In this document: in pieces, positions 1 through 32,000 of the stretch
Numbering within the stretch: position 1 is the first letter of the stretch
How the letters are laid out: each line of letters starts with the position of its first letter
DNA from: Trichlorobacter lovleyi SZ
GTDB taxonomy: Bacteria; Desulfobacterota; Desulfuromonadia; Geobacterales; Pseudopelobacteraceae
Length of the DNA stretch: 32,000 nt
Direction: 5' to 3'
Assembly: GCF_000020385.1 (NCBI RefSeq)
Contig: NC_010815.1
Span: forward strand, 1 to 32,000
The notes under the pieces: model-generated
The model's database searches: none
What the model was told of the DNA's origin: nothing
What the model saw: only the letters and a program-made list of their open reading frames with translations
Made by a program: the position numbers and the translations under genes

Positions 1-20
1 CCACGTCCGCCTTGTGTTCA

Positions 21-304
21 ACCGTTTCAAAAGCCGCGTCAAAGGAATCTCTCAACAGCTAAGATAATCCAGGCGGTCTCCAGTGGCTATTTATCCAAAA
101 GTCGTTAATTCATTTTTGCAAAGTACAAACCGGTCAAGACAGCCGTTTTTCAAATCTAGTAAATTCAGTTTTGGTGGGGGTTCTGCCATCTGATCAACCG
201 ATTTTCAAAAATAGCTATTTCTGGTTTCAAAAGTCAGGATCTTACTTTTGGAGAAGAGATTCTTGGCGGATCGGCTGATTATCGCAACTAACCGCTTTTG
301 AAAT
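21..304 (+). repeat. Dispersed copies of an ACCG-N(0-2)-TTTYCAAA(A) motif in AT-rich non-coding DNA
   Basis: accgtttcaaaag (21-33), gccgtttttcaaat (142-155), accgattttcaaaaa (197-211), tggtttcaaaag (222-233) and the palindromic variant accgcttttgaaat (291-304). Also tcgttaatt occurs at 102-110 and 371-379. Confidence 0.4.
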
Positions 305-732
305 TATCATCATTTTGGGAATCGAGCATTTTTCCTGCCAGCATCGGGGGAAAGTTGGATCACGAAAAATTCGTTAATTTGGCCAGTATTTTCACCTGCG
401 TGGTGATCGGATTAAACCGTAAGTTTCTGCTTAAATGCCCCCGCTGGTCCCATATCAAATCTTTGGAGTCTTTAAAGCTTATGTGATCAGAGGTCCTATT
501 ACCATTTCTATAAACGCTCTATCAACAGATGGCCAGATATGCAGCTACCGGGTCATTAGGCCTCGAAGACAACATCTCTCCTTCGGGCAAAGCCGCAGAT
601 CACCCGCAGGTTCGGGCTGCTCAGTAATGCGTTACCCCTTGTAGGCTTGAATTGAGGGAATCAGTCTCGGTCAGCAAACCTTTAGCGTGCTATTTATTCC
701 GTTTTCTGTGGTGACCCCAGTAGATCTAAACG

Positions 733-771
733 AAAAAAGTCCGCAGCTACCTTACGCAGCATGCGGACTTT
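733..771 (-). terminator. Rho-independent terminator, expression platform of cobalamin riboswitch copy 1
   Basis: Minus-strand RNA forms AAGUCCGCAUGC-loop-GCUGCGGACUU followed by U6 (plus-strand A6 at 733-738). The same GUCCGC...GCGGAC stem plus U-run recurs directly 3' of the other two aptamers (13463-13500, 30376-30413). Confidence 0.75.
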
Positions 772-839
772 CCGTGTTTAAAGTCGCTTGATCTCGTGTC
801 AACTCCCAGTCCCCGGAGAGTTTCATGATGTAAGATCAA

Positions 840-990
840 GGCAGGTCTTCTGACTTGCGAATCATCCTCCGGGCGTCTTCCCGATCAAATTGATCAGTGA
901 CATTGTTGCCCTTTGTCATCGCTTACAGCGGCGGGTCCGTGGAGGAGTTTCACCTCACTTCCCTATCAAGCCCGTATGGGCACCGTTGAT
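840..990 (-). promoter_or_regulatory. Cobalamin (B12) riboswitch aptamer, copy 1 (orphan, no ORF downstream)
   Basis: Minus strand reads GGUGCCCAUACGGGCUUGAUAGGGAAGUGAGGUGAAACUCC..GGACCCGCCGCUGUAAGCG..GUCACUGAUCAAUUUGAUCGGGAAGACG..AAGUCAGAAGACCUGCC. This carries the AGGGAA, GGUGAAA, CCCGC-CUGUAA and CACUG-GGGAAG core blocks and the 3' B12 box of classical cobalamin riboswitches. A TTGACT -35-like hexamer lies at 1063-1068, just after the cbiE stop. Confidence 0.85.
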
Positions 991-1079
991 CGTATATTCT
1001 GCTTCCGTCATGTAACAACGGAATATATTGTGGCAGACCATCTAGCACAGCACAAGATATAGAGTCAAGCAACTCGTTT

Positions 1080-1697
1080 TTACCGTATGAAAATCAGGAT
1101 GTTCAGATCTGAGCAGGGGAGCTGTAGCAGACTGGGCAGGTCGGTGCAGGTAGCTTTTTCCGTGGGCAGTCCCAGGTCTTCACACAGCCATACCGTGTGG
1201 GGGGCTGATTTCTGTTTCAGCAGTTCCTGTGCAATTTCCTTTGGGCTGTTCTCCTGATCAGTCAGGATGCAGACCTTGTCTGCATCAGCAATCCTGCCAA
1301 GGATATCAGTAAGTTTTCTGCCGTGGGCCGACAGCACCAGCGCGTCGTCCCAAGGTTCTTTGATCAGGGCAAAGGCATACTGCACGCTGGAGATATTGCT
1401 GATGATCCTGATTCGCTGCTTGGGCAGATGGTTCAGCAGGAAGCGTCCCACGCCAAAGTAGAGCGGGTCACCGGAGGCCAGCACAGCGGTTCTTTTACTG
1501 GTTTTTTCAAGCAGTTGCAACAGATCAGGCAGTTTTCCCAGGGGGATTTTATCGCCGGGATGTGCAGAAAACAGCGCCAGATGGCGCGGGTGGCCGATTA
1601 GCAGTTCTGCGTGCATGATCGCCTTACGGGCGGCACCGCTCAGGCCGTCCAGACCGCCGACTCCCATGCCGATCAGGCTTATTTCTGGTTGTTGCAT
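1080..1697 (-). CDS. cbiE: Cobalt-precorrin-7 (C5)-methyltransferase CbiE (CobL N-terminal half type)
   Basis: 205-aa ORF with tetrapyrrole-methylase signatures (ISLIGMGVGG near the N-terminus, LASGDPLYFGVG). No CbiT domain is attached. It is the last gene of the overlapping cbi operon, and its start overlaps the cbiJ 3' end by 19 nt. Confidence 0.85.
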   Translation of the reverse strand: MQQPEISLIGMGVGGLDGLSGAARKAIMHAELLIGHPRHLALFSAHPGDKIPLGKLPDLLQLLEKTSKRTAVLASGDPLYFGVGRFLLNHLPKQRIRIISNISSVQYAFALIKEPWDDALVLSAHGRKLTDILGRIADADKVCILTDQENSPKEIAQELLKQKSAPHTVWLCEDLGLPTEKATCTDLPSLLQLPCSDLNILIFIR

Positions 1698-2464
1698 GGT
1701 TGCTCCTGGTGCGCTGCCAGTGCAGCAGTAATGTCTGCAATAGCGTTATAGACCGCAATGCCGTCCGGTTGTTCTGGCTGGTGGATGATAATGACGCGGC
1801 AGCCGGTCAGGCGGGCCGCCTCAAGTTTTTCCGGCAGGCCACCGGCAACGCCGCTGTCTTTGGTGACCAGCGTGCCGATCTGATAGCGCTGAATCAGTTG
1901 GACGGTATCTTCAACGGAAAACGGCCCCCTGGCCGCAATGATCTGGTCAGGTATTAACCCGGCCTCGCAACAGGAATGCTCCGATTCCGGGTGCGGCAAC
2001 ACCCTGACAAAGAGGGTGACATCGGCAGTGGTAGCAGCCTTTGTATAGGGCAGCAGGTTACGGGAACCGCTGGTCAACAGGATCGGTCTGCCAAAGGAAA
2101 CCGCCCGTTGCGCTGCTTCACTATGGCTGGTTACGCTGATGTTCTCTTCACCGTACCGGTCACAGCCCATGCGTTGCCAACGTAGATACGGGATGCCAAT
2201 GGAGGTTGCCGCAGCCAATGCGGTTGCGTGGGCAGCCGTTGCAAAGGGATGGGTGGCATCCACCAGCAGCCTGATCTGTTCCCGGCAAATCAGTTCTTCC
2301 ATCTGCTGTTGATTCAGACGACCATGCCGACGTGATACCAATGCGTGTTCAGGCAGCTCCAGCACAGCGTCGGTTGCGGTAGAGACCAGGGTCGGCCAGC
2401 CTTGCTCCGCAAAGGCAGCGGCCAACGGCGCTGTCTCGCTGGTGCCCCCCAACAGCAGAATCAC
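1679..2464 (-). CDS. cbiJ: Cobalt-precorrin-6A reductase CbiJ/CobK
   Basis: 261 aa. The MILLLGGTSE N-terminus, LLTSGSRNL and LVTKDSG blocks are typical of CobK/CbiJ. The GTG start overlaps the cbiH stop (GTGA). Confidence 0.85.
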   Translation of the reverse strand: MILLLGGTSETAPLAAAFAEQGWPTLVSTATDAVLELPEHALVSRRHGRLNQQQMEELICREQIRLLVDATHPFATAAHATALAAATSIGIPYLRWQRMGCDRYGEENISVTSHSEAAQRAVSFGRPILLTSGSRNLLPYTKAATTADVTLFVRVLPHPESEHSCCEAGLIPDQIIAARGPFSVEDTVQLIQRYQIGTLVTKDSGVAGGLPEKLEAARLTGCRVIIIHQPEQPDGIAVYNAIADITAALAAHQEQPCNNQK

Positions 2465-3129
2465 AGGGAGTACCCCCGCGAGGTCACCAGCAGTCCGTTT
2501 AGCAGGCGGGTGTCGCTGTTGCCGATGATCACCAATGAACGCATGGTGACGCTCTGTTCCAGCAGGCCGCTCAGCGTGGTCAGGGTGATGGTTTCATCCG
2601 GGCTGCTGGCGGCGGTGACAATCCCCACCGGCGTGGTGGCCGGACGATGGCGTCGCAGAATTTCCACCGTTTCTTCCAGTTGTCTGACCCGTTTGGTGCT
2701 ACGTGGGTTGTACAGGGCCAGCACCATATCTGCCTCGGCCAAAAGTTCTATCCGGCGTCTGATCCGCTCCCACGGTACCAGCAGGTCGCTTAAGCTGATG
2801 CAGGCATAGTCCAGCATCAGCGGCGCACCCAACCGGGCAGCGGCGGCATTGGCGGCAGAGATACCGGGGATGATCTCAATCGCCACCTGCAATGATTCAG
2901 CCTCGGCCATTTCCAGCGCCAGTCCGGCCATGCCGTAGACACCGGCATCACCGGAAGAAACCAGCGCCACGGTTGCCCCTTCGTACGCCCGCTGCAGGGC
3001 GGCACGACAGCGTTCACGCTCCTGCATCATGCCGGAGACGATCAGCTCCTTGCCGTTGGTCAGATCAGCCAGTGACTCAATATAGGGGGTGTAGCCCGCC
3101 ACTACACTGCTGTGGTTGATGGCTTGCAC
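2461..3129 (-). CDS. cbiH: Cobalt-factor III / precorrin-3B C17-methyltransferase CbiH; coordinates run to the first canonical start only
   Basis: VVAGYTPYIESL, VSSGDAGVYGMAG and YNPRS blocks match CbiH/CobJ. The frame stays open upstream to 3273 and encodes the expected N-terminal motif GRLFVVGIGPGAASDRTGRA at 3183-3130. No ATG, GTG or TTG precedes that motif (see findings), so the true 5' end is uncertain. Confidence 0.8.
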   Translation of the reverse strand: MQAINHSSVVAGYTPYIESLADLTNGKELIVSGMMQERERCRAALQRAYEGATVALVSSGDAGVYGMAGLALEMAEAESLQVAIEIIPGISAANAAAARLGAPLMLDYACISLSDLLVPWERIRRRIELLAEADMVLALYNPRSTKRVRQLEETVEILRRHRPATTPVGIVTAASSPDETITLTTLSGLLEQSVTMRSLVIIGNSDTRLLNGLLVTSRGYSL

Positions 3130-3170
3130 GGCTCGCCCGGTTCGATCAGAGGCAGCACCAGGCCCGATCC

Positions 3171-3950
3171 CTACGACAAACAGCCTTCCTGTGCCACCGC
3201 TACGGTGACCCCCTGTATGATGGTTTTGGGTAGTAGTAATTGTGTCCTCCTTCCGGCCAAAAGCGCCGCCGGTTCAGCAACCGCCGGTAGTCTGACCTTT
3301 GCCTGTACAAAATCCGAATGTCCGAAGCGCCGGGCAGTATGCCTGATCTCATCGGACGGAATGATCCTGAGCGGTATGTCCAATCTGCTGGCCGCCTCCA
3401 GCAGACCTTTTTCATCGGCTTTCAGGTCCGCCGAGGCCAGTAGACGTACCTGCTCCATGCGGCAGCCAGCCAACTGTACCCCTTCGGTAATGGCGGCCAT
3501 GATCCGTTCTGCGGAGGTACCCCGGCGGCAGCCGATTCCGACAATAATCCTTTTCAGCGCCTCGGACGAGGTGGTGATCACCGGCTCTGCGCCGATCAGG
3601 TTGGCCAGACGCAGGGCACAGTCGTTGGCACCCCCTTCATGGCCGGACAGCAGGCTGACCATCCAGCGTCCGTGCAGGTCAGTCACCACCACAGCCGGAT
3701 CGCTTAATTTGTGTTGCAGCACCGGCGCCAGCGCCCGTACCACCACGCCAGCCGGGGCGGCATAGACCAGCTCGCGGTAACGTTGGAAAATTTCAGCGGT
3801 TAACGGAATGACCGCTGAAAAGGGGATCGCATCAGTAGGCAGATCCGTTACCGCGTGATGGACGTACAGGTCCGCCTCCGGTTCAAAGCTGCGAATCTTC
3901 TGCAGCAGTGCCAGACCTTCAGCAGACAAGGTAATCAGAGCGGTTTTCAT
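3171..3950 (-). CDS. cbiG: Cobalt-precorrin-5A hydrolase CbiG
   Basis: 259 aa. The position between cbiF and cbiH and the VGIGCRRG, ADLKADE and GVTVAVA blocks are typical of the CbiG C-terminal domain. ATGA overlap with the cbiF stop. Confidence 0.8.
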   Translation of the reverse strand: MKTALITLSAEGLALLQKIRSFEPEADLYVHHAVTDLPTDAIPFSAVIPLTAEIFQRYRELVYAAPAGVVVRALAPVLQHKLSDPAVVVTDLHGRWMVSLLSGHEGGANDCALRLANLIGAEPVITTSSEALKRIIVGIGCRRGTSAERIMAAITEGVQLAGCRMEQVRLLASADLKADEKGLLEAASRLDIPLRIIPSDEIRHTARRFGHSDFVQAKVRLPAVAEPAALLAGRRTQLLLPKTIIQGVTVAVAQEGCLS

Positions 3951-4705
3951 GGCTCTGTGGCGATGCGGTATTCATGGGAAAAGGCCGCATCATAGAGCTT
4001 TGATGCCGGAATATCCCGCCCCAGGGCATGGCCCACCACGATCAGGGCGGTCTTCTGTAAGCCCGCCTGGGCCGCCTGTCGGGCAATGTCAACAAGAGTT
4101 CCCCTCAAGATTTGCTGATCCGGCCAGGAGGCGTGGTAGACCACGGCAACCGGGCAGTCCGGGCCGTAGAACGGGGTCAGAGTTGTGCTTACCTCGTCAA
4201 TCTTGTGGGTTGAAAGGTAAATGCAGAGGGTGGAACGGCTGGCTGCCAACTGTTCCAGCGACTCCTTTTCCGGCATCGGCGTCCGTCCGGCAGTACGGGT
4301 CAGGATCACGGTCTGGGAGACCTCCGGTGCGGTCAGCTCGGTTGTGAGCGCCGCCGCAGCAGCCTGGAAGGCGCTGATCCCCGGCACCACCTGATAGCTG
4401 ATGCCGTACTGGTCAAGCAGGTTCATCTGTTCGCGGATTGCGCCGTACAGGGCCGGTTCGCCGGAATGGAGCCGAATCGTGTCAAGCCCCCGCTCTGCAG
4501 CACCCCGCATAGCCGCCACGGTCTGCTCCAGGGTCATGCTTGCCGAGTCGTGACGCTCCGCATCCGGCGGTAAAAGGGTTAGAATATCTGGATTGACCAG
4601 CGATCCGGCATAGATACATACCGCTGCGTTACGCAGCAGCCGTTCTGCCTTACGGGTCAACAGCTCGGGGTCACCCGGTCCGGCGCCAACAAAATAAACC
4701 ATCAT
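3947..4705 (-). CDS. cbiF: Cobalt-precorrin-4 C11-methyltransferase CbiF/CobM
   Basis: 252 aa starting MMVYFVGAGPGDPELLTRKA, with HSGEPALYGAI and VPGISAFQAAAA blocks (class III tetrapyrrole methylase, CbiF type). ATGA overlap with cbiD. Confidence 0.9.
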   Translation of the reverse strand: MMVYFVGAGPGDPELLTRKAERLLRNAAVCIYAGSLVNPDILTLLPPDAERHDSASMTLEQTVAAMRGAAERGLDTIRLHSGEPALYGAIREQMNLLDQYGISYQVVPGISAFQAAAAALTTELTAPEVSQTVILTRTAGRTPMPEKESLEQLAASRSTLCIYLSTHKIDEVSTTLTPFYGPDCPVAVVYHASWPDQQILRGTLVDIARQAAQAGLQKTALIVVGHALGRDIPASKLYDAAFSHEYRIATEP

Positions 4706-5778
4706 AGAAGAGATTCCTTTCCTTGCCAGGCGGTAAGGTCGCCGTTGCTGCCCAGCCAGTCGCCATTGTTATCGGTCAGCACCGCCGCCACCGGAAATCC
4801 GGGGGAAAAGGTACGGATAATCGACGCAACAGTATCATCAGCCAAAGCGTTTCCCAGGATCAGGCGTTCTGCCGGTTCAAGGGCCTGAAACAGTCCCTCC
4901 ACGGTTGGTGTCCCGTCCGGTGCGCTGCCCAATAGCTCGATACAGCGTCTGGTTACCACCGGCAGGGCAGAATCGGAGCGGGCCGAATGGGTATCCCATT
5001 GCCCGGCAGCCAGCTTGACCAGTTTGCCGGGATGCCCCAGCAGCAACAGACGTTCAAGCGGTTCAACTGCGGCGAGCTTGAGCAGGTAGCCCCATTCGTT
5101 GCCCACCTCCACCAGTTGGTGTTCCCTGATCCTGAAGTGACGCTCGGCTGCCCGTGCCCCGATATGCCCCGGCACCAGGATCGGGTCTTTGATGCCGCAG
5201 GCCAGGGTAATGGCAAAGGAACAGCGGATGGTCTCCTGCACCGCCTGATGGCTGAAAGGCCGCACCCGTCCGGTGGTGCCCAGCACCGACAGCCCGCCTT
5301 CAATCCCCAGGCGCGGGTTGAAGGTCTTTGTTGCCAGCGCTCTGCCGCCCGGAATGGCGATGGTAATGATCAGGCCGTCACCGGTTACCTGTCGCACCGC
5401 CTGTTCAATCATCCGGCGCGGTACCGGGTTAATGGCCGGTTCTCCAGGGAGAACCGCCAGACCGGGCAGGGTTACGGTACCCACCCCATCACCGGCCTTG
5501 AAAATAATGCCGCCTGTGCTGGAACGGGCAACCGTAGCCACCACAAAAGAGCCGTTGGTAATATCCGGGTCATCTCCCGCATCCTTACGCACCGAAGCAG
5601 CACACCATTCTTTGCCGTACTGCAGATCCTCCACCGTCAGCAGCACCCGGCTGTTGTCCGGCAGGGTCAGTTCAATGCAGGGGGGCACCGGCAGACCGTA
5701 CAACGCCAGGGTTGCCGCCTGGGCGGCGGCAGCAGCGCAACTGCCGGTGGTGTAGCCGCCTCGCAGTTCTTTACTCAC
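4702..5778 (-). CDS. cbiD: Cobalt-precorrin-5B (C1)-methyltransferase CbiD
   Basis: 358 aa. The N-terminal LRGGYTTGSCAAAAA, then DAGDDPDIT and GLSVLGTTG, are hallmark CbiD motifs. Confidence 0.9.
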   Translation of the reverse strand: MSKELRGGYTTGSCAAAAAQAATLALYGLPVPPCIELTLPDNSRVLLTVEDLQYGKEWCAASVRKDAGDDPDITNGSFVVATVARSSTGGIIFKAGDGVGTVTLPGLAVLPGEPAINPVPRRMIEQAVRQVTGDGLIITIAIPGGRALATKTFNPRLGIEGGLSVLGTTGRVRPFSHQAVQETIRCSFAITLACGIKDPILVPGHIGARAAERHFRIREHQLVEVGNEWGYLLKLAAVEPLERLLLLGHPGKLVKLAAGQWDTHSARSDSALPVVTRRCIELLGSAPDGTPTVEGLFQALEPAERLILGNALADDTVASIIRTFSPGFPVAAVLTDNNGDWLGSNGDLTAWQGKESLL

Positions 5779-6512
5779 TCCCAGCCTTTCCGGCCAAGCT
5801 GCACAATCACCGTAGACATATAGCCCATTGCCTCCGGCAGGTTGCTCGTCAGGCGGCTGATGATCACCTCGCGACCTTCCTGTTCCACATGGCAGACCAG
5901 TCTGGCCCGTTCCAGTAGGCCGTGACCGGCCAGCAACGCTGTCAACTCTTTCAGGCGGGGGCCAACCTTGTACAGCACCAGGGTTTCGCAGCGGGTAAGT
6001 GCCTCTTCCACCTGTTCAAGTCTTACCGCAGGCATCAGGATCAGGCGGTCATCCTGAATGGTCAGGGGAGTGCCGAAGCGGGCCGCTGCGGCCTGCATGG
6101 CGCTGATGCCCGGCACGACATGGATCTGTTCTGTCGGCAGCAGTTCTGCCAACGCCTCCAGCAGGTAGGCGCTGGTGCTGTAGAATAGGGGGTCGCCAAT
6201 GGTGATCTGCACGACCGACTGTCCCTGTTTGCAGCGCGTTGCTGCCAGATCCGCTGCATCGGCCCAGCACTGGCGGGTAGCCGCCTGATTGCGCTCCATC
6301 GGGTAGCTGTTTTCAATCAGCTCCTGTTTATCCAGCAACGGACGGATGGCGGTAACGGCAAGACTTTCATCGCTTTTATTGGAACGGGGGGCGATGATGA
6401 CATCGGCGGTCTCCACCAGCCGGGCAGCTCGCAGGGTCAGCAGATCCGGGGCGCCGGGACCGACGCCAACGGCGTAAAAATGACCGGGCAGCGCCCGTTC
6501 AAAACAGTTCAT
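5775..6512 (-). CDS. cbiL: Cobalt-factor II / precorrin-2 C20-methyltransferase CbiL/CobI
   Basis: 245 aa with FYAVGVGPGAPDLLTLRA, GDPLFYST and VPGISAMQAAAA blocks. Its position between cbiK and cbiD fits. Confidence 0.85.
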   Translation of the reverse strand: MNCFERALPGHFYAVGVGPGAPDLLTLRAARLVETADVIIAPRSNKSDESLAVTAIRPLLDKQELIENSYPMERNQAATRQCWADAADLAATRCKQGQSVVQITIGDPLFYSTSAYLLEALAELLPTEQIHVVPGISAMQAAAARFGTPLTIQDDRLILMPAVRLEQVEEALTRCETLVLYKVGPRLKELTALLAGHGLLERARLVCHVEQEGREVIISRLTSNLPEAMGYMSTVIVQLGRKGWE

Positions 6513-7297
6513 CAGATACCTCCAAAGTCAGCCTGCATGGCCGTGTCAAGGTGACGGCAGTACAGCGCCAGGATCTGGTCGTTCAAGCCAGCCGGGCCGC
6601 TGCAGGTGGAAGTTGCAGCACCCACCTGTGCCTTCCAGGAATCCTCTTCATCCCCCATGATGTCGTTCATGACATGGTCGCCAGCCACAAGCATCAGCGG
6701 GATAAAATGAACGGCACCGGAGCGCTGCGCCATCTCCCGAGCCCGTGCCAATGGCGCTGTGCCGGGATTGTCCCCCTCAATGGTCGCCACCATCACCTGG
6801 GGATGACGGGCCTCGATTACTGCGGCAAACTGCCTGATTTCATGATTGAACTGATCATGCTGCTCATTGCCGTGGCAGCCGATTACCGTGGGGATGCCGA
6901 CGGGGATTTCAGGTTCAAGGGCGCAGATGACCGCTTCAATATCCTGATCCGTTGTTAGCAACGGTGCAGCACAGACGGTCTTAAGTCCCGGCTCTGCTGC
7001 AAGGGCGGCGGTAATCTTGCCGTATTCCTGACCCGGCACGATCAGAAACGGCAGCACCGCCACCTGGGTGACGCCCTGTTGTTTAAAATCGCTAAACAGT
7101 TCCGGTAGGTTGGGCACCGTCACCCCCCGCTCTTTTAATCTGCGGATCACCATCTGGGAGGTAAAGGCACGACGGACCATCATCTGGGGATAGCGAGCCG
7201 CCATCTGTGCTTCAATCCAGTCATAGACCTTGAGGCCCGCATCGGCAGTGGTGCCAAAAAATACCAGCGCCAGGGCCTGGTTGGTGGTGGTTGTCAT
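6512..7297 (-). CDS. cbiK: Sirohydrochlorin cobaltochelatase CbiK (anaerobic, ATP-independent early cobalt insertion)
   Basis: 261 aa. It has a two-lobe class II chelatase pattern (LALVFFGTT..., VLPFLIVPGQEY, HGNEQH, IPLMLVAGDHV). No signal peptide is present, so it is cytoplasmic. Confidence 0.8.
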   Translation of the reverse strand: MTTTTNQALALVFFGTTADAGLKVYDWIEAQMAARYPQMMVRRAFTSQMVIRRLKERGVTVPNLPELFSDFKQQGVTQVAVLPFLIVPGQEYGKITAALAAEPGLKTVCAAPLLTTDQDIEAVICALEPEIPVGIPTVIGCHGNEQHDQFNHEIRQFAAVIEARHPQVMVATIEGDNPGTAPLARAREMAQRSGAVHFIPLMLVAGDHVMNDIMGDEEDSWKAQVGAATSTCSGPAGLNDQILALYCRHLDTAMQADFGGI

Positions 7298-7980
7298 GGG
7301 TTACCCTTTGCTTGTTGATCAGTTACGGTACAGAGCGCATGCAGGGTTGCCACCGCCAGGGGTGAGCCTCCCCGTCTGCCGCTAAGCGCGATGAACGGCA
7401 CACCCAGCGCCATCAGTTCATCCTTGCTTTCAACCACATGGACAAATCCCACCGGCATCGCCACCACCAGCGCCGGTCGAACTCCTTCTTCAATGATCAT
7501 CCGGTTCAGCTCAAGCAGTGCCACTGGCGCATTTCCAAACAGCAGGATGCCGCCGTCCGCAATGGCACGGGCCTTACACATGGCGAACAGGGAGCGGGGC
7601 AGGCCGCAGCGGCGTGCCTCTTCCGCCACATCACCATCAGCGACATGGCAGGAGATTGATTCCGGGCCGTAAGCCGGGCAGACTGAACGCAAACGGGCCA
7701 TTGAGAGGCCGGAACGGATCATGTTGGAGTCAACAAAGATCGGCTTGCCGTTACGCAAGGCTGCAGTACCGGCTGCAATGGCATCAGGAGAAAAACGGAC
7801 CAGCTCCATTAAGCCGAAATCAGCGGTGGTATGGATCAGGCGGCGCACCACCTGCCACTGGTCCGGCAAAAAAGAGTGTTCAGCAGCCTCCTGGTCTATG
7901 CAGGCAAAGGAACGTTCCTCGATCTGCTCGCCGCTTAACGGCTGGGCCAGCAGACTATGGATAAGCGGGCTTGATGGCAT
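7294..7980 (-). CDS. cbiC: Cobalt-precorrin-8 methylmutase CbiC/CobH
   Basis: 228 aa. RLIHTTADFGL, IFVDSNMI, FGNAPVAL and PVGFV blocks are typical of CbiC/CobH. Confidence 0.88.
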   Translation of the reverse strand: MPSSPLIHSLLAQPLSGEQIEERSFACIDQEAAEHSFLPDQWQVVRRLIHTTADFGLMELVRFSPDAIAAGTAALRNGKPIFVDSNMIRSGLSMARLRSVCPAYGPESISCHVADGDVAEEARRCGLPRSLFAMCKARAIADGGILLFGNAPVALLELNRMIIEEGVRPALVVAMPVGFVHVVESKDELMALGVPFIALSGRRGGSPLAVATLHALCTVTDQQAKGNP

Positions 7981-9397
7981 GACAACTCCTGCAGGTTTGG
8001 ATAAAATATGCTGCTACTTCCGGTCGGGCGGCAAACTGCAGATGGATATAGCTTGCCAACAGATTGCCCTGCTGATAACCGCAGTCCCCGGCGTTGTTCA
8101 GGTTCCGTTTGACAGTCTGGTATGGTGGTGCCCCAATAGTTGGATCTTGTTCAATAATTTCAGAGTAGTGAAACTCATGGCCCCGCAGAACCTGACCTGC
8201 AGATCCCAACAGGGTCTCCTGCTGCAACGTCACCTCAACATACCCAAGGGCCTTGCGTTTGGGCAGCATCCGGGTATGAAACGGCAGGGCAGCCACCAAC
8301 TGCTGGCGGCTGCCGTCCAGCAACTCAATCCCGCGAGAAAGGTACATCAGGCCGCCGCACTCGGCATACACCGGTCTGTTGGAGGCGATGAAGGCCCTGA
8401 TGGCATCCAGCATGCCGCTATTGGACGCAAGCCGGGCAGCATGCTCTTCCGGGTAGCCACCACCCAGATAGATGCCGTCTAGACCGGGCGGCAGGCAGGT
8501 ATCATGAATCGGTGAAAACAGTACCAGCTCTGCACCGTTGGCGCTCAACGCCTCCAGGTTGTCGGGATAGTAGAAGTGGAATGCCTCGTCCCGGGCAATG
8601 CCGATCCGTACCGTGTCAACCACCCCCGGCCCCTCCTTGTCCAAGGAGGGGAGATTCCAGGCGGATTCCCCTCCTGCTTCAGGAAGGGACAGGGGTGGTA
8701 AGCGGTGCTCTCTTGCGGCCAGTTCCAGAATAACATCAAGCTGCAGGTGCTGTTCTATCTGCTCCGCCAATTCCTGCAGCAGCGCCGGTGTCAGGGGTGC
8801 GCTGCCTGCGGTCACCAGTCCCAGATGACGGCTGGGCAGGGTCGGCAGGGCATTGCGGGGGATAGCCCCCGCCAGCGGCGGCAGGGAGGCTGATGAAAGC
8901 GACTGGGCAAGCCAATCCGCATGGCGACCGGAACCGGACTGGTTGGCGATGATACCGCCGATCCGTACCCCGGCTTCAAAGCTGCAAAAACCGCTGACGG
9001 TGGCTGCCAGGGTGCGGGCAACACCGTGGCTGTTGACCACCAGCAGCACCGGCAGACCCAGCCAGTGGGCGATCTCGGCGCTGCTGCCTTCCGCGTTGAC
9101 AGGGCTTGCACCATCAAACAGCCCCATTACCCCTTCAATAATCGCAATATCGGCATCGGCGCTTTTTTCCGCAAACAGGTTCCGCACATACTGCTCGCCA
9201 CACATCCAGCCGTCCAGGTTGTAGCAGGGCCTGCCGGATGCCAGGGCCAGCCAGGTGGGGTCAAGGAAATCAGGGCCAATCTTGAAGGTCTGCACAGTCA
9301 GCCCCTGACGTTTCAGCGCGGCCACCAACCCCAGGGTGACTGAGGTCTTGCCGACGCCGCTACCGGTACCGGCTATCAGGATTGCGCCTTGTGCCAT
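7955..9397 (-). CDS. cbiA: Cobyrinate a,c-diamide synthase CbiA/CobB
   Basis: 480 aa. It has an N-terminal P-loop (IAGTGSGVGKTSVTLGL), FKIGPDFLDP, and a C-terminal glutamine amidotransferase part (YAECGGLMYL, RGHEFHYS). Overlaps the cbiC start by 26 nt. Confidence 0.9.
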   Translation of the reverse strand: MAQGAILIAGTGSGVGKTSVTLGLVAALKRQGLTVQTFKIGPDFLDPTWLALASGRPCYNLDGWMCGEQYVRNLFAEKSADADIAIIEGVMGLFDGASPVNAEGSSAEIAHWLGLPVLLVVNSHGVARTLAATVSGFCSFEAGVRIGGIIANQSGSGRHADWLAQSLSSASLPPLAGAIPRNALPTLPSRHLGLVTAGSAPLTPALLQELAEQIEQHLQLDVILELAAREHRLPPLSLPEAGGESAWNLPSLDKEGPGVVDTVRIGIARDEAFHFYYPDNLEALSANGAELVLFSPIHDTCLPPGLDGIYLGGGYPEEHAARLASNSGMLDAIRAFIASNRPVYAECGGLMYLSRGIELLDGSRQQLVAALPFHTRMLPKRKALGYVEVTLQQETLLGSAGQVLRGHEFHYSEIIEQDPTIGAPPYQTVKRNLNNAGDCGYQQGNLLASYIHLQFAARPEVAAYFIQTCRSCHAIKPAYP

Positions 9398-10809
9398 CAG
9401 GTTTCATCCCGTATCGTTGTGCAGGGGAACCAGTCCATGGCGGGTGCCACCCCTGCCACATCGCCCACCACCACCAGGCCGGGGCGTTGTGGACGATGTC
9501 TGGCCGCCAACGCTGTAATGGTTGCCAGAGTAGCCAGATAGCGGGTCTGTGTTGGATGGGTGCCTTTGGTGATCAACGCAACCGGCGTGGAAGGGGCTCG
9601 ACCGTAGCGGATCAGGTTTTCAGCGATCTCAGCCAGCACCGTACTACCCATCAGCAGTACCAGGGTGTCGGGGCCTTGGGCCATCCGCTGCCATTCCTGC
9701 TCCGACAGCAGCGTCCCCTCCTTTTTGTGCATGCTGTAAAACCCTACCGATGAGGCAAACTCCCGGTCCGTCACCGGTATTCCGGCGTATGCCGGTGCTG
9801 CCAAACCACTGCTGACGCCGGGAATGATCTCAAACGGGATACCGTGTTCAGCCAGCAGACGGGCCTCTTCACCGCCACGGCCAAACATCAGCGGATCGCC
9901 CCCCTTCAACCTTGCTACAACAACACCGGTTTGGGCCTTGGCCAGGAGCAGGGCGTTAATCTCAGCCTGGGTCGGGCAGGCGCCCCCCTTGTGCTTGCCC
10001 ACATCAATATGTTCTGCAAAGGGGCAGTACTGCTCCAGCAACAGCGGATTGGCGTAGCCGTCGTACAGCACCACCTCTGCCTCCTGCAGGCGTTGCGCCC
10101 CCTTGACCGTTATCAGACCCGGATCACCAGGGCCTGCGCCGATCAGGTAGACCAGCGGCCAGCCCCCAACAGTAGCCGTGACCCGGATGCCTGCCGCCGT
10201 CTCTAGCAGAGCTATGGCTGCATCCTCCTGCCCTGATCGCAGCAATGACAGCACCTTGACCGAGCAACGCGCCATGGCCCGCAGCCCCTGTTTGCGCTGC
10301 GGTTTTGACAACTGCTGCCAGGCCGATCCATCGCGCACCGCTGCCATCAGTTCGCAATAGCGGGTATAGGTATCATCGTAGTGGTTTTGGGCGTGATCCC
10401 GCAGCAACCGGCTGAAGGCCGGGTTTACGCCCTCTGTTGCAAAGGAGACGGTCAGACTTCCACGCCGCAGGGTAGCGGGCAGCAGAAAATCACCGGCATC
10501 GGGATGGTCGGTCCGTTGCGCCAGTATGCCGCGACTTGCAGCGCCATCCAGTACGGCTTGATTGACGGCAGGGTCATCGGTGGCGGCAATCACCAACTGC
10601 ATGCCGTCAAGTTGGCTGGCGGTATAGGGCGCGGTCACCGTACTAACCTGGGGTGATTGCCAGACCGGGTCGTCACAGAAAACCGGGGCAACAACCGATA
10701 CACGCGCTCCATATTCAATCAGTTTGCTGCATTTACGTGCCGCAACGGTTGAACCGCCAACAATCAGGCAGGGGCGGTTCTCCATCTGAATCTGCAAGGG
10801 AAGAAACAT
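9397..10809 (-). CDS. cysG: Fusion of precorrin-2 dehydrogenase (SirC/CysG-N-like) and uroporphyrinogen-III C-methyltransferase (CobA/SUMT)
   Basis: N-terminal Rossmann segment (CLIVGGSTVAARKCSKLIEYGARVSVVAP) plus a C-terminal SUMT (VYLIGAGPGDPGLITVKG, LKGGDPLMFGRGGEE, IPGVSS). I place the start at the ATG at 10809 (MFLPLQIQME...), which shares one nt with the cbiO stop. The 25 extra codons of the ORF track overlap cbiO and are probably not translated. Confidence 0.85.
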   Translation of the reverse strand: MFLPLQIQMENRPCLIVGGSTVAARKCSKLIEYGARVSVVAPVFCDDPVWQSPQVSTVTAPYTASQLDGMQLVIAATDDPAVNQAVLDGAASRGILAQRTDHPDAGDFLLPATLRRGSLTVSFATEGVNPAFSRLLRDHAQNHYDDTYTRYCELMAAVRDGSAWQQLSKPQRKQGLRAMARCSVKVLSLLRSGQEDAAIALLETAAGIRVTATVGGWPLVYLIGAGPGDPGLITVKGAQRLQEAEVVLYDGYANPLLLEQYCPFAEHIDVGKHKGGACPTQAEINALLLAKAQTGVVVARLKGGDPLMFGRGGEEARLLAEHGIPFEIIPGVSSGLAAPAYAGIPVTDREFASSVGFYSMHKKEGTLLSEQEWQRMAQGPDTLVLLMGSTVLAEIAENLIRYGRAPSTPVALITKGTHPTQTRYLATLATITALAARHRPQRPGLVVVGDVAGVAPAMDWFPCTTIRDET

Positions 10810-11669
10810 CAGATACTCCTCATACCGGCGGACTGCTGCCGGATACTGGTTACCAGGTCGTCGATACTGCGGGGAATGGGACATGTTGACGCTATAAGCT
10901 GGTGCTCCAGCAGGGCATGGTAGAGTTTCAGCACTGCAGGTGTTCCCAAACCAAGTGCGGCAAGGGCGTCGAGTGAACTGGACAGTCGCCCGGTTTCCTG
11001 ATTACCCCTGCAGTTTCCGTCGGCAATCAGCAGGATATGGTCAGACCAGCGGTAGATAAAATCACCGTCATGGGAGGCAAGAATGATACTCATACCCTGT
11101 TGATGCAAGGTGTCGAGAATCGCTTCAAGTTCGGCCTGCATCGGCTGGTCAAGCCCCGCCATCGGTTCATCCAGAACCAGTACCTCCGGCTGCATGGCCA
11201 GTAGTCCGGCAATGCAGACCCGTTTTTTCTGGCCGTAACTTAAGGCATGCACCGGGCGATTGGCGTACTCTGCCATACCGACTGTTTGCAAGGCATAACC
11301 AACCCGACTGTTCACCTCTTCAGCGCCAAGCCCCAGGTTGATCGGACCAAAGGAGACATCCTCCCGTACGCTGGCCGATAACAGTTGGCTATCAGGATTC
11401 TGGAACAAAAACCCAACCTTTGAGCGGAGAGAACGCAGGCTGGTGCGGCTGTAATCAAGTGGCTGGCCGGCAAACACGACCACGCCGGAATCAGGGCGCA
11501 GAATGCCGTTCAGCATCTGTAACAGGGTGGTTTTACCGGCACCGTTGACCCCCATCACAGCGGTACGACTGCCCCGTTTAATGGATAGGCTGCAGTTGAT
11601 AAGTCCCCTGCTGTCGTCGGGATACCGATAGTTGACGTCGGTAAATCTGAAAAGTTCTGAATAGTTCAT
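10809..11669 (-). CDS. cbiO: ECF cobalt transporter ATPase component CbiO
   Basis: Walker A GVNGAGKTTLLQ, signature LSYGQKKRVCIA and Walker B LVLDEP. The start is placed at the ATG at 11669 (MNYSELFRF...), in ATGA overlap with the cbiQ stop. Confidence 0.9.
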   Translation of the reverse strand: MNYSELFRFTDVNYRYPDDSRGLINCSLSIKRGSRTAVMGVNGAGKTTLLQMLNGILRPDSGVVVFAGQPLDYSRTSLRSLRSKVGFLFQNPDSQLLSASVREDVSFGPINLGLGAEEVNSRVGYALQTVGMAEYANRPVHALSYGQKKRVCIAGLLAMQPEVLVLDEPMAGLDQPMQAELEAILDTLHQQGMSIILASHDGDFIYRWSDHILLIADGNCRGNQETGRLSSSLDALAALGLGTPAVLKLYHALLEHQLIASTCPIPRSIDDLVTSIRQQSAGMRSI

Positions 11670-12394
11670 GGAACAAGCAACGTCAGTATGATCATACAGG
11701 TTCCGCCCAGCAGGGCAACGGTCAGATCCCGGCCCGTATCTGCATACACCGGGGTGATGAAGTGCAGCGTGCCATTGCTGCAACGGGTTTCTGCTGCCAG
11801 ATCAAGGGCCGTTGCCCGTTGCCAGACCTGCAGGGTAACAGCGGCAATCATCTGGCCAAGAGAACGGAAGGCATGGCGCGGGCCGTCGTAACCCAGGCGG
11901 GCAGCTTGGGCAGTTTGAATCTGGCGGACAGTAGCCAGCAAGACGAACAACATCCGGTAGCCGATTACCGCTATATCCAGCATCAGATCAGGCAGTTTCA
12001 GTTTGCGTAATAACGCAATGATTTCAGACATAGGTGTAGTCAGCGCAAGAAACAACAACGCTGTAATTGAAGCGGTAGCTCTACCGCACAGTTGCATTGC
12101 CTGATTATGGCCGACACCGGTAAACGTGATGCCGGAGCCGTCAAACGATACAAGTAACGTCATGGCACTTATCCCAAGGAAAAACAGGGCAGGAGCAATG
12201 GCACGCAGATACTGGCTAACTGGAATACCGGCTCCGACAATGGTGATCAAAGCAATAATGAGCGCCAGTGTACCAGCCAGCCACGTCTGTCCGGCCAGAA
12301 AAGCTGCACAGATACCGCAGATACCAAAAACCGCCTTAGCGGCAGGGTTTACCTGCCGCCAGCGGTTAGTATAGGCATTTTGATCAATCAGCAC
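11666..12394 (-). CDS. cbiQ: ECF cobalt transporter T component CbiQ
   Basis: 242-aa polytopic membrane protein between cbiN and cbiO. The C-terminal ARxxR-type segment (AQAARLGYDG) is typical of EcfT/CbiQ. Confidence 0.85.
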   Translation of the reverse strand: MLIDQNAYTNRWRQVNPAAKAVFGICGICAAFLAGQTWLAGTLALIIALITIVGAGIPVSQYLRAIAPALFFLGISAMTLLVSFDGSGITFTGVGHNQAMQLCGRATASITALLFLALTTPMSEIIALLRKLKLPDLMLDIAVIGYRMLFVLLATVRQIQTAQAARLGYDGPRHAFRSLGQMIAAVTLQVWQRATALDLAAETRCSNGTLHFITPVYADTGRDLTVALLGGTCMIILTLLVP

Positions 12395-12720
12395 CGTGTA
12401 TTGTTCTGTTCTTTCTGCAACTTTGATCGTGTGGCGGAGCTTCCCAGATAATAGCCGATAAATCCGGCCCCCAGTGCGGCCTGTAGTGCAAACAGGAGCG
12501 ATTCTATTTCACCACTTGCCGGTTCAAAGAACGGCTCAAACCACGGTTTATAGTCGGGAACAATCTTTTTGATCAGCTCTTCTGCCTCTCCATCAGCACC
12601 AGCAAAAATTTCTACCTTTTTCCCGTCCGGTCCTGGTGCAGGACGCTGAACCGTAAACAGAGGAATAAGTGCCAGTACGATAACTGCAATGATTAAAGCG
12701 ATATTTTGATGCCGTTTCAT
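12388..12720 (-). CDS. cbiN: Cobalt transport protein CbiN
   Basis: 110 aa with two terminal TM helices and an [12 protein letters not shown]...[33 protein letters not shown] core typical of CbiN. Overlaps both cbiM and cbiQ. Confidence 0.88.
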
Positions 12721-13394
12721 GCCTTCACCTCCTGTGGGACCGGCAGATTCATCGACTGCAGTTCGCGGGCGTTGTAGCGAGCGAGGGCATTGAACACCAA
12801 CACGGTCAAAAACCCCTCACTGGCAGCCAGTGGGATCTGAGTCAGAGCAAAGATGCTGGCAAATTTGGCAAAGGAAGCGGCAAAACCACCAACCGGATCA
12901 GGAAAGGCCAAAGCCAGCTGTACCGAGGTCGTTACATAGGTCAGCAGATCTCCCAAGGCAGCGGCTAAAAAGATTGAAAGCCCAAAGGGGAGCTTGATCG
13001 CCTGAGCCAGACGAAAGACACCATAGGCTGCAAAAGGTCCGACAATCGCCATGGAAAAGATGTTGGCCCCCAGCGTAGTCAGGCCACCATGGGCTAGCAG
13101 GATAGCTTGAAACAACAACACAATTGCCCCTAAAGGAGCCATTGCAGCTGGTCCGAACAGTAATGCCCCAAACCCGGTGCCGGTTGGATGGGAACAGCTA
13201 CCGGTTACCGACGGGATTTTGAGAGCAGACAAAACAAAGGTGAACGCGGTTGCCACCCCCAGCAACATCCGCTGCTCCGGGTGTTCTGCAACTCTTTTTT
13301 TAATGCTGTAGATGCCATAGGCAACAAACGGGGCCGAAGCTGCGCTCCAGGCCACGGCATGTTTTACCGGTAGAAAACCTTCCATGATATGCAT
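12717..13394 (-). CDS. cbiM: Cobalt ECF transporter substrate-capture component CbiM
   Basis: The canonical CbiM N-terminus MHIMEGFLP starts at the ATG at 13394, preceded by AAGGAAAA. The longer ORF-track version (to 13601) runs through the riboswitch and is rejected. Confidence 0.9.
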
Positions 13395-13462
13395 GAGTTT
13401 TTCCTTTCTGATGTTTGCTTCTCTGTCGGCTTCCTCAACTCCATCTGTTTGAAATTTTGTAC

Positions 13463-13500
13463 AAAAAAAGTCCGCACATGCTGAAAGCAGATGCGGACTT
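13463..13500 (-). terminator. Rho-independent terminator, expression platform of riboswitch copy 2
   Basis: Minus-strand AAGUCCGCAUCUGCUUUCAGCAUGUGCGGACUU hairpin followed by U7 (plus-strand A7 at 13463-13469), about 70 nt upstream of the cbiM start. Confidence 0.75.
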
Positions 13501-13575
13501 ATCGTATTTAAAGTCTGACTAATCGAGGCGTACTCTCCCATTACCAGAGGGATTCTGTTGAGTGTTGAGATCATC

Positions 13576-13740
13576 GGCAGGTCTTCTGGCTTGCGATTCA
13601 TCCTCCGGGCGTCTTCCCAATCTAATGATCAGTGACATTATTGCCCTTTGTCCTCGCTTACAGCGGCGGGTCCGCGGGGGACTCTTTCCAAATGGAAATG
13701 CACCCCTCTTCCCTATCAAGCCCCTATGGGCACCGTGATT
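13576..13740 (-). promoter_or_regulatory. Cobalamin riboswitch aptamer, copy 2 (controls cbiMNQO and the cbi operon)
   Basis: Minus strand reads GGUGCCCAUAGGGGCUUGAUAGGGAAGAGGGGUGCAUUUCC..CCCCCGCGGACCCGCCGCUGUAAGCG..GUCACUGAUCAUUAGAUUGGGAAGACG..AAGCCAGAAGACCUGCC (B12 box). A TTGACA hexamer at 13812-13817 is a possible -35. Confidence 0.9.
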
Positions 13741-13829
13741 TGATTTATTTTGCTTCTGCACTGATTCGGCAGAATATGACGAACTGCGTTCCTAGCTGAA
13801 TAGTTGCGGCATGTCAAGAGGTTAGTCGT

Positions 13830-13916
13830 TCAACAACGTTCCTGTAGATGTTGTAACACCACGTTGCCGGGATAGTCAATGGTGGTGAATGGAATCAGGC
13901 CGCCGATGGTGAGCAT
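13830..13916 (-). pseudogene. Possible 5' remnant of a radical-SAM activase gene (NrdG-like N-terminus)
   Basis: The 28-codon ORF MLTIGGLIPFTTIDYPGNVVLQHLQERC* begins with the IGGLxPF(S/T)TxDYPG block. I recognise this block as the N-terminus of anaerobic ribonucleotide reductase activating proteins. The CxxxCxxC cluster that should follow is absent. The match is from memory only. Confidence 0.3.
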
Positions 13917-14131
13917 GCTGCTTAACCTCTCAGTTCAGATGATGGATTACTGATTTTTTCCAACTCTATGTCCAATGCCGATACTGACGTCAATATCTCA
14001 AGTAGCGCAACCAGCAATGAAAAGATCAATACGAACAGGCTGACTACAGGATCATTTTTTCAACCAACATCCCGGACTCTTTGTTTCTCCTCAATATTTC
14101 AAAAACGCTAGTTCCCTTCCTCCATAGCGAT

Positions 14132-14359
14132 CTATTTTTCTCCTTTTTTATAACACACAAATATCAAAGTCCCGCTAAAAAGCATAACACATATAACAAA
14201 CATTGGAATAAACAATGAGCTATCTTTTAAAGCAAATGCGCTGATTCCAATAAGTAAAAAATATATCAGCAAAACAAACCAGCCTTGCCATGTAACAGGT
14301 TTCCCCCATCCAATACCGATAGTTTTTGCTCTAAACCAAAACTGACTATTTTTGTTCAT
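14132..14359 (-). CDS. Small hypothetical membrane protein (2 TM)
   Basis: ATG at 14359 (MNKNSQFWFRAKTIGIGWGKP...) preceded by GGAG, with two hydrophobic helices, in AT-rich sequence. The upstream part of the 100-aa ORF-track version overlaps a transposase remnant and is probably not coding. Confidence 0.45.
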   Translation of the reverse strand: MNKNSQFWFRAKTIGIGWGKPVTWQGWFVLLIYFLLIGISAFALKDSSLFIPMFVICVMLFSGTLIFVCYKKGEK

Positions 14360-14430
14360 GATGGCTCCACATGTTCCATAAATTGTCACAACTAGCAGGC
14401 CGTTGAAAATCGGCTCGATTTGAGCCTGTT

Positions 14431-14592
14431 TCAATCAGCCGGTTGTTTTTTGAGTTTGTCGTGCTGTTCAGATGTTGCTGTTTTCGGTTTTACTGTGCTA
14501 CGAATGGCACGTAGTGGATGATCTTTGGGTACAAATGATTCAGGTGTTACATAGGCAAAAAGAGCTTCATTCTGGATATTAGTTTCGCGCAT
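14431..14592 (-). pseudogene. Transposase N-terminal remnant (IS5/IS1182-type DUF772 region)
   Basis: The 53-codon ORF starts MRETNIQNEALFAYVTPESFVPKDHPLRAIRSTV... The LF-Y-x-x-E-x-VPxDHPLRxIR block is the conserved N-terminus of IS5/IS1182-family transposases. Similarity stops after about 34 codons and the ORF ends soon after. Confidence 0.45.
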
Positions 14593-14802
14593 AACATTCC
14601 TTAGCAATACCGAGATGTTGTGCGCATAAATATACTAATAAACGGCTGTCTTTACTACTTCAATTTCAACAGCCTGCTAGCGGCTAGATTCGTGATCTTA
14701 AAGATGCAGGTAGATCAATTTTTCAGGCGATACCTAGAGGCAAATGTTATGGGTCTGTTACTCCTCAATAATTAACTTCAAACAAAGATTACGCTATAAT
14801 TA

Positions 14803-15834
14803 TTAGTTTATCTCCCCAAAAACATCCAATTTCCCCAATAGAAGCTCCCAAAGATATATAATAATCTTTTTTCTGGTCCGAATGATGTCTATTTCAGCCA
14901 ACAAGCCAAATTGGAAATTATATATTTGACCATTTTTTTTTGCATAGGAATCAGCTAAATCAATTGTGACTTCAAAATACCTCTGTTGTTTTTCATCTTT
15001 TTCGTCGGCACTTTGGTTCATAATCTCTGTGTTTAGTTTCAACATTGGAATACTGCTAATAGCAGTAACTGTCCCTGTAAATACCTTGAACTCCATGAAT
15101 GGAAACGCACTGATCTTAATTTTTGTTGTATCGCCTATTCGCACTTTGGGAATATCCCGTTCGGGAACATAAGCTTTGACAACCCATTTGCTGAGATCTG
15201 CTACTATGGCAACGGTTTCACCCTCTTTAATACTGGTTCCGACTCTTTTCTGCAGATCTGGCGTTACAACTACACCAGCTATAGGAGAAAACAGTCGAGT
15301 TTTTTTGACCTTTTTTCGCCGCATCTCTACTTGCTTTTCTTCCTTATTAACAATTGACTGCAATATAGCTATGTCGGGGATTTCAGATACCTTCTTTTCC
15401 GAAAGTGTGGGTATTACGTCTTTATAAACGGCATATGACATTTCGTATTTCCTGATAGTTTTCAGCAGTTCAGCACGTGCGGCCTTCAGACTTTCTTCTG
15501 CCTGAAAAAGATCATTATGATACTGATCCTCTGTCAGCTCTACAATAAGCTGATCTTTTGCAACAATATCACCGCTATTGCAGTGAACTTGTTTTATCGT
15601 AGACGGTATCTCAGTGCGAACTTCGCTATATGTGGCAGGCTCAAGCGCACCTTTTGCTCTAACTGCTAAATTTACAGAAAATACAGATATGAAAATAACA
15701 ACTAGAACGAGTAGCACCCCAAAAACTACAAGAACGAGATGCATGATGTTATAAACTAACGAAAACCCCCGCTGCAAAAAGGAATTTGGTTTCTGATTTG
15801 TGATGTCCGTACTAAAATTTGGTGATTGGTTCAT
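14803..15834 (-). CDS. HlyD-family membrane-fusion / periplasmic adaptor protein (orphan)
   Basis: 343 aa with an N-terminal TM anchor, a lipoyl-like half-motif (GDIVAKDQLIVEL ... SPIAGVV), a central coiled coil and a beta-barrel segment (GETVAIVADLSKWVVKAYVPERDI). The gene is visibly AT-rich. No partner pump gene is nearby. Confidence 0.6.
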   Translation of the reverse strand: MNQSPNFSTDITNQKPNSFLQRGFSLVYNIMHLVLVVFGVLLVLVVIFISVFSVNLAVRAKGALEPATYSEVRTEIPSTIKQVHCNSGDIVAKDQLIVELTEDQYHNDLFQAEESLKAARAELLKTIRKYEMSYAVYKDVIPTLSEKKVSEIPDIAILQSIVNKEEKQVEMRRKKVKKTRLFSPIAGVVVTPDLQKRVGTSIKEGETVAIVADLSKWVVKAYVPERDIPKVRIGDTTKIKISAFPFMEFKVFTGTVTAISSIPMLKLNTEIMNQSADEKDEKQQRYFEVTIDLADSYAKKNGQIYNFQFGLLAEIDIIRTRKKIIIYLWELLLGKLDVFGEIN

Positions 15835-15984
15835 TTTTTACCTCAACTACTTAGAGTTCATTTTCAGTGTGTCCTTATTGCTCCTTGAAATCATTAGAGC
15901 GGTTCCCCCCCTGCGCTCTATAATACTCACGCTTTTTCGGACAGGTAGTTAAGTTTGGTTTGCCGTAGATTACGGGGGTAATCT

Positions 15985-16272
15985 ATGATGGCGACCATGC
16001 GAACAAAGCGGAGTCCTGAGTTCAAGGCCAAGATAGCCTTGGCGGCTTTACGTGGCGACAAGACGATAAACGAGCTTGCCACCCTCTACAGTGTACACCC
16101 GAATCAGATCACGGCCTGGAAGCGTCAGGCCCAGGAACATCTGGTTGCGGTCTTTGACAGTAAGAAAGCCAAATCCTCCAAGGCTGATGAAAAGCTGCAG
16201 GAGGAACTCTATCGCCAGATAGGCCAGCTCAAGGTTGAACTTGACTGGCTCAAAAAAAAATCTGGCTTGTAG
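15985..16272 (+). CDS. IS3-family transposase OrfA (HTH plus leucine zipper)
   Basis: 95 aa. RSPEFKAKIALAALRGDKTINELATLYSVHPNQITAWKRQ plus the C-terminal heptad LYRQIGQLKVELDWLKKK are typical of IS3 OrfA. Confidence 0.85.
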   Translation: MMATMRTKRSPEFKAKIALAALRGDKTINELATLYSVHPNQITAWKRQAQEHLVAVFDSKKAKSSKADEKLQEELYRQIGQLKVELDWLKKKSGL

Positions 16273-17158
16273 CACCGCCCGCAAGCGTGAGCTGATCGAC
16301 TGGCGTCATCCAACGATCAGTATTGCCCGGCAGTGTGAGCTGCTTGGAGTAAGCCGCTCTTGCCTATACTATCATCCGGTTCCGGCTTCCAACGAGAACC
16401 GGCTTTTGATGCGGCTACTTGATGAGGAATACACCCGGCATCCGTTTCTGGGTGTCATCAAGCTCACCAACTGGTTAAGGAGCCAGGGATATTGGCATAT
16501 AGGCACCCGCAGGGTACGGCGACTGTTACGGCTCATGGGCCTGATGGCCATCTATCCCGGCCCGAATCTAAGCAAACCGGCGCCGGGCCACAAGATCTAT
16601 CCCTATCTGCTGCGCAACGTTGAGGTAGAGCGGGTTAACCAAGTCTGGAGTGCCGATATAACGTACATTCGGCTCAAGACCGGCTTTGTCTATCTGGTAG
16701 CCGTTGTCGACTGGTGCAGCCGGTACATCCTGGCCTTTGAAATCAGCATCACTCTGGAGGCCGACTTCTGCATCGAAGCGCTCCAGCAGGCGTTAACCAG
16801 AGGTACGCCGGAGATATTCAACAGTGATCAGGGCTCTCAATTCACAAGCCCTCGTCACACGGAAATTCTGCACTTGGCTGGTGTCAGAATCAGCATGGAT
16901 GGCAAAGGCAGAGCCCTCGACAACATTTTTGTCGAACGATTCTGGCGCTCGGTCAAATACGAGGAGGTCTACCTCCATGATTACGAATCAGTGCAAGAGG
17001 CCAGAATCGGGTTAAAGCGCTACATCGAGTACTACAACAACGAACGGCAGCATCAATCACTGGGCTACCAGACACCGGCTGAAGTCTACTTCAAAGGTCT
17101 GCTCAATGAAGTTGACCAACTGAAAAACAGGGACAACAACAGGCACGACCAAACTTAA
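16235..17158 (+). CDS. IS3-family transposase OrfB (DDE/rve catalytic domain), probably made as an OrfAB fusion by -1 frameshift
   Basis: DDE core (WSADITYI..., NSDQGSQFTS, ERFWRSVKYEEVY). OrfB is in the -1 frame relative to OrfA, and the overlap contains the A9 run at 16252-16260 (an A AAA AAA type slippery site). Confidence 0.85.
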   Translation: MNLTGSKKNLACSTARKRELIDWRHPTISIARQCELLGVSRSCLYYHPVPASNENRLLMRLLDEEYTRHPFLGVIKLTNWLRSQGYWHIGTRRVRRLLRLMGLMAIYPGPNLSKPAPGHKIYPYLLRNVEVERVNQVWSADITYIRLKTGFVYLVAVVDWCSRYILAFEISITLEADFCIEALQQALTRGTPEIFNSDQGSQFTSPRHTEILHLAGVRISMDGKGRALDNIFVERFWRSVKYEEVYLHDYESVQEARIGLKRYIEYYNNERQHQSLGYQTPAEVYFKGLLNEVDQLKNRDNNRHDQT

Positions 17159-17208
17159 AATCTTCAATTTGCTGTCTTGACAACCGTGAGTAGCTCAGTG
17201 TGCTGAGA

Positions 17209-18677
17209 TAGTCGTCCCTGAAAAAGTCCGGAATTTGCTCAGACGGTGTTGAGTTGAATGGGGGATAGTCTCCCCCAGCTGAGAAATGTCCGTTCTTTTA
17301 CAAGCCAAAATAAGAGGAGCTTGAGCAGCTTCCTCAGGTTGTACCCACAAGCGGCAAGCAGGGCGTTGATCTTGTCACCTTCTGCACCCTTGAGGTGGTT
17401 TCTGTCCATCCGGTGATCAACTTTCAGGTGACCGATGATCGGTTCAATGGCACTGCGTCTCTTGTACCATGCCCATTCACTGGGCTTCATGCTGCTCTTG
17501 CGTTTGTTGGCTAAGTGGACGGTGGTTCCGTTCAGTGAGCTGGGTACTCCCTTGTAGCCTTTGTCACAGTAGGCATTGCCTGGAGTGATGCCGGTTATCT
17601 GAGCTGCCTGTTTCAGCGCTCCCTTGAGCGTATGGCCATCATACGGATTACCATCCTTGGCCTGGGTACCGATGATCCAGTTGTCTTTTGATGTGCTGAC
17701 AATGGATACCTTGCAGCCAAATTCGTATTTCTTGTGACTCTTGCCCTTGGCGATGCAGCTGACTTCTGGAGCATGCAGGCTGTACAGCTTGTTTTTGTCA
17801 TGCTGCTTCTGGTTGAAAATTCTGCGGGACCGTTCAAGCAGGGTAGTCAGTGTCTGATCAGGATTTGCGATCTTTCTGAAAATGTCCCTGATGACTCGGC
17901 CCAGATAGATCTTGAGACGTTTCAGCTCCCGCTTGGCCCGATTCATCTGACGGGCATGCTTGTAACGTCCATGCTTGATGTAGGCCTTCTTGCCCAGACG
18001 CTCATAGCTCTGACGCAACTGAATGCCACGTTCTTTGGCAAGCTTGACCAGTGCAACCCGGGCCTTGTGATACAGTCTGGCATCAGTGGGATAGGCAATG
18101 GCCTTTTCCTGTACCGTGGTGTCTACGTTGACTCGCTCAAGTGACTGCGGTGTGATGTCGTTTCTACGCACAGCGGTTGCAATGGTTGCCTGTAGCAGTT
18201 TCTCTACCCCTTTGGAGCCGATCCGCTTTCTCCACTTTACCAGGGTGGTGGGATCAAGGGGCAGACGGTGCTGGAAGAATTCAAAACCACAGAAGTACTG
18301 CCAGTACGGATTCTCGACAAAGCGGGCAACGACTGATTCATCTGATTCGTTAAAGGCGTGCTTCAGGTAGTGCAGACCAACCAGCAAACGAATCGGTACA
18401 CCGGGACGGCCCATCTTGACTGAGTACAGGGGGCCAAACTCTCTTTCAAAGAACTGCCAGTCGATTTGATCTGCCAGACGATACAGTTCATGCTGGCGAT
18501 CGAGCATCTGATCAAGGCGGGAACGAAACAAGTCGCCCTGGTCAGAAATCTGAACTTTGGGTTGCATGAAATCACCGGAAATTGAAGGATGAACTACTAT
18601 TTCTGGTGATTTTATCAAAGTATAATGCAAATACAAATCAATAATTACAAGTTGTTATAATGCTTCAGGGACGACTA
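17209..18677 (-). mobile_element. IS5-family insertion sequence (about 1.47 kb)
   Basis: Terminal inverted repeats TAGTCGTCCCTGAA (17209-17222) and TTCAGGGACGACTA (18664-18677). The outer TA on each side could be part of the repeat or a 2-bp target duplication. It lies 16 bp from the IS3 right end and 95 bp from the receptor stop at 18773. Confidence 0.8.
17239..18567 (-). CDS. IS5-family DDE transposase
   Basis: Start placed at the ATG at 18567 (MQPKVQISDQGDLF...). It has an InsH-like N-terminal domain (GRPGVPIRLLVGLHYLKHAFNESDE), then the DDE region VDTTVQEKAIAYPTD ... CDKGYKG ... RSAIEPIIGHLK, colinear with E. coli IS5 InsH. Confidence 0.88.
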   Translation of the reverse strand: MQPKVQISDQGDLFRSRLDQMLDRQHELYRLADQIDWQFFEREFGPLYSVKMGRPGVPIRLLVGLHYLKHAFNESDESVVARFVENPYWQYFCGFEFFQHRLPLDPTTLVKWRKRIGSKGVEKLLQATIATAVRRNDITPQSLERVNVDTTVQEKAIAYPTDARLYHKARVALVKLAKERGIQLRQSYERLGKKAYIKHGRYKHARQMNRAKRELKRLKIYLGRVIRDIFRKIANPDQTLTTLLERSRRIFNQKQHDKNKLYSLHAPEVSCIAKGKSHKKYEFGCKVSIVSTSKDNWIIGTQAKDGNPYDGHTLKGALKQAAQITGITPGNAYCDKGYKGVPSSLNGTTVHLANKRKSSMKPSEWAWYKRRSAIEPIIGHLKVDHRMDRNHLKGAEGDKINALLAACGYNLRKLLKLLLFWLVKERTFLSWGRLSPIQLNTV

Positions 18678-18772
18678 CTTTCTTTGTCATTGGTCACCTC
18701 TGTCAGGGAGTGTACTCGCTTAACAGAATGTCCGTCCAGCACGGGCAGGATCAGAGATGCAAAACCACTCCG

Positions 18773-20647
18773 TCAAAACCTCACCTGCACGCCCCCCAGC
18801 GCACGGATGCCGTCATCGGGATGTCCGTAGTGGTTCTGGTAACGGACATTACACAGGTTGTCAATTTTGGCAAAGATATCTGCCTTGATCTTTTTGTAGG
18901 TCAACGGCTGGGTAACACGAAGATCTGCTGTCAGATAATCGTTCATCTTCTGCATAACCAGATTCTCTGCTGGGCTATAGCGCACACCCTCATAACGGAG
19001 CGATGCTTCCAGGCGCGTTTTTACGTCTGGGATGGTGTACTGTGCCGTCGCCTTTAGCTTGATATCAGGCGTGTAGGGCAGGTCTTTTCCCGTATCCCGG
19101 TTTTTTGAACTCTGATAAATACACGACAGGTCACCGCTGAAACCGGATTCCCAACTTGATTTTGCCGTTACTTCAATGCCTTGCCGCTCGGCTCCGGCTA
19201 TATTGATCGGACGGTAGATAAGATCGGCGCCCCGTTGCGATGTGATCAGATCCCAGGTGTCTACTCTGAAAAGAGTGGCCTGAATCTGTCTGTTTTTGGC
19301 AAAACGGTACTCAAGACTCATATCGTATGAAAGCACCTTTTCGGTTTTTAGGTCTGGATTGCCCCTGCTTTGATCAATGGAGCCGTGTGTACTTTGATAG
19401 AGCTGTTCAAAGGTAGGAACATTGGTTACATAGCCAACCCGCATCTTCAGCAGAGTATTTTGGGTTGCAGCCCAACCAAGACCGAGCACCCCACCAGGGG
19501 TGAAGCCAAAATCATTAGTGATATCGCCACGGGCGCCAGCTGTTGCCGTAATATCTCCAAAACGTTTGTCAAACTGGGCATTCAAGCCGTTTCTGAACCG
19601 GTTGTGTCTTCCCGCCAGGCTGTGTTCATAATTATCAAATTCCGACATGCCGCCAAGCCGGAATTCCCACTTTTCTTGTTCATCAAGCCAACTGGTATCC
19701 AGCTTCAGGCCAACTTTCCGATCATCAAGAGTAGCGGTATAGCCCTGCTGAGATCTGTCCTTCAGGTTGAGCAGATCACCGTAGCTGTTCAGGGTGTAGG
19801 AGCCAGTCTCAAGCAAGGCCCCGGAAATGCGGCCATCAATCGATCCTTTACGGTACTGCTGACGCGCATTGGGGGTTTCATTGTCAATCGGCCCGGAAAC
19901 GCCGTATTCAGCCTGATAATAGCGCCCGTTGACCTCATATTTGTTGCCGTTTTTTATACTGCGATTCCAGTTGAGAGCTGCACTGCCATCGTTACGGTCA
20001 CTGTTGATACGTCTTCCATCACGGTGATTAAAGGTACCGGTTAGCAGCAGGTTGCCGTCTCCAACAGCCAAAGCCTGACTTGCGCTGGTCTGCAACAGGC
20101 CGTATGAACCTCCGGCAGCCTTAATGGAGCTTTTAAGCGTTTCCCCTTTGGTGTCACGCTTGATCTCACGGGTAATAATATTGATGGCGCCATCACTGCC
20201 GCCGGGACCCAGCCAGACCGGAACCGGCGGTTTAAATACCGTCACCGACTCAATCAGTTCGACCGGAATGGCATTCAGTTCCATCCCCCCGCTCTGATTG
20301 CTGTTCATGGGCCTACCGTTCAACAGTATCAGCACGCCGCTGGATTTCCCGGAGCCCCGGATGGCGATGCGGGTACCCATGCCGGAGGTTGGATACACAT
20401 CAACGCCAGGCATGGTTTTTAGAATCTCTTCCAAATTTGAATGGTTCCGTTTGATGATTTCAGCCCGAGTGACGTTGGTGACTTCCTGAGGATAATTTTT
20501 AATATACTCATCCAACCGGTCGGCAGTAACCACCACCTCGCCCAATGCGTAGGAGGATGGCGATCCCTTAACCGTTTCAGCAGCTACGGAACCGGCTGCC
20601 AACAGCACAACTGCTGCAGTTGGCAGTGCAATGGTACGATAGTTCAT
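18773..20647 (-). CDS. TonB-dependent outer-membrane receptor, BtuB-sized (624 aa)
   Basis: Signal peptide (..LLAAGSVAAE), TonB box GEVVVTA, plug domain, a long beta-barrel and a terminal aromatic residue (..GGVQVRF). It is the last gene of the riboswitch-controlled operon. Corrinoid specificity is inferred from context only. Confidence 0.85.
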   Translation of the reverse strand: MNYRTIALPTAAVVLLAAGSVAAETVKGSPSSYALGEVVVTADRLDEYIKNYPQEVTNVTRAEIIKRNHSNLEEILKTMPGVDVYPTSGMGTRIAIRGSGKSSGVLILLNGRPMNSNQSGGMELNAIPVELIESVTVFKPPVPVWLGPGGSDGAINIITREIKRDTKGETLKSSIKAAGGSYGLLQTSASQALAVGDGNLLLTGTFNHRDGRRINSDRNDGSAALNWNRSIKNGNKYEVNGRYYQAEYGVSGPIDNETPNARQQYRKGSIDGRISGALLETGSYTLNSYGDLLNLKDRSQQGYTATLDDRKVGLKLDTSWLDEQEKWEFRLGGMSEFDNYEHSLAGRHNRFRNGLNAQFDKRFGDITATAGARGDITNDFGFTPGGVLGLGWAATQNTLLKMRVGYVTNVPTFEQLYQSTHGSIDQSRGNPDLKTEKVLSYDMSLEYRFAKNRQIQATLFRVDTWDLITSQRGADLIYRPINIAGAERQGIEVTAKSSWESGFSGDLSCIYQSSKNRDTGKDLPYTPDIKLKATAQYTIPDVKTRLEASLRYEGVRYSPAENLVMQKMNDYLTADLRVTQPLTYKKIKADIFAKIDNLCNVRYQNHYGHPDDGIRALGGVQVRF

Positions 20648-20680
20648 ACGATATACTCCTTCATGTGATGCCTTTCCTGT

Positions 20681-21415
20681 TTATTCAAGACGAAAGACCA
20701 CCGGCATAATGATTTCAGCGGCAACCGGCGGTTTGGGAAAAGGGGCCACACCTTTCACCGTTTCCACGGCGCTATTGTCCAGCAGCGTATGGCCGCTGCC
20801 CTCTTTGACGTGGATTGAACGGACGCTACCGTCTTCTGCCACCACAAACGCCAAAACGACTCTGCCGCTCCAGCCCCTGCGACGTGCAAGCTGTGGATAG
20901 GTAAGGTGGCTCATGATCAGATCACGGATATAGGTAAAATGCTGGGCCCGGTACCGTTGCTGGGCCTGTCCTGAGGAGACTGTACCTCCACTTGATATCA
21001 CAGCAGGCTGTGATACAGAATGAGTTACAATGTTCGCAGCACCTCTTGCAGTCGGAGTGCCGCTGCTGCTTTCACTGACTGCATTAACGGCTTGGGTATC
21101 AGGCGGCATAACTGCCGCTGTATGTGGCGCCGCTGCAGCAACTGTTTGAGGTGTTGTTTGAAGCTGCTTTTGCTGAACAGGCTTCGGCTGCGCAGAAACC
21201 GGCTGATTCGCTGGTTTCTGCGGCTGCTGCGGCTGTATATCAGCCCTTTGCTGCGCCCCCTGCTGCCGCTCCGGCATTGTAGTGGTTGCAAGGGTAAAAT
21301 CGATACTGATCGGCGGGACAGAAGTGAGCGCAGAGCCAGCAAACAGCAGCACGACACAGAGCAGGCCGACATGCAGACCTAAAGAAATGCCGTACCACTT
21401 GACCTGACTATCCAT
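20681..21415 (-). CDS. tonB: TonB energy transducer
   Basis: N-terminal TM anchor, a Pro/Gln-rich spacer (QPQQPQKPANQPVSAQPKPVQQKQ) and a C-terminal TonB domain (YPQLARRRGWSGRVVLAFVVAEDGSV...). Overlaps the exbD stop. Confidence 0.85.
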   Translation of the reverse strand: MDSQVKWYGISLGLHVGLLCVVLLFAGSALTSVPPISIDFTLATTTMPERQQGAQQRADIQPQQPQKPANQPVSAQPKPVQQKQLQTTPQTVAAAAPHTAAVMPPDTQAVNAVSESSSGTPTARGAANIVTHSVSQPAVISSGGTVSSGQAQQRYRAQHFTYIRDLIMSHLTYPQLARRRGWSGRVVLAFVVAEDGSVRSIHVKEGSGHTLLDNSAVETVKGVAPFPKPPVAAEIIMPVVFRLE

Positions 21416-21791
21416 TGATGCTCTCTGTCTGAAGACTCAGTTTCTTGAAACCCATTTGGGTAACAGAATCCAGAACCTCTACAAACCCTTGTAGCAGCAG
21501 GCTTCTGTCGGCCCGTATCAAAACCGGTGCTGCTCGATCTACAGCGGATAAAGACTGTTTAAGCAGGGGAAGCGATGTTGGTTGTCCGTCAAGAAAGAGC
21601 CTGCCATCCCTGTTTATCTCTATGGTATGCCCTTGCAGCGCAGCGCTTGCCCCCTTTGCCGCCTTGGGCAACTGGATTGGAATGCTTCCTTGGGCAATAA
21701 ACGTAGAAGTAGTCAGTACAATAGTAAGCAATACCAGCATGATATCAATAAACGGGATAACGTTGATAACGCTAACTTCTTTCTCCTCCAT
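21408..21791 (-). CDS. exbD: ExbD/TolR-family protein
   Basis: 127 aa. [18 protein letters not shown] is a TM helix with the conserved Asp, followed by a periplasmic domain (..[15 protein letters not shown]). Confidence 0.88.
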
Positions 21792-22206
21792 TACGGGCCT
21801 CCCATGCCAGCAATGTTTCCTTGGCTTGTCGAACCAAGATATTGTAGATCGTTACCGCAGGGATGGCGACCACCAGCCCGATTGCGGTTGCCTTCAACGC
21901 CAGAGCCAGCCCAGTCATAATTTTTGTAGCATCAACAAAACCTTGTTGCCCCATTGTCGAAAATGTCAGCATAATCCCAAGCACTGTACCCAATAGGCCG
22001 ATATAAGGTGCATTGCTGCCAACTGTTGCAATAATATGCAGCTTACGTGTCAGAGCCAGTTCCAGCTCCTTCTTGTTCGTAAACTTCGTGCTGTCAAGCC
22101 TGCGATAAAAAGCCTTGCGCTCTAACGCTACAGCGACAGCAACAACACTCATGATCAGCAATAAGCCGATCACCCCATAATCAATAGCTGCCTTTAACCA
22201 ATCCAT
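21772..22206 (-). CDS. exbB: ExbB/TolQ (MotA family) proton-channel protein, short form
   Basis: 144 aa with [15 protein letters not shown] ... [14 protein letters not shown], the typical ExbB TM2/TM3 signature. Confidence 0.88.
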
Positions 22207-22250
22207 TTTATTTCTCCGTTATCTTTTAAGGCATAGTAATCACTGAATAC

Positions 22251-25200
22251 TTACCGGTTTCGTCTGAATCCGAAGCCTATCAACCCCACCAGTCCCACAA
22301 AACCCAGTATGAACAGCCAGGGGATCGGAGCCGAGGCCGCGCCGCTCTGTTGCGCCCCGGTTTCTTTCATCTCAAACCCTTCCACCTGCTTTCCCTTTGC
22401 CGCCTTGCCACTGCCGTCAGGGGCCGCGCCGCTTGCCCCCTGTTTGCTCGGTTGCGCCGTTGTCTGCGCTGCGGACTGCCTACCCTGCTGTCCGCTTCTG
22501 GCTGCATCCGGCTGTTTCATGTTTTGCAGCGCCTGTTTGAAGCCGGGGGCCAACGGTTTCAGACCCGGCACAGAGAGCAGGGTGGCGGTGGTAAATTCGG
22601 TCAGTTGCGGGTTGTTGCAGGTATGATCACAGCAGGCCAGCCCCACTTCCTGAACCGTTTTTGCATACTCCTCTGCCAGTTTTTCAACCACTTGGCTGTC
22701 CGGCTTCCAATACTGCTTGCGCACCGTCTCCAGCATCCGGGCCACCACTGACTGATAGGCCCACATATTTTTTGACTTGCGGAACATATCTTTAATCCCC
22801 AGGCCGTTGCGATCCAGCACCCAGGTTTCATGCATCTCCTGCCATTTGGCGGCATCCACCGCCTCCGGCACGGTTACCTGCCAGCCCCAAAGATGTTCCG
22901 TCACCTTGTCCACAAAACGTGCCCCGGCGTAGCCTTCCTTCATCATCGCCTTGATCCACTCCGGGTTCAGGTAGCGGGAGCGCATCTCCCGCCCCATCAT
23001 CTTTTCAAGGGTCTCCTGCACCGGCTGCTTCGGGTTGGTCATGTTGGTGACAAATACCTCTGGCGTCTTGCCGTCCACGGCCCGGATCGCCATGGCGGTG
23101 CCCCCCAGGTACTGAAAGAAATCGTCATTATCCAGGGTGGCAATAACATTGGAAGAACGGCTGTGAATGGCGATCTTGCTGCCGGACAGCGCGTTCTTCA
23201 GCAGGGTGTCCCCCAGCTTCTTGCCGTTATGTTCGGCGCTGTCACCCCAGAACCCCTGGCCGTAGAGGTGGCTCATCCGCATGAAGTAGACATCAACTAC
23301 CTGTTTTTCATTGTCCCAAGTATTGGAAGCTACAATCACCTTGTCCAGATTGGTGCCGTAGGCTCCGGACGGCTCGGTAAAGATGCGTACCGAGGCCAGC
23401 CGCTGCGCCTTTTCCTCCGAGACCCCTTTTGTCAGCAGCATCCTGCGGGTCTTCTCGACATTGCTGCGGATCAGGTTGTCCACTTCCTGCTGATCACGCG
23501 CTGTACTGACCGACTTGTCCAGCAGATCCATCAGGTTTGGAAACAGGTCGCGGTAGAGACCGGAGGGGACCATGGTGACATCAATTCGACCACGCCCCAG
23601 CTCGCCACGGGGGATAACTTCCACACCCTGCACCCGCCCCCTTTCATCCCACTTGGGGCGCACCCCCATCAGGTACATGATCTGCGATTCCATCACCCCT
23701 TCATGGCGGATGGTCTCGGTGGCCCAGATGTTGAAGGTCAGCTTGTCCGGGTAGACACCGTGACGTTTCCGATAACCGTCAATCAGCTCCTGCGCCAGTT
23801 TTTTCCCGGTGTTGTAGGTGCCGGGTGAGGGAACAAAGGCAGGGTCAAAGGAGTAAAAGTTCTTGCCGGTGGGGAGCGAATCCGGGTTCCTGATCGGGTC
23901 ATTGCCGCTGCCGGAAGGGATATAATTCCCGGCCAGGGCAGCTACGAAGGAATCCAGCTCCCGTTTGCCGCTGGCCTCAATGGCCTGTTCCAGGGCGGCA
24001 ATCCGCTTTTCCCGCTCGGCAGGGGTAAGGTTTTTCTCTATGGCGACAATTGCCTCTGCCGTACTGCGGCGGTAGCCTGCTTCCGGAGATCTGCCAAAGG
24101 TATGCAGACCGAACGGCGAAACCTTCTCCCCGATCTCCTTCAGGTAGTCGTCCAGCTCTTCTGCCTGCTCCGGGGTGCTGATGCTCGTTAGCTTCAGATC
24201 GGTCAGTATCCCGGTCTTGCGGGCCAACGTATTGATATCCTCCAGTTTTGCTGCGGCAAGCTGGGGCGATTTCTCACGGGCGGCGGTGTAATCGCTGATC
24301 AGGGCAGCAAGCAGCTTTGCCTCACGATTCATCCCGGACTTGTCCAGGGGGGGCGTCATGTAGTCAATAACCGTTGCCATGCCGCGCCGCTTGGCCTGCA
24401 GACCTTCACCCACATCATCCACGATGTAGGGGTAGATGTTGGGCAGTTCCTGAATCAGCAGCTCTGGCGGGTCTTCGCGGGTAAAACCGACCTCCTTGCC
24501 TGAAAGCCACTCATGGGTGCCGTGGGTGCCGATATGGGCCACGGCATCGGCCTTGAAGCCCCGTTTCAGCCAGAGATGAAAGGCGATATACTGGTGGTGC
24601 GGGGCGATATGGATATCGTGGTACAGCTTCTTGATATCCTGCTCCCACCCCCGCGAAGGCTGGGGGGTGAAGAGGATCTTGCCGTAACGAACGCCGGGCA
24701 GTACAATAAATTTTCTCCCCTTGGGATCGCTCCAGGTCATGATTTTCGCCTGATCCGGTTCGCCCCAGTCCTTGATCACCGACCTGCGGAACCTGTCCGG
24801 CAGCTCCATGAACCAGCTTTTGTAGACCTGTACCGGCAGCAGCAGGGCATGGCCGCTTCTGGCCAGCCGGTCTATCTCAGCCGGGGCCCAGTTGCCGATA
24901 TTGCGACCATAGGCGTGGACATCATCAAAAAGCTGGTCTTTGGAGACAGCCGTGACACCGGCATCGTACCCTTCAGCCTTCAAGCGGGCCAGCAGCTCAT
25001 ACAGGCTTTCCGGCATGACATTCAGGTAGGCAGCGCCGATGTTCTGTTTGCCCGGCGGATAGTTGTAGTAGATCAGGGCGATATGTTTGTCGCGGTTCTG
25101 CTTCTGCTGCAGGGCAAGCCAGCGTTTGACCCGTTGGGTCAGACGCTCGATCCGTTCAGGTATCGGGCGGGTCTCCACATATTCCATCCCGCTGGCCTTG

Positions 25201-26351
25201 TCCTTTATCCGTTCCTTGCTGGCCACCACGGTGGGCTGAATGATCCCCGCCAGTTCCGGCAAGCCGATGGAAGAACTACGCTCGAAGATATCCAGGCCAA
25301 CCGGTGACTTCTCCCACTCCTCCCTTGACTGGGAATGCAGGGTGACCGCATCAATAACCGGCACCCCGAGCCGGGTCAGGATCGGTACGGCCCGCTGCGG
25401 GGTAGTGCCTACCTTCAGGGAGATCCCGACAACCACCTGCACCCTGGCCTTGCCATTTTCATCAAACAAAAACTGCTCCACCGTTTTTTCCGACGGATAG
25501 CCGTAGACCGGCAGCACGTTCAGCCCCTGTCTTTCAAGCGAATCAATCAGACTGTCCAGCAGGGCTGTCTCGCCGTTGTCCACCAGATTCTTGTAAAACG
25601 GTATGCCGACCCAGGGGCCGGGCCTGCTGCGGTAGAGGCGCTGATACTCTGCAAAGCTGGTAACGGTGCGATGGCCGTCTTTCAGATAGATACCGAACTG
25701 GGGAACCTGGGCAGGGGGCACTGCCTTTACGGCAATACCGCAATCCCGTTGCAGCAGATACAGCACCATGTTGACGGCGTTATCCAGCCCTCCCTGCTGC
25801 ATGTATGAGGCAACCGTCCGGTCGTTTTGTAGCCCCAGATCCTTGTCGTCCTTGCCGTACATGCCGCCCACAGCGTAGACCTTCATCCCTTGCCGCATCA
25901 TGGCCTGCAGCGACGGTTTGAACGGCTCCAGGCCACGGCGATCCATGATATGGACGACACTGAATCCTCTGCTGCCTGGCTGTAAGGCCGGGAGCGCTGC
26001 GGCATCCCCTTTGGTCAGCACCCCAAACCGCACCTTGGCGCTCAGCTCCGGGTGGCGCTCCCTGATTGTCTGCACGGTTTTAACCGCTAGGCTGCTGTTG
26101 TAATCACCCAGGATCAGCCGGGCAAGAACCGGCGGTTGTGCAGGGGCTGCGCTGTCGGACGGGAGCGGCAGCAGAAGTATTGCAAATAAAGCCGCCAGCA
26201 TCAGCCACGCATTCTTTCGATTCCAGTTCAAGGATGATCTCAAGGCGGCGAGGAATTTGGCGACGCAGGCGTACACGAAGTACGTTGAGGAGCCAACGAC
26301 GAGCCAACGAAGAGAGCGCCTTGAAATGGAATCGGAATTATTCCGGAACAT
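22251..26351 (-). CDS. CobN / Mg-chelatase-H family protein, membrane-anchored at both ends (HmuS-like, not a canonical cytoplasmic CobN)
   Basis: 1366 aa with CobN-family blocks through the core (e.g. HIGTHGTHEWLSGKEVG). There is an N-terminal hydrophobic segment (AWLMLAALFAILLLPLPS) and a Gln/Ala/Gly-rich linker. A C-terminal TM helix plus basic tail follows (PIPWLFILGFVGLVGLIGFGFRRNR). The ATG at 26351 has GGAAGGTG upstream inside the previous gene. Alternative starts are the TTG at 26231 or the ATG at 26201. Confidence 0.85.
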   Translation of the reverse strand: MFRNNSDSISRRSLRWLVVGSSTYFVYACVAKFLAALRSSLNWNRKNAWLMLAALFAILLLPLPSDSAAPAQPPVLARLILGDYNSSLAVKTVQTIRERHPELSAKVRFGVLTKGDAAALPALQPGSRGFSVVHIMDRRGLEPFKPSLQAMMRQGMKVYAVGGMYGKDDKDLGLQNDRTVASYMQQGGLDNAVNMVLYLLQRDCGIAVKAVPPAQVPQFGIYLKDGHRTVTSFAEYQRLYRSRPGPWVGIPFYKNLVDNGETALLDSLIDSLERQGLNVLPVYGYPSEKTVEQFLFDENGKARVQVVVGISLKVGTTPQRAVPILTRLGVPVIDAVTLHSQSREEWEKSPVGLDIFERSSSIGLPELAGIIQPTVVASKERIKDKASGMEYVETRPIPERIERLTQRVKRWLALQQKQNRDKHIALIYYNYPPGKQNIGAAYLNVMPESLYELLARLKAEGYDAGVTAVSKDQLFDDVHAYGRNIGNWAPAEIDRLARSGHALLLPVQVYKSWFMELPDRFRRSVIKDWGEPDQAKIMTWSDPKGRKFIVLPGVRYGKILFTPQPSRGWEQDIKKLYHDIHIAPHHQYIAFHLWLKRGFKADAVAHIGTHGTHEWLSGKEVGFTREDPPELLIQELPNIYPYIVDDVGEGLQAKRRGMATVIDYMTPPLDKSGMNREAKLLAALISDYTAAREKSPQLAAAKLEDINTLARKTGILTDLKLTSISTPEQAEELDDYLKEIGEKVSPFGLHTFGRSPEAGYRRSTAEAIVAIEKNLTPAEREKRIAALEQAIEASGKRELDSFVAALAGNYIPSGSGNDPIRNPDSLPTGKNFYSFDPAFVPSPGTYNTGKKLAQELIDGYRKRHGVYPDKLTFNIWATETIRHEGVMESQIMYLMGVRPKWDERGRVQGVEVIPRGELGRGRIDVTMVPSGLYRDLFPNLMDLLDKSVSTARDQQEVDNLIRSNVEKTRRMLLTKGVSEEKAQRLASVRIFTEPSGAYGTNLDKVIVASNTWDNEKQVVDVYFMRMSHLYGQGFWGDSAEHNGKKLGDTLLKNALSGSKIAIHSRSSNVIATLDNDDFFQYLGGTAMAIRAVDGKTPEVFVTNMTNPKQPVQETLEKMMGREMRSRYLNPEWIKAMMKEGYAGARFVDKVTEHLWGWQVTVPEAVDAAKWQEMHETWVLDRNGLGIKDMFRKSKNMWAYQSVVARMLETVRKQYWKPDSQVVEKLAEEYAKTVQEVGLACCDHTCNNPQLTEFTTATLLSVPGLKPLAPGFKQALQNMKQPDAARSGQQGRQSAAQTTAQPSKQGASGAAPDGSGKAAKGKQVEGFEMKETGAQQSGAASAPIPWLFILGFVGLVGLIGFGFRRNR

Positions 26352-26676
26352 AGATCACCTTCCCGTCCTTTAACTGATAGGCGGTGCCCAGCCGTTCACC
26401 CTCCCCGGAGAGCCGCTTGTCCGTCACCTTGCGAACCTTGATCTCTTTGCCTTTTTTGCTGATTACCTCGATCTTGCCATCAGCCGTCTTCTTGGTGATG
26501 GTTACCTCGGACTTCGGGTCCATCAGGTCCAGCATGTTGTAGGCCATGAACAGGGCGATCATCATACTGACGATGAAGACCACGCTGACATCAAACAGGT
26601 TGGCCACCCCGGAAATAGGATCTTCAAGGGGCTCATCATATTTATCAAAACGGTTGCGGCGTTTAAGATAGCGCAT
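26338..26676 (-). CDS. ExbD/TolR-like small membrane protein (DUF2149-type)
   Basis: 112 aa with a basic N-terminus and a single TM helix carrying an Asp (VANLFDVSVVFIVSMMIAL, compare Exb[12 protein letters not shown]). A small Lys-rich soluble domain follows. Overlaps both neighbours. Confidence 0.65.
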   Translation of the reverse strand: MRYLKRRNRFDKYDEPLEDPISGVANLFDVSVVFIVSMMIALFMAYNMLDLMDPKSEVTITKKTADGKIEVISKKGKEIKVRKVTDKRLSGEGERLGTAYQLKDGKVIYVPE

Positions 26677-27259
26677 CGCTACGCTCCTCCTGAGCCGGTT
26701 CGCTGGGGCCGCCCAACCGTTGCCGCAGTGTCTTCTCGGTAAAAAACTCCATCTCCCGCAGGTCGGCCCGCACCCATTTTTCCTTGACCAGCGACATCAG
26801 GTAGGCCAGCACGCTGCAGGCGAGACCAACAACAACCGTGGTAAAGGCGGTGACCATGCTGCCTGCCATCTTGGGCATGTCCCCCTGTGCCAGTGAGGAA
26901 AGGGATATCCCCATCGGGATCAGGGTTCCCATCAGGCCCAGCGCCGGCCCGACCCGGATGACAAAACGGATTTTGTCCAATGATTTGATCTGGGCCAGTT
27001 CGGCGGTCTGCAGCAGACGCTCTGCCTGCAGATCAAGGTCCGGTGTTGCTCCGCCCTCTTCCAGCGTTGCAGTCAACTGTTTCTGAAAGCGCTCAAGGGG
27101 GTTTGAGGTGTTACGCCGGCGTTCAATCCACTCCCGTAAAAAGCCACCGGCAAAGATGGCAACCCAAGCCACCAACAGCACCAGTCCGGCCACCACGGGG
27201 AACAGCAAAACCGATGAAATCAGATATAAAAAGGTCTCAAGACCGGCCAGAATATTCAT
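26663..27259 (-). CDS. MotA/TolQ/ExbB-family proton-channel protein (second copy, divergent)
   Basis: 198 aa. One N-terminal TM helix, a cytoplasmic loop, then GPALGLMGTLIPMG ... MVTAFTTVVVGLACSVLAYL. This aligns by eye with the ExbB signature of the 144-aa protein at 21772-22206. Confidence 0.75.
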   Translation of the reverse strand: MNILAGLETFLYLISSVLLFPVVAGLVLLVAWVAIFAGGFLREWIERRRNTSNPLERFQKQLTATLEEGGATPDLDLQAERLLQTAELAQIKSLDKIRFVIRVGPALGLMGTLIPMGISLSSLAQGDMPKMAGSMVTAFTTVVVGLACSVLAYLMSLVKEKWVRADLREMEFFTEKTLRQRLGGPSEPAQEERSDALS

Positions 27260-27957
27260 TTGGTATCTCCTTTGCGCATAAAAAAGCCTGCCAGCAGCGC
27301 CGCAGCCAGCAGTATCACCAGCAGCAGGGACTGGCTGCTGTTCCCACCCGCTGCTGCCGGTTGCATCTCCTTCAGAAATGAACCGTACATCCCTTTGGCC
27401 TGCTCAACCTTGGCCGGCAGAAACAGTGAGGCGATGAAATACAAGCCGATGGTGATCATGGCCAGGCCCAGCGCCGGGATGTTGTTGCCGCTTTCTCCTG
27501 ATTTTGTAAGCAGCATCACCAGCAGGGTCATAACGGCAAAGCTGCTGCCCAACACCAACCCCACGGCCCAGGGCAGCAGCGGCAGGCTGTGCAGGGCGGT
27601 CCAGGTTGAGAAGGTCATGGCGGTCAGACAGACCGGACAGGGGATCAGCAATGCCAGGGAGGAAGCCGGAGAACAGCGCCTACCCGGCTTCCCGATCAGC
27701 CAGCCGCCCCAGACGATCATTCCCAGCGCCATAACTCCATGCAGCCAGGGGCCGCCCTTGAGCAGCGGTTCAAGCAGCTTCAGCAACTGTACGGCCAGCA
27801 GGGCAATCAACTCAAACAGCAGCAGATACAGCCCCAGAGTCAACGCGATTCCTTTGCGGCTGACCTGACCATATCCCAGTCCGGTGCCGGTCTTGACGGC
27901 AAAGATTCCCAGGCTGAAGAGGGTGCCGCCGACCCAGAGCAACAGATTCAGATCCAT
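27256..27957 (-). CDS. Polytopic (about 7 TM) membrane protein with an intramembrane CPVC motif (DUF2162-like putative transporter)
   Basis: Highly hydrophobic. The motif LLIPCPVCLTAM lies inside predicted TM4. Start placed at the ATG at 27957 with AAAGGAAG 6 nt upstream. The ORF track begins at the TTG at 27972, overlapping the receptor stop. Confidence 0.65.
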   Translation of the reverse strand: MDLNLLLWVGGTLFSLGIFAVKTGTGLGYGQVSRKGIALTLGLYLLLFELIALLAVQLLKLLEPLLKGGPWLHGVMALGMIVWGGWLIGKPGRRCSPASSLALLIPCPVCLTAMTFSTWTALHSLPLLPWAVGLVLGSSFAVMTLLVMLLTKSGESGNNIPALGLAMITIGLYFIASLFLPAKVEQAKGMYGSFLKEMQPAAAGGNSSQSLLLVILLAAALLAGFFMRKGDTK

Positions 27958-27968
27958 GACGCTTCCTT

Positions 27969-30182
27969 TCAAAACTTGAAGCCCAGTTCTGCATAACAGG
28001 AACGGCCCGGCGCCAGGGAGGAAGAGTAGTAATGCTCGTCAAACAGGTTGGTGACAGCCAACGAGGCGGTGGCCCAGGCGGTAATTTTGTAACGCAACTT
28101 CAGGTCCACGGTGAAATAGGGGTCATTGCTGCCCTGTACGCCGTTGACGGTGTCGGTGTTGGTGTCGCTGGAATAGCGTTTACCCACATAGCGACCGGTT
28201 GCTGTGGCCCCAAAACTGCCGTAATCCAGATCAGCCCCCAGATTGAACATATGTTCCGGCACATCAGTTACCCGTTTGCCTACGGTTGCGGGAACTGCAC
28301 TGTTTTCCTTGATGGTTGCGTCGGTGTAGGTGTAATTGGCAAACAACCGCAACAGGGAGTCAAACTTCTGTTCTGCCTCAAGCTCTACCCCTCTGCTTTC
28401 GGCCTTACCTGCGTTGGCCTTGTCTTTCCAGGTGGGGGTGGTTGAAGTGCTGTAGATCAGGTCACTGATGTAGTTCTCAAAATAGGTGGCGGTAAATTTG
28501 GAACCTTTCCAGAGCCGCTGGCTGACACCTGCATCCCAGGAAATGACGGTTTCCGGTTTCAGGTTGGGGTTTCCGGCGTAGGTGGTGCCGCTGGAGGTGG
28601 TCCAGGTGCGGTAGAGGTCATACACTGTGGGCGCCCGAAATGCCTTGCCGCCGGATAATTTGAACGTGGTTGTGTCAAACGGTCTGTATACCAGCGCGCC
28701 TTTGGGGCTGAAGGCATCGGCGCTACGGGAACCGTAGGTTTGAGGATAGCCAACACTGCCGACCTGATTGGCATAACCGTCAAAGGTATCCCACCAGTCC
28801 TGCCGGAATCCGGCAAACAGGGTCAGTTTGTCCAGCAGAGCTATTTCACCTTCGGCAAACAGGGCAAAGGTGCGGTCGGTACCCTTTGATTCGTAGGTCA
28901 GGGCTCCTTTGGAGTTTTCATCCTGCCAGTTTGAGAGATTGTGCTCTCTGGAATGGGACCAGCCGGTGCGGTAGGCGCCACCCACGGTCAACAGATGCTT
29001 ATCCAGAATCGGTATTGAAGCCTGAATATCGGCATTAAAGGCGGCTGCCGGGGTATCGGACAGCTTGCCCGGCCCGCCGTTACGGGTACCGCCGTTGGGC
29101 GGCGCAGCCGAGGTGGGCGTGGTTCCCCAACTGGTCATCTGATCAAGATACCCCAGATTCAGCTTGTACTTGACCGTTGCCAGCTCTGTTTCAGCGCTAA
29201 ATCCATACAGGTGCTGATCACTGCCGCCATTTCCCCCGAGAAAGGATGCCTCCCGTACTGTGCCGTAGCTCCAGACTTCAGCGCCGCTACTGTTGCGCAG
29301 GTAGGTGGCCGGATTGTCGTAGGAATATTCGCCGGTTGACTTCATAAAAGTCAGCTTGAGCTTCGTATTGGAAGGAAGTTCGAGCTCTGCCTTGGCGGTC
29401 AGGTTGTCCTGCCAGGCACCGTTTTTGCCTTTGTCTCCCAGCCGATAGCGGGTTGCGCCGGTATAATCAGTGGTCGGCTCCCAGCCAGTGATACCAGCAG
29501 TCGGTTTGCTGCTTTGTACGTTGGTGTCACTGCGGTAGCCGTCGGTGGCCAGATAGTCGTTATGCAGGTAGAGTTTGATTTTCCCCAGATACTTGTCACC
29601 GTAGGAGGCGGCAACCCGTCTGGTATTTTGCATGCCGTTGGGACTGTCCAAAGCAAAACCGTAACCGCCAGTCAGGGTTAGTTCCCGCTTTTCAGGCATT
29701 CGGGTGATCATGTTGACCACCCCCCCCATGGCATATCCGCCGTAAAGACTGGAGGCCGGACCTTTAACCACTTCAATCCGTTCAAGGCTGCTGGGTGAAA
29801 TACCTACGGACACCACCGATCCGGCGTAAGGGCTGTTGATGGTAATGCCGTCCAGCATCACCAGCGTGCGGGACTGCCCCGGAATACCGCGCAGGGTAAT
29901 GGCAGACATCCGGTCCATCATCCCTTTGCCCCGAGTAGAGAGTACGCCAGGAGTGGTATTAATCGCCTCGTCTACTGTCGTGATATTCCGTTTTTCCATT
30001 TCCTCCTTTGTTACAACGGAGACACTGCCCGGTGCCGTTGCCAGATCCTGTTCAGTTCTGGTTGCCGTCACCACAACCTGTTCAAGCCTGGCTTCGCCAG
30101 GAACAGTCTCCGCCTGTGCGGTGCTGCACGCTGCCAGCGCCAGCCCCACCACCACGGCACACTTCTGCCTGTTTCTCTTCAT
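27969..30182 (-). CDS. TonB-dependent outer-membrane receptor (737 aa)
   Basis: Signal peptide (..ACSTAQAE), TonB box EQVVVTATR, plug (ITLRGIPGQSRTLVMLDGITIN), beta-barrel and terminal ..ELGFKF. It is the first gene after the tandem riboswitch leader. Confidence 0.88.
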   Translation of the reverse strand: MKRNRQKCAVVVGLALAACSTAQAETVPGEARLEQVVVTATRTEQDLATAPGSVSVVTKEEMEKRNITTVDEAINTTPGVLSTRGKGMMDRMSAITLRGIPGQSRTLVMLDGITINSPYAGSVVSVGISPSSLERIEVVKGPASSLYGGYAMGGVVNMITRMPEKRELTLTGGYGFALDSPNGMQNTRRVAASYGDKYLGKIKLYLHNDYLATDGYRSDTNVQSSKPTAGITGWEPTTDYTGATRYRLGDKGKNGAWQDNLTAKAELELPSNTKLKLTFMKSTGEYSYDNPATYLRNSSGAEVWSYGTVREASFLGGNGGSDQHLYGFSAETELATVKYKLNLGYLDQMTSWGTTPTSAAPPNGGTRNGGPGKLSDTPAAAFNADIQASIPILDKHLLTVGGAYRTGWSHSREHNLSNWQDENSKGALTYESKGTDRTFALFAEGEIALLDKLTLFAGFRQDWWDTFDGYANQVGSVGYPQTYGSRSADAFSPKGALVYRPFDTTTFKLSGGKAFRAPTVYDLYRTWTTSSGTTYAGNPNLKPETVISWDAGVSQRLWKGSKFTATYFENYISDLIYSTSTTPTWKDKANAGKAESRGVELEAEQKFDSLLRLFANYTYTDATIKENSAVPATVGKRVTDVPEHMFNLGADLDYGSFGATATGRYVGKRYSSDTNTDTVNGVQGSNDPYFTVDLKLRYKITAWATASLAVTNLFDEHYYSSSLAPGRSCYAELGFKF

Positions 30183-30360
30183 TACTTTCCCCCTCGGGTT
30201 GATATGCAGATGGAGCCGTCTTCCGGCTTAAGGCTACCTACTTACCCACCTTCCCAGGAATGCTCCCAGTGGTTGTTTCACCTCGTGGTGACGGGCTTTC
30301 GTTCCTATTACGGCTGCGGGGCAGCGGGGGTATTTAACCCCTCTTCCTCAACTCCATCTG
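30183..30360 (-). promoter_or_regulatory. Second, divergent cobalamin-riboswitch-like aptamer (30207-30360) plus SD region, in tandem with copy 3
   Basis: The minus-strand RNA is closed by a perfect 9-bp helix, CAGAUGGAG (30360-30352) with CUCCAUCUG (30215-30207). Inside it reads GAGGAAGAGGGGUUAAAUACCCCCGCUGCCCCGCAGCCGUAA .. CCACUGGGAGCAUUCCUGGGAAGG .. AAGCCGGAAGACGGCUCC. This is colinear with the AGGGAA-GGUGA-CCCGC-CUGUAA, CACUG-GGGAAG and B12-box blocks of the upstream aptamer. GAGGGGGAAAG (SD) and the AUG follow within 25 nt. Confidence 0.6.
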
Positions 30361-30375
30361 TTTGAAAACAAGCAC

Positions 30376-30413
30376 AAAAAAAGTCCGCCAATGCCAGAGC
30401 ATCAAGCGGACTT
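30376..30413 (-). terminator. Rho-independent terminator, expression platform of riboswitch copy 3
   Basis: Minus-strand AAGUCCGCUUGAUGCUCUGGCAUUGGCGGACUU hairpin followed by U7 (plus-strand A7 at 30376-30382). Confidence 0.75.
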
Positions 30414-30488
30414 TCCGTATTCAAAGTCGAACCGTTCAACCGGTTACTCTCCCTTTACCGTCGGGAACTGCGAGTAACAACAATCAGC

Positions 30489-30650
30489 GGCAGGTCTTCT
30501 GACTTGCGAGTCATCCTCCGGGCGTCTTCCCAATCTAAATGATCAGTGACGTTGTTGCCCTTCGTCATCGCTTACAGCGGCGGGTCCGCGGGGGAATAGC
30601 TCGTCAGAGCGTCACCCCTCTTCCCTTTTCACCCTTGCGGGCACCGTGAT
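30489..30650 (-). promoter_or_regulatory. Cobalamin riboswitch aptamer, copy 3
   Basis: Minus strand reads GGUGCCCGCAAGGGUGAAAAGGGAAGAGGGGUGACG..UUCCCCCGCGGACCCGCCGCUGUAAGCG..GUCACUGAUCAUUUAGAUUGGGAAGACG..AAGUCAGAAGACCUGCC. A TTGACA hexamer at 30739-30744 is a possible -35. Confidence 0.9.
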
Positions 30651-30752
30651 TCGTGCATATTCAGTTGTGTTTGTACTGCAGGTTGCCGGCTACCATCTTC
30701 ATAACCGGCTGATATCAAATGCCAAGTAATTTCGATGATGTCAATGACTATT

Positions 30753-31787
30753 TCATAGTTCGTCCCTGTGCAGGGCAACCTGGCTGCGGCTGGCCAGCAC
30801 GGCCCATGAATGGGAAGGGAGCTTGATCAACCTGGTATGCGTAAGGCCAACCTCCTGCAGCAAGGCGCTGGTGTCAATGCTGCTGTAACAGCGCCCGTTC
30901 CAGGTGTTGACCAGCATGTGCAGGTCGTACAGGGCACCGTACAGGTTGGCATCGCGAAAAAAGTCATGTACCACCAGCAGGCCGTCGGGGGTAAGCATCC
31001 CGGCTGCCTGTTCCAGCAGGGCCCCGTTCTCCTGCGGTCCATAGCAGTGCAACAGGTTTGACAGCAGTACCAGCCCCGCTGTGCCGTGGTGCGCTGCAGT
31101 ACAGGCGCTAAACTCCTGTTGATCCAGGATGTTGCAGGGCAAGACCGTCAGCTTGCCCGGCAGATCCTGGCACATTATCCGTACGCAGACATCCGGCAGG
31201 TCGCAGGCAATCCCCTGCCAGTCCGGATAGCGCTGGAGAAAAGCGCGGAGATAAGCCCCCTCACCAGCGCCGATGTCCATAATGATCCCCTGGGGCGGCA
31301 GCAGCGGCGCAAGGGCGTGCCACAACTCTGCGGAGCGGACACTGGCGGCCTCGGCCATGCTGGCCTGAAAAAGCTCCAGCCGCTTGTGGTAGGCATCCTG
31401 CGGTTGGGGCTGGGTCAGGGCCCCCTGTCCCTGTTGCAGGATAGTGCCGACTTGACGCCAGTTCTCGATCAGCAGCGGTTCAAACAACAGGGTGTTACGC
31501 TGATTTTCAGTGCTTGCGCGGCTGAGAAAGCGTTGGCTGAAGGGGCTCAGCCCCAGCCGGTCATCACGTTGTTGCAGCAGCCCAAGGGTGCAGAGCAGGT
31601 CCACAAACCGTCCGGTCTCGTCAGGCTGCAGGTTGAGGCAGTCAGCCAGTGCCGCAGGGGTGTCAGAGCCCGCCTCCACCGCATCAACGATCCCGCTGCG
31701 GACTGCCTCGGCCAGCAGGTAAAACTGGCGGTAGCCCGCGAGCATGGCGCTGAACCCGGCAAAGGAGTCATCCACAATCGGGATCAT
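30753..31787 (-). CDS. SAM-dependent O-methyltransferase (family-2 type with N-terminal dimerisation/winged-helix domain); BzaC-like candidate
   Basis: Start placed at the ATG at 31787 (MIPIVDDSFAG...), 7 nt after the upstream stop. The 45 extra ORF-track codons overlap the ThiC-like gene. SAM motif I DIGAGEGAY, plus LLSNLLHCY and the N-terminal LLAEAVRSGIVDAV...LGLL helix-turn-helix-like domain. Confidence 0.75.
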   Translation of the reverse strand: MIPIVDDSFAGFSAMLAGYRQFYLLAEAVRSGIVDAVEAGSDTPAALADCLNLQPDETGRFVDLLCTLGLLQQRDDRLGLSPFSQRFLSRASTENQRNTLLFEPLLIENWRQVGTILQQGQGALTQPQPQDAYHKRLELFQASMAEAASVRSAELWHALAPLLPPQGIIMDIGAGEGAYLRAFLQRYPDWQGIACDLPDVCVRIMCQDLPGKLTVLPCNILDQQEFSACTAAHHGTAGLVLLSNLLHCYGPQENGALLEQAAGMLTPDGLLVVHDFFRDANLYGALYDLHMLVNTWNGRCYSSIDTSALLQEVGLTHTRLIKLPSHSWAVLASRSQVALHRDEL

Positions 31788-31794
31788 GGCCTTG

Positions 31795-32000
31795 TCAGCA
31801 CTTGTCCCCGCACAGATGCTCCGCAAACAGCTTGCCTGCGCCGCGGGAGGCGCAGAAGTTGCCGCACATGGTGCAGGTGGCCTCATCCTCAGGGATACGG
31901 CTGGCGCGGATCGCCTTGGCATCCTCCGGGAAAAGGGCCAGTTCGAACTGCTTCTGCCAGTCCAGGTCCCGCCGGGCCTTGGCCATGGCCTTGTCCCGCT
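31795..32000 (-). CDS. ThiC-family radical-SAM-like protein, C-terminal end only (ThiC or its paralogue BzaF/BzaA); partial at window edge
   Basis: RDKAMAKARRDLDWQKQFELALFPEDAKAIR...ATCTMCGNFCA matches the ThiC C-terminus pattern (RD.A.SKAR..F.W..QF.LSLDPE.A ... CSMCG.FC). The frame is open to the window edge. Confidence 0.7.
   Translation of the reverse strand, partial: RDKAMAKARRDLDWQKQFELALFPEDAKAIRASRIPEDEATCTMCGNFCASRGAGKLFAEHLCGDKC

Follow-up and report, generated by a model that had tools for sequence, protein, structure and literature searches.

What does a CobN-like protein do in an operon of envelope genes that is headed by a cobalamin sensor? The question is raised by a window of 32,000 nucleotides from Trichlorobacter lovleyi SZ (G. 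lovleyi SZ in the literature cited here), for which an earlier note had proposed an undescribed, B12-starvation-induced machine salvaging tetrapyrroles or cobalt. From the leader onwards, the features are:

30472-30663, minus strand: cobalamin riboswitch aptamer 1 (RF00174, 107.3 bits, gathering score 31.5, E 3.3e-26, full model 1-189)
30376-30416, minus strand: intrinsic terminator hairpin after aptamer 1, GGAAAGUCCGC...GCGGACUUUUUUU, read directly in the sequence
30197-30371, minus strand: cobalamin riboswitch aptamer 2 (RF00174, 65.5 bits, E 3.1e-14)
27969-30182, minus strand: TonB-dependent outer-membrane receptor 1, 737 aa, signal peptide (Pfam Plug and TonB_dep_Rec)
27256-27972, minus strand: DUF2162 polytopic inner-membrane protein with PCPVC, 238 aa (Pfam PF09930, 214 bits)
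26663-27259, minus strand: MotA/ExbB-family proton-channel protein, HmuU-like, 198 aa (Pfam MotA_ExbB, 40 bits)
26338-26676, minus strand: DUF2149 single-pass membrane protein, HmuV-like, 112 aa (Pfam PF09919, 115 bits)
22251-26351, minus strand: CobN-family class-I (de)chelatase-like protein, BtuS type, 1366 aa (Pfam CobN-Mg_chel, 1029 bits)
21772-22206, minus strand: ExbB, short exbB2 type, 144 aa (NCBIfam TIGR02805, 151 bits, cut-off 135; Pfam MotA_ExbB, 101 bits)
21408-21791, minus strand: ExbD, 127 aa (Pfam ExbD, 91 bits)
20681-21415, minus strand: TonB, 244 aa (Pfam TonB_C, 66.5 bits; NCBIfam tonB_Cterm, 69.8 bits, above cut-off)
18773-20647, minus strand: TonB-dependent receptor 2, weakly BtuB-like, 624 aa (Pfam Plug and TonB_dep_Rec)

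ORF calling recovers all nine minus-strand genes (18773-30182), as tightly packed as had been claimed. Receptor 1 and DUF2162 overlap by 4 nt, as do DUF2162 and the MotA-like gene; the overlap is 14 nt at both the MotA-like/DUF2149 and DUF2149/CobN-like junctions, 20 nt between exbB and exbD and 8 nt between exbD and tonB, and the gaps are 44 nt (CobN-like/ExbB, the largest) and 33 nt (TonB/receptor 2). A single transcript is argued for because of the gene overlaps. Pfam matches for all nine ORFs exceed curated cut-offs and place them in the families first proposed, the ExbD-like label of the 112-aa protein excepted; the operon's own TonB system and its two receptors are recovered likewise. 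The leader was right in kind but not in number: RF00174 precedes the genes, so that the operon is indeed wired to a cobalamin sensor, yet the one switch that had been described is two complete tandem aptamers with a terminator between them. The hairpin (-25.3 kcal/mol, z = -4.05, equalled by 0/200 shuffles) was overlooked by a pattern scanner because of its long loop, and is likely the expression platform for transcription attenuation. Between the end of aptamer 2 and the start codon lie 15 nt, which contain a GAGGGGGAAAG ribosome-binding site. The tandem pair is kept in loci L001, L004 and L079.

The operon type is not undescribed. It was known beforehand as BtuS, with a predicted function: B12-regulated CobN-like proteins were so named, and metalloporphyrin salvage predicted, by Rodionov (2003) as cited in PMC6460266; a nine-gene cluster of the same order was apparently described on G. 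lovleyi pSZ77 by Wagner (2012; PMC3403914); and hmu-like operons behind cobalamin riboswitches were reported by Meslé (2023; PMC10100974). The resemblance to hmuRSTUV suggested earlier holds, for in P. gingivalis HmuS is CobN-like, HmuU belongs to MotA/TolQ/ExbB and HmuV to DUF2149 (PMC11681262), and HmuS of B. thetaiotaomicron is a proven heme dechelatase (PMC12583661). The architecture is shared; in Bacteroidota it is regulated by iron or heme (PMC12583661, PMC11681262). HmuY is absent here. It is well supported that the locus encodes a BtuS-type, Hmu-like envelope system under repression by cobalamin riboswitches.

The best PDB match of the CobN-like protein is HmuS (9D26, E 1e-141), followed by CobN (9UK9), and over the sequence as a whole it most resembles the former. 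It contains the motifs HIGTHG, VGEG, LDNDDFFQYLGG and ACCDHTCNNP. The Co2+ site of CobN is formed by H554, E593 and D1100 (bioRxiv 10.64898/2026.07.21.739949), which align with H610, E649 and D1076; conservation among the homologues is strict for these residues, for D1077 and for the cleft motifs. The cleft motif is of the CobN type (LD-N-DD-FFQ), the HmuS type being absent, and unlike HmuS the protein has Asp for His-1209, Gln for Glu-1212 and Val aligned to His-254, and lacks the Met-rich insertion. That the Co2+ site residues of CobN are retained while the hallmarks of HmuS (His-1209/Glu-1212, Met-rich insertion) are missing is, as judged from the alignments, a new point. The membrane anchoring put forward earlier agrees with hydrophobic segments at both ends (aa 50-68; aa 1343-1361, then RRNR), from which the protein is predicted to be extracytoplasmic and tethered by its C-terminal anchor.

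The CPVC motif noticed before lies at aa 112-115 of the DUF2162 protein, as part of a PCPVC (aa 111-115) within a transmembrane helix; P111, C112 and P113 never vary among 43 homologues, of which 42 also have C115. About seven helices are indicated by hydropathy and by an AF2 model (pLDDT 78); a structural search of the PDB gave no significant hit. The MotA-like protein aligns with ExbB over the channel helices (hhalign E 2e-4), has no ExbB/TolQ match in NCBIfam and is distinct from the canonical ExbB of the operon. Its putative stator partner, the 112-aa protein labelled ExbD-like, resembles ExbD in topology, with a single membrane-spanning helix (aa 27-45) that carries an Asp; its family is nonetheless DUF2149, and profile-profile comparison with ExbD (hhalign) was not significant, with no detectable homology. 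N26 and D29 are invariant in 61/61 DUF2149 sequences and identity across phyla is 81-97%; AF2 modelled the protein with low confidence (pLDDT 56). Since the module stands alongside separate canonical ExbB/ExbD in 11 loci, and since archaeal relatives, having no outer membrane, retain both MotA-like and DUF2149, the pair is not simply the energiser of the receptor.

The four-gene core (DUF2162-MotA-DUF2149-CobN) is found again in some 50 bacterial loci spread over many phyla, an arrangement far beyond chance. A B12 riboswitch (RF00174) lies upstream in 28 of the 39 evaluable loci, across phyla, and is lacking in 11; it is also upstream in G. uraniireducens. The neighbours of the core are cobalt and corrinoid genes rather than iron genes: cbiM/cbiQ occur in 14 loci (within the module's same-strand gene run in 8, one archaeon included), in 6-7 the CobN-like gene is followed by CbiK, and CbiZ with a signal peptide, or a BtuF-CbiZ fusion, is found in 12. 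CbiZ is an established salvage enzyme (PMC3541065), and these forms of it point to corrinoid processing in the periplasm, although the window's own operon has none. This recurrence, the riboswitch linkage and the related operons with signal-peptide CbiZ, cbiMNQO and CbiK are new observations. In the window the adjoining pathway is, as had been said, the anaerobic route (CbiK, CbiD, CbiG, CbiJ, CbiC, CbiA, cbiMNQO), and the neighbouring CbiMNQO importer is riboswitch-controlled. Also in keeping with the earlier account, profile searches of the window's annotated ORFs found no ChlI, ChlD, CobS or CobT and no BtuC, BtuD or BtuF family; BtuCD was not seen recurrently across the related loci either, and CobS/CobT are missing from G. 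lovleyi SZ altogether (PMC3403914).

A TonB-dependent receptor lies within the module's same-strand gene run in 34 loci, and receptor 1 is the one conserved with the module; its best NCBIfam match is of the heme/hemoglobin type, below cut-off, and its best PDB matches are CirA and, at a similar level, BtuB. Receptor 2 matches BtuB best in both NCBIfam and the PDB, far under the equivalog cut-off (137 vs 599.7 bits), and its orthologues stand downstream of the CobN-like gene in L001, L004, L005, L009, L010, L058, L062 and L066. From their sequences, ligands cannot be assigned to the two receptors.

The explanation tentatively preferred, at rather less than an even chance, is a B12-starvation system in which corrinoids are imported and their cobalt is stripped or handled in the periplasm, proton-motive force replacing the AAA+ motor. 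When B12 is scarce, both riboswitches would open and the whole operon be made. The two receptors, powered by the operon's ExbB-ExbD-TonB, would take up a cobalt tetrapyrrole from outside, most likely a corrinoid, and deliver it to the periplasm. There the CobN-like protein would sit on the inner-membrane face, kept in place by the C-terminal anchor and perhaps by the N-terminal segment as well. The macrocycle would be bound in the cleft with the cobalt-binding residues, and cobalt removed or exchanged, in analogy to HmuS, which takes iron out of heme. The periplasm offers neither ATP nor an AAA+ motor, which is why mechanical work or gating is proposed to come from the dedicated MotA-like/DUF2149 proton channel, drawing on the proton-motive force. 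Freed Co2+ might pass inward via DUF2162, through its transmembrane PCPVC, and/or CbiMNQO to CbiK and the de novo anaerobic pathway. A periplasmic cobalt-tetrapyrrole mechanism is plausible given the CobN-type metal site and, in related operons, periplasmic CbiZ, cbiMNQO and CbiK. Against this reading, taking the metal out of a cobalt corrin is difficult chemistry, and no enzyme is known to do it. The 11 evaluable loci that lack a riboswitch, the operon's want of CbiZ, receptor ligands that sequence does not assign, and the missing relationships of DUF2162 to PDB structures and of DUF2149 to ExbD count against it as well.

The main rival, possible if somewhat less probable, is a BtuFCD-independent route carrying the intact corrinoid over both membranes with no metal removed, the CobN-like protein binding and handing off the tetrapyrrole, DUF2162 serving as conduit, MotA-like/DUF2149 as energiser, and periplasmic CbiZ trimming where present. 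Bacteroides fragilis has a riboswitch-linked hmu-like operon (PMC10100974). It is not known to make the corrin ring; harvested cobalt would hence be of little use to it, which favours salvage of the intact macrocycle, at least there. The heme site of HmuS in the head/neck, away from the catalytic cleft, and the speculation that HmuT carries heme inward (PMC12583661, PMC10100974) speak for the same route, as do the CbiZ forms within related operons, the lack of BtuCD from the window and of any recurrent BtuCD in the loci, and the weakly BtuB-like character of receptor 2. Yet strict conservation of the metal site and cleft motifs is unexpected in a mere binder, the homologous HmuS is a catalyst, and a whole ring has no need of the CbiMNQO and CbiK to which the module is repeatedly linked, in an archaeon too. 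That co-location may, for its part, result from a shared B12 regulon alone, which would count against cobalt stripping. The comparative data fit both cobalt stripping and intact import and do not separate the two.

Metal-free corrinoids are rare in nature, and the organism's own pathway puts cobalt in early via CbiK, so that it is doubtful whether the CobN-like protein works in the CobN direction, binding Co2+ in the periplasm and then inserting it into an imported metal-free corrinoid or passing it to CbiMN/DUF2162 for uptake. The CobN-type cleft, the linkage to cbiMNQO and the conserved cysteine/histidine motif ACCDHTCNNP, a candidate metal binder, would suit that role, as would a similar TBDR/CobN-like operon in P. 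aeruginosa (PA1921-PA1925), likened from its description, which is Zur-regulated and associated with raised cellular cobalt (PMC4542158); but a 1366-aa, six-domain enzyme with a motor seems more than a chaperone would need, and the sequence is closest overall to a dechelatase. Heme or iron acquisition, with the riboswitch incidental or governing only the first receptor, is quite improbable: the HmuS match, the subfamily of receptor 1 and the partial backup of BtuS2 by BtuS1 in B. fragilis growing on heme iron (PMC6460266) speak for it, against the missing HmuS residues, Met-rich insertion and HmuY, the riboswitch across phyla, the cobalt/corrinoid neighbours and the overlaps arguing for one transcript. 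An ordinary cytoplasmic, aerobic-type CobN with CobS/CobT encoded elsewhere is least credible of all. The Pfam family fits and homologues are publicly annotated as 'cobaltochelatase subunit CobN', yet the protein scores below every NCBIfam CobN/BchH equivalog cut-off (e.g. 900 vs 1619 bits), has a signal/anchor segment and a C-terminal transmembrane helix, lies among envelope genes in a CbiK-based host, and CobS/CobT are absent from window and genome.

Judging by the iron- or heme-regulated Hmu and the Zur-regulated PA1921-PA1925, the regulator of such envelope systems appears to track the metal wanted.

The nine-gene, minus-strand operon of T. lovleyi belongs to the B12-regulated, Hmu-like kind of gene cluster called BtuS. 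All nine open reading frames described in the earlier note are present and tightly packed: neighbouring genes overlap by 4-20 nt or are separated by 33 or 44 nt (ORF calls), and a Pfam check placed the products in the expected families. From 5' to 3', the leader and the operon comprise:

30472-30663, minus strand: cobalamin riboswitch aptamer 1 (RF00174, 107.3 bits)
30416-30376, minus strand: intrinsic terminator hairpin with a U7 tract, between the aptamers (z = -4.05)
30197-30371, minus strand: cobalamin riboswitch aptamer 2 (RF00174, 65.5 bits)
First gene, minus strand: receptor 1, 737 aa (Pfam Plug and TonB_dep_Rec)
Second gene, minus strand: DUF2162 protein, 238 aa (Pfam)
Third gene, minus strand: MotA-like protein, 198 aa (Pfam MotA_ExbB, 40 bits)
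Fourth gene, 26338-26676, minus strand: DUF2149 protein, 112 aa (Pfam)
Fifth gene, 22251-26351, minus strand: CobN-like protein, 1366 aa (Pfam CobN-Mg_chel, 1029 bits)
Sixth gene, minus strand: ExbB (Pfam; NCBIfam TIGR02805 exbB2 above cut-off)
Seventh gene, minus strand: ExbD (Pfam)
Eighth gene, minus strand: TonB (Pfam TonB_C; NCBIfam agrees)
Ninth gene, minus strand: receptor 2, 624 aa (Pfam Plug and TonB_dep_Rec)

All three families of an ExbB-ExbD-TonB energiser are adjacent in the operon (Pfam, NCBIfam). A pattern scan for promoters and terminators inside the operon, which also missed the leader terminator, gave none above shuffled expectation. NCBIfam and PDB sequence searches assigned a ligand to neither receptor. 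Family searches of the window found no ChlI, ChlD, CobS or CobT partner for the chelatase and no BtuCDF importer, as the earlier note had it, and ORF calls with Pfam found no HmuY-like gene in the operon.

The riboswitch leader was likewise recovered, as two complete RF00174 aptamers and not as the single element first supposed; both exceed the gathering score of 31.5 bits (covariance model) and lie on the same strand as, and 5' of, the first gene. Aptamer 2 ends 15 nt 5' of the ATG, and the ribosome-binding site falls within those 15 nt. The expression platforms appear to differ, aptamer 1 being followed by the intrinsic terminator and aptamer 2 abutting the ribosome-binding site; read in this way, the leader seems to control first transcription and then translation. 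Among the related loci compared (handles L001-L082), the tandem pair is kept in T. thiogenes (L001 5566-6154), in L004 and in G. uraniireducens (L079 6015-6463), and tandem aptamers are present in L009 and L044 too.

The surroundings form a dense B12 regulon island, with four RF00174 elements in 32 kb (823-1003, 13558-13752, 30197-30371 and 30472-30663), the two outside the operon leader being accompanied by cbiMNQO and by genes of the anaerobic route (CbiK, CbiD, CbiG, CbiJ, CbiC, CbiA, a CysG-like protein and tetrapyrrole methylases). The equivalent region of T. thiogenes has seven aptamers, including ones 5' of an HTH/cupin regulator, of metE and of a channel-cbiMNQO operon. Directly downstream of the operon two transposase genes, at 16235-17158 (plus strand) and 17239-18636 (minus strand), one a rve integrase and one of the DDE_Tnp_1/DUF772 type, stand between it and an HlyD-like gene and cbiMNQO; T. 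thiogenes has riboswitch-controlled genes in their place. The CbiM reading frame at 12717-13601 (294 aa) runs into the riboswitch at 13558-13752, its Pfam domain begins at aa 71 and the T. thiogenes protein has 225 aa; the true start is probably further downstream than the one listed. The methyltransferase gene upstream of the operon (30753-31922) was dropped as a partner because none of the related loci has a homologue.

Judged on motifs, insert and score cut-offs, the CobN-like protein is a relative of HmuS by architecture, yet the defined HmuS family does not include it, and it is not a canonical CobN either. Among PDB entries it matches HmuS best (9D26, E 1e-141), followed closely by CobN (9UK9, E 2e-133) and ChlH, and it falls under every CobN/BchH equivalog cut-off of NCBIfam, the best CobN score being that of NF004645 (900 bits vs a cut-off of 1619), with TIGR02257 at 638 vs 822. 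HmuS of B. thetaiotaomicron is a proven membrane-bound heme dechelatase that carries a transmembrane segment at each end, and its structure has been solved (Nath et al., PMC12583661); the HmuS family is marked by HFG(T/A)HG with His-538, by a cleft motif with His-1209 and Glu-1212, by a Met-rich insertion of ~120 aa, and, where head and neck meet, by the heme ligands Met-79 and His-254 (PMC12583661). In the window protein the superfamily motif HxG(T/A)HG reads HIGTHG (aa 606-611), aligned with HmuS His-538 and CobN H554. The cleft motif is LDNDDFFQYLGG, matching LDSDDYYQFEGG of CobN, where the HmuS family has LSLDHxxEFMGG, so that in the alignment Asp-1077 takes the place of His-1209 and Gln-1080 that of Glu-1212. 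The Met-rich insertion (domain IV of HmuS) is absent: HmuS 684-902 face residues 755-763, and the insert region spans 60 aa vs 229-475 aa in HmuS-type representatives. His-254 faces a Val in a pairwise alignment that is weak over the N-terminal region (E 3e-4) and does not cover Met-79.

The cobalt-type metal site is conserved. In a cryo-EM structure of CobN two Co2+ ions are held by H554, E593 and D1100 (bioRxiv 10.64898/2026.07.21.739949); the corresponding residues here are H610, E649 and D1076, invariant in alignment A1. The DD pair of the cleft is found in nearly all relatives fetched (two loci have DN), and the position of Gln-1080 is Q in bacterial relatives and D or G in archaeal ones. 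Among the nearest 150 cluster representatives (50% identity), 96 have DD and 28 DH, the HmuS type proper (DH plus the 229-475-aa insertion) being a distant minority of them. The idea that the DD variant tracks the riboswitch was rejected, for the riboswitch-less loci L049, L051 and L054-57 and the Lentisphaeria locus L082 also have DD. The latter, on a metagenome contig (7738-13927), encodes an FMN_bind protein, a 232-aa membrane protein, MotA_ExbB, DUF2149 and a distantly related CobN-like protein with the motif LSLDDIYQFMGG, with no receptor and no riboswitch; its FMN-binding protein might donate electrons in the periplasm.

Two hydropathy peaks of the window protein, aa 50-68 and 1343-1361, are flanked by positively charged tails, the C-terminal transmembrane helix is followed by RRNR, a long low-complexity linker is also present, and the N-terminal segment of the G. 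uraniireducens orthologue resembles a cleavable signal peptide. The bulk of the protein should thus be periplasmic, like HmuS, because of the hydrophobic or signal-like segment at one end and the transmembrane helix at the other. Close to the C-terminus, ACCDHTCNNP (aa 1239-1248) is kept unchanged in almost all close bacterial relatives, with E for D in two, and is missing from the betaproteobacterial loci L054-L057; distant membrane-anchored CobN-like relatives have CCHHTCGN or CCDCSCGN in its place, and HmuS retains two Cys only. This cysteine/histidine motif might serve metal binding or redox chemistry.

As for the membrane partners, the DUF2162 protein has about seven helices, and a transmembrane one contains the motif PCPVC, in which P111, C112 and P113 never vary and C115 is shared by 42 of 43 homologues. 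There is a resemblance to the CPx motifs of metal-translocating P-type ATPases. The AF2 model of the protein (pLDDT 78) has no significant Foldseek neighbour in the PDB (best E 0.3, TM 0.28); ferroportin, ZIP and VIT1, which top that list, are not evidence, their matches being non-significant. PDB sequence searches with DUF2162 and DUF2149 gave no matches. The 112-aa protein, called ExbD-like in the earlier note, is a DUF2149 protein, for which homology to ExbD is not detectable (hhalign probability 1.2%; no Pfam ExbD match). All that it has in common with ExbD is that it is single-pass and that its membrane helix contains an Asp, D29, which together with N26 is found in 61 of 61 sequences. 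By analogy, such a topology with a buried Asp is that of the stator subunits ExbD, TolR and MotB. DUF2149 is 81-97% identical across phyla vs 57-70% for the CobN-like protein (homologues P0241-P0360), an unusually strong constraint for a membrane protein of 112 aa; its AF2 model (pLDDT 56) is too poor for structure search. The MotA-like protein aligns with ExbB across the channel helices (hhalign, E 2e-4). Separate canonical ExbB and ExbD stand alongside the module (DUF2162, MotA-like, DUF2149, CobN-like) in the window and in 11 loci, and archaeal relatives, which have no outer membrane, retain the MotA-like and DUF2149 genes beside CobN-like genes; I therefore argue that the pair serves the CobN-like/DUF2162 part and not the receptors.

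Across genomes, the association of the module with riboswitches, with receptors, with genes for cobalt importers and with secreted CbiZ is conserved. A scan with one genome per species sampled 78 related loci; about 50 bacterial loci have the DUF2162-MotA-DUF2149-CobN core, and they belong to Desulfuromonadota, Desulfobacterota, Nitrospirota, Thermodesulfobacteriota, Brocadiia, Desantisbacteria and Betaproteobacteria, and a receptor lies within the same-strand gene run of the module in 34. Riboswitches were detected with an nhmmer profile built from Rfam-confirmed aptamers, which found all Rfam matches in eight Rfam-scanned loci, and with two Rfam scans. Counted over the 39 loci with enough upstream sequence, a same-strand B12 riboswitch lies upstream in 28; 25 of these are within 6.5 kb, L020 has the RF01482 variant, and in L018 and L022 the element is further upstream behind extra genes. 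The remaining 11 have none and include two Betaproteobacteria, a Brocadiia and a Caldimicrobium MAG. The closest genome is that of T. thiogenes, with a CobN-like protein 92% identical and the same gene order except that ExbB and ExbD are missing.

Clustering of all flanking ORFs brought out recurrent extra genes. cbiM/cbiQ occur in 14 loci, and in 8 of them, one archaeal, within the same same-strand run as the module; a cytoplasmic CbiK follows the CobN-like gene in 6-7. CbiZ is found in 12 loci, with a clear signal peptide on nearly all copies: those with an evident one lie inside the operons of L007, L008, L018, L028, L034, L038, L044, L051 and L064, two are signal-peptide BtuF-CbiZ fusions (L043 5395-7401 and L050 11480-13501), and a CN-hydrolase adjoins CbiZ in a few loci. 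These signal peptides suggest that CbiZ of related operons trims corrinoids in the periplasm; discussion of a periplasmic CbiZ in such operons was not found in the literature cited here. No recurrent AAA+ partner or BtuCD was seen among the flanking-ORF clusters of the 78 loci. The archaeal loci L069-L078 keep the CobN-like, MotA-like and DUF2149 genes with no receptor and no riboswitch, and L077 (Methanobacterium) has them with DUF2162, beside cbiM/cbiQ. At the G. uraniireducens locus (L079 3355-15751) the module is preceded by a CbiM-PDGLE fusion and an OprB-type porin, and a NikR-family regulator immediately follows TonB, a hint that sensing of nickel or cobalt ions may matter at this locus as well. 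In L015 a group II intron domain (RF00029, 62-217) lies 5' of a riboswitch-less operon copy.

The system was put forward in the earlier note as a candidate undescribed one, a claim that does not hold, because the kind is already known from BtuS (PMC6460266), from PMC10100974 and from PMC12583661. According to Rodionov et al. (2003, J Biol Chem, as cited in PMC6460266), BtuS are B12-element-regulated CobN-like proteins predicted to serve salvage of metallated tetrapyrroles and not biosynthesis, a category built on comparative genomics only; the window protein, in line with this definition as cited, is CobN-like, neither CobN nor ChlH, clustered with receptors and preceded by a B12 riboswitch. 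One genetic study, on B. fragilis BtuS1/BtuS2, tested heme iron and not corrinoids (PMC6460266), and hmu-like operons behind cobalamin riboswitches have been noted, with a suggested link to cobalamin (Meslé et al., PMC10100974). By its fit to the description, the operon is apparently the nine-gene cluster Glov_3667-Glov_3675 reported on pSZ77 of G. lovleyi (receptor ... CobN-ExbB-ExbD-TonB-receptor, role 'unknown'; Wagner et al. 2012, PMC3403914), which has a cobalamin biosynthesis cluster on either side and transposases in its vicinity (PMC3403914). A megablast of the region against the PLSDB plasmids gave no match. The 2012 account is without mention of riboswitches, DUF2162 or DUF2149; it gives 79% identity to the G. 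uraniireducens CobN-like orthologue, against 75% here.

Resemblance to Hmu (hmuYRSTUV of Porphyromonas/Bacteroides), which the earlier note had pointed out, is seen in several parts: both systems have a TonB-dependent receptor, a polytopic membrane protein, MotA/ExbB-family and DUF2149 proteins (HmuU and HmuV, respectively; PMC11681262) and a large CobN-like protein that has a hydrophobic segment at each end, and neither has an AAA+ partner. However, the gene order is R-T-U-V-S in the window and Y-R-S-T-U-V in Hmu, the HmuY hemophore is absent, an ExbB-ExbD-TonB set and a second receptor are added, and control is by B12 riboswitch instead of iron/heme; that the operon is a heme system is very improbable. 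With CobNST (CobN 9UK9, 7C6O) the window protein has in common the Pfam family, the six-domain plan, the Co2+-site residues and the DD...Q cleft, and forward chelation or metal chaperoning at such a site would be an improbable, though less remote, explanation. An ordinary CobN is hardly credible, given the scores below equivalog cut-offs, the membrane or signal segments and the lack of CobS/CobT in the window and anywhere in the G. lovleyi SZ genome (PMC3403914); unlike CobN, the protein is predicted to be extracytoplasmic and membrane-tethered, it adds ACCDHTCNNP, the linker and the transmembrane helix at its C-terminal end, and a proton-channel pair stands in place of the AAA+ motor. P. aeruginosa PA1921-PA1925 (methyltransferase, TonB-dependent receptor, CobN-like, 'ExbD' and hypothetical protein) is Zur-regulated (PMC4542158, PMC8531726); like the window, it joins a receptor, a CobN-like protein and small membrane proteins in one metal-starvation operon (PA1924/PA1925 compared by description), under zinc and not B12. 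The betaproteobacterial loci L054-L057, 46-47% identical and with neither riboswitch nor DUF2162, may be of this kind. A similar architecture appears to stand under three regulators, iron/heme (Hmu), Zur (PA1921-25, by description) and B12, a pattern which suggests that metal is what the machine delivers.

The reading I favour, tentatively and at somewhat short of an even chance, is a corrinoid import system induced by B12 starvation, with periplasmic stripping or handling of cobalt powered by proton-motive force in place of an AAA+ motor. When B12 is short, the receptors would import corrinoid; the tethered CobN-like protein would act on its cobalt; the MotA-like/DUF2149 pair would give proton-motive energy, replacing the missing AAA+ motor; and cobalt would enter via DUF2162 and/or CbiMNQO. 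Salvage of the intact ring without BtuFCD, rather unlikely in itself, is nonetheless a strong rival, because the chemistry would be unprecedented (no enzyme is known to remove cobalt from corrins), because the window operon has no CbiZ, which counts against cobalt stripping, and because of the riboswitch-linked version in B. fragilis (PMC10100974). This organism is not known to make the corrin ring. With BtuB-TonB-BtuFCD the window shares B12-riboswitch-controlled TonB-dependent receptors and a TonB system, but it has no BtuF or BtuCD, and the DUF2162/MotA-like/DUF2149/CobN-like set stands in their stead at the inner-membrane step. A bolder form of the cobalt-stripping reading, which I consider unlikely, would make this the first corrinoid dechelatase, a periplasmic, membrane-tethered, reversed class-I chelatase driven by a MotA-like/DUF2149 motor replacing CobST/ChlID; together with the secreted CbiZ of related operons it would dismantle foreign corrinoids in the periplasm and pass the cobalt through CbiMNQO/DUF2162 and CbiK to de novo B12, and together with Hmu and PA1922-25 it would represent a general machine for chelate import and metal stripping, with the regulator matching the metal.

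The analysis thus yields a sharper, testable hypothesis on cobalt stripping versus ring salvage. How anaerobes acquire cobalt, or recycle the numerous unusable cobamides in their surroundings, is poorly understood. The module is widespread in environmental anaerobes (Geobacteraceae, Desulfobacterota, Nitrospirota), with relatives in methanogens, and G. lovleyi is a corrinoid supplier in dechlorinating consortia. If the module merely duplicates BtuB-type uptake, the outcome would be an annotation correction only, these proteins not being 'cobaltochelatase subunit CobN'. If, on the other hand, cobalt tetrapyrroles are stripped or imported by proton-motive force, it would show class-I chelatases working without an AAA+ motor, give functions to DUF2162 and DUF2149, and add a new route to the cobalt and B12 economy of microbial communities.

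What the first reader, a model, noticed from the sequence alone, without database searches (positions are those of the whole stretch)
22251..26351. CobN-family protein predicted to face the periplasm, with hydrophobic anchors at both termini and no ATPase partner
Seen: there is an N-terminal hydrophobic stretch AWLMLAALFAILLLPLPS after a basic region. About 1250 residues of CobN-like sequence follow, then a low-complexity Q/A/G/S linker and a terminal TM helix with an RRNR tail. Established: canonical CobN and ChlH are soluble cytoplasmic proteins. They are driven by AAA+ partners (CobST, ChlID) that hydrolyse ATP, which is not available in the periplasm. Inference: if the bulk is extracytoplasmic, the reaction must be either energy-independent (for example dechelation) or coupled to the proton-motive force. 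The obvious coupling candidates are the MotA-like/ExbD-like pair encoded immediately upstream, with translational coupling (the 26338-26351 overlap). The N-terminal TM helix of the chelatase could dock into that stator the way the TonB helix docks into ExbB-ExbD.
Basis: partly seen in the sequence, partly recalled or inferred. Interest (0 to 1): 0.78.

Follow-up and report, generated by a model that had tools for sequence, protein, structure and literature searches.

The report
B12-regulated periplasmic CobN-like chelatase machine
This is a real gene for an exported, membrane-tethered relative of the cobalt and magnesium chelatases, of a kind already described in gut Bacteroides (HmuS/BtuS); here it is switched on by vitamin B12 shortage and always travels with a proton-channel pair that may power it.

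Summary
ORF 22251-26351 (minus strand, 1366 aa) is a CobN/ChlH-superfamily protein with an N-terminal export signal, a Q/A/G/S linker and a C-terminal transmembrane (TM) helix with a basic tail. No AAA+ partner lies nearby. It is not new in kind: Bacteroidota HmuS/BtuS proteins have the same architecture and are published as periplasm-facing.

- Two tandem cobalamin riboswitches (30197-30663) head a nine-gene operon: TBDR, DUF2162, MotA-like, DUF2149, CobN-like, ExbB, ExbD, TonB, TBDR.
- The protein lacks the HmuS-specific heme residues. It has a CobN-type metal site (DDxxQ) instead.
- The "basic region" before the hydrophobic stretch is a 126-nt in-frame MITE insertion. The ancestral N-terminus is an ordinary, poorly conserved signal peptide.
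- The C-terminal helix is as conserved as the catalytic body.

DUF2162, MotA-like, DUF2149 and CobN-like genes stay together from Geobacteraceae to a methanogen that has no TonB. In one natural gene the MotA-like protein replaces the C-terminal helix.

Best reading, with substrate and energy coupling inferred: a B12-repressed system that works on imported cobalt tetrapyrroles in the periplasm, with the stator pair as part of the machine.

The parts
30472..30663 (-). Cobalamin riboswitch aptamer 1, the first of a tandem pair at the head of the operon.
   Evidence: Rfam RF00174 scores 107.3 bits against a gathering score of 31.5, E=3e-26, full length. A tandem or single cobalamin riboswitch sits upstream of the orthologous cluster in L001, L002, L003, L005, L009, L015, L017, L020 and L024.
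30197..30371 (-). Cobalamin riboswitch aptamer 2. It ends 15 nt before the ATG of the first TBDR gene.
   Evidence: Rfam RF00174 scores 65.5 bits, E=3e-14.
27969..30182 (-). TonB-dependent outer-membrane receptor 1 (737 aa), the first gene of the operon.
   Evidence: Pfam Plug plus TonB_dep_Rec_b-barrel. The best NCBIfam matches are the heme/hemoglobin receptor family (236 bits) and TonB-B12 (203 bits), both below their cut-offs.
27256..27972 (-). DUF2162 six-TM membrane protein (238 aa) with an invariant PCPVC motif (residues 111-115, nt 27628-27642) in a TM helix. It is a candidate metal or redox conduit.
   Evidence: Pfam DUF2162 E=1.7e-63. PCPVC is invariant in 16 orthologues, and PCPVCLTA is identical in the Methanomethylovorans homologue. 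The motif is absent from Bacteroides HmuT.
26663..27259 (-). MotA/ExbB-like three-TM proton-channel subunit (198 aa).
   Evidence: Pfam MotA_ExbB scores 40.3 bits, E=3e-10. The TM2 motif GPALGLMGTLIPMG is near-invariant and T112 is invariant. The motif is conserved in the archaeal homologue. There are weak PDB sequence hits to PomA and to a MotA/TolQ/ExbB-domain protein, 8vvn.
26338..26676 (-). DUF2149 (112 aa). It resembles ExbD/TolR: cytoplasmic basic N-terminus, one TM with an invariant Asp29 (NLFD, nt 26578-26601), and a small beta-rich periplasmic domain.
   Evidence: Pfam DUF2149 E=2.6e-33. D29 and 56 other columns are invariant in 17 sequences. D29 aligns with the ExbD TM aspartate. The protein is 77-100% identical in loci where the CobN-like protein is 57-78% identical. 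The AF2 model is poor, pLDDT 55.
22251..26351 (-). CobN/ChlH/HmuS-superfamily protein (1366 aa), exported and C-terminally membrane-anchored. This is the finding itself.
   Evidence: Pfam CobN-Mg_chel E=0. PDB sequence hits are HmuS 9d26 at 477 bits, CobN 9uk9 at 450 bits and ChlH at 389 bits. There are 120 close homologues.
26211..26336 (-). MITE-like insertion encoding residues 6-47: 42 codons, in frame, no stop. The terminal inverted repeats are at 26215-26233 and 26319-26337.
   Evidence: L002, L003, L020 and L025 lack it. T. thiogenes L001 has it at the same site, plus a second copy inside its riboswitch. The inverted repeats are 19 nt and 89% complementary. The RNA fold is -43.9 kcal/mol, z=-2.7.
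26157..26210 (-). N-terminal h-region AWLMLAALFAILLLPLPS (residues 48-65), a signal peptide or signal anchor.
   Evidence: Kyte-Doolittle score 1.83. Conservation is poor, with top frequency 0.43 and entropy 2.42. 67 of 112 orthologues have AxA after the h-core.
24402..24536 (-). Superfamily active-site motifs HIGTHG (residues 606-611) and VGEG (residues 647-650). They correspond to HmuS His538 and Glu577.
   Evidence: Alignment to 9d26 and near-invariance in 117 sequences. CobN H554 and E593 bind Co2+ (bioRxiv 10.64898/2026.07.21.739949).
23100..23135 (-). LDNDDFFQYLGG (residues 1073-1084), a CobN-type DDxxQ version of the HmuS family motif LSLDHxxEFMGG. His1209 is replaced by Asp and Glu1212 by Gln.
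   Evidence: Alignments, clade conservation, and the HmuS motif definition from PMC12583661.
22617..22634 (-). CCDHTC motif (residues 1240-1245) just after domain VI. It could be a metal hand-off or redox site.
   Evidence: C1240, C1241, H1243 and C1245 are at least 97% conserved. The archaeal homologue has CCHHTC.
22338..22538 (-). Low-complexity Q/A/G/S/K linker (residues 1272-1338).
   Evidence: Composition. Conservation is poor, entropy 2.05.
22254..22337 (-). Conserved C-terminal TM helix ASAPIPWLFILGFVGLVGLIGFGF (residues 1339-1362) plus the RRNR tail.
   Evidence: Kyte-Doolittle score 2.16. Top frequency 0.74 and entropy 1.03, close to the catalytic body. The clade motif is S-S-A-P-I-P-[YW]-L-F-x-x-G-F-x4-G-L-x3-G-[FW]-[RK].
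21772..22206 (-). Canonical ExbB (144 aa).
   Evidence: Pfam MotA_ExbB 101 bits.
21408..21791 (-). Canonical ExbD (127 aa).
   Evidence: Pfam ExbD 91 bits.
20681..21415 (-). TonB (244 aa).
   Evidence: Pfam TonB_C 66.5 bits.
18773..20647 (-). TonB-dependent receptor 2 (624 aa), BtuB-like, the last gene of the operon.
   Evidence: Pfam Plug plus barrel. The best NCBIfam match is TonB-B12 at 137 bits, below the cut-off.

Best explanation
SHOWN.
- The ORF encodes an exported homologue of the class I chelatase large subunit, tethered to the inner membrane by its C-terminal helix with the ~1250-residue body in the periplasm. It belongs to the BtuS/HmuS-like kind.
- It is the fifth of nine tightly packed genes: TBDR, DUF2162, MotA-like, DUF2149, CobN-like, ExbB, ExbD, TonB, TBDR. 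Two tandem cobalamin riboswitches precede them, so the operon should be expressed when B12 is scarce.
- The host is a Trichlorobacter/Geobacteraceae relative. It makes B12 by the anaerobic CbiK route encoded in the same window, so it does not need a CobNST cobaltochelatase.

INFERRED MECHANISM.
1. The TonB-dependent receptors bring a cobalt-bearing tetrapyrrole (a corrinoid or Co-porphyrinoid) or a related chelate into the periplasm.
2. The CobN-like enzyme acts on it at its CobN-type His/Glu/Asp metal site. The most likely reaction is removal of the metal, as HmuS removes Fe from heme.
3. The metal passes through the invariant CCDHxC motif to the PCPVC motif of DUF2162 and into the cell, or alternatively through CbiMNQO.
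4. The MotA-like/DUF2149 pair is a proton-driven stator unit belonging to the same machine. It engages the conserved C-terminal helix and the domain VI end of the enzyme. That is the end where the AAA+ adaptor CobT grips cytoplasmic CobN, so the pair would supply the work that ATP cannot supply outside the cytoplasm.
For: Identity and topology: plus published HmuS topology (PMC13227078, PMC6460266).

Operon and regulation:
- Gene overlaps or gaps are 44 nt or less. No excess of terminator-like sites over shuffles was found in the operon.
- The riboswitches score 107 and 65 bits. A riboswitch also sits upstream of nine of the fourteen other orthologous loci scanned, spanning Geobacteraceae, Desulfopila, Syntrophorhabdaceae, Syntrophobacterales and Desantisbacteria.
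- In T. thiogenes the operon lies among riboswitch-controlled MetE and CbiMNQ genes and next to CobD/CobQ.

Cobalt rather than heme:
- His254 is replaced by Val/Ile, the motif LSLDHxxEFMGG by LDNDDFFQYLGG as in CobN, and there is no Met-rich insertion.
- The CobN residues equivalent to the conserved H/E/D bind Co2+.
- Surface CobN-like paralogues lie directly next to CbiMNQO in an ANME-2-type archaeon.

Motor partnership:
- The order DUF2162, MotA-like, DUF2149, CobN-like is invariant in about 19 bacterial loci. It is identical in Methanomethylovorans, which has no TonB or outer membrane.
- The MotA-like, DUF2149 and CobN-like genes occur without a TBDR in Firmicutes-like contigs and in Methylosinus.
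- DUF2149 is linked to TolQ in methanogens (PMC9425974).
- A canonical ExbBD-TonB set coexists in this operon.
- In the natural fusion P0480, a complete MotA-like protein replaces the HmuS C-terminal helix in the same out-to-in orientation.
- The C-terminal helix and DUF2149 are exceptionally conserved.
- The 14-nt start/stop overlap is conserved.

No AAA+ chelatase subunit occurs in 232 kb of window plus orthologous loci.
Against: - No enzyme is known to remove cobalt from a corrin ring, and the substrate here is unknown.
- Recombinant HmuS converts heme to PPIX in vitro with NADH alone, without HmuTUV (PMC12583661). A motor is therefore not needed for that chemistry.
- In several orthologous loci (L004, L007, L010, L011, L017, L022) a TonB gene sits next to the module with no canonical ExbBD nearby. 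That is what a plain 'divergent ExbBD for TonB' reading predicts.
- The DDxxQ motif is not tied to riboswitches everywhere. L031-L033 have the motif but no riboswitch. L038-L040 have no riboswitch either.
- DUF2162 is missing from some modules (L038 and the P0480 operon).
- DUF2149 could not be modelled (pLDDT 55), so its ExbD-likeness rests on topology and the TM aspartate.
- Whole genomes could not be searched for AAA+ partners.
Confidence: 0.45

Rival explanations
1. The MotA-like/DUF2149 pair is simply a divergent ExbB/ExbD that energises TonB and the two receptors. This is the role the literature gives HmuU/HmuV. On this reading the periplasmic CobN-like enzyme works without energy input, or with reducing power only.
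For: Meslé 2023 and Nath 2025 assign HmuU/V this role. TonB genes adjoin the module with no canonical ExbBD in L004, L007, L010, L011, L017 and L022. HmuS is active in vitro without HmuTUV (PMC12583661). The TM aspartate and the GLxGT motif are those of ExbD and ExbB.
Against: The same ordered module occurs in an archaeon with no TonB, TBDR or outer membrane, and in Firmicutes-like contigs without a TBDR. This operon already carries a canonical ExbB-ExbD-TonB set. The HmuS::MotA-like fusion ties the channel to the enzyme, not to TonB. A dual role in diderms is not excluded.
Confidence: 0.2
2. The CobN-like protein is a periplasmic tetrapyrrole receptor or chaperone, not an enzyme. It hands intact corrinoid, or another tetrapyrrole, to DUF2162. 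The stator pair then drives that transporter, giving a proton-powered inner-membrane importer that replaces BtuFCD.
For: No BtuFCD-type ABC importer is in the operon. The head/neck domains of class I chelatases resemble periplasmic binding proteins, and HmuS binds a non-substrate heme there. The Met79 equivalent, M136, is 96% conserved. The literature suggests HmuTUV may move heme across the inner membrane.
Against: The catalytic His/Glu/Asp and the whole body cavity are the most conserved parts, which argues for retained catalysis. The second heme ligand, His254, is absent. A CPxC motif in a six-TM protein suits an ion or electrons better than a 1.3-kDa corrinoid.
Confidence: 0.2
3. It is a plain orthologue of HmuS: an anaerobic heme dechelatase that harvests iron.
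For: HmuS is the best PDB sequence hit, 477 bits. The architecture and partner genes are the same. TBDR1 scores best against the heme/hemoglobin receptor family.
Against: Four HmuS-defining features fail: the Met-rich insertion, His254, His1209 and Glu1212. There is no HmuY. Control is by cobalamin riboswitches, and a B. theta-type hmu locus has none. CobN scores almost as high, 450 bits.
Confidence: 0.1
4. It is a forward chelatase working outside the cytoplasm. It would insert cobalt into imported metal-free corrinoids such as hydrogenobyrinic-acid-type compounds, with the proton-driven motor replacing CobST.
For: The metal site is CobN-type DDxxQ. The operon is under B12-riboswitch control. 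A motor-like partner is present, and forward class I chelation needs energy (established for CobNST and ChlHID).
Against: No evidence shows that metal-free corrinoids are an available environmental substrate here. The host makes B12 by the cobalt-early CbiK route. No inner-membrane corrinoid importer is in the operon.
Confidence: 0.05

Closest known systems
HmuS heme dechelatase of Bacteroides thetaiotaomicron (PDB 9D26) and P. gingivalis/B. fragilis HmuS (BtuS2), with HmuR, HmuT, HmuU and HmuV
   Same: Both have the class I chelatase six-domain body, an N-terminal signal or TM segment, a C-terminal TM helix, periplasmic exposure and no AAA+ partner. Both are encoded with a TonB-dependent receptor, a MotA/ExbB-like protein (HmuU) and a DUF2149 protein (HmuV). 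His538, Glu577, Asp1208 and Met79 all have conserved equivalents.
   Different: - No Met-rich insertion.
- His254 is Val, His1209 is Asp and Glu1212 is Gln.
- An invariant CCDHxC motif is present.
- The partner six-TM protein is a true Pfam DUF2162 with PCPVC, which Bacteroides HmuT lacks.
- There is no HmuY.
- Gene order is R-T-U-V-S rather than Y-R-S-T-U-V.
- Control is by tandem cobalamin riboswitches.
- The taxa differ: Desulfuromonadia, Nitrospirota and others, rather than Bacteroidota.
BtuS family (Rodionov et al. 2003, as cited in PMC6460266) and the cobalamin-riboswitch 'hmu-like' operons of B. fragilis (Meslé 2023, PMC10100974)
   Same: It is a CobN-like protein distinct from CobN and ChlH, encoded next to btuB-like receptors. 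It is B12-riboswitch controlled and predicted to be periplasmic and membrane-anchored. Its proposed role is metalloporphyrin or corrinoid salvage.
   Different: No member of the riboswitch-controlled type has been characterised biochemically. The original family definition could not be read here. This clade is phylogenetically separate from the Bacteroides proteins.
CobN of the ATP-driven cobaltochelatase CobNST (PDB 9UK9, 7C6O)
   Same: The fold is the same, as are the His/Glu/Asp metal ligands. The LD(S/N)DD(Y/F)(Y/F)Q motif is shared. The sequence score is almost as high as to HmuS, 450 against 477 bits.
   Different: CobN is soluble and cytoplasmic, and is driven by the AAA+ CobS hexamer through CobT, which grips domain VI. 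It belongs to the aerobic cobalt-late pathway. The window protein is exported and membrane-tethered. It misses every NCBIfam CobN cut-off, and its host uses CbiK.
Archaeal 'CobN' of Methanosarcinales (NCBIfam NF004645 type), with DUF2162, MotA_ExbB and DUF2149 neighbours
   Same: The four-gene order is identical. Both have a signal peptide and a C-terminal TM with a basic tail. PCPVCLTA in DUF2162 and CC(D/H)HTC in the chelatase are shared, as are the conserved DUF2149 and MotA-like motifs.
   Different: The archaeal proteins are longer (1700-2090 aa, with extra surface domains). They have no riboswitch and no TonB or TBDR. Their function is unknown.
ExbB-ExbD, TolQ-TolR and MotA-MotB 5:2 proton-driven stator units
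   Same: The MotA_ExbB family protein has three TMs and a conserved TM2 Thr. Its partner is a single-TM protein with an essential-looking TM aspartate and a periplasmic domain. The two genes are adjacent and overlap.
   Different: DUF2149 is not detected by the ExbD Pfam model, and its periplasmic domain is shorter. The conserved client appears to be an enzyme anchored by a C-terminal out-to-in helix, not TonB, TolA or peptidoglycan.

Membership tests
Class I chelatase large-subunit superfamily (CobN/ChlH/BchH/HmuS; Pfam PF02514) | Full-length match to the CobN-Mg_chel profile. | tested here: met
   E=0 and 1029.5 bits against a cut-off of 24.5.
Class I chelatase large-subunit superfamily (CobN/ChlH/BchH/HmuS; Pfam PF02514) | Conserved central-cavity residues: the H-x-G-(T/A)-H-G histidine, the VGEG glutamate and the domain V aspartate. 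| tested here: met
   HIGTHG at 606-611, VGEG at 647-650 and D1076 are all present and near-invariant in 117 sequences.
CobN sensu stricto (CobNST aerobic cobaltochelatase) | Score above the NCBIfam/TIGRFAM equivalog cut-offs. | tested here: not met
   TIGR02257 scores 638 against 822. NF004644 scores 867 against 1248. NF004645 scores 900 against 1619.
CobN sensu stricto (CobNST aerobic cobaltochelatase) | Soluble cytoplasmic protein with no signal peptide or TM. | tested here: not met
   An N-terminal h-region and a C-terminal TM are conserved across the clade.
CobN sensu stricto (CobNST aerobic cobaltochelatase) | AAA+ CobS and CobT partners, in the context of the aerobic pathway. | tested here: not met
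   No such genes occur in the window or nine orthologous loci. The window encodes CbiK and the anaerobic cbi pathway. The whole genome was not searchable.
HmuS heme dechelatase family (Nath et al. 2025) | Methionine-rich insertion in domain IV. | tested here: not met
   HmuS residues 684-902 have no counterpart, because query residues 755-763 span that gap.
HmuS heme dechelatase family (Nath et al. 2025) | Site-1 heme ligands Met79 and His254 (the HGR motif). | tested here: not met
   The Met equivalent M136 is conserved in 112 of 117 sequences. The His254 equivalent is Val/Ile with no His in 117, and Arg256 is not conserved.
HmuS heme dechelatase family (Nath et al. 2025) | LSLDHxxEFMGG motif, with His1209 and Glu1212. 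| tested here: not met
   The window has LDNDDFFQYLGG, with Asp and Gln at those positions. This holds across the clade.
HmuS heme dechelatase family (Nath et al. 2025) | Single TM helices at the N- and C-termini, facing the periplasm. | tested here: met
   Orientation rests on the positive-inside rule, not on experiment.
HmuS heme dechelatase family (Nath et al. 2025) | Complete hmuYRSTUV operon. | tested here: not met
   There is no HmuY. The gene order differs, and extra ExbB-ExbD-TonB and TBDR genes are present.
BtuS family (Rodionov 2003) | CobN-like gene linked to btuB-like receptor genes in a B12-regulated cluster, distinct from CobN and ChlH. | tested here: met
   Two TBDRs flank the module, and tandem RF00174 riboswitches sit upstream. 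The original paper's exact criteria could not be read.
MotA/TolQ/ExbB proton-channel family (198-aa protein) | Pfam PF01618 match above the cut-off, three TMs, and a conserved TM2 G-x-x-G-T. | tested here: met
   40.3 bits against 22.9. TMs are at 17-35, about 100-124 and 140-158. T112 is invariant.
ExbD/TolR family (112-aa protein) | Match to the ExbD profile (PF02472). | tested here: not met
   Only DUF2149 is hit, and there is no significant PDB sequence hit. It works like ExbD in topology and in its invariant TM Asp29, which aligns with the ExbD aspartate.
Cobalamin riboswitch (RF00174) | Score above the Rfam gathering threshold over the full model. | tested here: met
   107.3 and 65.5 bits against 31.5, over model positions 1-189.
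Known C-terminal protein-sorting signals (PEP-CTERM, GlyGly-CTERM, PGF-CTERM, LPXTG) | Match of the C-terminal motif, TM and basic tail to an NCBIfam sorting-domain model. | tested here: not met
   The only such match is LPXTG at E=0.66, which is sub-threshold. The tail instead matches the end of the archaeal CobN model NF004645.

The most novel reading that the evidence does not exclude
DUF2162, a MotA-like protein, DUF2149 and the CobN-like protein form one ancient machine, conserved from methanogens to Geobacteraceae and Bacteroides. In it, a proton-driven 5:2 stator unit mechanically drives an extracytoplasmic class I (de)chelatase through its conserved C-terminal helix and domain VI. The stator thereby replaces the cytoplasmic AAA+ motor (CobST/ChlID). 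The extracted metal, cobalt in this clade, is passed through Cys motifs into the cell.
Probability: 0.3. Interest if true: 0.85.

Novelty: new variant of a known kind. Interest (0 to 1): 0.55.

Why it matters
Periplasmic CobN-like dechelatases have only just been established, and only for heme iron in gut Bacteroidota. Two things remain unknown: what their HmuT/U/V partners do, and where the energy or electrons come from.

This locus shows a second version that is widespread in environmental anaerobes. It is controlled by B12 riboswitches and has a cobalt-type active site. Its four-gene core is shared with methanogens that have no TonB system.

If the stator pair drives the enzyme, this would be a new client class for MotA/ExbB-type motors and a proton-powered counterpart of the AAA+ chelatases. 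If the enzyme liberates cobalt from environmental tetrapyrroles, that would be a new route of cobalt acquisition. It would matter for B12 economy in organohalide-respiring, metal-reducing and methanogenic communities.

Tried and rejected
- AlphaFold2 of DUF2149 with 17 homologues gave pLDDT 55. No fold search was run on it.
- PDB sequence searches for DUF2149 and the MotA-like protein gave only marginal hits.
- I tested whether the DDxxQ versus DHxxE active-site split tracks cobalamin riboswitches generally. It does not. DDxxQ-type loci L031-L033 have no riboswitch, and neither do L038-L040. The motif is therefore used only as supporting evidence.
- I tested whether the conserved C-terminal helix is a known sorting signal. 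It is not.
- I tested whether PCPVC is general to HmuT-like proteins. It is not. Bacteroides HmuT and the 240-aa proteins of L031-L033 lack it.
- A plasmid database search for the locus found nothing.
- Rodionov 2003 could not be retrieved.
- The promoter and terminator scan gave counts at chance level.
- The weak hydrophobic stretch at residues 17-35 was considered as a second N-terminal TM, which would flip the topology. I rejected this because the stretch is MITE-encoded and absent from relatives.

Full report
1. THE OBSERVATION

ORF 22251-26351 on the minus strand encodes 1366 aa. Pfam CobN-Mg_chel matches it at E=0 with 1029 bits.

A Kyte-Doolittle scan finds three hydrophobic segments:
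- Residues 48-65, AWLMLAALFAILLLPLPS, score 1.83. Three Lys/Arg lie just upstream.
- Residues 1343-1361, score 2.16, followed by RRNR.
- Residues 17-35, a weaker stretch with score 1.51.

The linker (residues 1271-1338) is rich in A, Q, G, K and S.

Among 120 homologues at 58-91% identity, every full-length one has both hydrophobic termini, and interior maxima stay low. The source organisms named so far include Trichlorobacter, Thermodesulfovibrionales/Nitrospirota, Syntrophaceae, Desantisbacteria, an anammox planctomycete and Caldimicrobium. An exhaustive HMMER search with the C-terminal half shows the same architecture in nearly all of the best 150 clusters at 50% identity. The feature is real and far beyond chance.

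The closest cultured relative is Trichlorobacter thiogenes, at 92% identity.

The gene is fifth in a minus-strand row. Neighbouring genes overlap or lie at most 44 nt apart:

| Gene | Coordinates | Size |
|---|---|---|
| TBDR 1 | 27969-30182 | 737 aa |
| DUF2162 | 27256-27972 | 238 aa |
| MotA_ExbB-like | 26663-27259 | 198 aa |
| DUF2149 | 26338-26676 | 112 aa |
| CobN-like | 22251-26351 | 1366 aa |
| ExbB (canonical) | 21772-22206 | 144 aa |
| ExbD (canonical) | 21408-21791 | 127 aa |
| TonB | 20681-21415 | 244 aa |
| TBDR 2 | 18773-20647 | 624 aa |

Directly upstream lie two complete cobalamin riboswitch aptamers in tandem, at 30472-30663 (107 bits) and 30197-30371 (65 bits). The second ends 15 nt before the first ATG.

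The rest of the window holds transposases, a riboswitch-controlled CbiM-CbiQ-CbiO cobalt importer, and an anaerobic cbi cluster that includes the class II cobaltochelatase CbiK. The host therefore does not need CobNST.

Besides the window, fourteen orthologous loci were scanned with Rfam. Nine have a cobalamin riboswitch upstream of the cluster: L001, L002, L003, L005, L009, L015, L017, L020 and L024. Of the five without one, three (L004, L007, L010) have little sequence upstream. In T. thiogenes the operon sits among other riboswitch-controlled B12-regulon genes, MetE and CbiMNQ, next to CobD/CobQ.

3. WHAT IS ALREADY KNOWN

The hmuYRSTUV operon of Bacteroidota encodes HmuS. HmuS is a CobN homologue with single TM helices at both ends. 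It was shown in 2025 to be a membrane-bound, NADH-dependent heme dechelatase, and a cryo-EM structure exists (9D26; PMC12583661).

B. fragilis BtuS1 and BtuS2 were predicted to be periplasmic and membrane-anchored in 2019. Rodionov's 2003 'BtuS' family was proposed to serve metalloporphyrin salvage (PMC6460266). P. gingivalis HmuS was localised to the inner membrane with periplasmic exposure when expressed in E. coli (PMC13227078).

Meslé et al. 2023 noted hmu-like operons preceded by cobalamin riboswitches. They assigned HmuU and HmuV an ExbB/ExbD role for HmuR (PMC10100974).

The central observation is therefore not new in kind. I found no paper proposing that HmuU/V drive HmuS.

4. NOT AN HmuS ORTHOLOGUE

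PDB sequence scores are nearly equal: HmuS 477 bits, CobN 450 bits, ChlH 389 bits.

Against the published HmuS-defining features:
- The Met-rich insertion is absent.
- His254 is Val/Ile in all 117 clade members.
- The motif LSLDHxxEFMGG is replaced by LDNDDFFQYLGG, so His1209 becomes Asp and Glu1212 becomes Gln. This is the CobN form (LDSDDYYQF).
- Only the Met79 equivalent survives, in 112 of 117 sequences.

The superfamily residues are intact: His in HIGTHG, Glu in VGEG and the domain V Asp. In Brucella CobN these residues bind two Co2+ ions.

All NCBIfam CobN and BchH equivalog cut-offs are missed.

An invariant CCDHxC motif follows domain VI.

5. TOPOLOGY AND THE N-TERMINUS

The positive-inside rule places the body outside at both ends.

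In the family, the N-terminal h-region usually starts within the first 25 residues (84 of 112). It is often followed by AxA (67 of 112). The archaeal homologue has a textbook signal peptide.

The window allele is odd. Residues 6-47 are encoded by a 126-nt element with 19-nt terminal inverted repeats. L002, L003, L020 and L025 lack it. T. thiogenes has it at the same site and carries a second copy inside its riboswitch. Without the element the N-terminus reads MFRNN-AWLMLAAL..., an ordinary signal peptide.

The ATG that overlaps the DUF2149 stop codon by 14 nt is conserved across the family, so translational coupling is genuine.

6. WHICH HELIX MATTERS

Conservation in 117 aligned sequences:

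| Region | Top-residue frequency | Entropy |
|---|---|---|
| N-terminal h-region | 0.43 | 2.42 |
| Linker | 0.52 | 2.05 |
| C-terminal helix | 0.74 | 1.03 |
| Catalytic body | 0.80 | 0.85 |

The C-terminal motif is S-S-A-P-I-P-[YW]-L-F-x-x-G-F-x4-G-L-x3-G-[FW]-[RK]. It matches no known sorting signal.

A sequence-specific role for the C-terminal helix is.

7. THE PARTNERS

The order DUF2162, MotA-like, DUF2149, CobN-like is invariant in every bacterial locus with enough flanking DNA. DUF2149 is 77-100% identical where the enzyme is 57-78% identical. It has an invariant TM Asp29 that aligns with the ExbD aspartate. The MotA-like protein keeps the TM2 G-L-M-G-T motif.

Four facts argue that the pair is not just a spare ExbBD:
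- This operon also carries a canonical ExbB-ExbD-TonB set.
- The identical four-gene order occurs in Methanomethylovorans, an archaeon with no TonB, TBDR or outer membrane. The locus lies beside eIF2-gamma, Spt4, Rpb7 and S24e genes. PCPVCLTA in DUF2162 and CCHHTC in the chelatase are conserved there. DUF2149 is independently reported as TolQ-linked in methanogens.
- The MotA-like, DUF2149 and CobN-like genes occur without any TBDR in Firmicutes-like contigs.
- A natural gene, P0480, was assembled independently from two sequencing runs, and the gene DNA is identical in both. It fuses an HmuS body through a short linker to a complete MotA-like protein. That protein takes the place of the HmuS C-terminal helix in the same out-to-in orientation, and DUF2149 follows.

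Against this, TonB genes adjoin the module with no canonical ExbBD in several loci. A dual role is possible.

8. NO ATPASE

A Walker-A scan of the window plus nine orthologous loci (232 kb) found only ABC, conjugation and OLD-type ATPases. Whole genomes could not be searched.

9. MECHANISM

Shown:
- An exported, tethered class I chelatase homologue with an intact CobN-type metal site.
- Control by B12 riboswitches.
- A conserved four-gene module with a stator-like pair and a CPxC membrane protein.
- Co-location with cobalt importers here, in T. thiogenes and in an ANME-2-type archaeon.

Inferred:
- When B12 is short, the receptors import a cobalt tetrapyrrole or chelate.
- The enzyme demetallates it, by analogy with HmuS.
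- The metal moves through CCDHxC and PCPVC into the cell.
- The stator unit supplies work through the C-terminal end of domain VI. That is the surface the AAA+ adaptor CobT grips in CobNST.

Weak points:
- Cobalt removal from corrins has no biochemical precedent.
- HmuS works in vitro without its partners.
- The Cys motifs could equally form a thiol relay that delivers the reducing power HmuS-type reactions need.

10. VERDICT

This is a new variant of a known kind: BtuS/HmuS-like, but with a cobalt-type site, riboswitch control and an archaeal-type module. Interest is moderate as found. It would be high if the motor-enzyme coupling holds.

Noticed in passing
window 26211-26336 (inverted repeats at 26215-26233 and 26319-26337); second copy at L001:5625-5750: A 126-nt MITE-like element is inserted in frame (42 codons, no stop) between codon 5 and the signal-peptide h-region of the CobN-like gene. 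T. thiogenes has it at the same site. It also has an 85%-identical copy in the opposite orientation inside its first cobalamin riboswitch, which stretches that Rfam hit to 306 nt. Relatives L002, L003, L020 and L025 lack the element.
   Followed up: yes
window 30197-30371 and 30472-30663; also L001, L003, L017, L020: Two complete cobalamin aptamers in tandem precede the operon. The tandem arrangement recurs in several orthologous loci, which suggests a sharper or two-input B12 response.
   Followed up: partly
window 13558-13752 and 823-1003 (minus strand): There are two more cobalamin riboswitches. One lies in front of CbiM-CbiQ-CbiO (10809-13601). The other lies downstream of the cbi biosynthesis cluster (1080-10884) and presumably controls a gene beyond the window edge.
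   Followed up: no
window 27628-27642 (DUF2162 PCPVC) and 22617-22634 (CobN-like CCDHTC): Two Cys motifs are co-conserved in partner proteins from Geobacteraceae to a methanogen (PCPVCLTA is identical; CCDHTC corresponds to CCHHTC). Both are absent from Bacteroides HmuT and B. theta HmuS. They could form a metal relay, or a CcdA/DsbD-like thiol relay bringing electrons to the periplasmic enzyme.
   Followed up: partly
L029 and L030, 6001-10245 (protein P0480): A natural in-frame fusion joins an HmuS-type body to a complete MotA-like protein in an hmuY-hmuR-[fusion]-DUF2149 operon that lacks HmuT. The gene DNA is identical in two separate assemblies.
   Followed up: yes
L040 (ANME-2/Methanosarcinales-type contig): Three or four very large surface CobN-like paralogues, carrying PQQ beta-propeller, PKD and CarboxypepD_reg domains, are clustered directly with CbiM-CbiN-CbiQ-CbiO. 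No MotA/DUF2149 pair is present there.
   Followed up: no
window 14000-18650: A low-GC stretch (37-41% at 14-16 kb) carries an HlyD-like gene (14803-15834). It is followed by an integrase-type transposase (16235-17158, plus strand) and a DDE transposase (17239-18636, minus strand). Together they separate the uptake operon from the cobalt transporter and cbi cluster. In T. thiogenes, MetE and a regulator lie between them instead, so this region has been rearranged by mobile elements.
   Followed up: no
window 26663-26676 and 26338-26351: Both junctions, MotA-like to DUF2149 and DUF2149 to CobN-like, are 14-nt start/stop overlaps. The CobN-like ATG is formed by the Tyr-Val codons of the invariant DUF2149 C-terminus ...IYVPE, so the two reading frames constrain each other.
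   Followed up: partly
window 30753-31922 (minus strand): An O-methyltransferase-family gene (389 aa, with weak similarity to BchU/CrtF-type tetrapyrrole methyltransferases) lies immediately upstream of the riboswitches. Its relation to the operon is unknown.
   Followed up: no
L001 21002-23559: In T. thiogenes, an outer-membrane channel gene (Pfam Phenol_MetA_deg) lies between a tandem cobalamin riboswitch and CbiM-CbiN-CbiQ. It may be an outer-membrane cobalt entry route.
   Followed up: no

Follow-up and report, generated by a model that had tools for sequence, protein, structure and literature searches.

A vitamin B12-controlled, Geobacter-type version of the hmu/BtuS gene cluster in Trichlorobacter lovleyi

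In the window analyzed here, the 32,000 nucleotides at positions 1 to 32,000 of contig NC_010815.1 of Trichlorobacter lovleyi SZ, nine tightly packed genes form an operon on the minus strand, downstream of two tandem cobalamin riboswitches. The genes encode, in this order, a TonB-dependent receptor, a DUF2162 protein, a MotA/ExbB-like protein, a DUF2149 protein, a CobN-like protein, ExbB, ExbD, TonB and a second receptor. A Pfam family was assigned to each of the nine, neighboring genes either overlap by 4-20 nt or are separated by gaps of 33-44 nt, and a search for promoters and terminators within the operon yielded no convincing candidate.

30472..30663, minus strand: cobalamin riboswitch aptamer 1, operon leader (Rfam RF00174, match to the full-length model, 107.3 bits; gathering score 31.5)
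30197..30371, minus strand: cobalamin riboswitch aptamer 2 (Rfam RF00174, 65.5 bits)
27969..30182, minus strand: TonB-dependent outer-membrane receptor 1, in the HmuR position (Pfam Plug and TonB_dep_Rec_b-barrel)
27256..27972, minus strand: DUF2162 polytopic membrane protein, 238 aa from TTG (Pfam DUF2162, 1.7e-63)
26663..27259, minus strand: MotA/TolQ/ExbB-family channel subunit, HmuU-like, 198 aa, 3 TM segments (Pfam MotA_ExbB, 3.1e-10, above the gathering score)
26338..26676, minus strand: DUF2149 protein, HmuV-like, 112 aa, N-in single-pass (Pfam DUF2149, 2.6e-33)
22251..26351, minus strand: CobN-like class I chelatase homolog, BtuS/HmuS-like, 1366 aa (Pfam CobN-Mg_chel, 1029 bits)
21772..22206, minus strand: canonical ExbB, short exbB2 type, 144 aa (Pfam, 5.3e-29; NCBIfam TIGR02805, 151 bits, cut-off 135)
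21408..21791, minus strand: canonical ExbD, 127 aa (Pfam ExbD, 7.5e-26)
20681..21415, minus strand: TonB (Pfam TonB_C, 3e-18; NCBIfam tonB_Cterm, above the cut-off)
18773..20647, minus strand: TonB-dependent receptor 2, closest resemblance to BtuB (Pfam Plug and barrel)

The three reading frames on which the initial annotation centered (DUF2162, MotA-like and DUF2149) lie on the minus strand at the coordinates given there, and the neighbors it listed, the CobN-like protein, ExbB, ExbD and TonB, were all recovered, together with the two TonB-dependent receptors. Overlooked in that annotation were the two cobalamin riboswitches (Rfam RF00174), which are the strongest clue to function: because they control the operon, its genes are turned on under B12 scarcity. 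The second aptamer ends 15 nt from the start codon of receptor 1, and at least 28 related loci, nearly all of them of the DUF2162 type, are likewise preceded by a B12 riboswitch on the same strand. The top NCBIfam subfamilies are TonB-hemin and TonB-B12 for receptor 1 and TonB-B12 for receptor 2, all under the cut-off. The same window contains CbiK and other cbi genes of the anaerobic route, as well as CbiMNQO with a riboswitch of its own; the host is a Geobacteraceae-like genome that produces B12 via that route. Given this cbi pathway with CbiK, along with CbiMNQO, the CobN-like protein is not the biosynthetic chelatase.

The region represents the hmu/BtuS gene cluster, which is already known, in a Geobacter-type form under vitamin B12 control; its operon is the B12-type counterpart of the Bacteroidota hmu cluster (hmuYRSTUV; Porphyromonas gingivalis, Bacteroides thetaiotaomicron, B. 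fragilis). In that cluster the MotA/ExbB protein is HmuU, the DUF2149 protein is HmuV and the CobN-like protein encoded beside them is HmuS, and HmuU and HmuV have previously been likened to ExbB and ExbD (PMC10100974), so that the system is not of a new kind. Shared between the two systems are the families of the TonB-dependent receptor, HmuS (a CobN-like membrane-anchored periplasmic protein), HmuU (MotA/ExbB) and HmuV (DUF2149, 112 aa), and the overlap of the U and V genes. The T. lovleyi operon differs in gene order, with the T-like, U and V genes preceding S; it lacks the HmuY hemophore, contains the unrelated DUF2162 with a PCPxC motif in place of HmuT, includes ExbB-ExbD-TonB and a second receptor, and is preceded by tandem cobalamin riboswitches, whereas the hmu operon is under iron/heme control. 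The best fit is the description of BtuS, the CobN-related type of Rodionov et al. 2003 which, as far as it is cited in PMC6460266, is B12-regulated, is not a biosynthetic chelatase, clusters with an outer-membrane receptor and is predicted to function in metalloporphyrin salvage. An hmu-like operon preceded by a B12 riboswitch has been noted for B. fragilis (PMC10100974). The BtuS/hmu-like literature consulted for this comparison contains no discussion of the DUF2162 component or of co-resident ExbBD-TonB.

The CobN-like protein has TM segments at residues 47-67 and 1339-1364, the N- and C-terminal anchors, and, being held in the membrane at both ends, presumably faces the periplasm; its real start may lie near Met51. 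Each of the 53 full-length CobN-like proteins from these clusters has a TM helix followed by a basic tail at its C-terminus. As in CobN-CobS-CobT and ChlH-ChlI-ChlD, the CobN-Mg_chel architecture is full-length, and the HxGxHG and LDxDD(F/Y)(F/Y)Q(F/Y)xGG motifs of solved CobN structures are present (here HIGTHG and LDNDDFFQYLGG), but the protein scores under the cut-off of every NCBIfam CobN/BchH model and, unlike these class I chelatases, is anchored at both ends, probably on the periplasmic side. The top PDB sequence match is HmuS (9d26, 1.2e-141), with CobN at 1.6e-133. Two features of HmuS, a Met-rich insertion and the motif LSLDHxxEFMGG, are missing. Judged from the sequence, the active-site motifs are of the CobN type rather than the HmuS type, a new observation. 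Class I chelatases usually depend on ATP-driven partners; the window contains none of the AAA+ partner genes, and B12 synthesis in the host uses CbiK. The activity of HmuS is independent of ATP, and purified soluble B. thetaiotaomicron HmuS devoid of the anchors removed iron from heme, with NADH alone sufficing (PMC12583661).

The Pfam and NCBIfam assignments bear out the presence of two stator-type pairs within the one operon. In the MotA-like protein, for which an NCBIfam search returned no equivalog, hhalign matches the segments GLMGTLIPMG and TAFTT to the TM2/TM3 core of the ExbB from the same operon (E 2.4e-5). In DUF2149, whose gene shares 14 nt with the MotA-like gene, Asp29 (NLFDV) aligns with the ExbD Asp and is conserved in 97% of 122 cluster representatives (50% identity). 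Conservation counts and hhalign thus place the motifs quoted in the initial annotation far above chance, and the upstream pair is a distinct family whose small subunit has a conserved Asp in its TM helix, in the position it occupies in ExbD. The AF2 model of DUF2149 (pLDDT 81.7) consists of a helix at residues 20-45 and six strands, and the periplasmic domain is predicted to be a small all-beta fold of ~55 residues that is not ExbD/TolR-like. Foldseek with this model found no ExbD/TolR match, and neither Pfam, NCBIfam, a PDB-sequence profile search nor hhalign gave a significant match of DUF2149 to ExbD/TolR. The description of the 112-aa protein as ExbD-like therefore stands for its architecture and TM-Asp helix only, and fails for the sequence at large; absence of an ExbD/TolR-like fold or of a complex with the MotA-like protein had been named as counting against the proposed translocation unit, and the predicted periplasmic domain indeed lacks such a fold. 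Both the confinement of the likeness to one helix and the predicted all-beta domain are new.

The pair resembles ExbB-ExbD-TonB and TolQ-TolR-TolA in that one subunit belongs to the MotA/TolQ/ExbB family and keeps the TM2/TM3 core, while the other is small, N-in and single-pass, its helix carrying an Asp of the essential type close to the cytoplasmic end. The genes are translationally coupled in both cases, and a periplasmic client anchored in the membrane is encoded with them. In contrast to these systems, DUF2149 falls outside the ExbD/TolR family, with a predicted all-beta periplasmic domain half the size; the presumed client, rather than TonB or TolA, is a ~1,300-residue enzyme with a helical anchor at its C-terminus (and another at its N-terminus); and the MotA/DUF2149 pair is also found in organisms that lack an outer membrane.

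The MotA-like, DUF2149 and CobN-like genes are neighbors throughout a set of 80 genome loci from many phyla, wherever the contig reaches far enough (presence in 76, 80 and 78 loci, respectively, the misses being contig ends); the MotA-like gene is found at all loci uninterrupted by a contig end, immediately precedes the DUF2149 gene in all contexts examined and overlaps it in most of the 80. Bacteroidales hmuYRSTUV contigs, checked directly, hold the same three families together. Hence the pair travels with the CobN-like gene, as anticipated, and since the three genes are adjacent throughout, the scattering that was to speak against a functional unit is not what is seen. The trio originally proposed, with DUF2162 as the third member, is not a fixed unit: its slot is occupied by an unrelated HmuT in Bacteroidales and by other membrane proteins in acidobacterial and other loci, and is empty in Methylomonas loci, while the pair and the CobN-like gene stay. 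This combination of strict adjacency with a replaceable DUF2162 is new, and DUF2162 would be an accessory particular to B12-type clusters. Some MotA/DUF2149 pairs have no CobN-like neighbor, so the pair is not chelatase-specific; the neighbors in these cases likewise have a signal peptide, along with an anchor at the C-terminus.

DUF2162 is a 7-TM protein with an invariant PCPxC motif at residues 111-115 (P111-C112-P113-x-C115), in 39 and in 56 DUF2162 proteins; H78 and K27 are likewise invariant among the 56 homologs. The homologs start at the ATG at 27957 (MDLN...), the end coordinate in the initial annotation, and by this comparison the ATG is probably the true start, not the TTG. In the all-helical AF2 model (pLDDT 78) the motif lies at a helix break; the model had no fold match in the PDB, and we found no sequence or fold link to a solved transporter or known redox protein. 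DUF2162 is not homologous to Bacteroidales HmuT, which has no Cys motif. In P1B ATPases, the metal site is a CPx motif within the membrane. Like these ATPases, DUF2162 has a Cys-Pro-x-Cys, invariant across the family, at a mid-membrane helix break, but it comprises 238 residues, has no ATPase domains and shows no detectable homology or fold match to them; the likeness is that of the motif alone, and metal translocation via CPVC is purely conjectural.

We tentatively favor the view that the MotA-like protein and DUF2149 form a dedicated proton-driven motor that would act on an anchored periplasmic (de)chelatase in cobalt or corrinoid salvage. The two receptors, powered by the operon's own ExbB-ExbD-TonB, would bring a cobalt complex into the periplasm, either a tetrapyrrole (corrinoid or cobalt porphyrin) or one of another type, and there the CobN-like enzyme, held to the inner membrane by its terminal helices, would remove or exchange the metal; cobalt or a corrinoid as the substrate is suggested by the regulation and one motif. 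The pair would be a separate ExbBD-style proton channel, probably 5:2, with Asp29 carrying the proton, and, being always adjacent to the CobN-like gene in these loci, would probably power this enzyme rather than TonB. Because the periplasm has no ATP, such a motor would substitute for the AAA+ ATPases (CobS/T, ChlI/D) that power cytoplasmic class I chelatases. DUF2162, with PCPxC in mid-membrane, would most likely pass the freed Co2+ inward or, alternatively, supply reducing equivalents. At least for the heme-type enzyme, a motor is not essential to the chemistry, since anchorless HmuS works with NADH alone.

Less likely, the pair is a second, divergent ExbB/ExbD that energizes TonB and thereby one of the two receptors. 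The MotA-like protein lies within the MotA/TolQ/ExbB family, DUF2149 has the TM Asp, the window encodes two receptors along with two stator pairs, and HmuU/V are drawn as the ExbB/ExbD of HmuR in Bacteroides hmu models (PMC10100974, PMC12583661). A TonB-dependent receptor is encoded in 61 of the 80 related loci, and in nine a TonB-like gene is present although neither ExbB nor ExbD is encoded close by. In roughly seven of the nine this gene immediately precedes DUF2162, and the arrangement would also fit the pair as the energizer of that TonB. However, the T. lovleyi operon already encodes a canonical ExbB-ExbD-TonB (ExbB and ExbD occur in 11 of the related loci), a receptor is found less consistently than the CobN-like gene, and ExbD touches TonB via its periplasmic domain, the very part in which DUF2149 shows no similarity to ExbD/TolR by HMM, hhalign or Foldseek. 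Furthermore, Planctomycete-type loci contain the MotA-like, DUF2149 and CobN-like genes but neither a receptor nor TonB within 8-9 kb (one such locus adjoins CobW, HypA and CbiMQO), the same absence within 8-9 kb applies to pairs in SLH and CW_binding_2 (cell-wall-binding) contexts, and DUF2149 is a core family of a methanogen lineage, 'linked to TolQ' (PMC9425974). Occurrence of the pair with no receptor or TonB nearby is new, and a role distinct from TonB function, as first suggested, fits these contexts and the co-resident ExbB-ExbD-TonB.

Two further explanations center on DUF2162. CPxC is the classical spacing of a redox-active dithiol, and DUF2162 is tied to riboswitch-type clusters, whose substrate could plausibly be a Co(III) corrinoid; the protein could conduct electrons across the membrane by a thiol-disulfide (CxxC) route and so provide the periplasmic CobN-like enzyme with the reducing power that Co(III)/Fe(III) need before de-chelation, with the stator pair in an unrelated housekeeping or assembly role. 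This is very improbable: no similarity to DsbD/CcdA or another redox membrane protein was found, both cysteines lie mid-membrane in one helix with no second invariant pair among the 56 homologs, and the strict MotA-like/DUF2149/CobN-like linkage is left unexplained. Somewhat better placed, albeit still unlikely, is an inner-membrane importer in which DUF2162 is the permease with a metal or tetrapyrrole site at PCPxC, the stator pair lets the proton gradient drive transport and the CobN-like protein does no more than deliver the substrate. The invariance of PCPxC, H78 and K27 in a polytopic membrane protein, the CPx precedent of the P1B ATPases and the ECF-type Co/Ni transporter genes that recur beside MotA/DUF2149 pairs all favor it, and the operon encodes no other inner-membrane importer. 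Yet the third component is not conserved while the pair and the CobN-like gene persist, DUF2162 has no detectable link to any solved transporter, and, to our knowledge, no 5:2 motor powers substrate transport across the inner membrane itself. In the Bacteroidales counterparts, HmuTUV has been proposed as an inner-membrane transporter in P. gingivalis (PMC12094164, PMC13227078), but in Bacteroides the released iron enters via FeoAB (PMC6460266). The importer explanation is close both to the idea of the initial annotation and to the proposal that HmuTUV transports heme.

The three open reading frames in which a MotA-like protein, an ExbD-like protein and a CPVC membrane protein had been recognized in the initial annotation are present on the minus strand and are assigned in Pfam to the MotA_ExbB, DUF2149 and DUF2162 families, respectively. 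They belong to a run of nine genes, in the order receptor, DUF2162, MotA-like, DUF2149, CobN-like, ExbB, ExbD, TonB, second receptor, in which neighbors overlap or stand no more than 44 nt apart. Thus, two stator-type pairs indeed share one operon, namely, MotA-like/DUF2149 (hereafter, the pair) and the ExbB-ExbD of a complete ExbB-ExbD-TonB set, in which ExbB clears the cut-off of the NCBIfam exbB2 equivalog model. Promoter-like and terminator-like sites within the operon are no more numerous than in shuffled sequences, and a split of the operon by internal promoters or terminators was therefore rejected.

Features of the operon and its leader
30472-30663, minus strand: full-length cobalamin riboswitch aptamer (RF00174, 107.3 bits, gathering threshold 31.5)
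30197-30371, minus strand: full-length cobalamin riboswitch aptamer (RF00174, 65.5 bits, gathering threshold 31.5)
27969-30182, minus strand: TonB-dependent receptor, first gene of the nine-gene run
27256-27972, minus strand: DUF2162 protein, 238 aa from a TTG start (Pfam, 1.7e-63)
26663-27259, minus strand: MotA_ExbB protein, 198 aa (Pfam, 3.1e-10, above gathering threshold)
26338-26676, minus strand: DUF2149 protein, 112 aa (Pfam, 2.6e-33)
22251-26351, minus strand: CobN-like protein, 1366 aa (Pfam CobN-Mg_chel)
18773-20647, minus strand: second TonB-dependent receptor, BtuB-like, last gene of the run

The DUF2162 homologs begin at the ATG at 27957, where the initial annotation had placed the end of this gene trio. 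Both RF00174 aptamers lie in the 5' leader of the operon, on the same strand, and the second ends 15 nt ahead of the start codon; these tandem riboswitches had previously not been picked up. In two related loci from other genomes, L005 (6178-6713) and L009 (8125-8568), a second riboswitch match likewise lies no more than about 400 nt from the first. The window contains two more cobalamin riboswitches.

13558-13752, minus strand: cobalamin riboswitch
823-1003, minus strand: cobalamin riboswitch

One of these precedes CbiMNQO, which is encoded in the window with a riboswitch of its own ahead, and cbi biosynthesis genes, and the other points to a gene that is cut off at the window's low end. Of the four aptamers in the window, three have nearly identical sequences. 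The window also encodes the anaerobic cobalamin pathway (CbiK, CbiL/H/F-type methylases, CbiD, CbiG, CbiJ, CbiC, CbiA and CysG).

The 198-aa protein contains three hydrophobic segments and matches the Pfam MotA_ExbB profile at 40.3 bits (gathering threshold 22.9; E 3.1e-10), with 116 of the 127 profile positions covered. Its TM2/TM3 core, which consists of a G-L-x-G-T motif and a T/A-rich helix (GPALGLMGTLIPMG ... TAFTTVVVGL), is conserved in 67 homologs and aligns over 71 columns with the alignment of the operon's own ExbB (hhalign, E 2.4e-5). Judging by its sequence, this protein is a genuine but divergent member of the MotA/TolQ/ExbB family; NCBIfam has no model for either the 198-aa or the 112-aa protein.

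The 112-aa protein scores 114.7 bits against the DUF2149 profile (cut-off 27.1). In its AF2 model (pLDDT 81.7, pTM 0.45, from an alignment of 74 sequences), a single N-in TM helix spans residues 20-45, with Asp29 near the cytoplasmic end; this aspartate is kept in 97% of the 122 representatives (clusters at 50% identity), and N26, L27 and F28 are each conserved in more than 90%, together forming an N-L-F-D motif. Of the ExbD-like character previously ascribed to this protein, the lone TM helix and its conserved Asp stand, but they come without an ExbD/TolR profile match or a predicted periplasmic domain of that type. Neither Pfam nor NCBIfam yields an ExbD/TolR match at E <= 0.01, and a DUF2149 profile search of the PDB sequences retrieves no ExbD, TolR or MotB. 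In the hhalign register, D29 coincides with the Asp of ExbD, but the alignment is confined to 17 TM columns and is not significant (P 0.065). Residues 57-109 of the model form a domain of about 55 residues, with six short strands and no helix, the periplasmic domains of ExbD and TolR being larger alpha/beta units; a Foldseek search of the PDB, for which the query was the entire chain, long helix included (model pTM 0.45), returns nothing below E 0.9 and no ExbD/TolR. From the PDB profile search, the TM-only hhalign result and the Foldseek search, membership of DUF2149 in the ExbD/TolR family was rejected: the protein has the architecture and the charged residue of a stator B-subunit, yet lies outside that family. 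A weak resemblance between the DUF2149 C-terminus (26338-26500) and the SLBB-like region of ComEA (YRLxDGxVVYVPE and LQDGTVVYIPKKGE, respectively; no helix there in the AF2 model) is not significant (E 1.5), and the SLBB link was dropped.

The named relatives closest to the 112-aa protein, from Geotalea and Geobacteraceae, are 94-97% identical to it, and across Desulfobacterota, Nitrospirota, Verrucomicrobiota and others the identity is 80-97%, compared to about 55-75% for the CobN-like protein, about 45-70% for DUF2162 and about 30-60% for the receptor. This unusual conservation relative to the neighbors reflects either an unusually strong constraint or else a recent spread of the cluster.

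A scan with one genome per species yielded 80 loci, from Desulfobacterota, Nitrospirota, Verrucomicrobiota, Planctomycetota (Brocadiia), Methylomonas, Bacteroidota and Acidobacteriota among others. DUF2149 is present in all 80, the CobN-like gene in 78 and the MotA-like gene in 76, the misses being at contig ends; wherever the contig allows, the three genes are adjacent and co-oriented, and the stop of the MotA-like gene usually overlaps the DUF2149 start. A TonB-dependent receptor of any kind was found in 61 of the 80 loci, DUF2162 in 40 by BLAST (three further, divergent copies still contain PCPVC), ExbB plus ExbD in 11, and a TonB-like gene without ExbB or ExbD in nine, in about seven of which it directly precedes DUF2162. 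Loci lacking DUF2162 encode other, unrelated polytopic proteins or, in Methylomonas, none. As to whether the trio always travels with a CobN-like gene, the MotA-like and DUF2149 genes adjoin it in all testable loci, but DUF2162 is replaceable. At least 28 loci, with few exceptions of the DUF2162 type, are preceded by a same-strand cobalamin riboswitch; none precedes those loci of Methylomonas, Sphingobacterium, Dyadobacter, Bryobacterales and Brocadiia that were checked.

More distant members of the DUF2149 family were sampled by contig look-up. The MotA-like gene directly precedes DUF2149, usually with an overlap, in every context examined, comprising the hmu operons of Bacteroidales and ten further contexts. 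The Planctomycete-type loci combine a CobN-like gene with the pair, and neither a receptor nor TonB is encoded within 8-9 kb; one such locus adjoins CobW, HypA and CbiMQO. In other sampled loci, the pair is found beside SLH/DUF3344 proteins and CbiQ/ABC genes, beside a PKD-domain protein (one locus), or beside homologous 569-aa and 615-aa proteins with no Pfam domain (two loci, one of which also encodes a CW_binding_2 protein and Fur-CbiMQO); one sampled locus has no obvious partner. The non-CobN neighbors of the pair combine a signal peptide with a C-terminal anchor (6664-8373 in locus L098, 6525-8372 in L100 and 644-1642 in L092), suggesting that such anchored secreted proteins are a general client type. 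Genes for ECF-type Co/Ni transporters (CbiM, CbiQ, ABC ATPase) recur beside the pair in unrelated lineages (8361-12972 in L086; 4139-6982 and 13576-16093 in L088; 11063-14149 in L100; 10809-13601 in the window), joined by CobW and HypA in L088 and by Fur in L100, suggesting that the MotA/DUF2149 family as a whole is connected with cobalt or nickel. The archaeal occurrence of DUF2149 rests on published data rather than on the loci sampled here: an arCOG analysis counts DUF2149, 'linked to TolQ', among the core families of one lineage of methanogens (PMC9425974), and Methanomicrobia are among the HmuV hosts (PMC10100974).

The gene set in the window belongs to the known hmu/BtuS clusters. In the hmu system of Bacteroidota, HmuU is the MotA/TolQ/ExbB protein, HmuV is DUF2149 and HmuS is the neighboring CobN-like protein (PMC11681262), the latter characterized in 2025 as a periplasmic, membrane-anchored heme de-chelatase (PMC12583661). 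The Bacteroidales homologs of the 112-aa protein are accordingly found in operons that encode HmuY, a receptor, a CobN-like protein, a 237-aa membrane protein, MotA_ExbB and DUF2149. HmuU/V have been described as ExbB/ExbD-like (PMC10100974) and drawn as energizers of HmuR (PMC10100974, PMC12583661), whereas HmuT, HmuU and HmuV are still called uncharacterized in papers from 2025-2026 (PMC12094164, PMC13227078). Operons of the hmu kind without HmuY and behind a cobalamin riboswitch were noted in 2023 (PMC10100974), and BtuS, a third, B12-regulated type of CobN, was predicted to function in metalloporphyrin salvage (Rodionov et al. 2003, as cited by Rocha et al., PMC6460266). Given that the gene set is of a known kind and the ExbB/ExbD analogy for HmuU/V is published, neither is new as an observation. 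The window operon differs from the heme-type hmu operons in being under B12 rather than iron/heme control, in the addition of ExbB-ExbD-TonB and a second, BtuB-like receptor, and in lacking HmuY. Beyond the hmu/BtuS literature that we found are the evidence against homology between DUF2149 and ExbD outside the TM helix, the evidence that links the pair to the CobN-like gene rather than to TonB or a receptor, the finding that the third membrane protein varies, and the CobN-type active-site motif in the B12-type enzymes.

HmuS is a CobN-type protein of six domains with a membrane anchor at either end; the CobN-like protein agrees with it in its CobN-Mg_chel match and in hydrophobic segments at 47-67 and 1339-1364, and its best full-length match among the PDB sequences is HmuS (9d26, 1.2e-141; CobN, 1.6e-133). 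The Met-rich insertion by which HmuS is defined (residues from about 684 to 902) has no counterpart in this protein, which runs from 755 to 763 across that stretch and contains no Met-rich window (at most 7 Met in 60 residues, elsewhere). The strict motifs of HmuS are HFG(T/A)HG and LSLDHxxEFMGG, with axial His-538 and His-1209, and Glu-1212 (PMC12583661). The first motif of the CobN-like protein, HIGTHG, fits the former; the second, LDNDDFFQYLGG, stands in place of the latter, with Asp for His and Gln for Glu, and is of the type seen in solved CobN proteins (LDSDDYYQFEGG, DSDDYFQYHGG). Over the second-motif stretch, CobN outscores HmuS as a match. The missing Met-rich insertion and the different second motif led us to reject a heme-type HmuS ortholog, and there is no HmuY domain among the operon products. 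A biosynthetic CobN was rejected as well, given the scores below the NCBIfam cut-offs (900 bits for the best CobN model, cut-off 1619), the membrane anchors and the CbiK that the host encodes; the window encodes no AAA+ chelatase subunits. All 53 full-length CobN-like proteins from the related clusters (L002-L076) end in a TM helix followed by a basic Arg/Lys tail, and in the window's clade the motif EG(F/Y)EMQE ... SAPIP(W/Y)LF is conserved just ahead of this helix (C-terminus encoded at 22251-22400). Together, the helix, tail and motif resemble a tripartite sorting signal or a segment at which a motor would dock.

In DUF2162, the P111-C112-P113-x-C115 motif is invariant among 39 locus-derived and 56 database homologs, as are K27 and H78. 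The AF2 model (pLDDT 78) is all-helical, with PCPxC at a helix break in the central hydrophobic segment; against the PDB, Foldseek finds no match below E 0.29, so that neither a transporter nor a DsbD/CcdA relative can be claimed, and no second family is detected in Pfam/NCBIfam. Of the features of a P1B-type metal site, the CPx motif is present and invariant, but the 238-residue protein contains no P-type ATPase domains; because it shows no resemblance to solved structures and belongs to no second family, the P1B-ATPase analogy is one of motif only. The Bacteroidales HmuT is equal in size to DUF2162, yet not detectably homologous: the alignment of the two families spans 16 columns (hhalign, E 0.065), HmuT lacks PCPxC or any Cys motif, and homology was accordingly rejected.

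The combination of B12-riboswitch control with a CobN-type active site points to cobalt/corrinoid salvage in anaerobic sediments, which has been little studied compared to heme-iron harvesting in the gut. Tentatively, and giving this reading somewhat less than an even chance, we propose that the pair is a proton-driven motor that acts on the anchored CobN-like enzyme of a cobalt/corrinoid salvage operon. The two proteins would form a putative ExbBD-style proton-driven complex, with the CobN-like enzyme or, in broader terms, an extracytoplasmic protein with a C-terminal anchor as its proposed client; such a motor might stand in for the AAA+ partners (CobS/T, ChlI/D) of the cytoplasmic class I chelatases. 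The operon would then serve cobalt or corrinoid salvage at low B12, and DUF2162 could take up the released metal or supply electrons.

The main rival, under which the pair is a spare ExbBD that energizes TonB, appears unlikely to us, although it is kept alive by the loci that contain a TonB-like gene but no ExbB/ExbD and by the activity of soluble HmuS without any motor (PMC12583661). The equation of HmuU/V with ExbB/ExbD is hard to hold when a full ExbB-ExbD-TonB set already stands beside the pair in the window operon, when other clusters have no receptor or TonB nearby, and when the predicted periplasmic domain of the partner is unlike that of ExbD. An inner-membrane importer centered on DUF2162 and energized by the pair would be compromised by the non-conservation of the third membrane component, and we consider it improbable. 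A motor for the anchored CobN-like enzyme could also be an instance of something broader, which we regard as possible, with more doubt than attaches to the specific proposal: the pair might represent a widespread class of its own among proton-driven motors of the 5:2 type, the clients of which would be not TonB/TolA but extracytoplasmic proteins with a C-terminal helix as membrane anchor, chiefly CobN-like chelatases of the periplasm, so that the motor would power periplasmic (de)metalation. If so, the proton gradient would power the removal or insertion of tetrapyrrole metals outside the cytoplasm, DUF2162 would take up the freed cobalt via its intramembrane PCPxC site, and the occurrence in methanogens and monoderms would make the motor an envelope energy-transfer system independent of the outer membrane.

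The roles of HmuT, HmuU and HmuV have been a question since the hmu operon was first described, and the model now used for Bacteroides simply treats HmuU/V as ExbB/ExbD. Should the pair drive an anchored chelatase, this would be a new class of client for the MotA/ExbB motor family and the first instance of coupling between the proton gradient and a step of tetrapyrrole (de)metalation. An operon with both motors makes HmuTUV function cleanly testable: in a tractable Geobacter relative, TonB energization can be separated from HmuUV function by deletion, which is not easily done in Bacteroides.

A low-GC stretch (14000-18636, GC 0.37-0.41), with an HlyD-type gene and, next to it, two genes of mobile elements, separates the cbi/CbiMNQO block from the second receptor.

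16235-17158: IS3-type integrase gene
17239-18636: DDE/DUF772 transposase gene

Given the location of this stretch, an insertion may have brought the two B12-regulated blocks together or, conversely, moved them apart. An O-methyltransferase-like gene, whose product has a long Ala/Pro-rich N-terminal extension, lies immediately upstream of the leader with the riboswitches, at 30753-31922 on the minus strand.

Follow-up and report, generated by a model that had tools for sequence, protein, structure and literature searches.

A tandem of two architecturally different cobalamin aptamers in the leader of a TonB-dependent receptor/CobN operon of Trichlorobacter lovleyi

Tandem adenosylcobalamin (AdoCbl) riboswitches were reported in 2006 (Sudarsan et al.), and 26 such doublets were counted in a 2022 review that classes them as "pseudo-cooperative" (Sherlock et al., PMC9481103). 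An arrangement termed "bi-mechanism", in which a terminator comes first and control at the ribosome-binding site (RBS) second, is documented in the same review for SAM-II/SAM-V and SAM-II doublets. By its own account the review did not assess other riboswitch classes for this arrangement, and in its text the AdoCbl doublets figure as a count, with no locus described that mixes platforms and aptamer architectures in the way reported here for Trichlorobacter lovleyi SZ. The present locus resembles the AdoCbl doublets in that two complete riboswitches, each with its own platform, share one ORF-free 5' UTR with a gap of less than 300 nt and are predicted to act OFF/OFF. With the SAM-II/SAM-V and SAM-II/SAM-II tandems (Poiata et al. 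2009, as represented in PMC9481103) it has in common a terminator after the first element, followed in the present case by predicted RBS control, conservation as a pair, and the use of two structurally different aptamers presumably for the same ligand; it differs from them in ligand class, and in that both aptamers here belong to one Rfam family. In the SAM tandems, as that review presents them, a pseudoknot includes the RBS, whereas the second element here has a predicted cobalamin-specific L5-L13 kissing loop. The locus is perhaps most simply described as the cobalamin counterpart of the bi-mechanism tandems, a kind of arrangement already known. No earlier description of this particular tandem was found in the literature on tandem cobalamin riboswitches and on Geobacter lovleyi, in the Geobacter and Pelobacter genome papers, or in the delta-proteobacterial regulon paper; these genome and regulon papers contain tandem THI elements and single B12 elements.

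Class I cobalamin riboswitches combine a P2 module with a large P6 extension, and classes IIa and IIb a short J1/3 with a short P6 (Chan & Mondragon 2020, PMC7367189). In class I the P6 extension builds the adenosyl pocket and the P2 module helps to shape the site, and a ligand-dependent kissing loop between L5 and L13 is a regulatory principle across all cobalamin classes (PMC7367189). Bacillus subtilis yvrC, a mix of class-I and class-II peripheral elements that falls outside the Cbl-I/IIa/IIb scheme (PMC7367189), is in this respect like the second aptamer of the present locus (aptamer 2). The two are nevertheless reciprocal, yvrC having a P2 arm and a short P6, and aptamer 2 having no P2 arm, a J1/3 of 3-5 nt and a long P6, and the promiscuity of yvrC is not transferable to aptamer 2. 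The env8 HyCbl and Escherichia coli btuB riboswitches, which act on translation by means of an L5-L13 kissing loop, share with aptamer 2 a short linker from P1 to a small hairpin bearing the Shine-Dalgarno sequence (SD) in its loop or 3' arm, and a C-rich L5 that faces a G-rich L13. The L13 loop of env8 contains the SD. However, env8 is of class IIa (short P6, MeCbl/OHCbl), whereas aptamer 2 has the long P6 extension of class I and a P13 stem of only 3-5 bp.

The operon leader and its first riboswitch

The window, by which we mean the whole stretch of 32,000 nt analysed (contig NC_010815.1, positions 1 to 32,000), was scanned in its entirety with Rfam 15 cmscan at gathering thresholds, the gathering score for RF00174 (Cobalamin) being 31.5. 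Four matches to RF00174 were obtained, all on the minus strand and each covering model positions 1-189:

30472-30663, minus strand: aptamer 1, 107.3 bits, E 3.3e-26
30197-30371, minus strand: aptamer 2, 65.5 bits, E 3.1e-14
13558-13752, minus strand: third match, 105.4 bits, E 1.2e-25
823-1003, minus strand: fourth match, 110.4 bits, E 4.4e-27
27969-30182, minus strand: gene for a TonB-dependent receptor of 737 aa, the first regulated gene (Pfam)

Aptamers 1 and 2 stand in the leader of the TonB-dependent receptor/CobN operon, a 570-nt minus-strand region bordered on one side by an O-methyltransferase gene (30753-31922) and on the other by the receptor gene. Their matches are 100 nt apart, which lies within the gap of at most 300 nt used to define a tandem (PMC9481103). 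A preliminary description had proposed two cobalamin aptamers in this one leader, and a search for two independent RF00174 matches bears it out, both being full-length and, at 107.3 and 65.5 bits, above the gathering score.

The region between the aptamers holds no credible ORF, only mechanical mini-ORFs; a peptide-coding leader was rejected, the mechanical ORFs measuring just 23-53 aa and lying inside RNA helices. From the U-tract of the terminator described below to P1 of aptamer 2 there are 15 nt, in which a promoter scan found no sigma-70-like site, and a promoter between the aptamers was rejected on these grounds; the scan likewise found nothing upstream of aptamer 1. Both aptamers are probably carried on a single transcript.

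Behind the receptor gene the cluster continues, by Pfam assignment, with DUF2162, a MotA/ExbB-like protein, DUF2149, a CobN-like chelatase subunit (1366 aa), ExbB, ExbD, TonB and a second TonB-dependent receptor, ending at 18773. The first receptor falls below every NCBIfam equivalog cut-off (203 bits for BtuB against 599.7), the second below the BtuB equivalog cut-off, and the CobN-like protein below the equivalog cut-offs, so that "corrinoid salvage" is a plausible but only putative function of the operon. DNA of this region is about 91% identical to that of Trichlorobacter thiogenes; a megablast of positions 29000-31900 against PLSDB, made with regard to a plasmid origin, returned no match. 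A cbiMNQO/cysG/cbiA cluster under riboswitch control is likewise present in the window, as are IS elements.

Aptamer 1 aligns to RF00174 without large gaps and has a textbook class-I (Cbl-I) architecture, with the large P6 extension and, between P1 and P3, the loop-stem-loop P2 module. Its elements and those of its platform are:

30641-30632, minus strand: P2 arm, short, CCC-GCAA-GGG, followed by UGAAA
30585-30581, minus strand: L5 loop ACCCG
30504-30489, minus strand: B12 box AGUCAGAAGACCUGCC, canonical
30444-30477, minus strand: P13/L13 hairpin, UUACUC...GAGUAA, inner part UCCC-GACGGUAA-AGGGA
30409-30428, minus strand: candidate antiterminator hairpin GACUUU-GAAUACGG-AAAGUC, its 3' arm being the 5' arm of the terminator
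30376-30415, minus strand: intrinsic terminator, a bulged 16-bp hairpin followed by U7 (30382-30376)

The P13/L13 hairpin appears in both the MFE and the centroid folds, and an equivalent hairpin is kept in related leaders; by analogy with the family (PMC7367189) it is presumed to be the kissing-loop partner of the L5 of aptamer 1. The terminator folds at -20.4 kcal/mol (z -5.26; none of 200 shuffles folds as well) and was overlooked by a simple terminator scan because of its internal bulge. In relatives its lower stem is conserved, and its upper stem is variable with pairing kept, AAAGUCC/GGACUUU being replaced by AAGGUCC/GGACCUU; these compensatory changes, with the folding energy and the U7 tract, uphold the terminator that had been placed after aptamer 1. 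The candidate antiterminator hairpin is weak alone (-5.6 to -6.2 kcal/mol). Its sequence is conserved in all aptamer-1 platforms, the variants GGACUUU/AAGGUCC and GGAUCUU/AAGGUCC still pair, and the hairpin would compete for the 5' arm of the terminator. When riboswitch 1 is compared, platform included, with the other two riboswitches in the window (13558-13752 and 823-1003), column identity is about 78%; riboswitch 1 is predicted to be an ordinary transcription-terminating OFF switch.

Structure and conservation of the second aptamer

Aptamer 2 comprises the following elements:

30360-30352 / 30215-30207, minus strand: P1 of 9 bp, CAGAUGGAG / CUCCAUCUG, read from the sequence
30351-30349, minus strand: J1/3, UUG, in a fused P1-P3 arm without a P2 arm
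30343-30326, minus strand: P4
30325-30313, minus strand: P5/L5 GCUGCCCCGCAGC, with its C-run at 30321-30318
30272-30249, minus strand: P6-extension motif CCACUGGGAGCAUUCCUGGGAAGG, part of a full P6 extension
30229-30216, minus strand: B12-box-like strand AAGCCGGAAGACGG

The RF00174 core, that is, the four-way junction P3-P6, the B12 box in J6/3 and the C-rich L5, is present in both aptamers and canonical in aptamer 1. Positions 29900-30900 were read directly, and each string quoted in the preliminary description was found where it had been placed: the helix of 9 bp, the motif CCACUGGG...GGGAAGG, the strand resembling a B12 box, the SD and the AUG.

Leaders of orthologous receptor genes were gathered by a genome scan, a metagenome scan with a 17-protein alignment and contig look-ups, and were then searched with Rfam. 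MAFFT was used to align the 11 leaders that contain an element of the aptamer-2 type, and the structure scored combined the Rfam and RNAalifold pairs. Throughout these 11 leaders the core is nearly invariant (GGAAGAGGGGU, CCCCCGCUGCCCCGCAGCCGU, CCACUGGG, CUGGGAAGG and AGCCGGAAxAC), with P4, P5/L5, P6 and AGCCGGAAxAC invariant and P3 reduced to one or two G-C pairs. The helices vary while remaining paired. P1 co-varies, from CAGAUGGAG/CUCCAUCUG in the window to CGGAUGGAG/CUCCAUUCG in leader L007 and the unrelated GCAGAAU/AUUCUGC in leader L049; GUCC/GGAC and GCCC/GGGC alternate (6 leaders against 5); and the helices of the P6 extension co-vary, the pair at its base being A-U in the window and G-C in others. 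In the alignment 94.6% of cells form standard pairs, against 37-54% when the 3' partners are slid, and 18 of 44 pairs are changed on both sides, a number matched by none of 500 shuffles. Cells paired, cells changed on both sides and the covariation score were each reached by 0 of 500 shuffles, while the number of further pair types was not above that in shuffles (263 of 500). The retention of helices together with their covariation in the 11 leaders shows aptamer 2 to be a structure under selection rather than a decaying copy.

The deviation of the 3' half of the B12 box from the consensus, to which attention had been drawn earlier, is real, and is mostly a trait of the family, relatives reading AGACCGCUCC. 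One base of it is private to the window: G30217 (minus strand, within AGACGG of the B12 box), where 9 of the 10 relatives have C and L049 has A. With this base the short P3, read in the GG/CC register, has G.G in place of its second G-C pair (alignment column 228). The P3 register given by Rfam for aptamer 2 (GAG/C-G) was rejected in favour of this GG/CC register with a 2-nt J3/4, which fits better, its pairs forming in 11 of 11 and 9 of 11 leaders.

It could be argued from this base that aptamer 2 is impaired, or a relic, in the T. lovleyi genome, still folding but no longer switching owing to G30217 or to the reduced P3, so that riboswitch 1 alone regulates the operon. Of the 11 leaders only that of the window has G30217, which disrupts a P3 pair in the strand that is conserved best, and relics do occur nearby, as in the cbiM leader, where an element of the aptamer-2 type is cut down to its first 25 nt. 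Yet all other core positions of aptamer 2 are intact, column 228 differs in L049 as well (A), and the SD hairpin considered below and L5 are preserved; moreover, the Rfam score of 65.5 is not depressed despite G30217, falling within the 54.7-68.5 of the relatives. We regard such a loss of function as quite improbable.

When aptamer 2 is aligned to the Rfam model, a single nucleotide stands in place of model positions 22-44, which correspond to the P2 module, and P3 pairs are flagged as non-canonical; the P2 module between P1 and P3 that marks class I is therefore lacking. The same gap is common to the tandem-type leaders whose Rfam alignments were inspected, and J1/3 is 3-5 nt long in all relatives, reading UUG, UCG or UUU in aptamer-2-type elements of Geobacteraceae type and AAGAC, AAGUC or GAUCA in more distant ones. 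On the other hand, all aptamer-2-type elements keep the long P6 extension, and both aptamers of the window align through model positions of about 82-165, including the CCACUG...GGGAAGG of the large P6 extension. Aptamer 2 thus has a short J1/3 and yet a long P6 extension, and is not placed in class II. Sequences of this P2-less, long-P6 kind score inside RF00174, and a literature search found no published description of such a cobalamin aptamer. As the P2 arm is missing, affinity or corrinoid selectivity may differ from those of class I.

The platform of the second riboswitch

Downstream of aptamer 2 the sequence leads directly into the translation start of the receptor gene:

30195-30189, minus strand: SD GAGGGGG, 6 nt upstream of the AUG and 11 nt past P1
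30182-30180, minus strand: AUG of the receptor gene
30189-30198, minus strand: P13-like SD hairpin found with RNAalifold, CCC (30198-30196), loop GAGG (30195-30192), GGG (30191-30189)

As regards a terminator, neither a U-tract nor a strong hairpin was found downstream of aptamer 2. In the window P1 is separated from the SD hairpin by 8 nt, and in tandem-type leaders 8-14 nt separate P1 from the element YCGAGGGRG that contains the SD, the spacer being longer in two leaders with aptamer 2 only. This element is conserved beyond the needs of an SD and forms a hairpin of 3-5 bp, the middle pair of which co-varies, being C-G in 6 leaders and U-A in 4 (CCC/GGG to CUC/GAG). The hairpin also occurs in two of the four leaders with aptamer 2 only, as UUCUC-GAGG-GAGAA in the MFE fold of L021 and as AUCUC-GUGG-GGGAU, read from the sequence and not an MFE structure, in L018. 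Alone, the SD hairpin of the window is weak, its 3 bp giving -4.5 kcal/mol, which is not significant; this is as expected if a ligand-dependent kissing loop is needed to complete it. The likely partner is L5, which carries three conserved cytidines in cobalamin riboswitches. In 12 of 14 leaders it reads GCUGCCCCGCAGC, the first C of the loop being replaced by U in L018 and by A in L007, and with L5 nearly invariant, it can in every case form three or four G-C pairs with the loop that holds the SD.

The preliminary description had termed aptamer 2 apparently translational, and the comparative data support this, the element having no terminator, an SD within a co-varying hairpin, and a near-invariant C-rich L5 opposite. 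Since the L5-L13 principle holds in all classes of cobalamin riboswitch, the most likely mechanism, by analogy, is that riboswitch 2 would block the SD directly in its ligand-bound state.

The opposite polarity would result if the 3' strand of an open P1 (CUCC) served as an anti-SD, and P1, once stabilised by ligand, freed the SD, making riboswitch 2 an ON switch. When the last 37 nt are folded, the P1 3' strand and the SD do pair in roughly half the leaders, L049 and L093 with their differing P1 among them, and one activating corrinoid riboswitch has been reported (PMC10327014). These 37-nt folds, however, omit the 5' strand of P1, and the fold of the full leader has P1 formed and the SD in its own hairpin. 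P1, at 9-10 bp, is transcribed ahead of the SD, and the complementarity is no more than expected of purine-rich against pyrimidine-rich composition. Induction by B12 of an uptake operon that lies behind a B12-OFF terminator switch would, in addition, make no regulatory sense. We consider such an ON switch highly improbable, and continue to favour a ligand-bound state that blocks the SD directly. A further pairing, of the antiterminator-loop UUUGAA with UUUCAAA upstream of the P1 of aptamer 2, is perfect here, shows no covariation (L087 and the cbiM leader, UUUAAA against UUUCAAA), and was set aside as chance.

Module combinations and control in series

The orthologues of the receptor gene are preceded by the two modules in various combinations:

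Aptamer 1, terminator, aptamer 2 and SD: the window, L001/L006, L002, L010, L049, L056, L087, L088 and L093 (at least 9 distinct loci)
Shortened leader with terminator and aptamer 2 kept, consistent with aptamers 1 and 2: L007
Aptamer 2 and SD alone: L012/L042, L018, L021 and L032
Aptamer 1 and terminator alone: L003, L048, L090 and L091
Two aptamer-2-type elements in tandem: L089

In L008 and L009 no riboswitch was found within reach, and in P0077, P0074 and P0105 the gap between exbD and the receptor gene is only 120-160 nt, too short for an aptamer. L002 is from Trichlorobacter thiogenes, the receptor of which has 96% protein identity. In the cbiM leader of the window, what follows the terminator is an aptamer-2-type remnant of no more than the first 25 nt. 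The occurrence of either module alone upstream of orthologues points to two complete riboswitches in series, and not to a dual aptamer with a shared platform; judged from these leader sequences, aptamers 1 and 2 look like independent, self-sufficient modules.

We propose that the leader probably contains two OFF riboswitches, each complete and independent of the other, that respond to adenosylcobalamin-type corrinoids and act serially on one operon, at transcription and then at translation; for both, the identity of the ligand, the kissing loops and the direction of switching are what we infer from the family. Riboswitch 1 (class-I aptamer, P13, antiterminator and terminator) would determine, while the RNA is being made, whether the polymerase halts at the U7 tract. 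Transcripts that read through would carry riboswitch 2, whose ligand-bound L5 (CCCC) would dock on the P13-like hairpin, the loop and 3' arm of which constitute the SD GAGGGGG, and this docking would block binding of the 30S subunit. Output would then approximate the product of the two unbound fractions, with lower leak and a steeper response (the "pseudo-cooperative" property), and riboswitch 2 would in addition hold back, reversibly and after transcription, those mRNAs that were already made when B12 rose (the "bi-mechanism" property). Effects that depend on Rho may also play a part in the second step. Against this scheme we count the weakness of the 3-bp P13-like hairpin by itself, the missing P2 arm of aptamer 2, the negative promoter scan upstream of aptamer 1, and the unique G30217, which breaks the P3 pair kept in 9 of the 11 leaders. 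Gating of the operon twice, at transcription and then at translation, had been suggested in the preliminary description and is supported by the comparative evidence; its further suggestion of two different corrinoid forms as inputs is speculation, and is not supported by anything computed.

That suggestion nonetheless merits consideration as a two-input gate, in which each aptamer works but prefers different corrinoids, so that either of two corrinoid pools shuts the operon: aptamer 1 might, for example, be selective for complete base-on AdoCbl, and the P2-less aptamer 2 might be promiscuous or tuned to another cobamide, cobinamide or MeCbl/OHCbl. The aptamers do differ in architecture, the first having a P2 arm and a canonical P3 and the second a reduced P3 and no P2 arm, and their heterotypic pairing is kept in no fewer than 9 distinct loci. 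Selectivity correlates with the peripheral elements, the hybrid yvrC being promiscuous (PMC7367189), and cobalamin riboswitches range from semiselective to promiscuous toward lower-ligand variants (PMC9600662). But the full P6 extension with CCACUG...GGGAAG, which builds the adenosyl pocket in class I, is present in both aptamers, and orthologous operons manage with either module alone. In L089, furthermore, two aptamer-2-type elements are paired, which is better accommodated by one ligand and a sharper response than by two-ligand logic. We therefore view a two-input gate as unlikely. Aptamer 2 may define an undescribed subclass (fused P1-P3, P2-less, full P6) with a selectivity unlike that of its class-I partner, the tandem then being such a gate, and to this composite proposal we attach the same low expectation. 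If it were true, the tandem would distinguish, for instance, complete from incomplete or base-off corrinoids in controlling TonB-dependent uptake and the CobN chelatase in Geobacteraceae and their relatives.

The serial arrangement of two OFF switches that we favour bears on how tandem riboswitches are used. Same-ligand tandems are thought to sharpen the dose-response and, where they are of the bi-mechanism form, to brake expression reversibly after transcription; few direct tests of these ideas exist, and the orthologous operons with aptamer 1 only, aptamer 2 only, both, or two of the second type offer a natural comparison set for each layer of control. An aptamer conserved without a P2 module but with its P6 extension is likewise well suited to probing how the P2 module affects affinity and the choice of corrinoid. 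From the standpoint of annotation, the findings would mean that, in a close relative of Trichlorobacter thiogenes, B12 controls a TonB-receptor/CobN cluster with unusual tightness.

A segment matching aptamer 2 and further elements in the window

The leader of cbiMNQO carries, after the terminator of its own riboswitch (13558-13752), a short segment that matches, base for base, the beginning of aptamer 2, the P2-less cobalamin aptamer with a long P6 extension that precedes a TonB-dependent receptor gene.

13430-13454, minus strand: 25-nt segment UUUCAAACAGAUGGAGUUGAGGAAG in the cbiMNQO leader

Sequence comparison aligned these 25 nt exactly with 30343-30367, a match that takes in the P1 5' strand, J1/3 and GGAAG of aptamer 2, and the likeness ends about 35 nt upstream of the cbiM AUG (at 13394 or 13385). 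The segment looks like what is left of an earlier tandem, or like a copy whose breakpoint falls within aptamer 2.

The stretch that separates the cbiM cluster from the receptor/CobN operon holds two IS-type genes, within 16235-18636.

16235-17158, plus strand: rve integrase gene, IS-type
17239-18636, minus strand: DDE/DUF772 transposase gene, IS-type

A third class-I riboswitch has the same terminator module as the others of its class in the window, and no obvious gene start was seen in the more than 300 nt downstream of it (to about 400); its target lies beyond that stretch.

823-1003, minus strand: third class-I riboswitch

Leaders of orthologous receptor genes

At the locus L089, whose receptor is a 75% identical ortholog, the class-I partner is absent from the leader, which holds two P2-less elements of the aptamer 2 type in tandem (982-1164 and about 1316-1480). 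The first of these is followed on its 3' side by CUCGCGGGAGGUGAUUCAUG and an ORF of about 29 codons, and no terminator was found after it. Two further loci, L010 and L087, were compared by blastn: identity is 97.9% across the leader and ~220 nt at the start of the receptor gene, no alignment is obtained over the following ~1.4 kb, and beyond that stretch identity is 89.8%. As read from these alignments, the tandem leader is held in common and the receptor gene is a mosaic.

Large insertions interrupt the otherwise intact aptamers of three relatives, those in aptamer 2 measuring 50-150 nt.

3397-3702 of L002 (Trichlorobacter thiogenes): aptamer 1 (class I), insertion of ~110 nt in the P4 loop
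2253-2485 of L056: aptamer 2, insertion in the P6 extension (variable hairpin)
1998-2310 of L032: aptamer 2, insertion in the P6 extension (variable hairpin)

Similar sequence (…GGCGGCGAGGAA…GACGA…GCGUACA…) is common to the insertions of L002 and L032, and the pattern would fit insertion of a small repeat element into riboswitch loops.

TonB-dependent receptors

Two TonB-dependent receptors of the window score 203 bits (27969-30182) and 137 bits (18773-20647), far short of the cut-off of 599.7 for the NCBIfam BtuB equivalog, and no NCBIfam model matched the DUF2162 and DUF2149 proteins associated with them. Both receptors are predicted to be under B12-riboswitch control.
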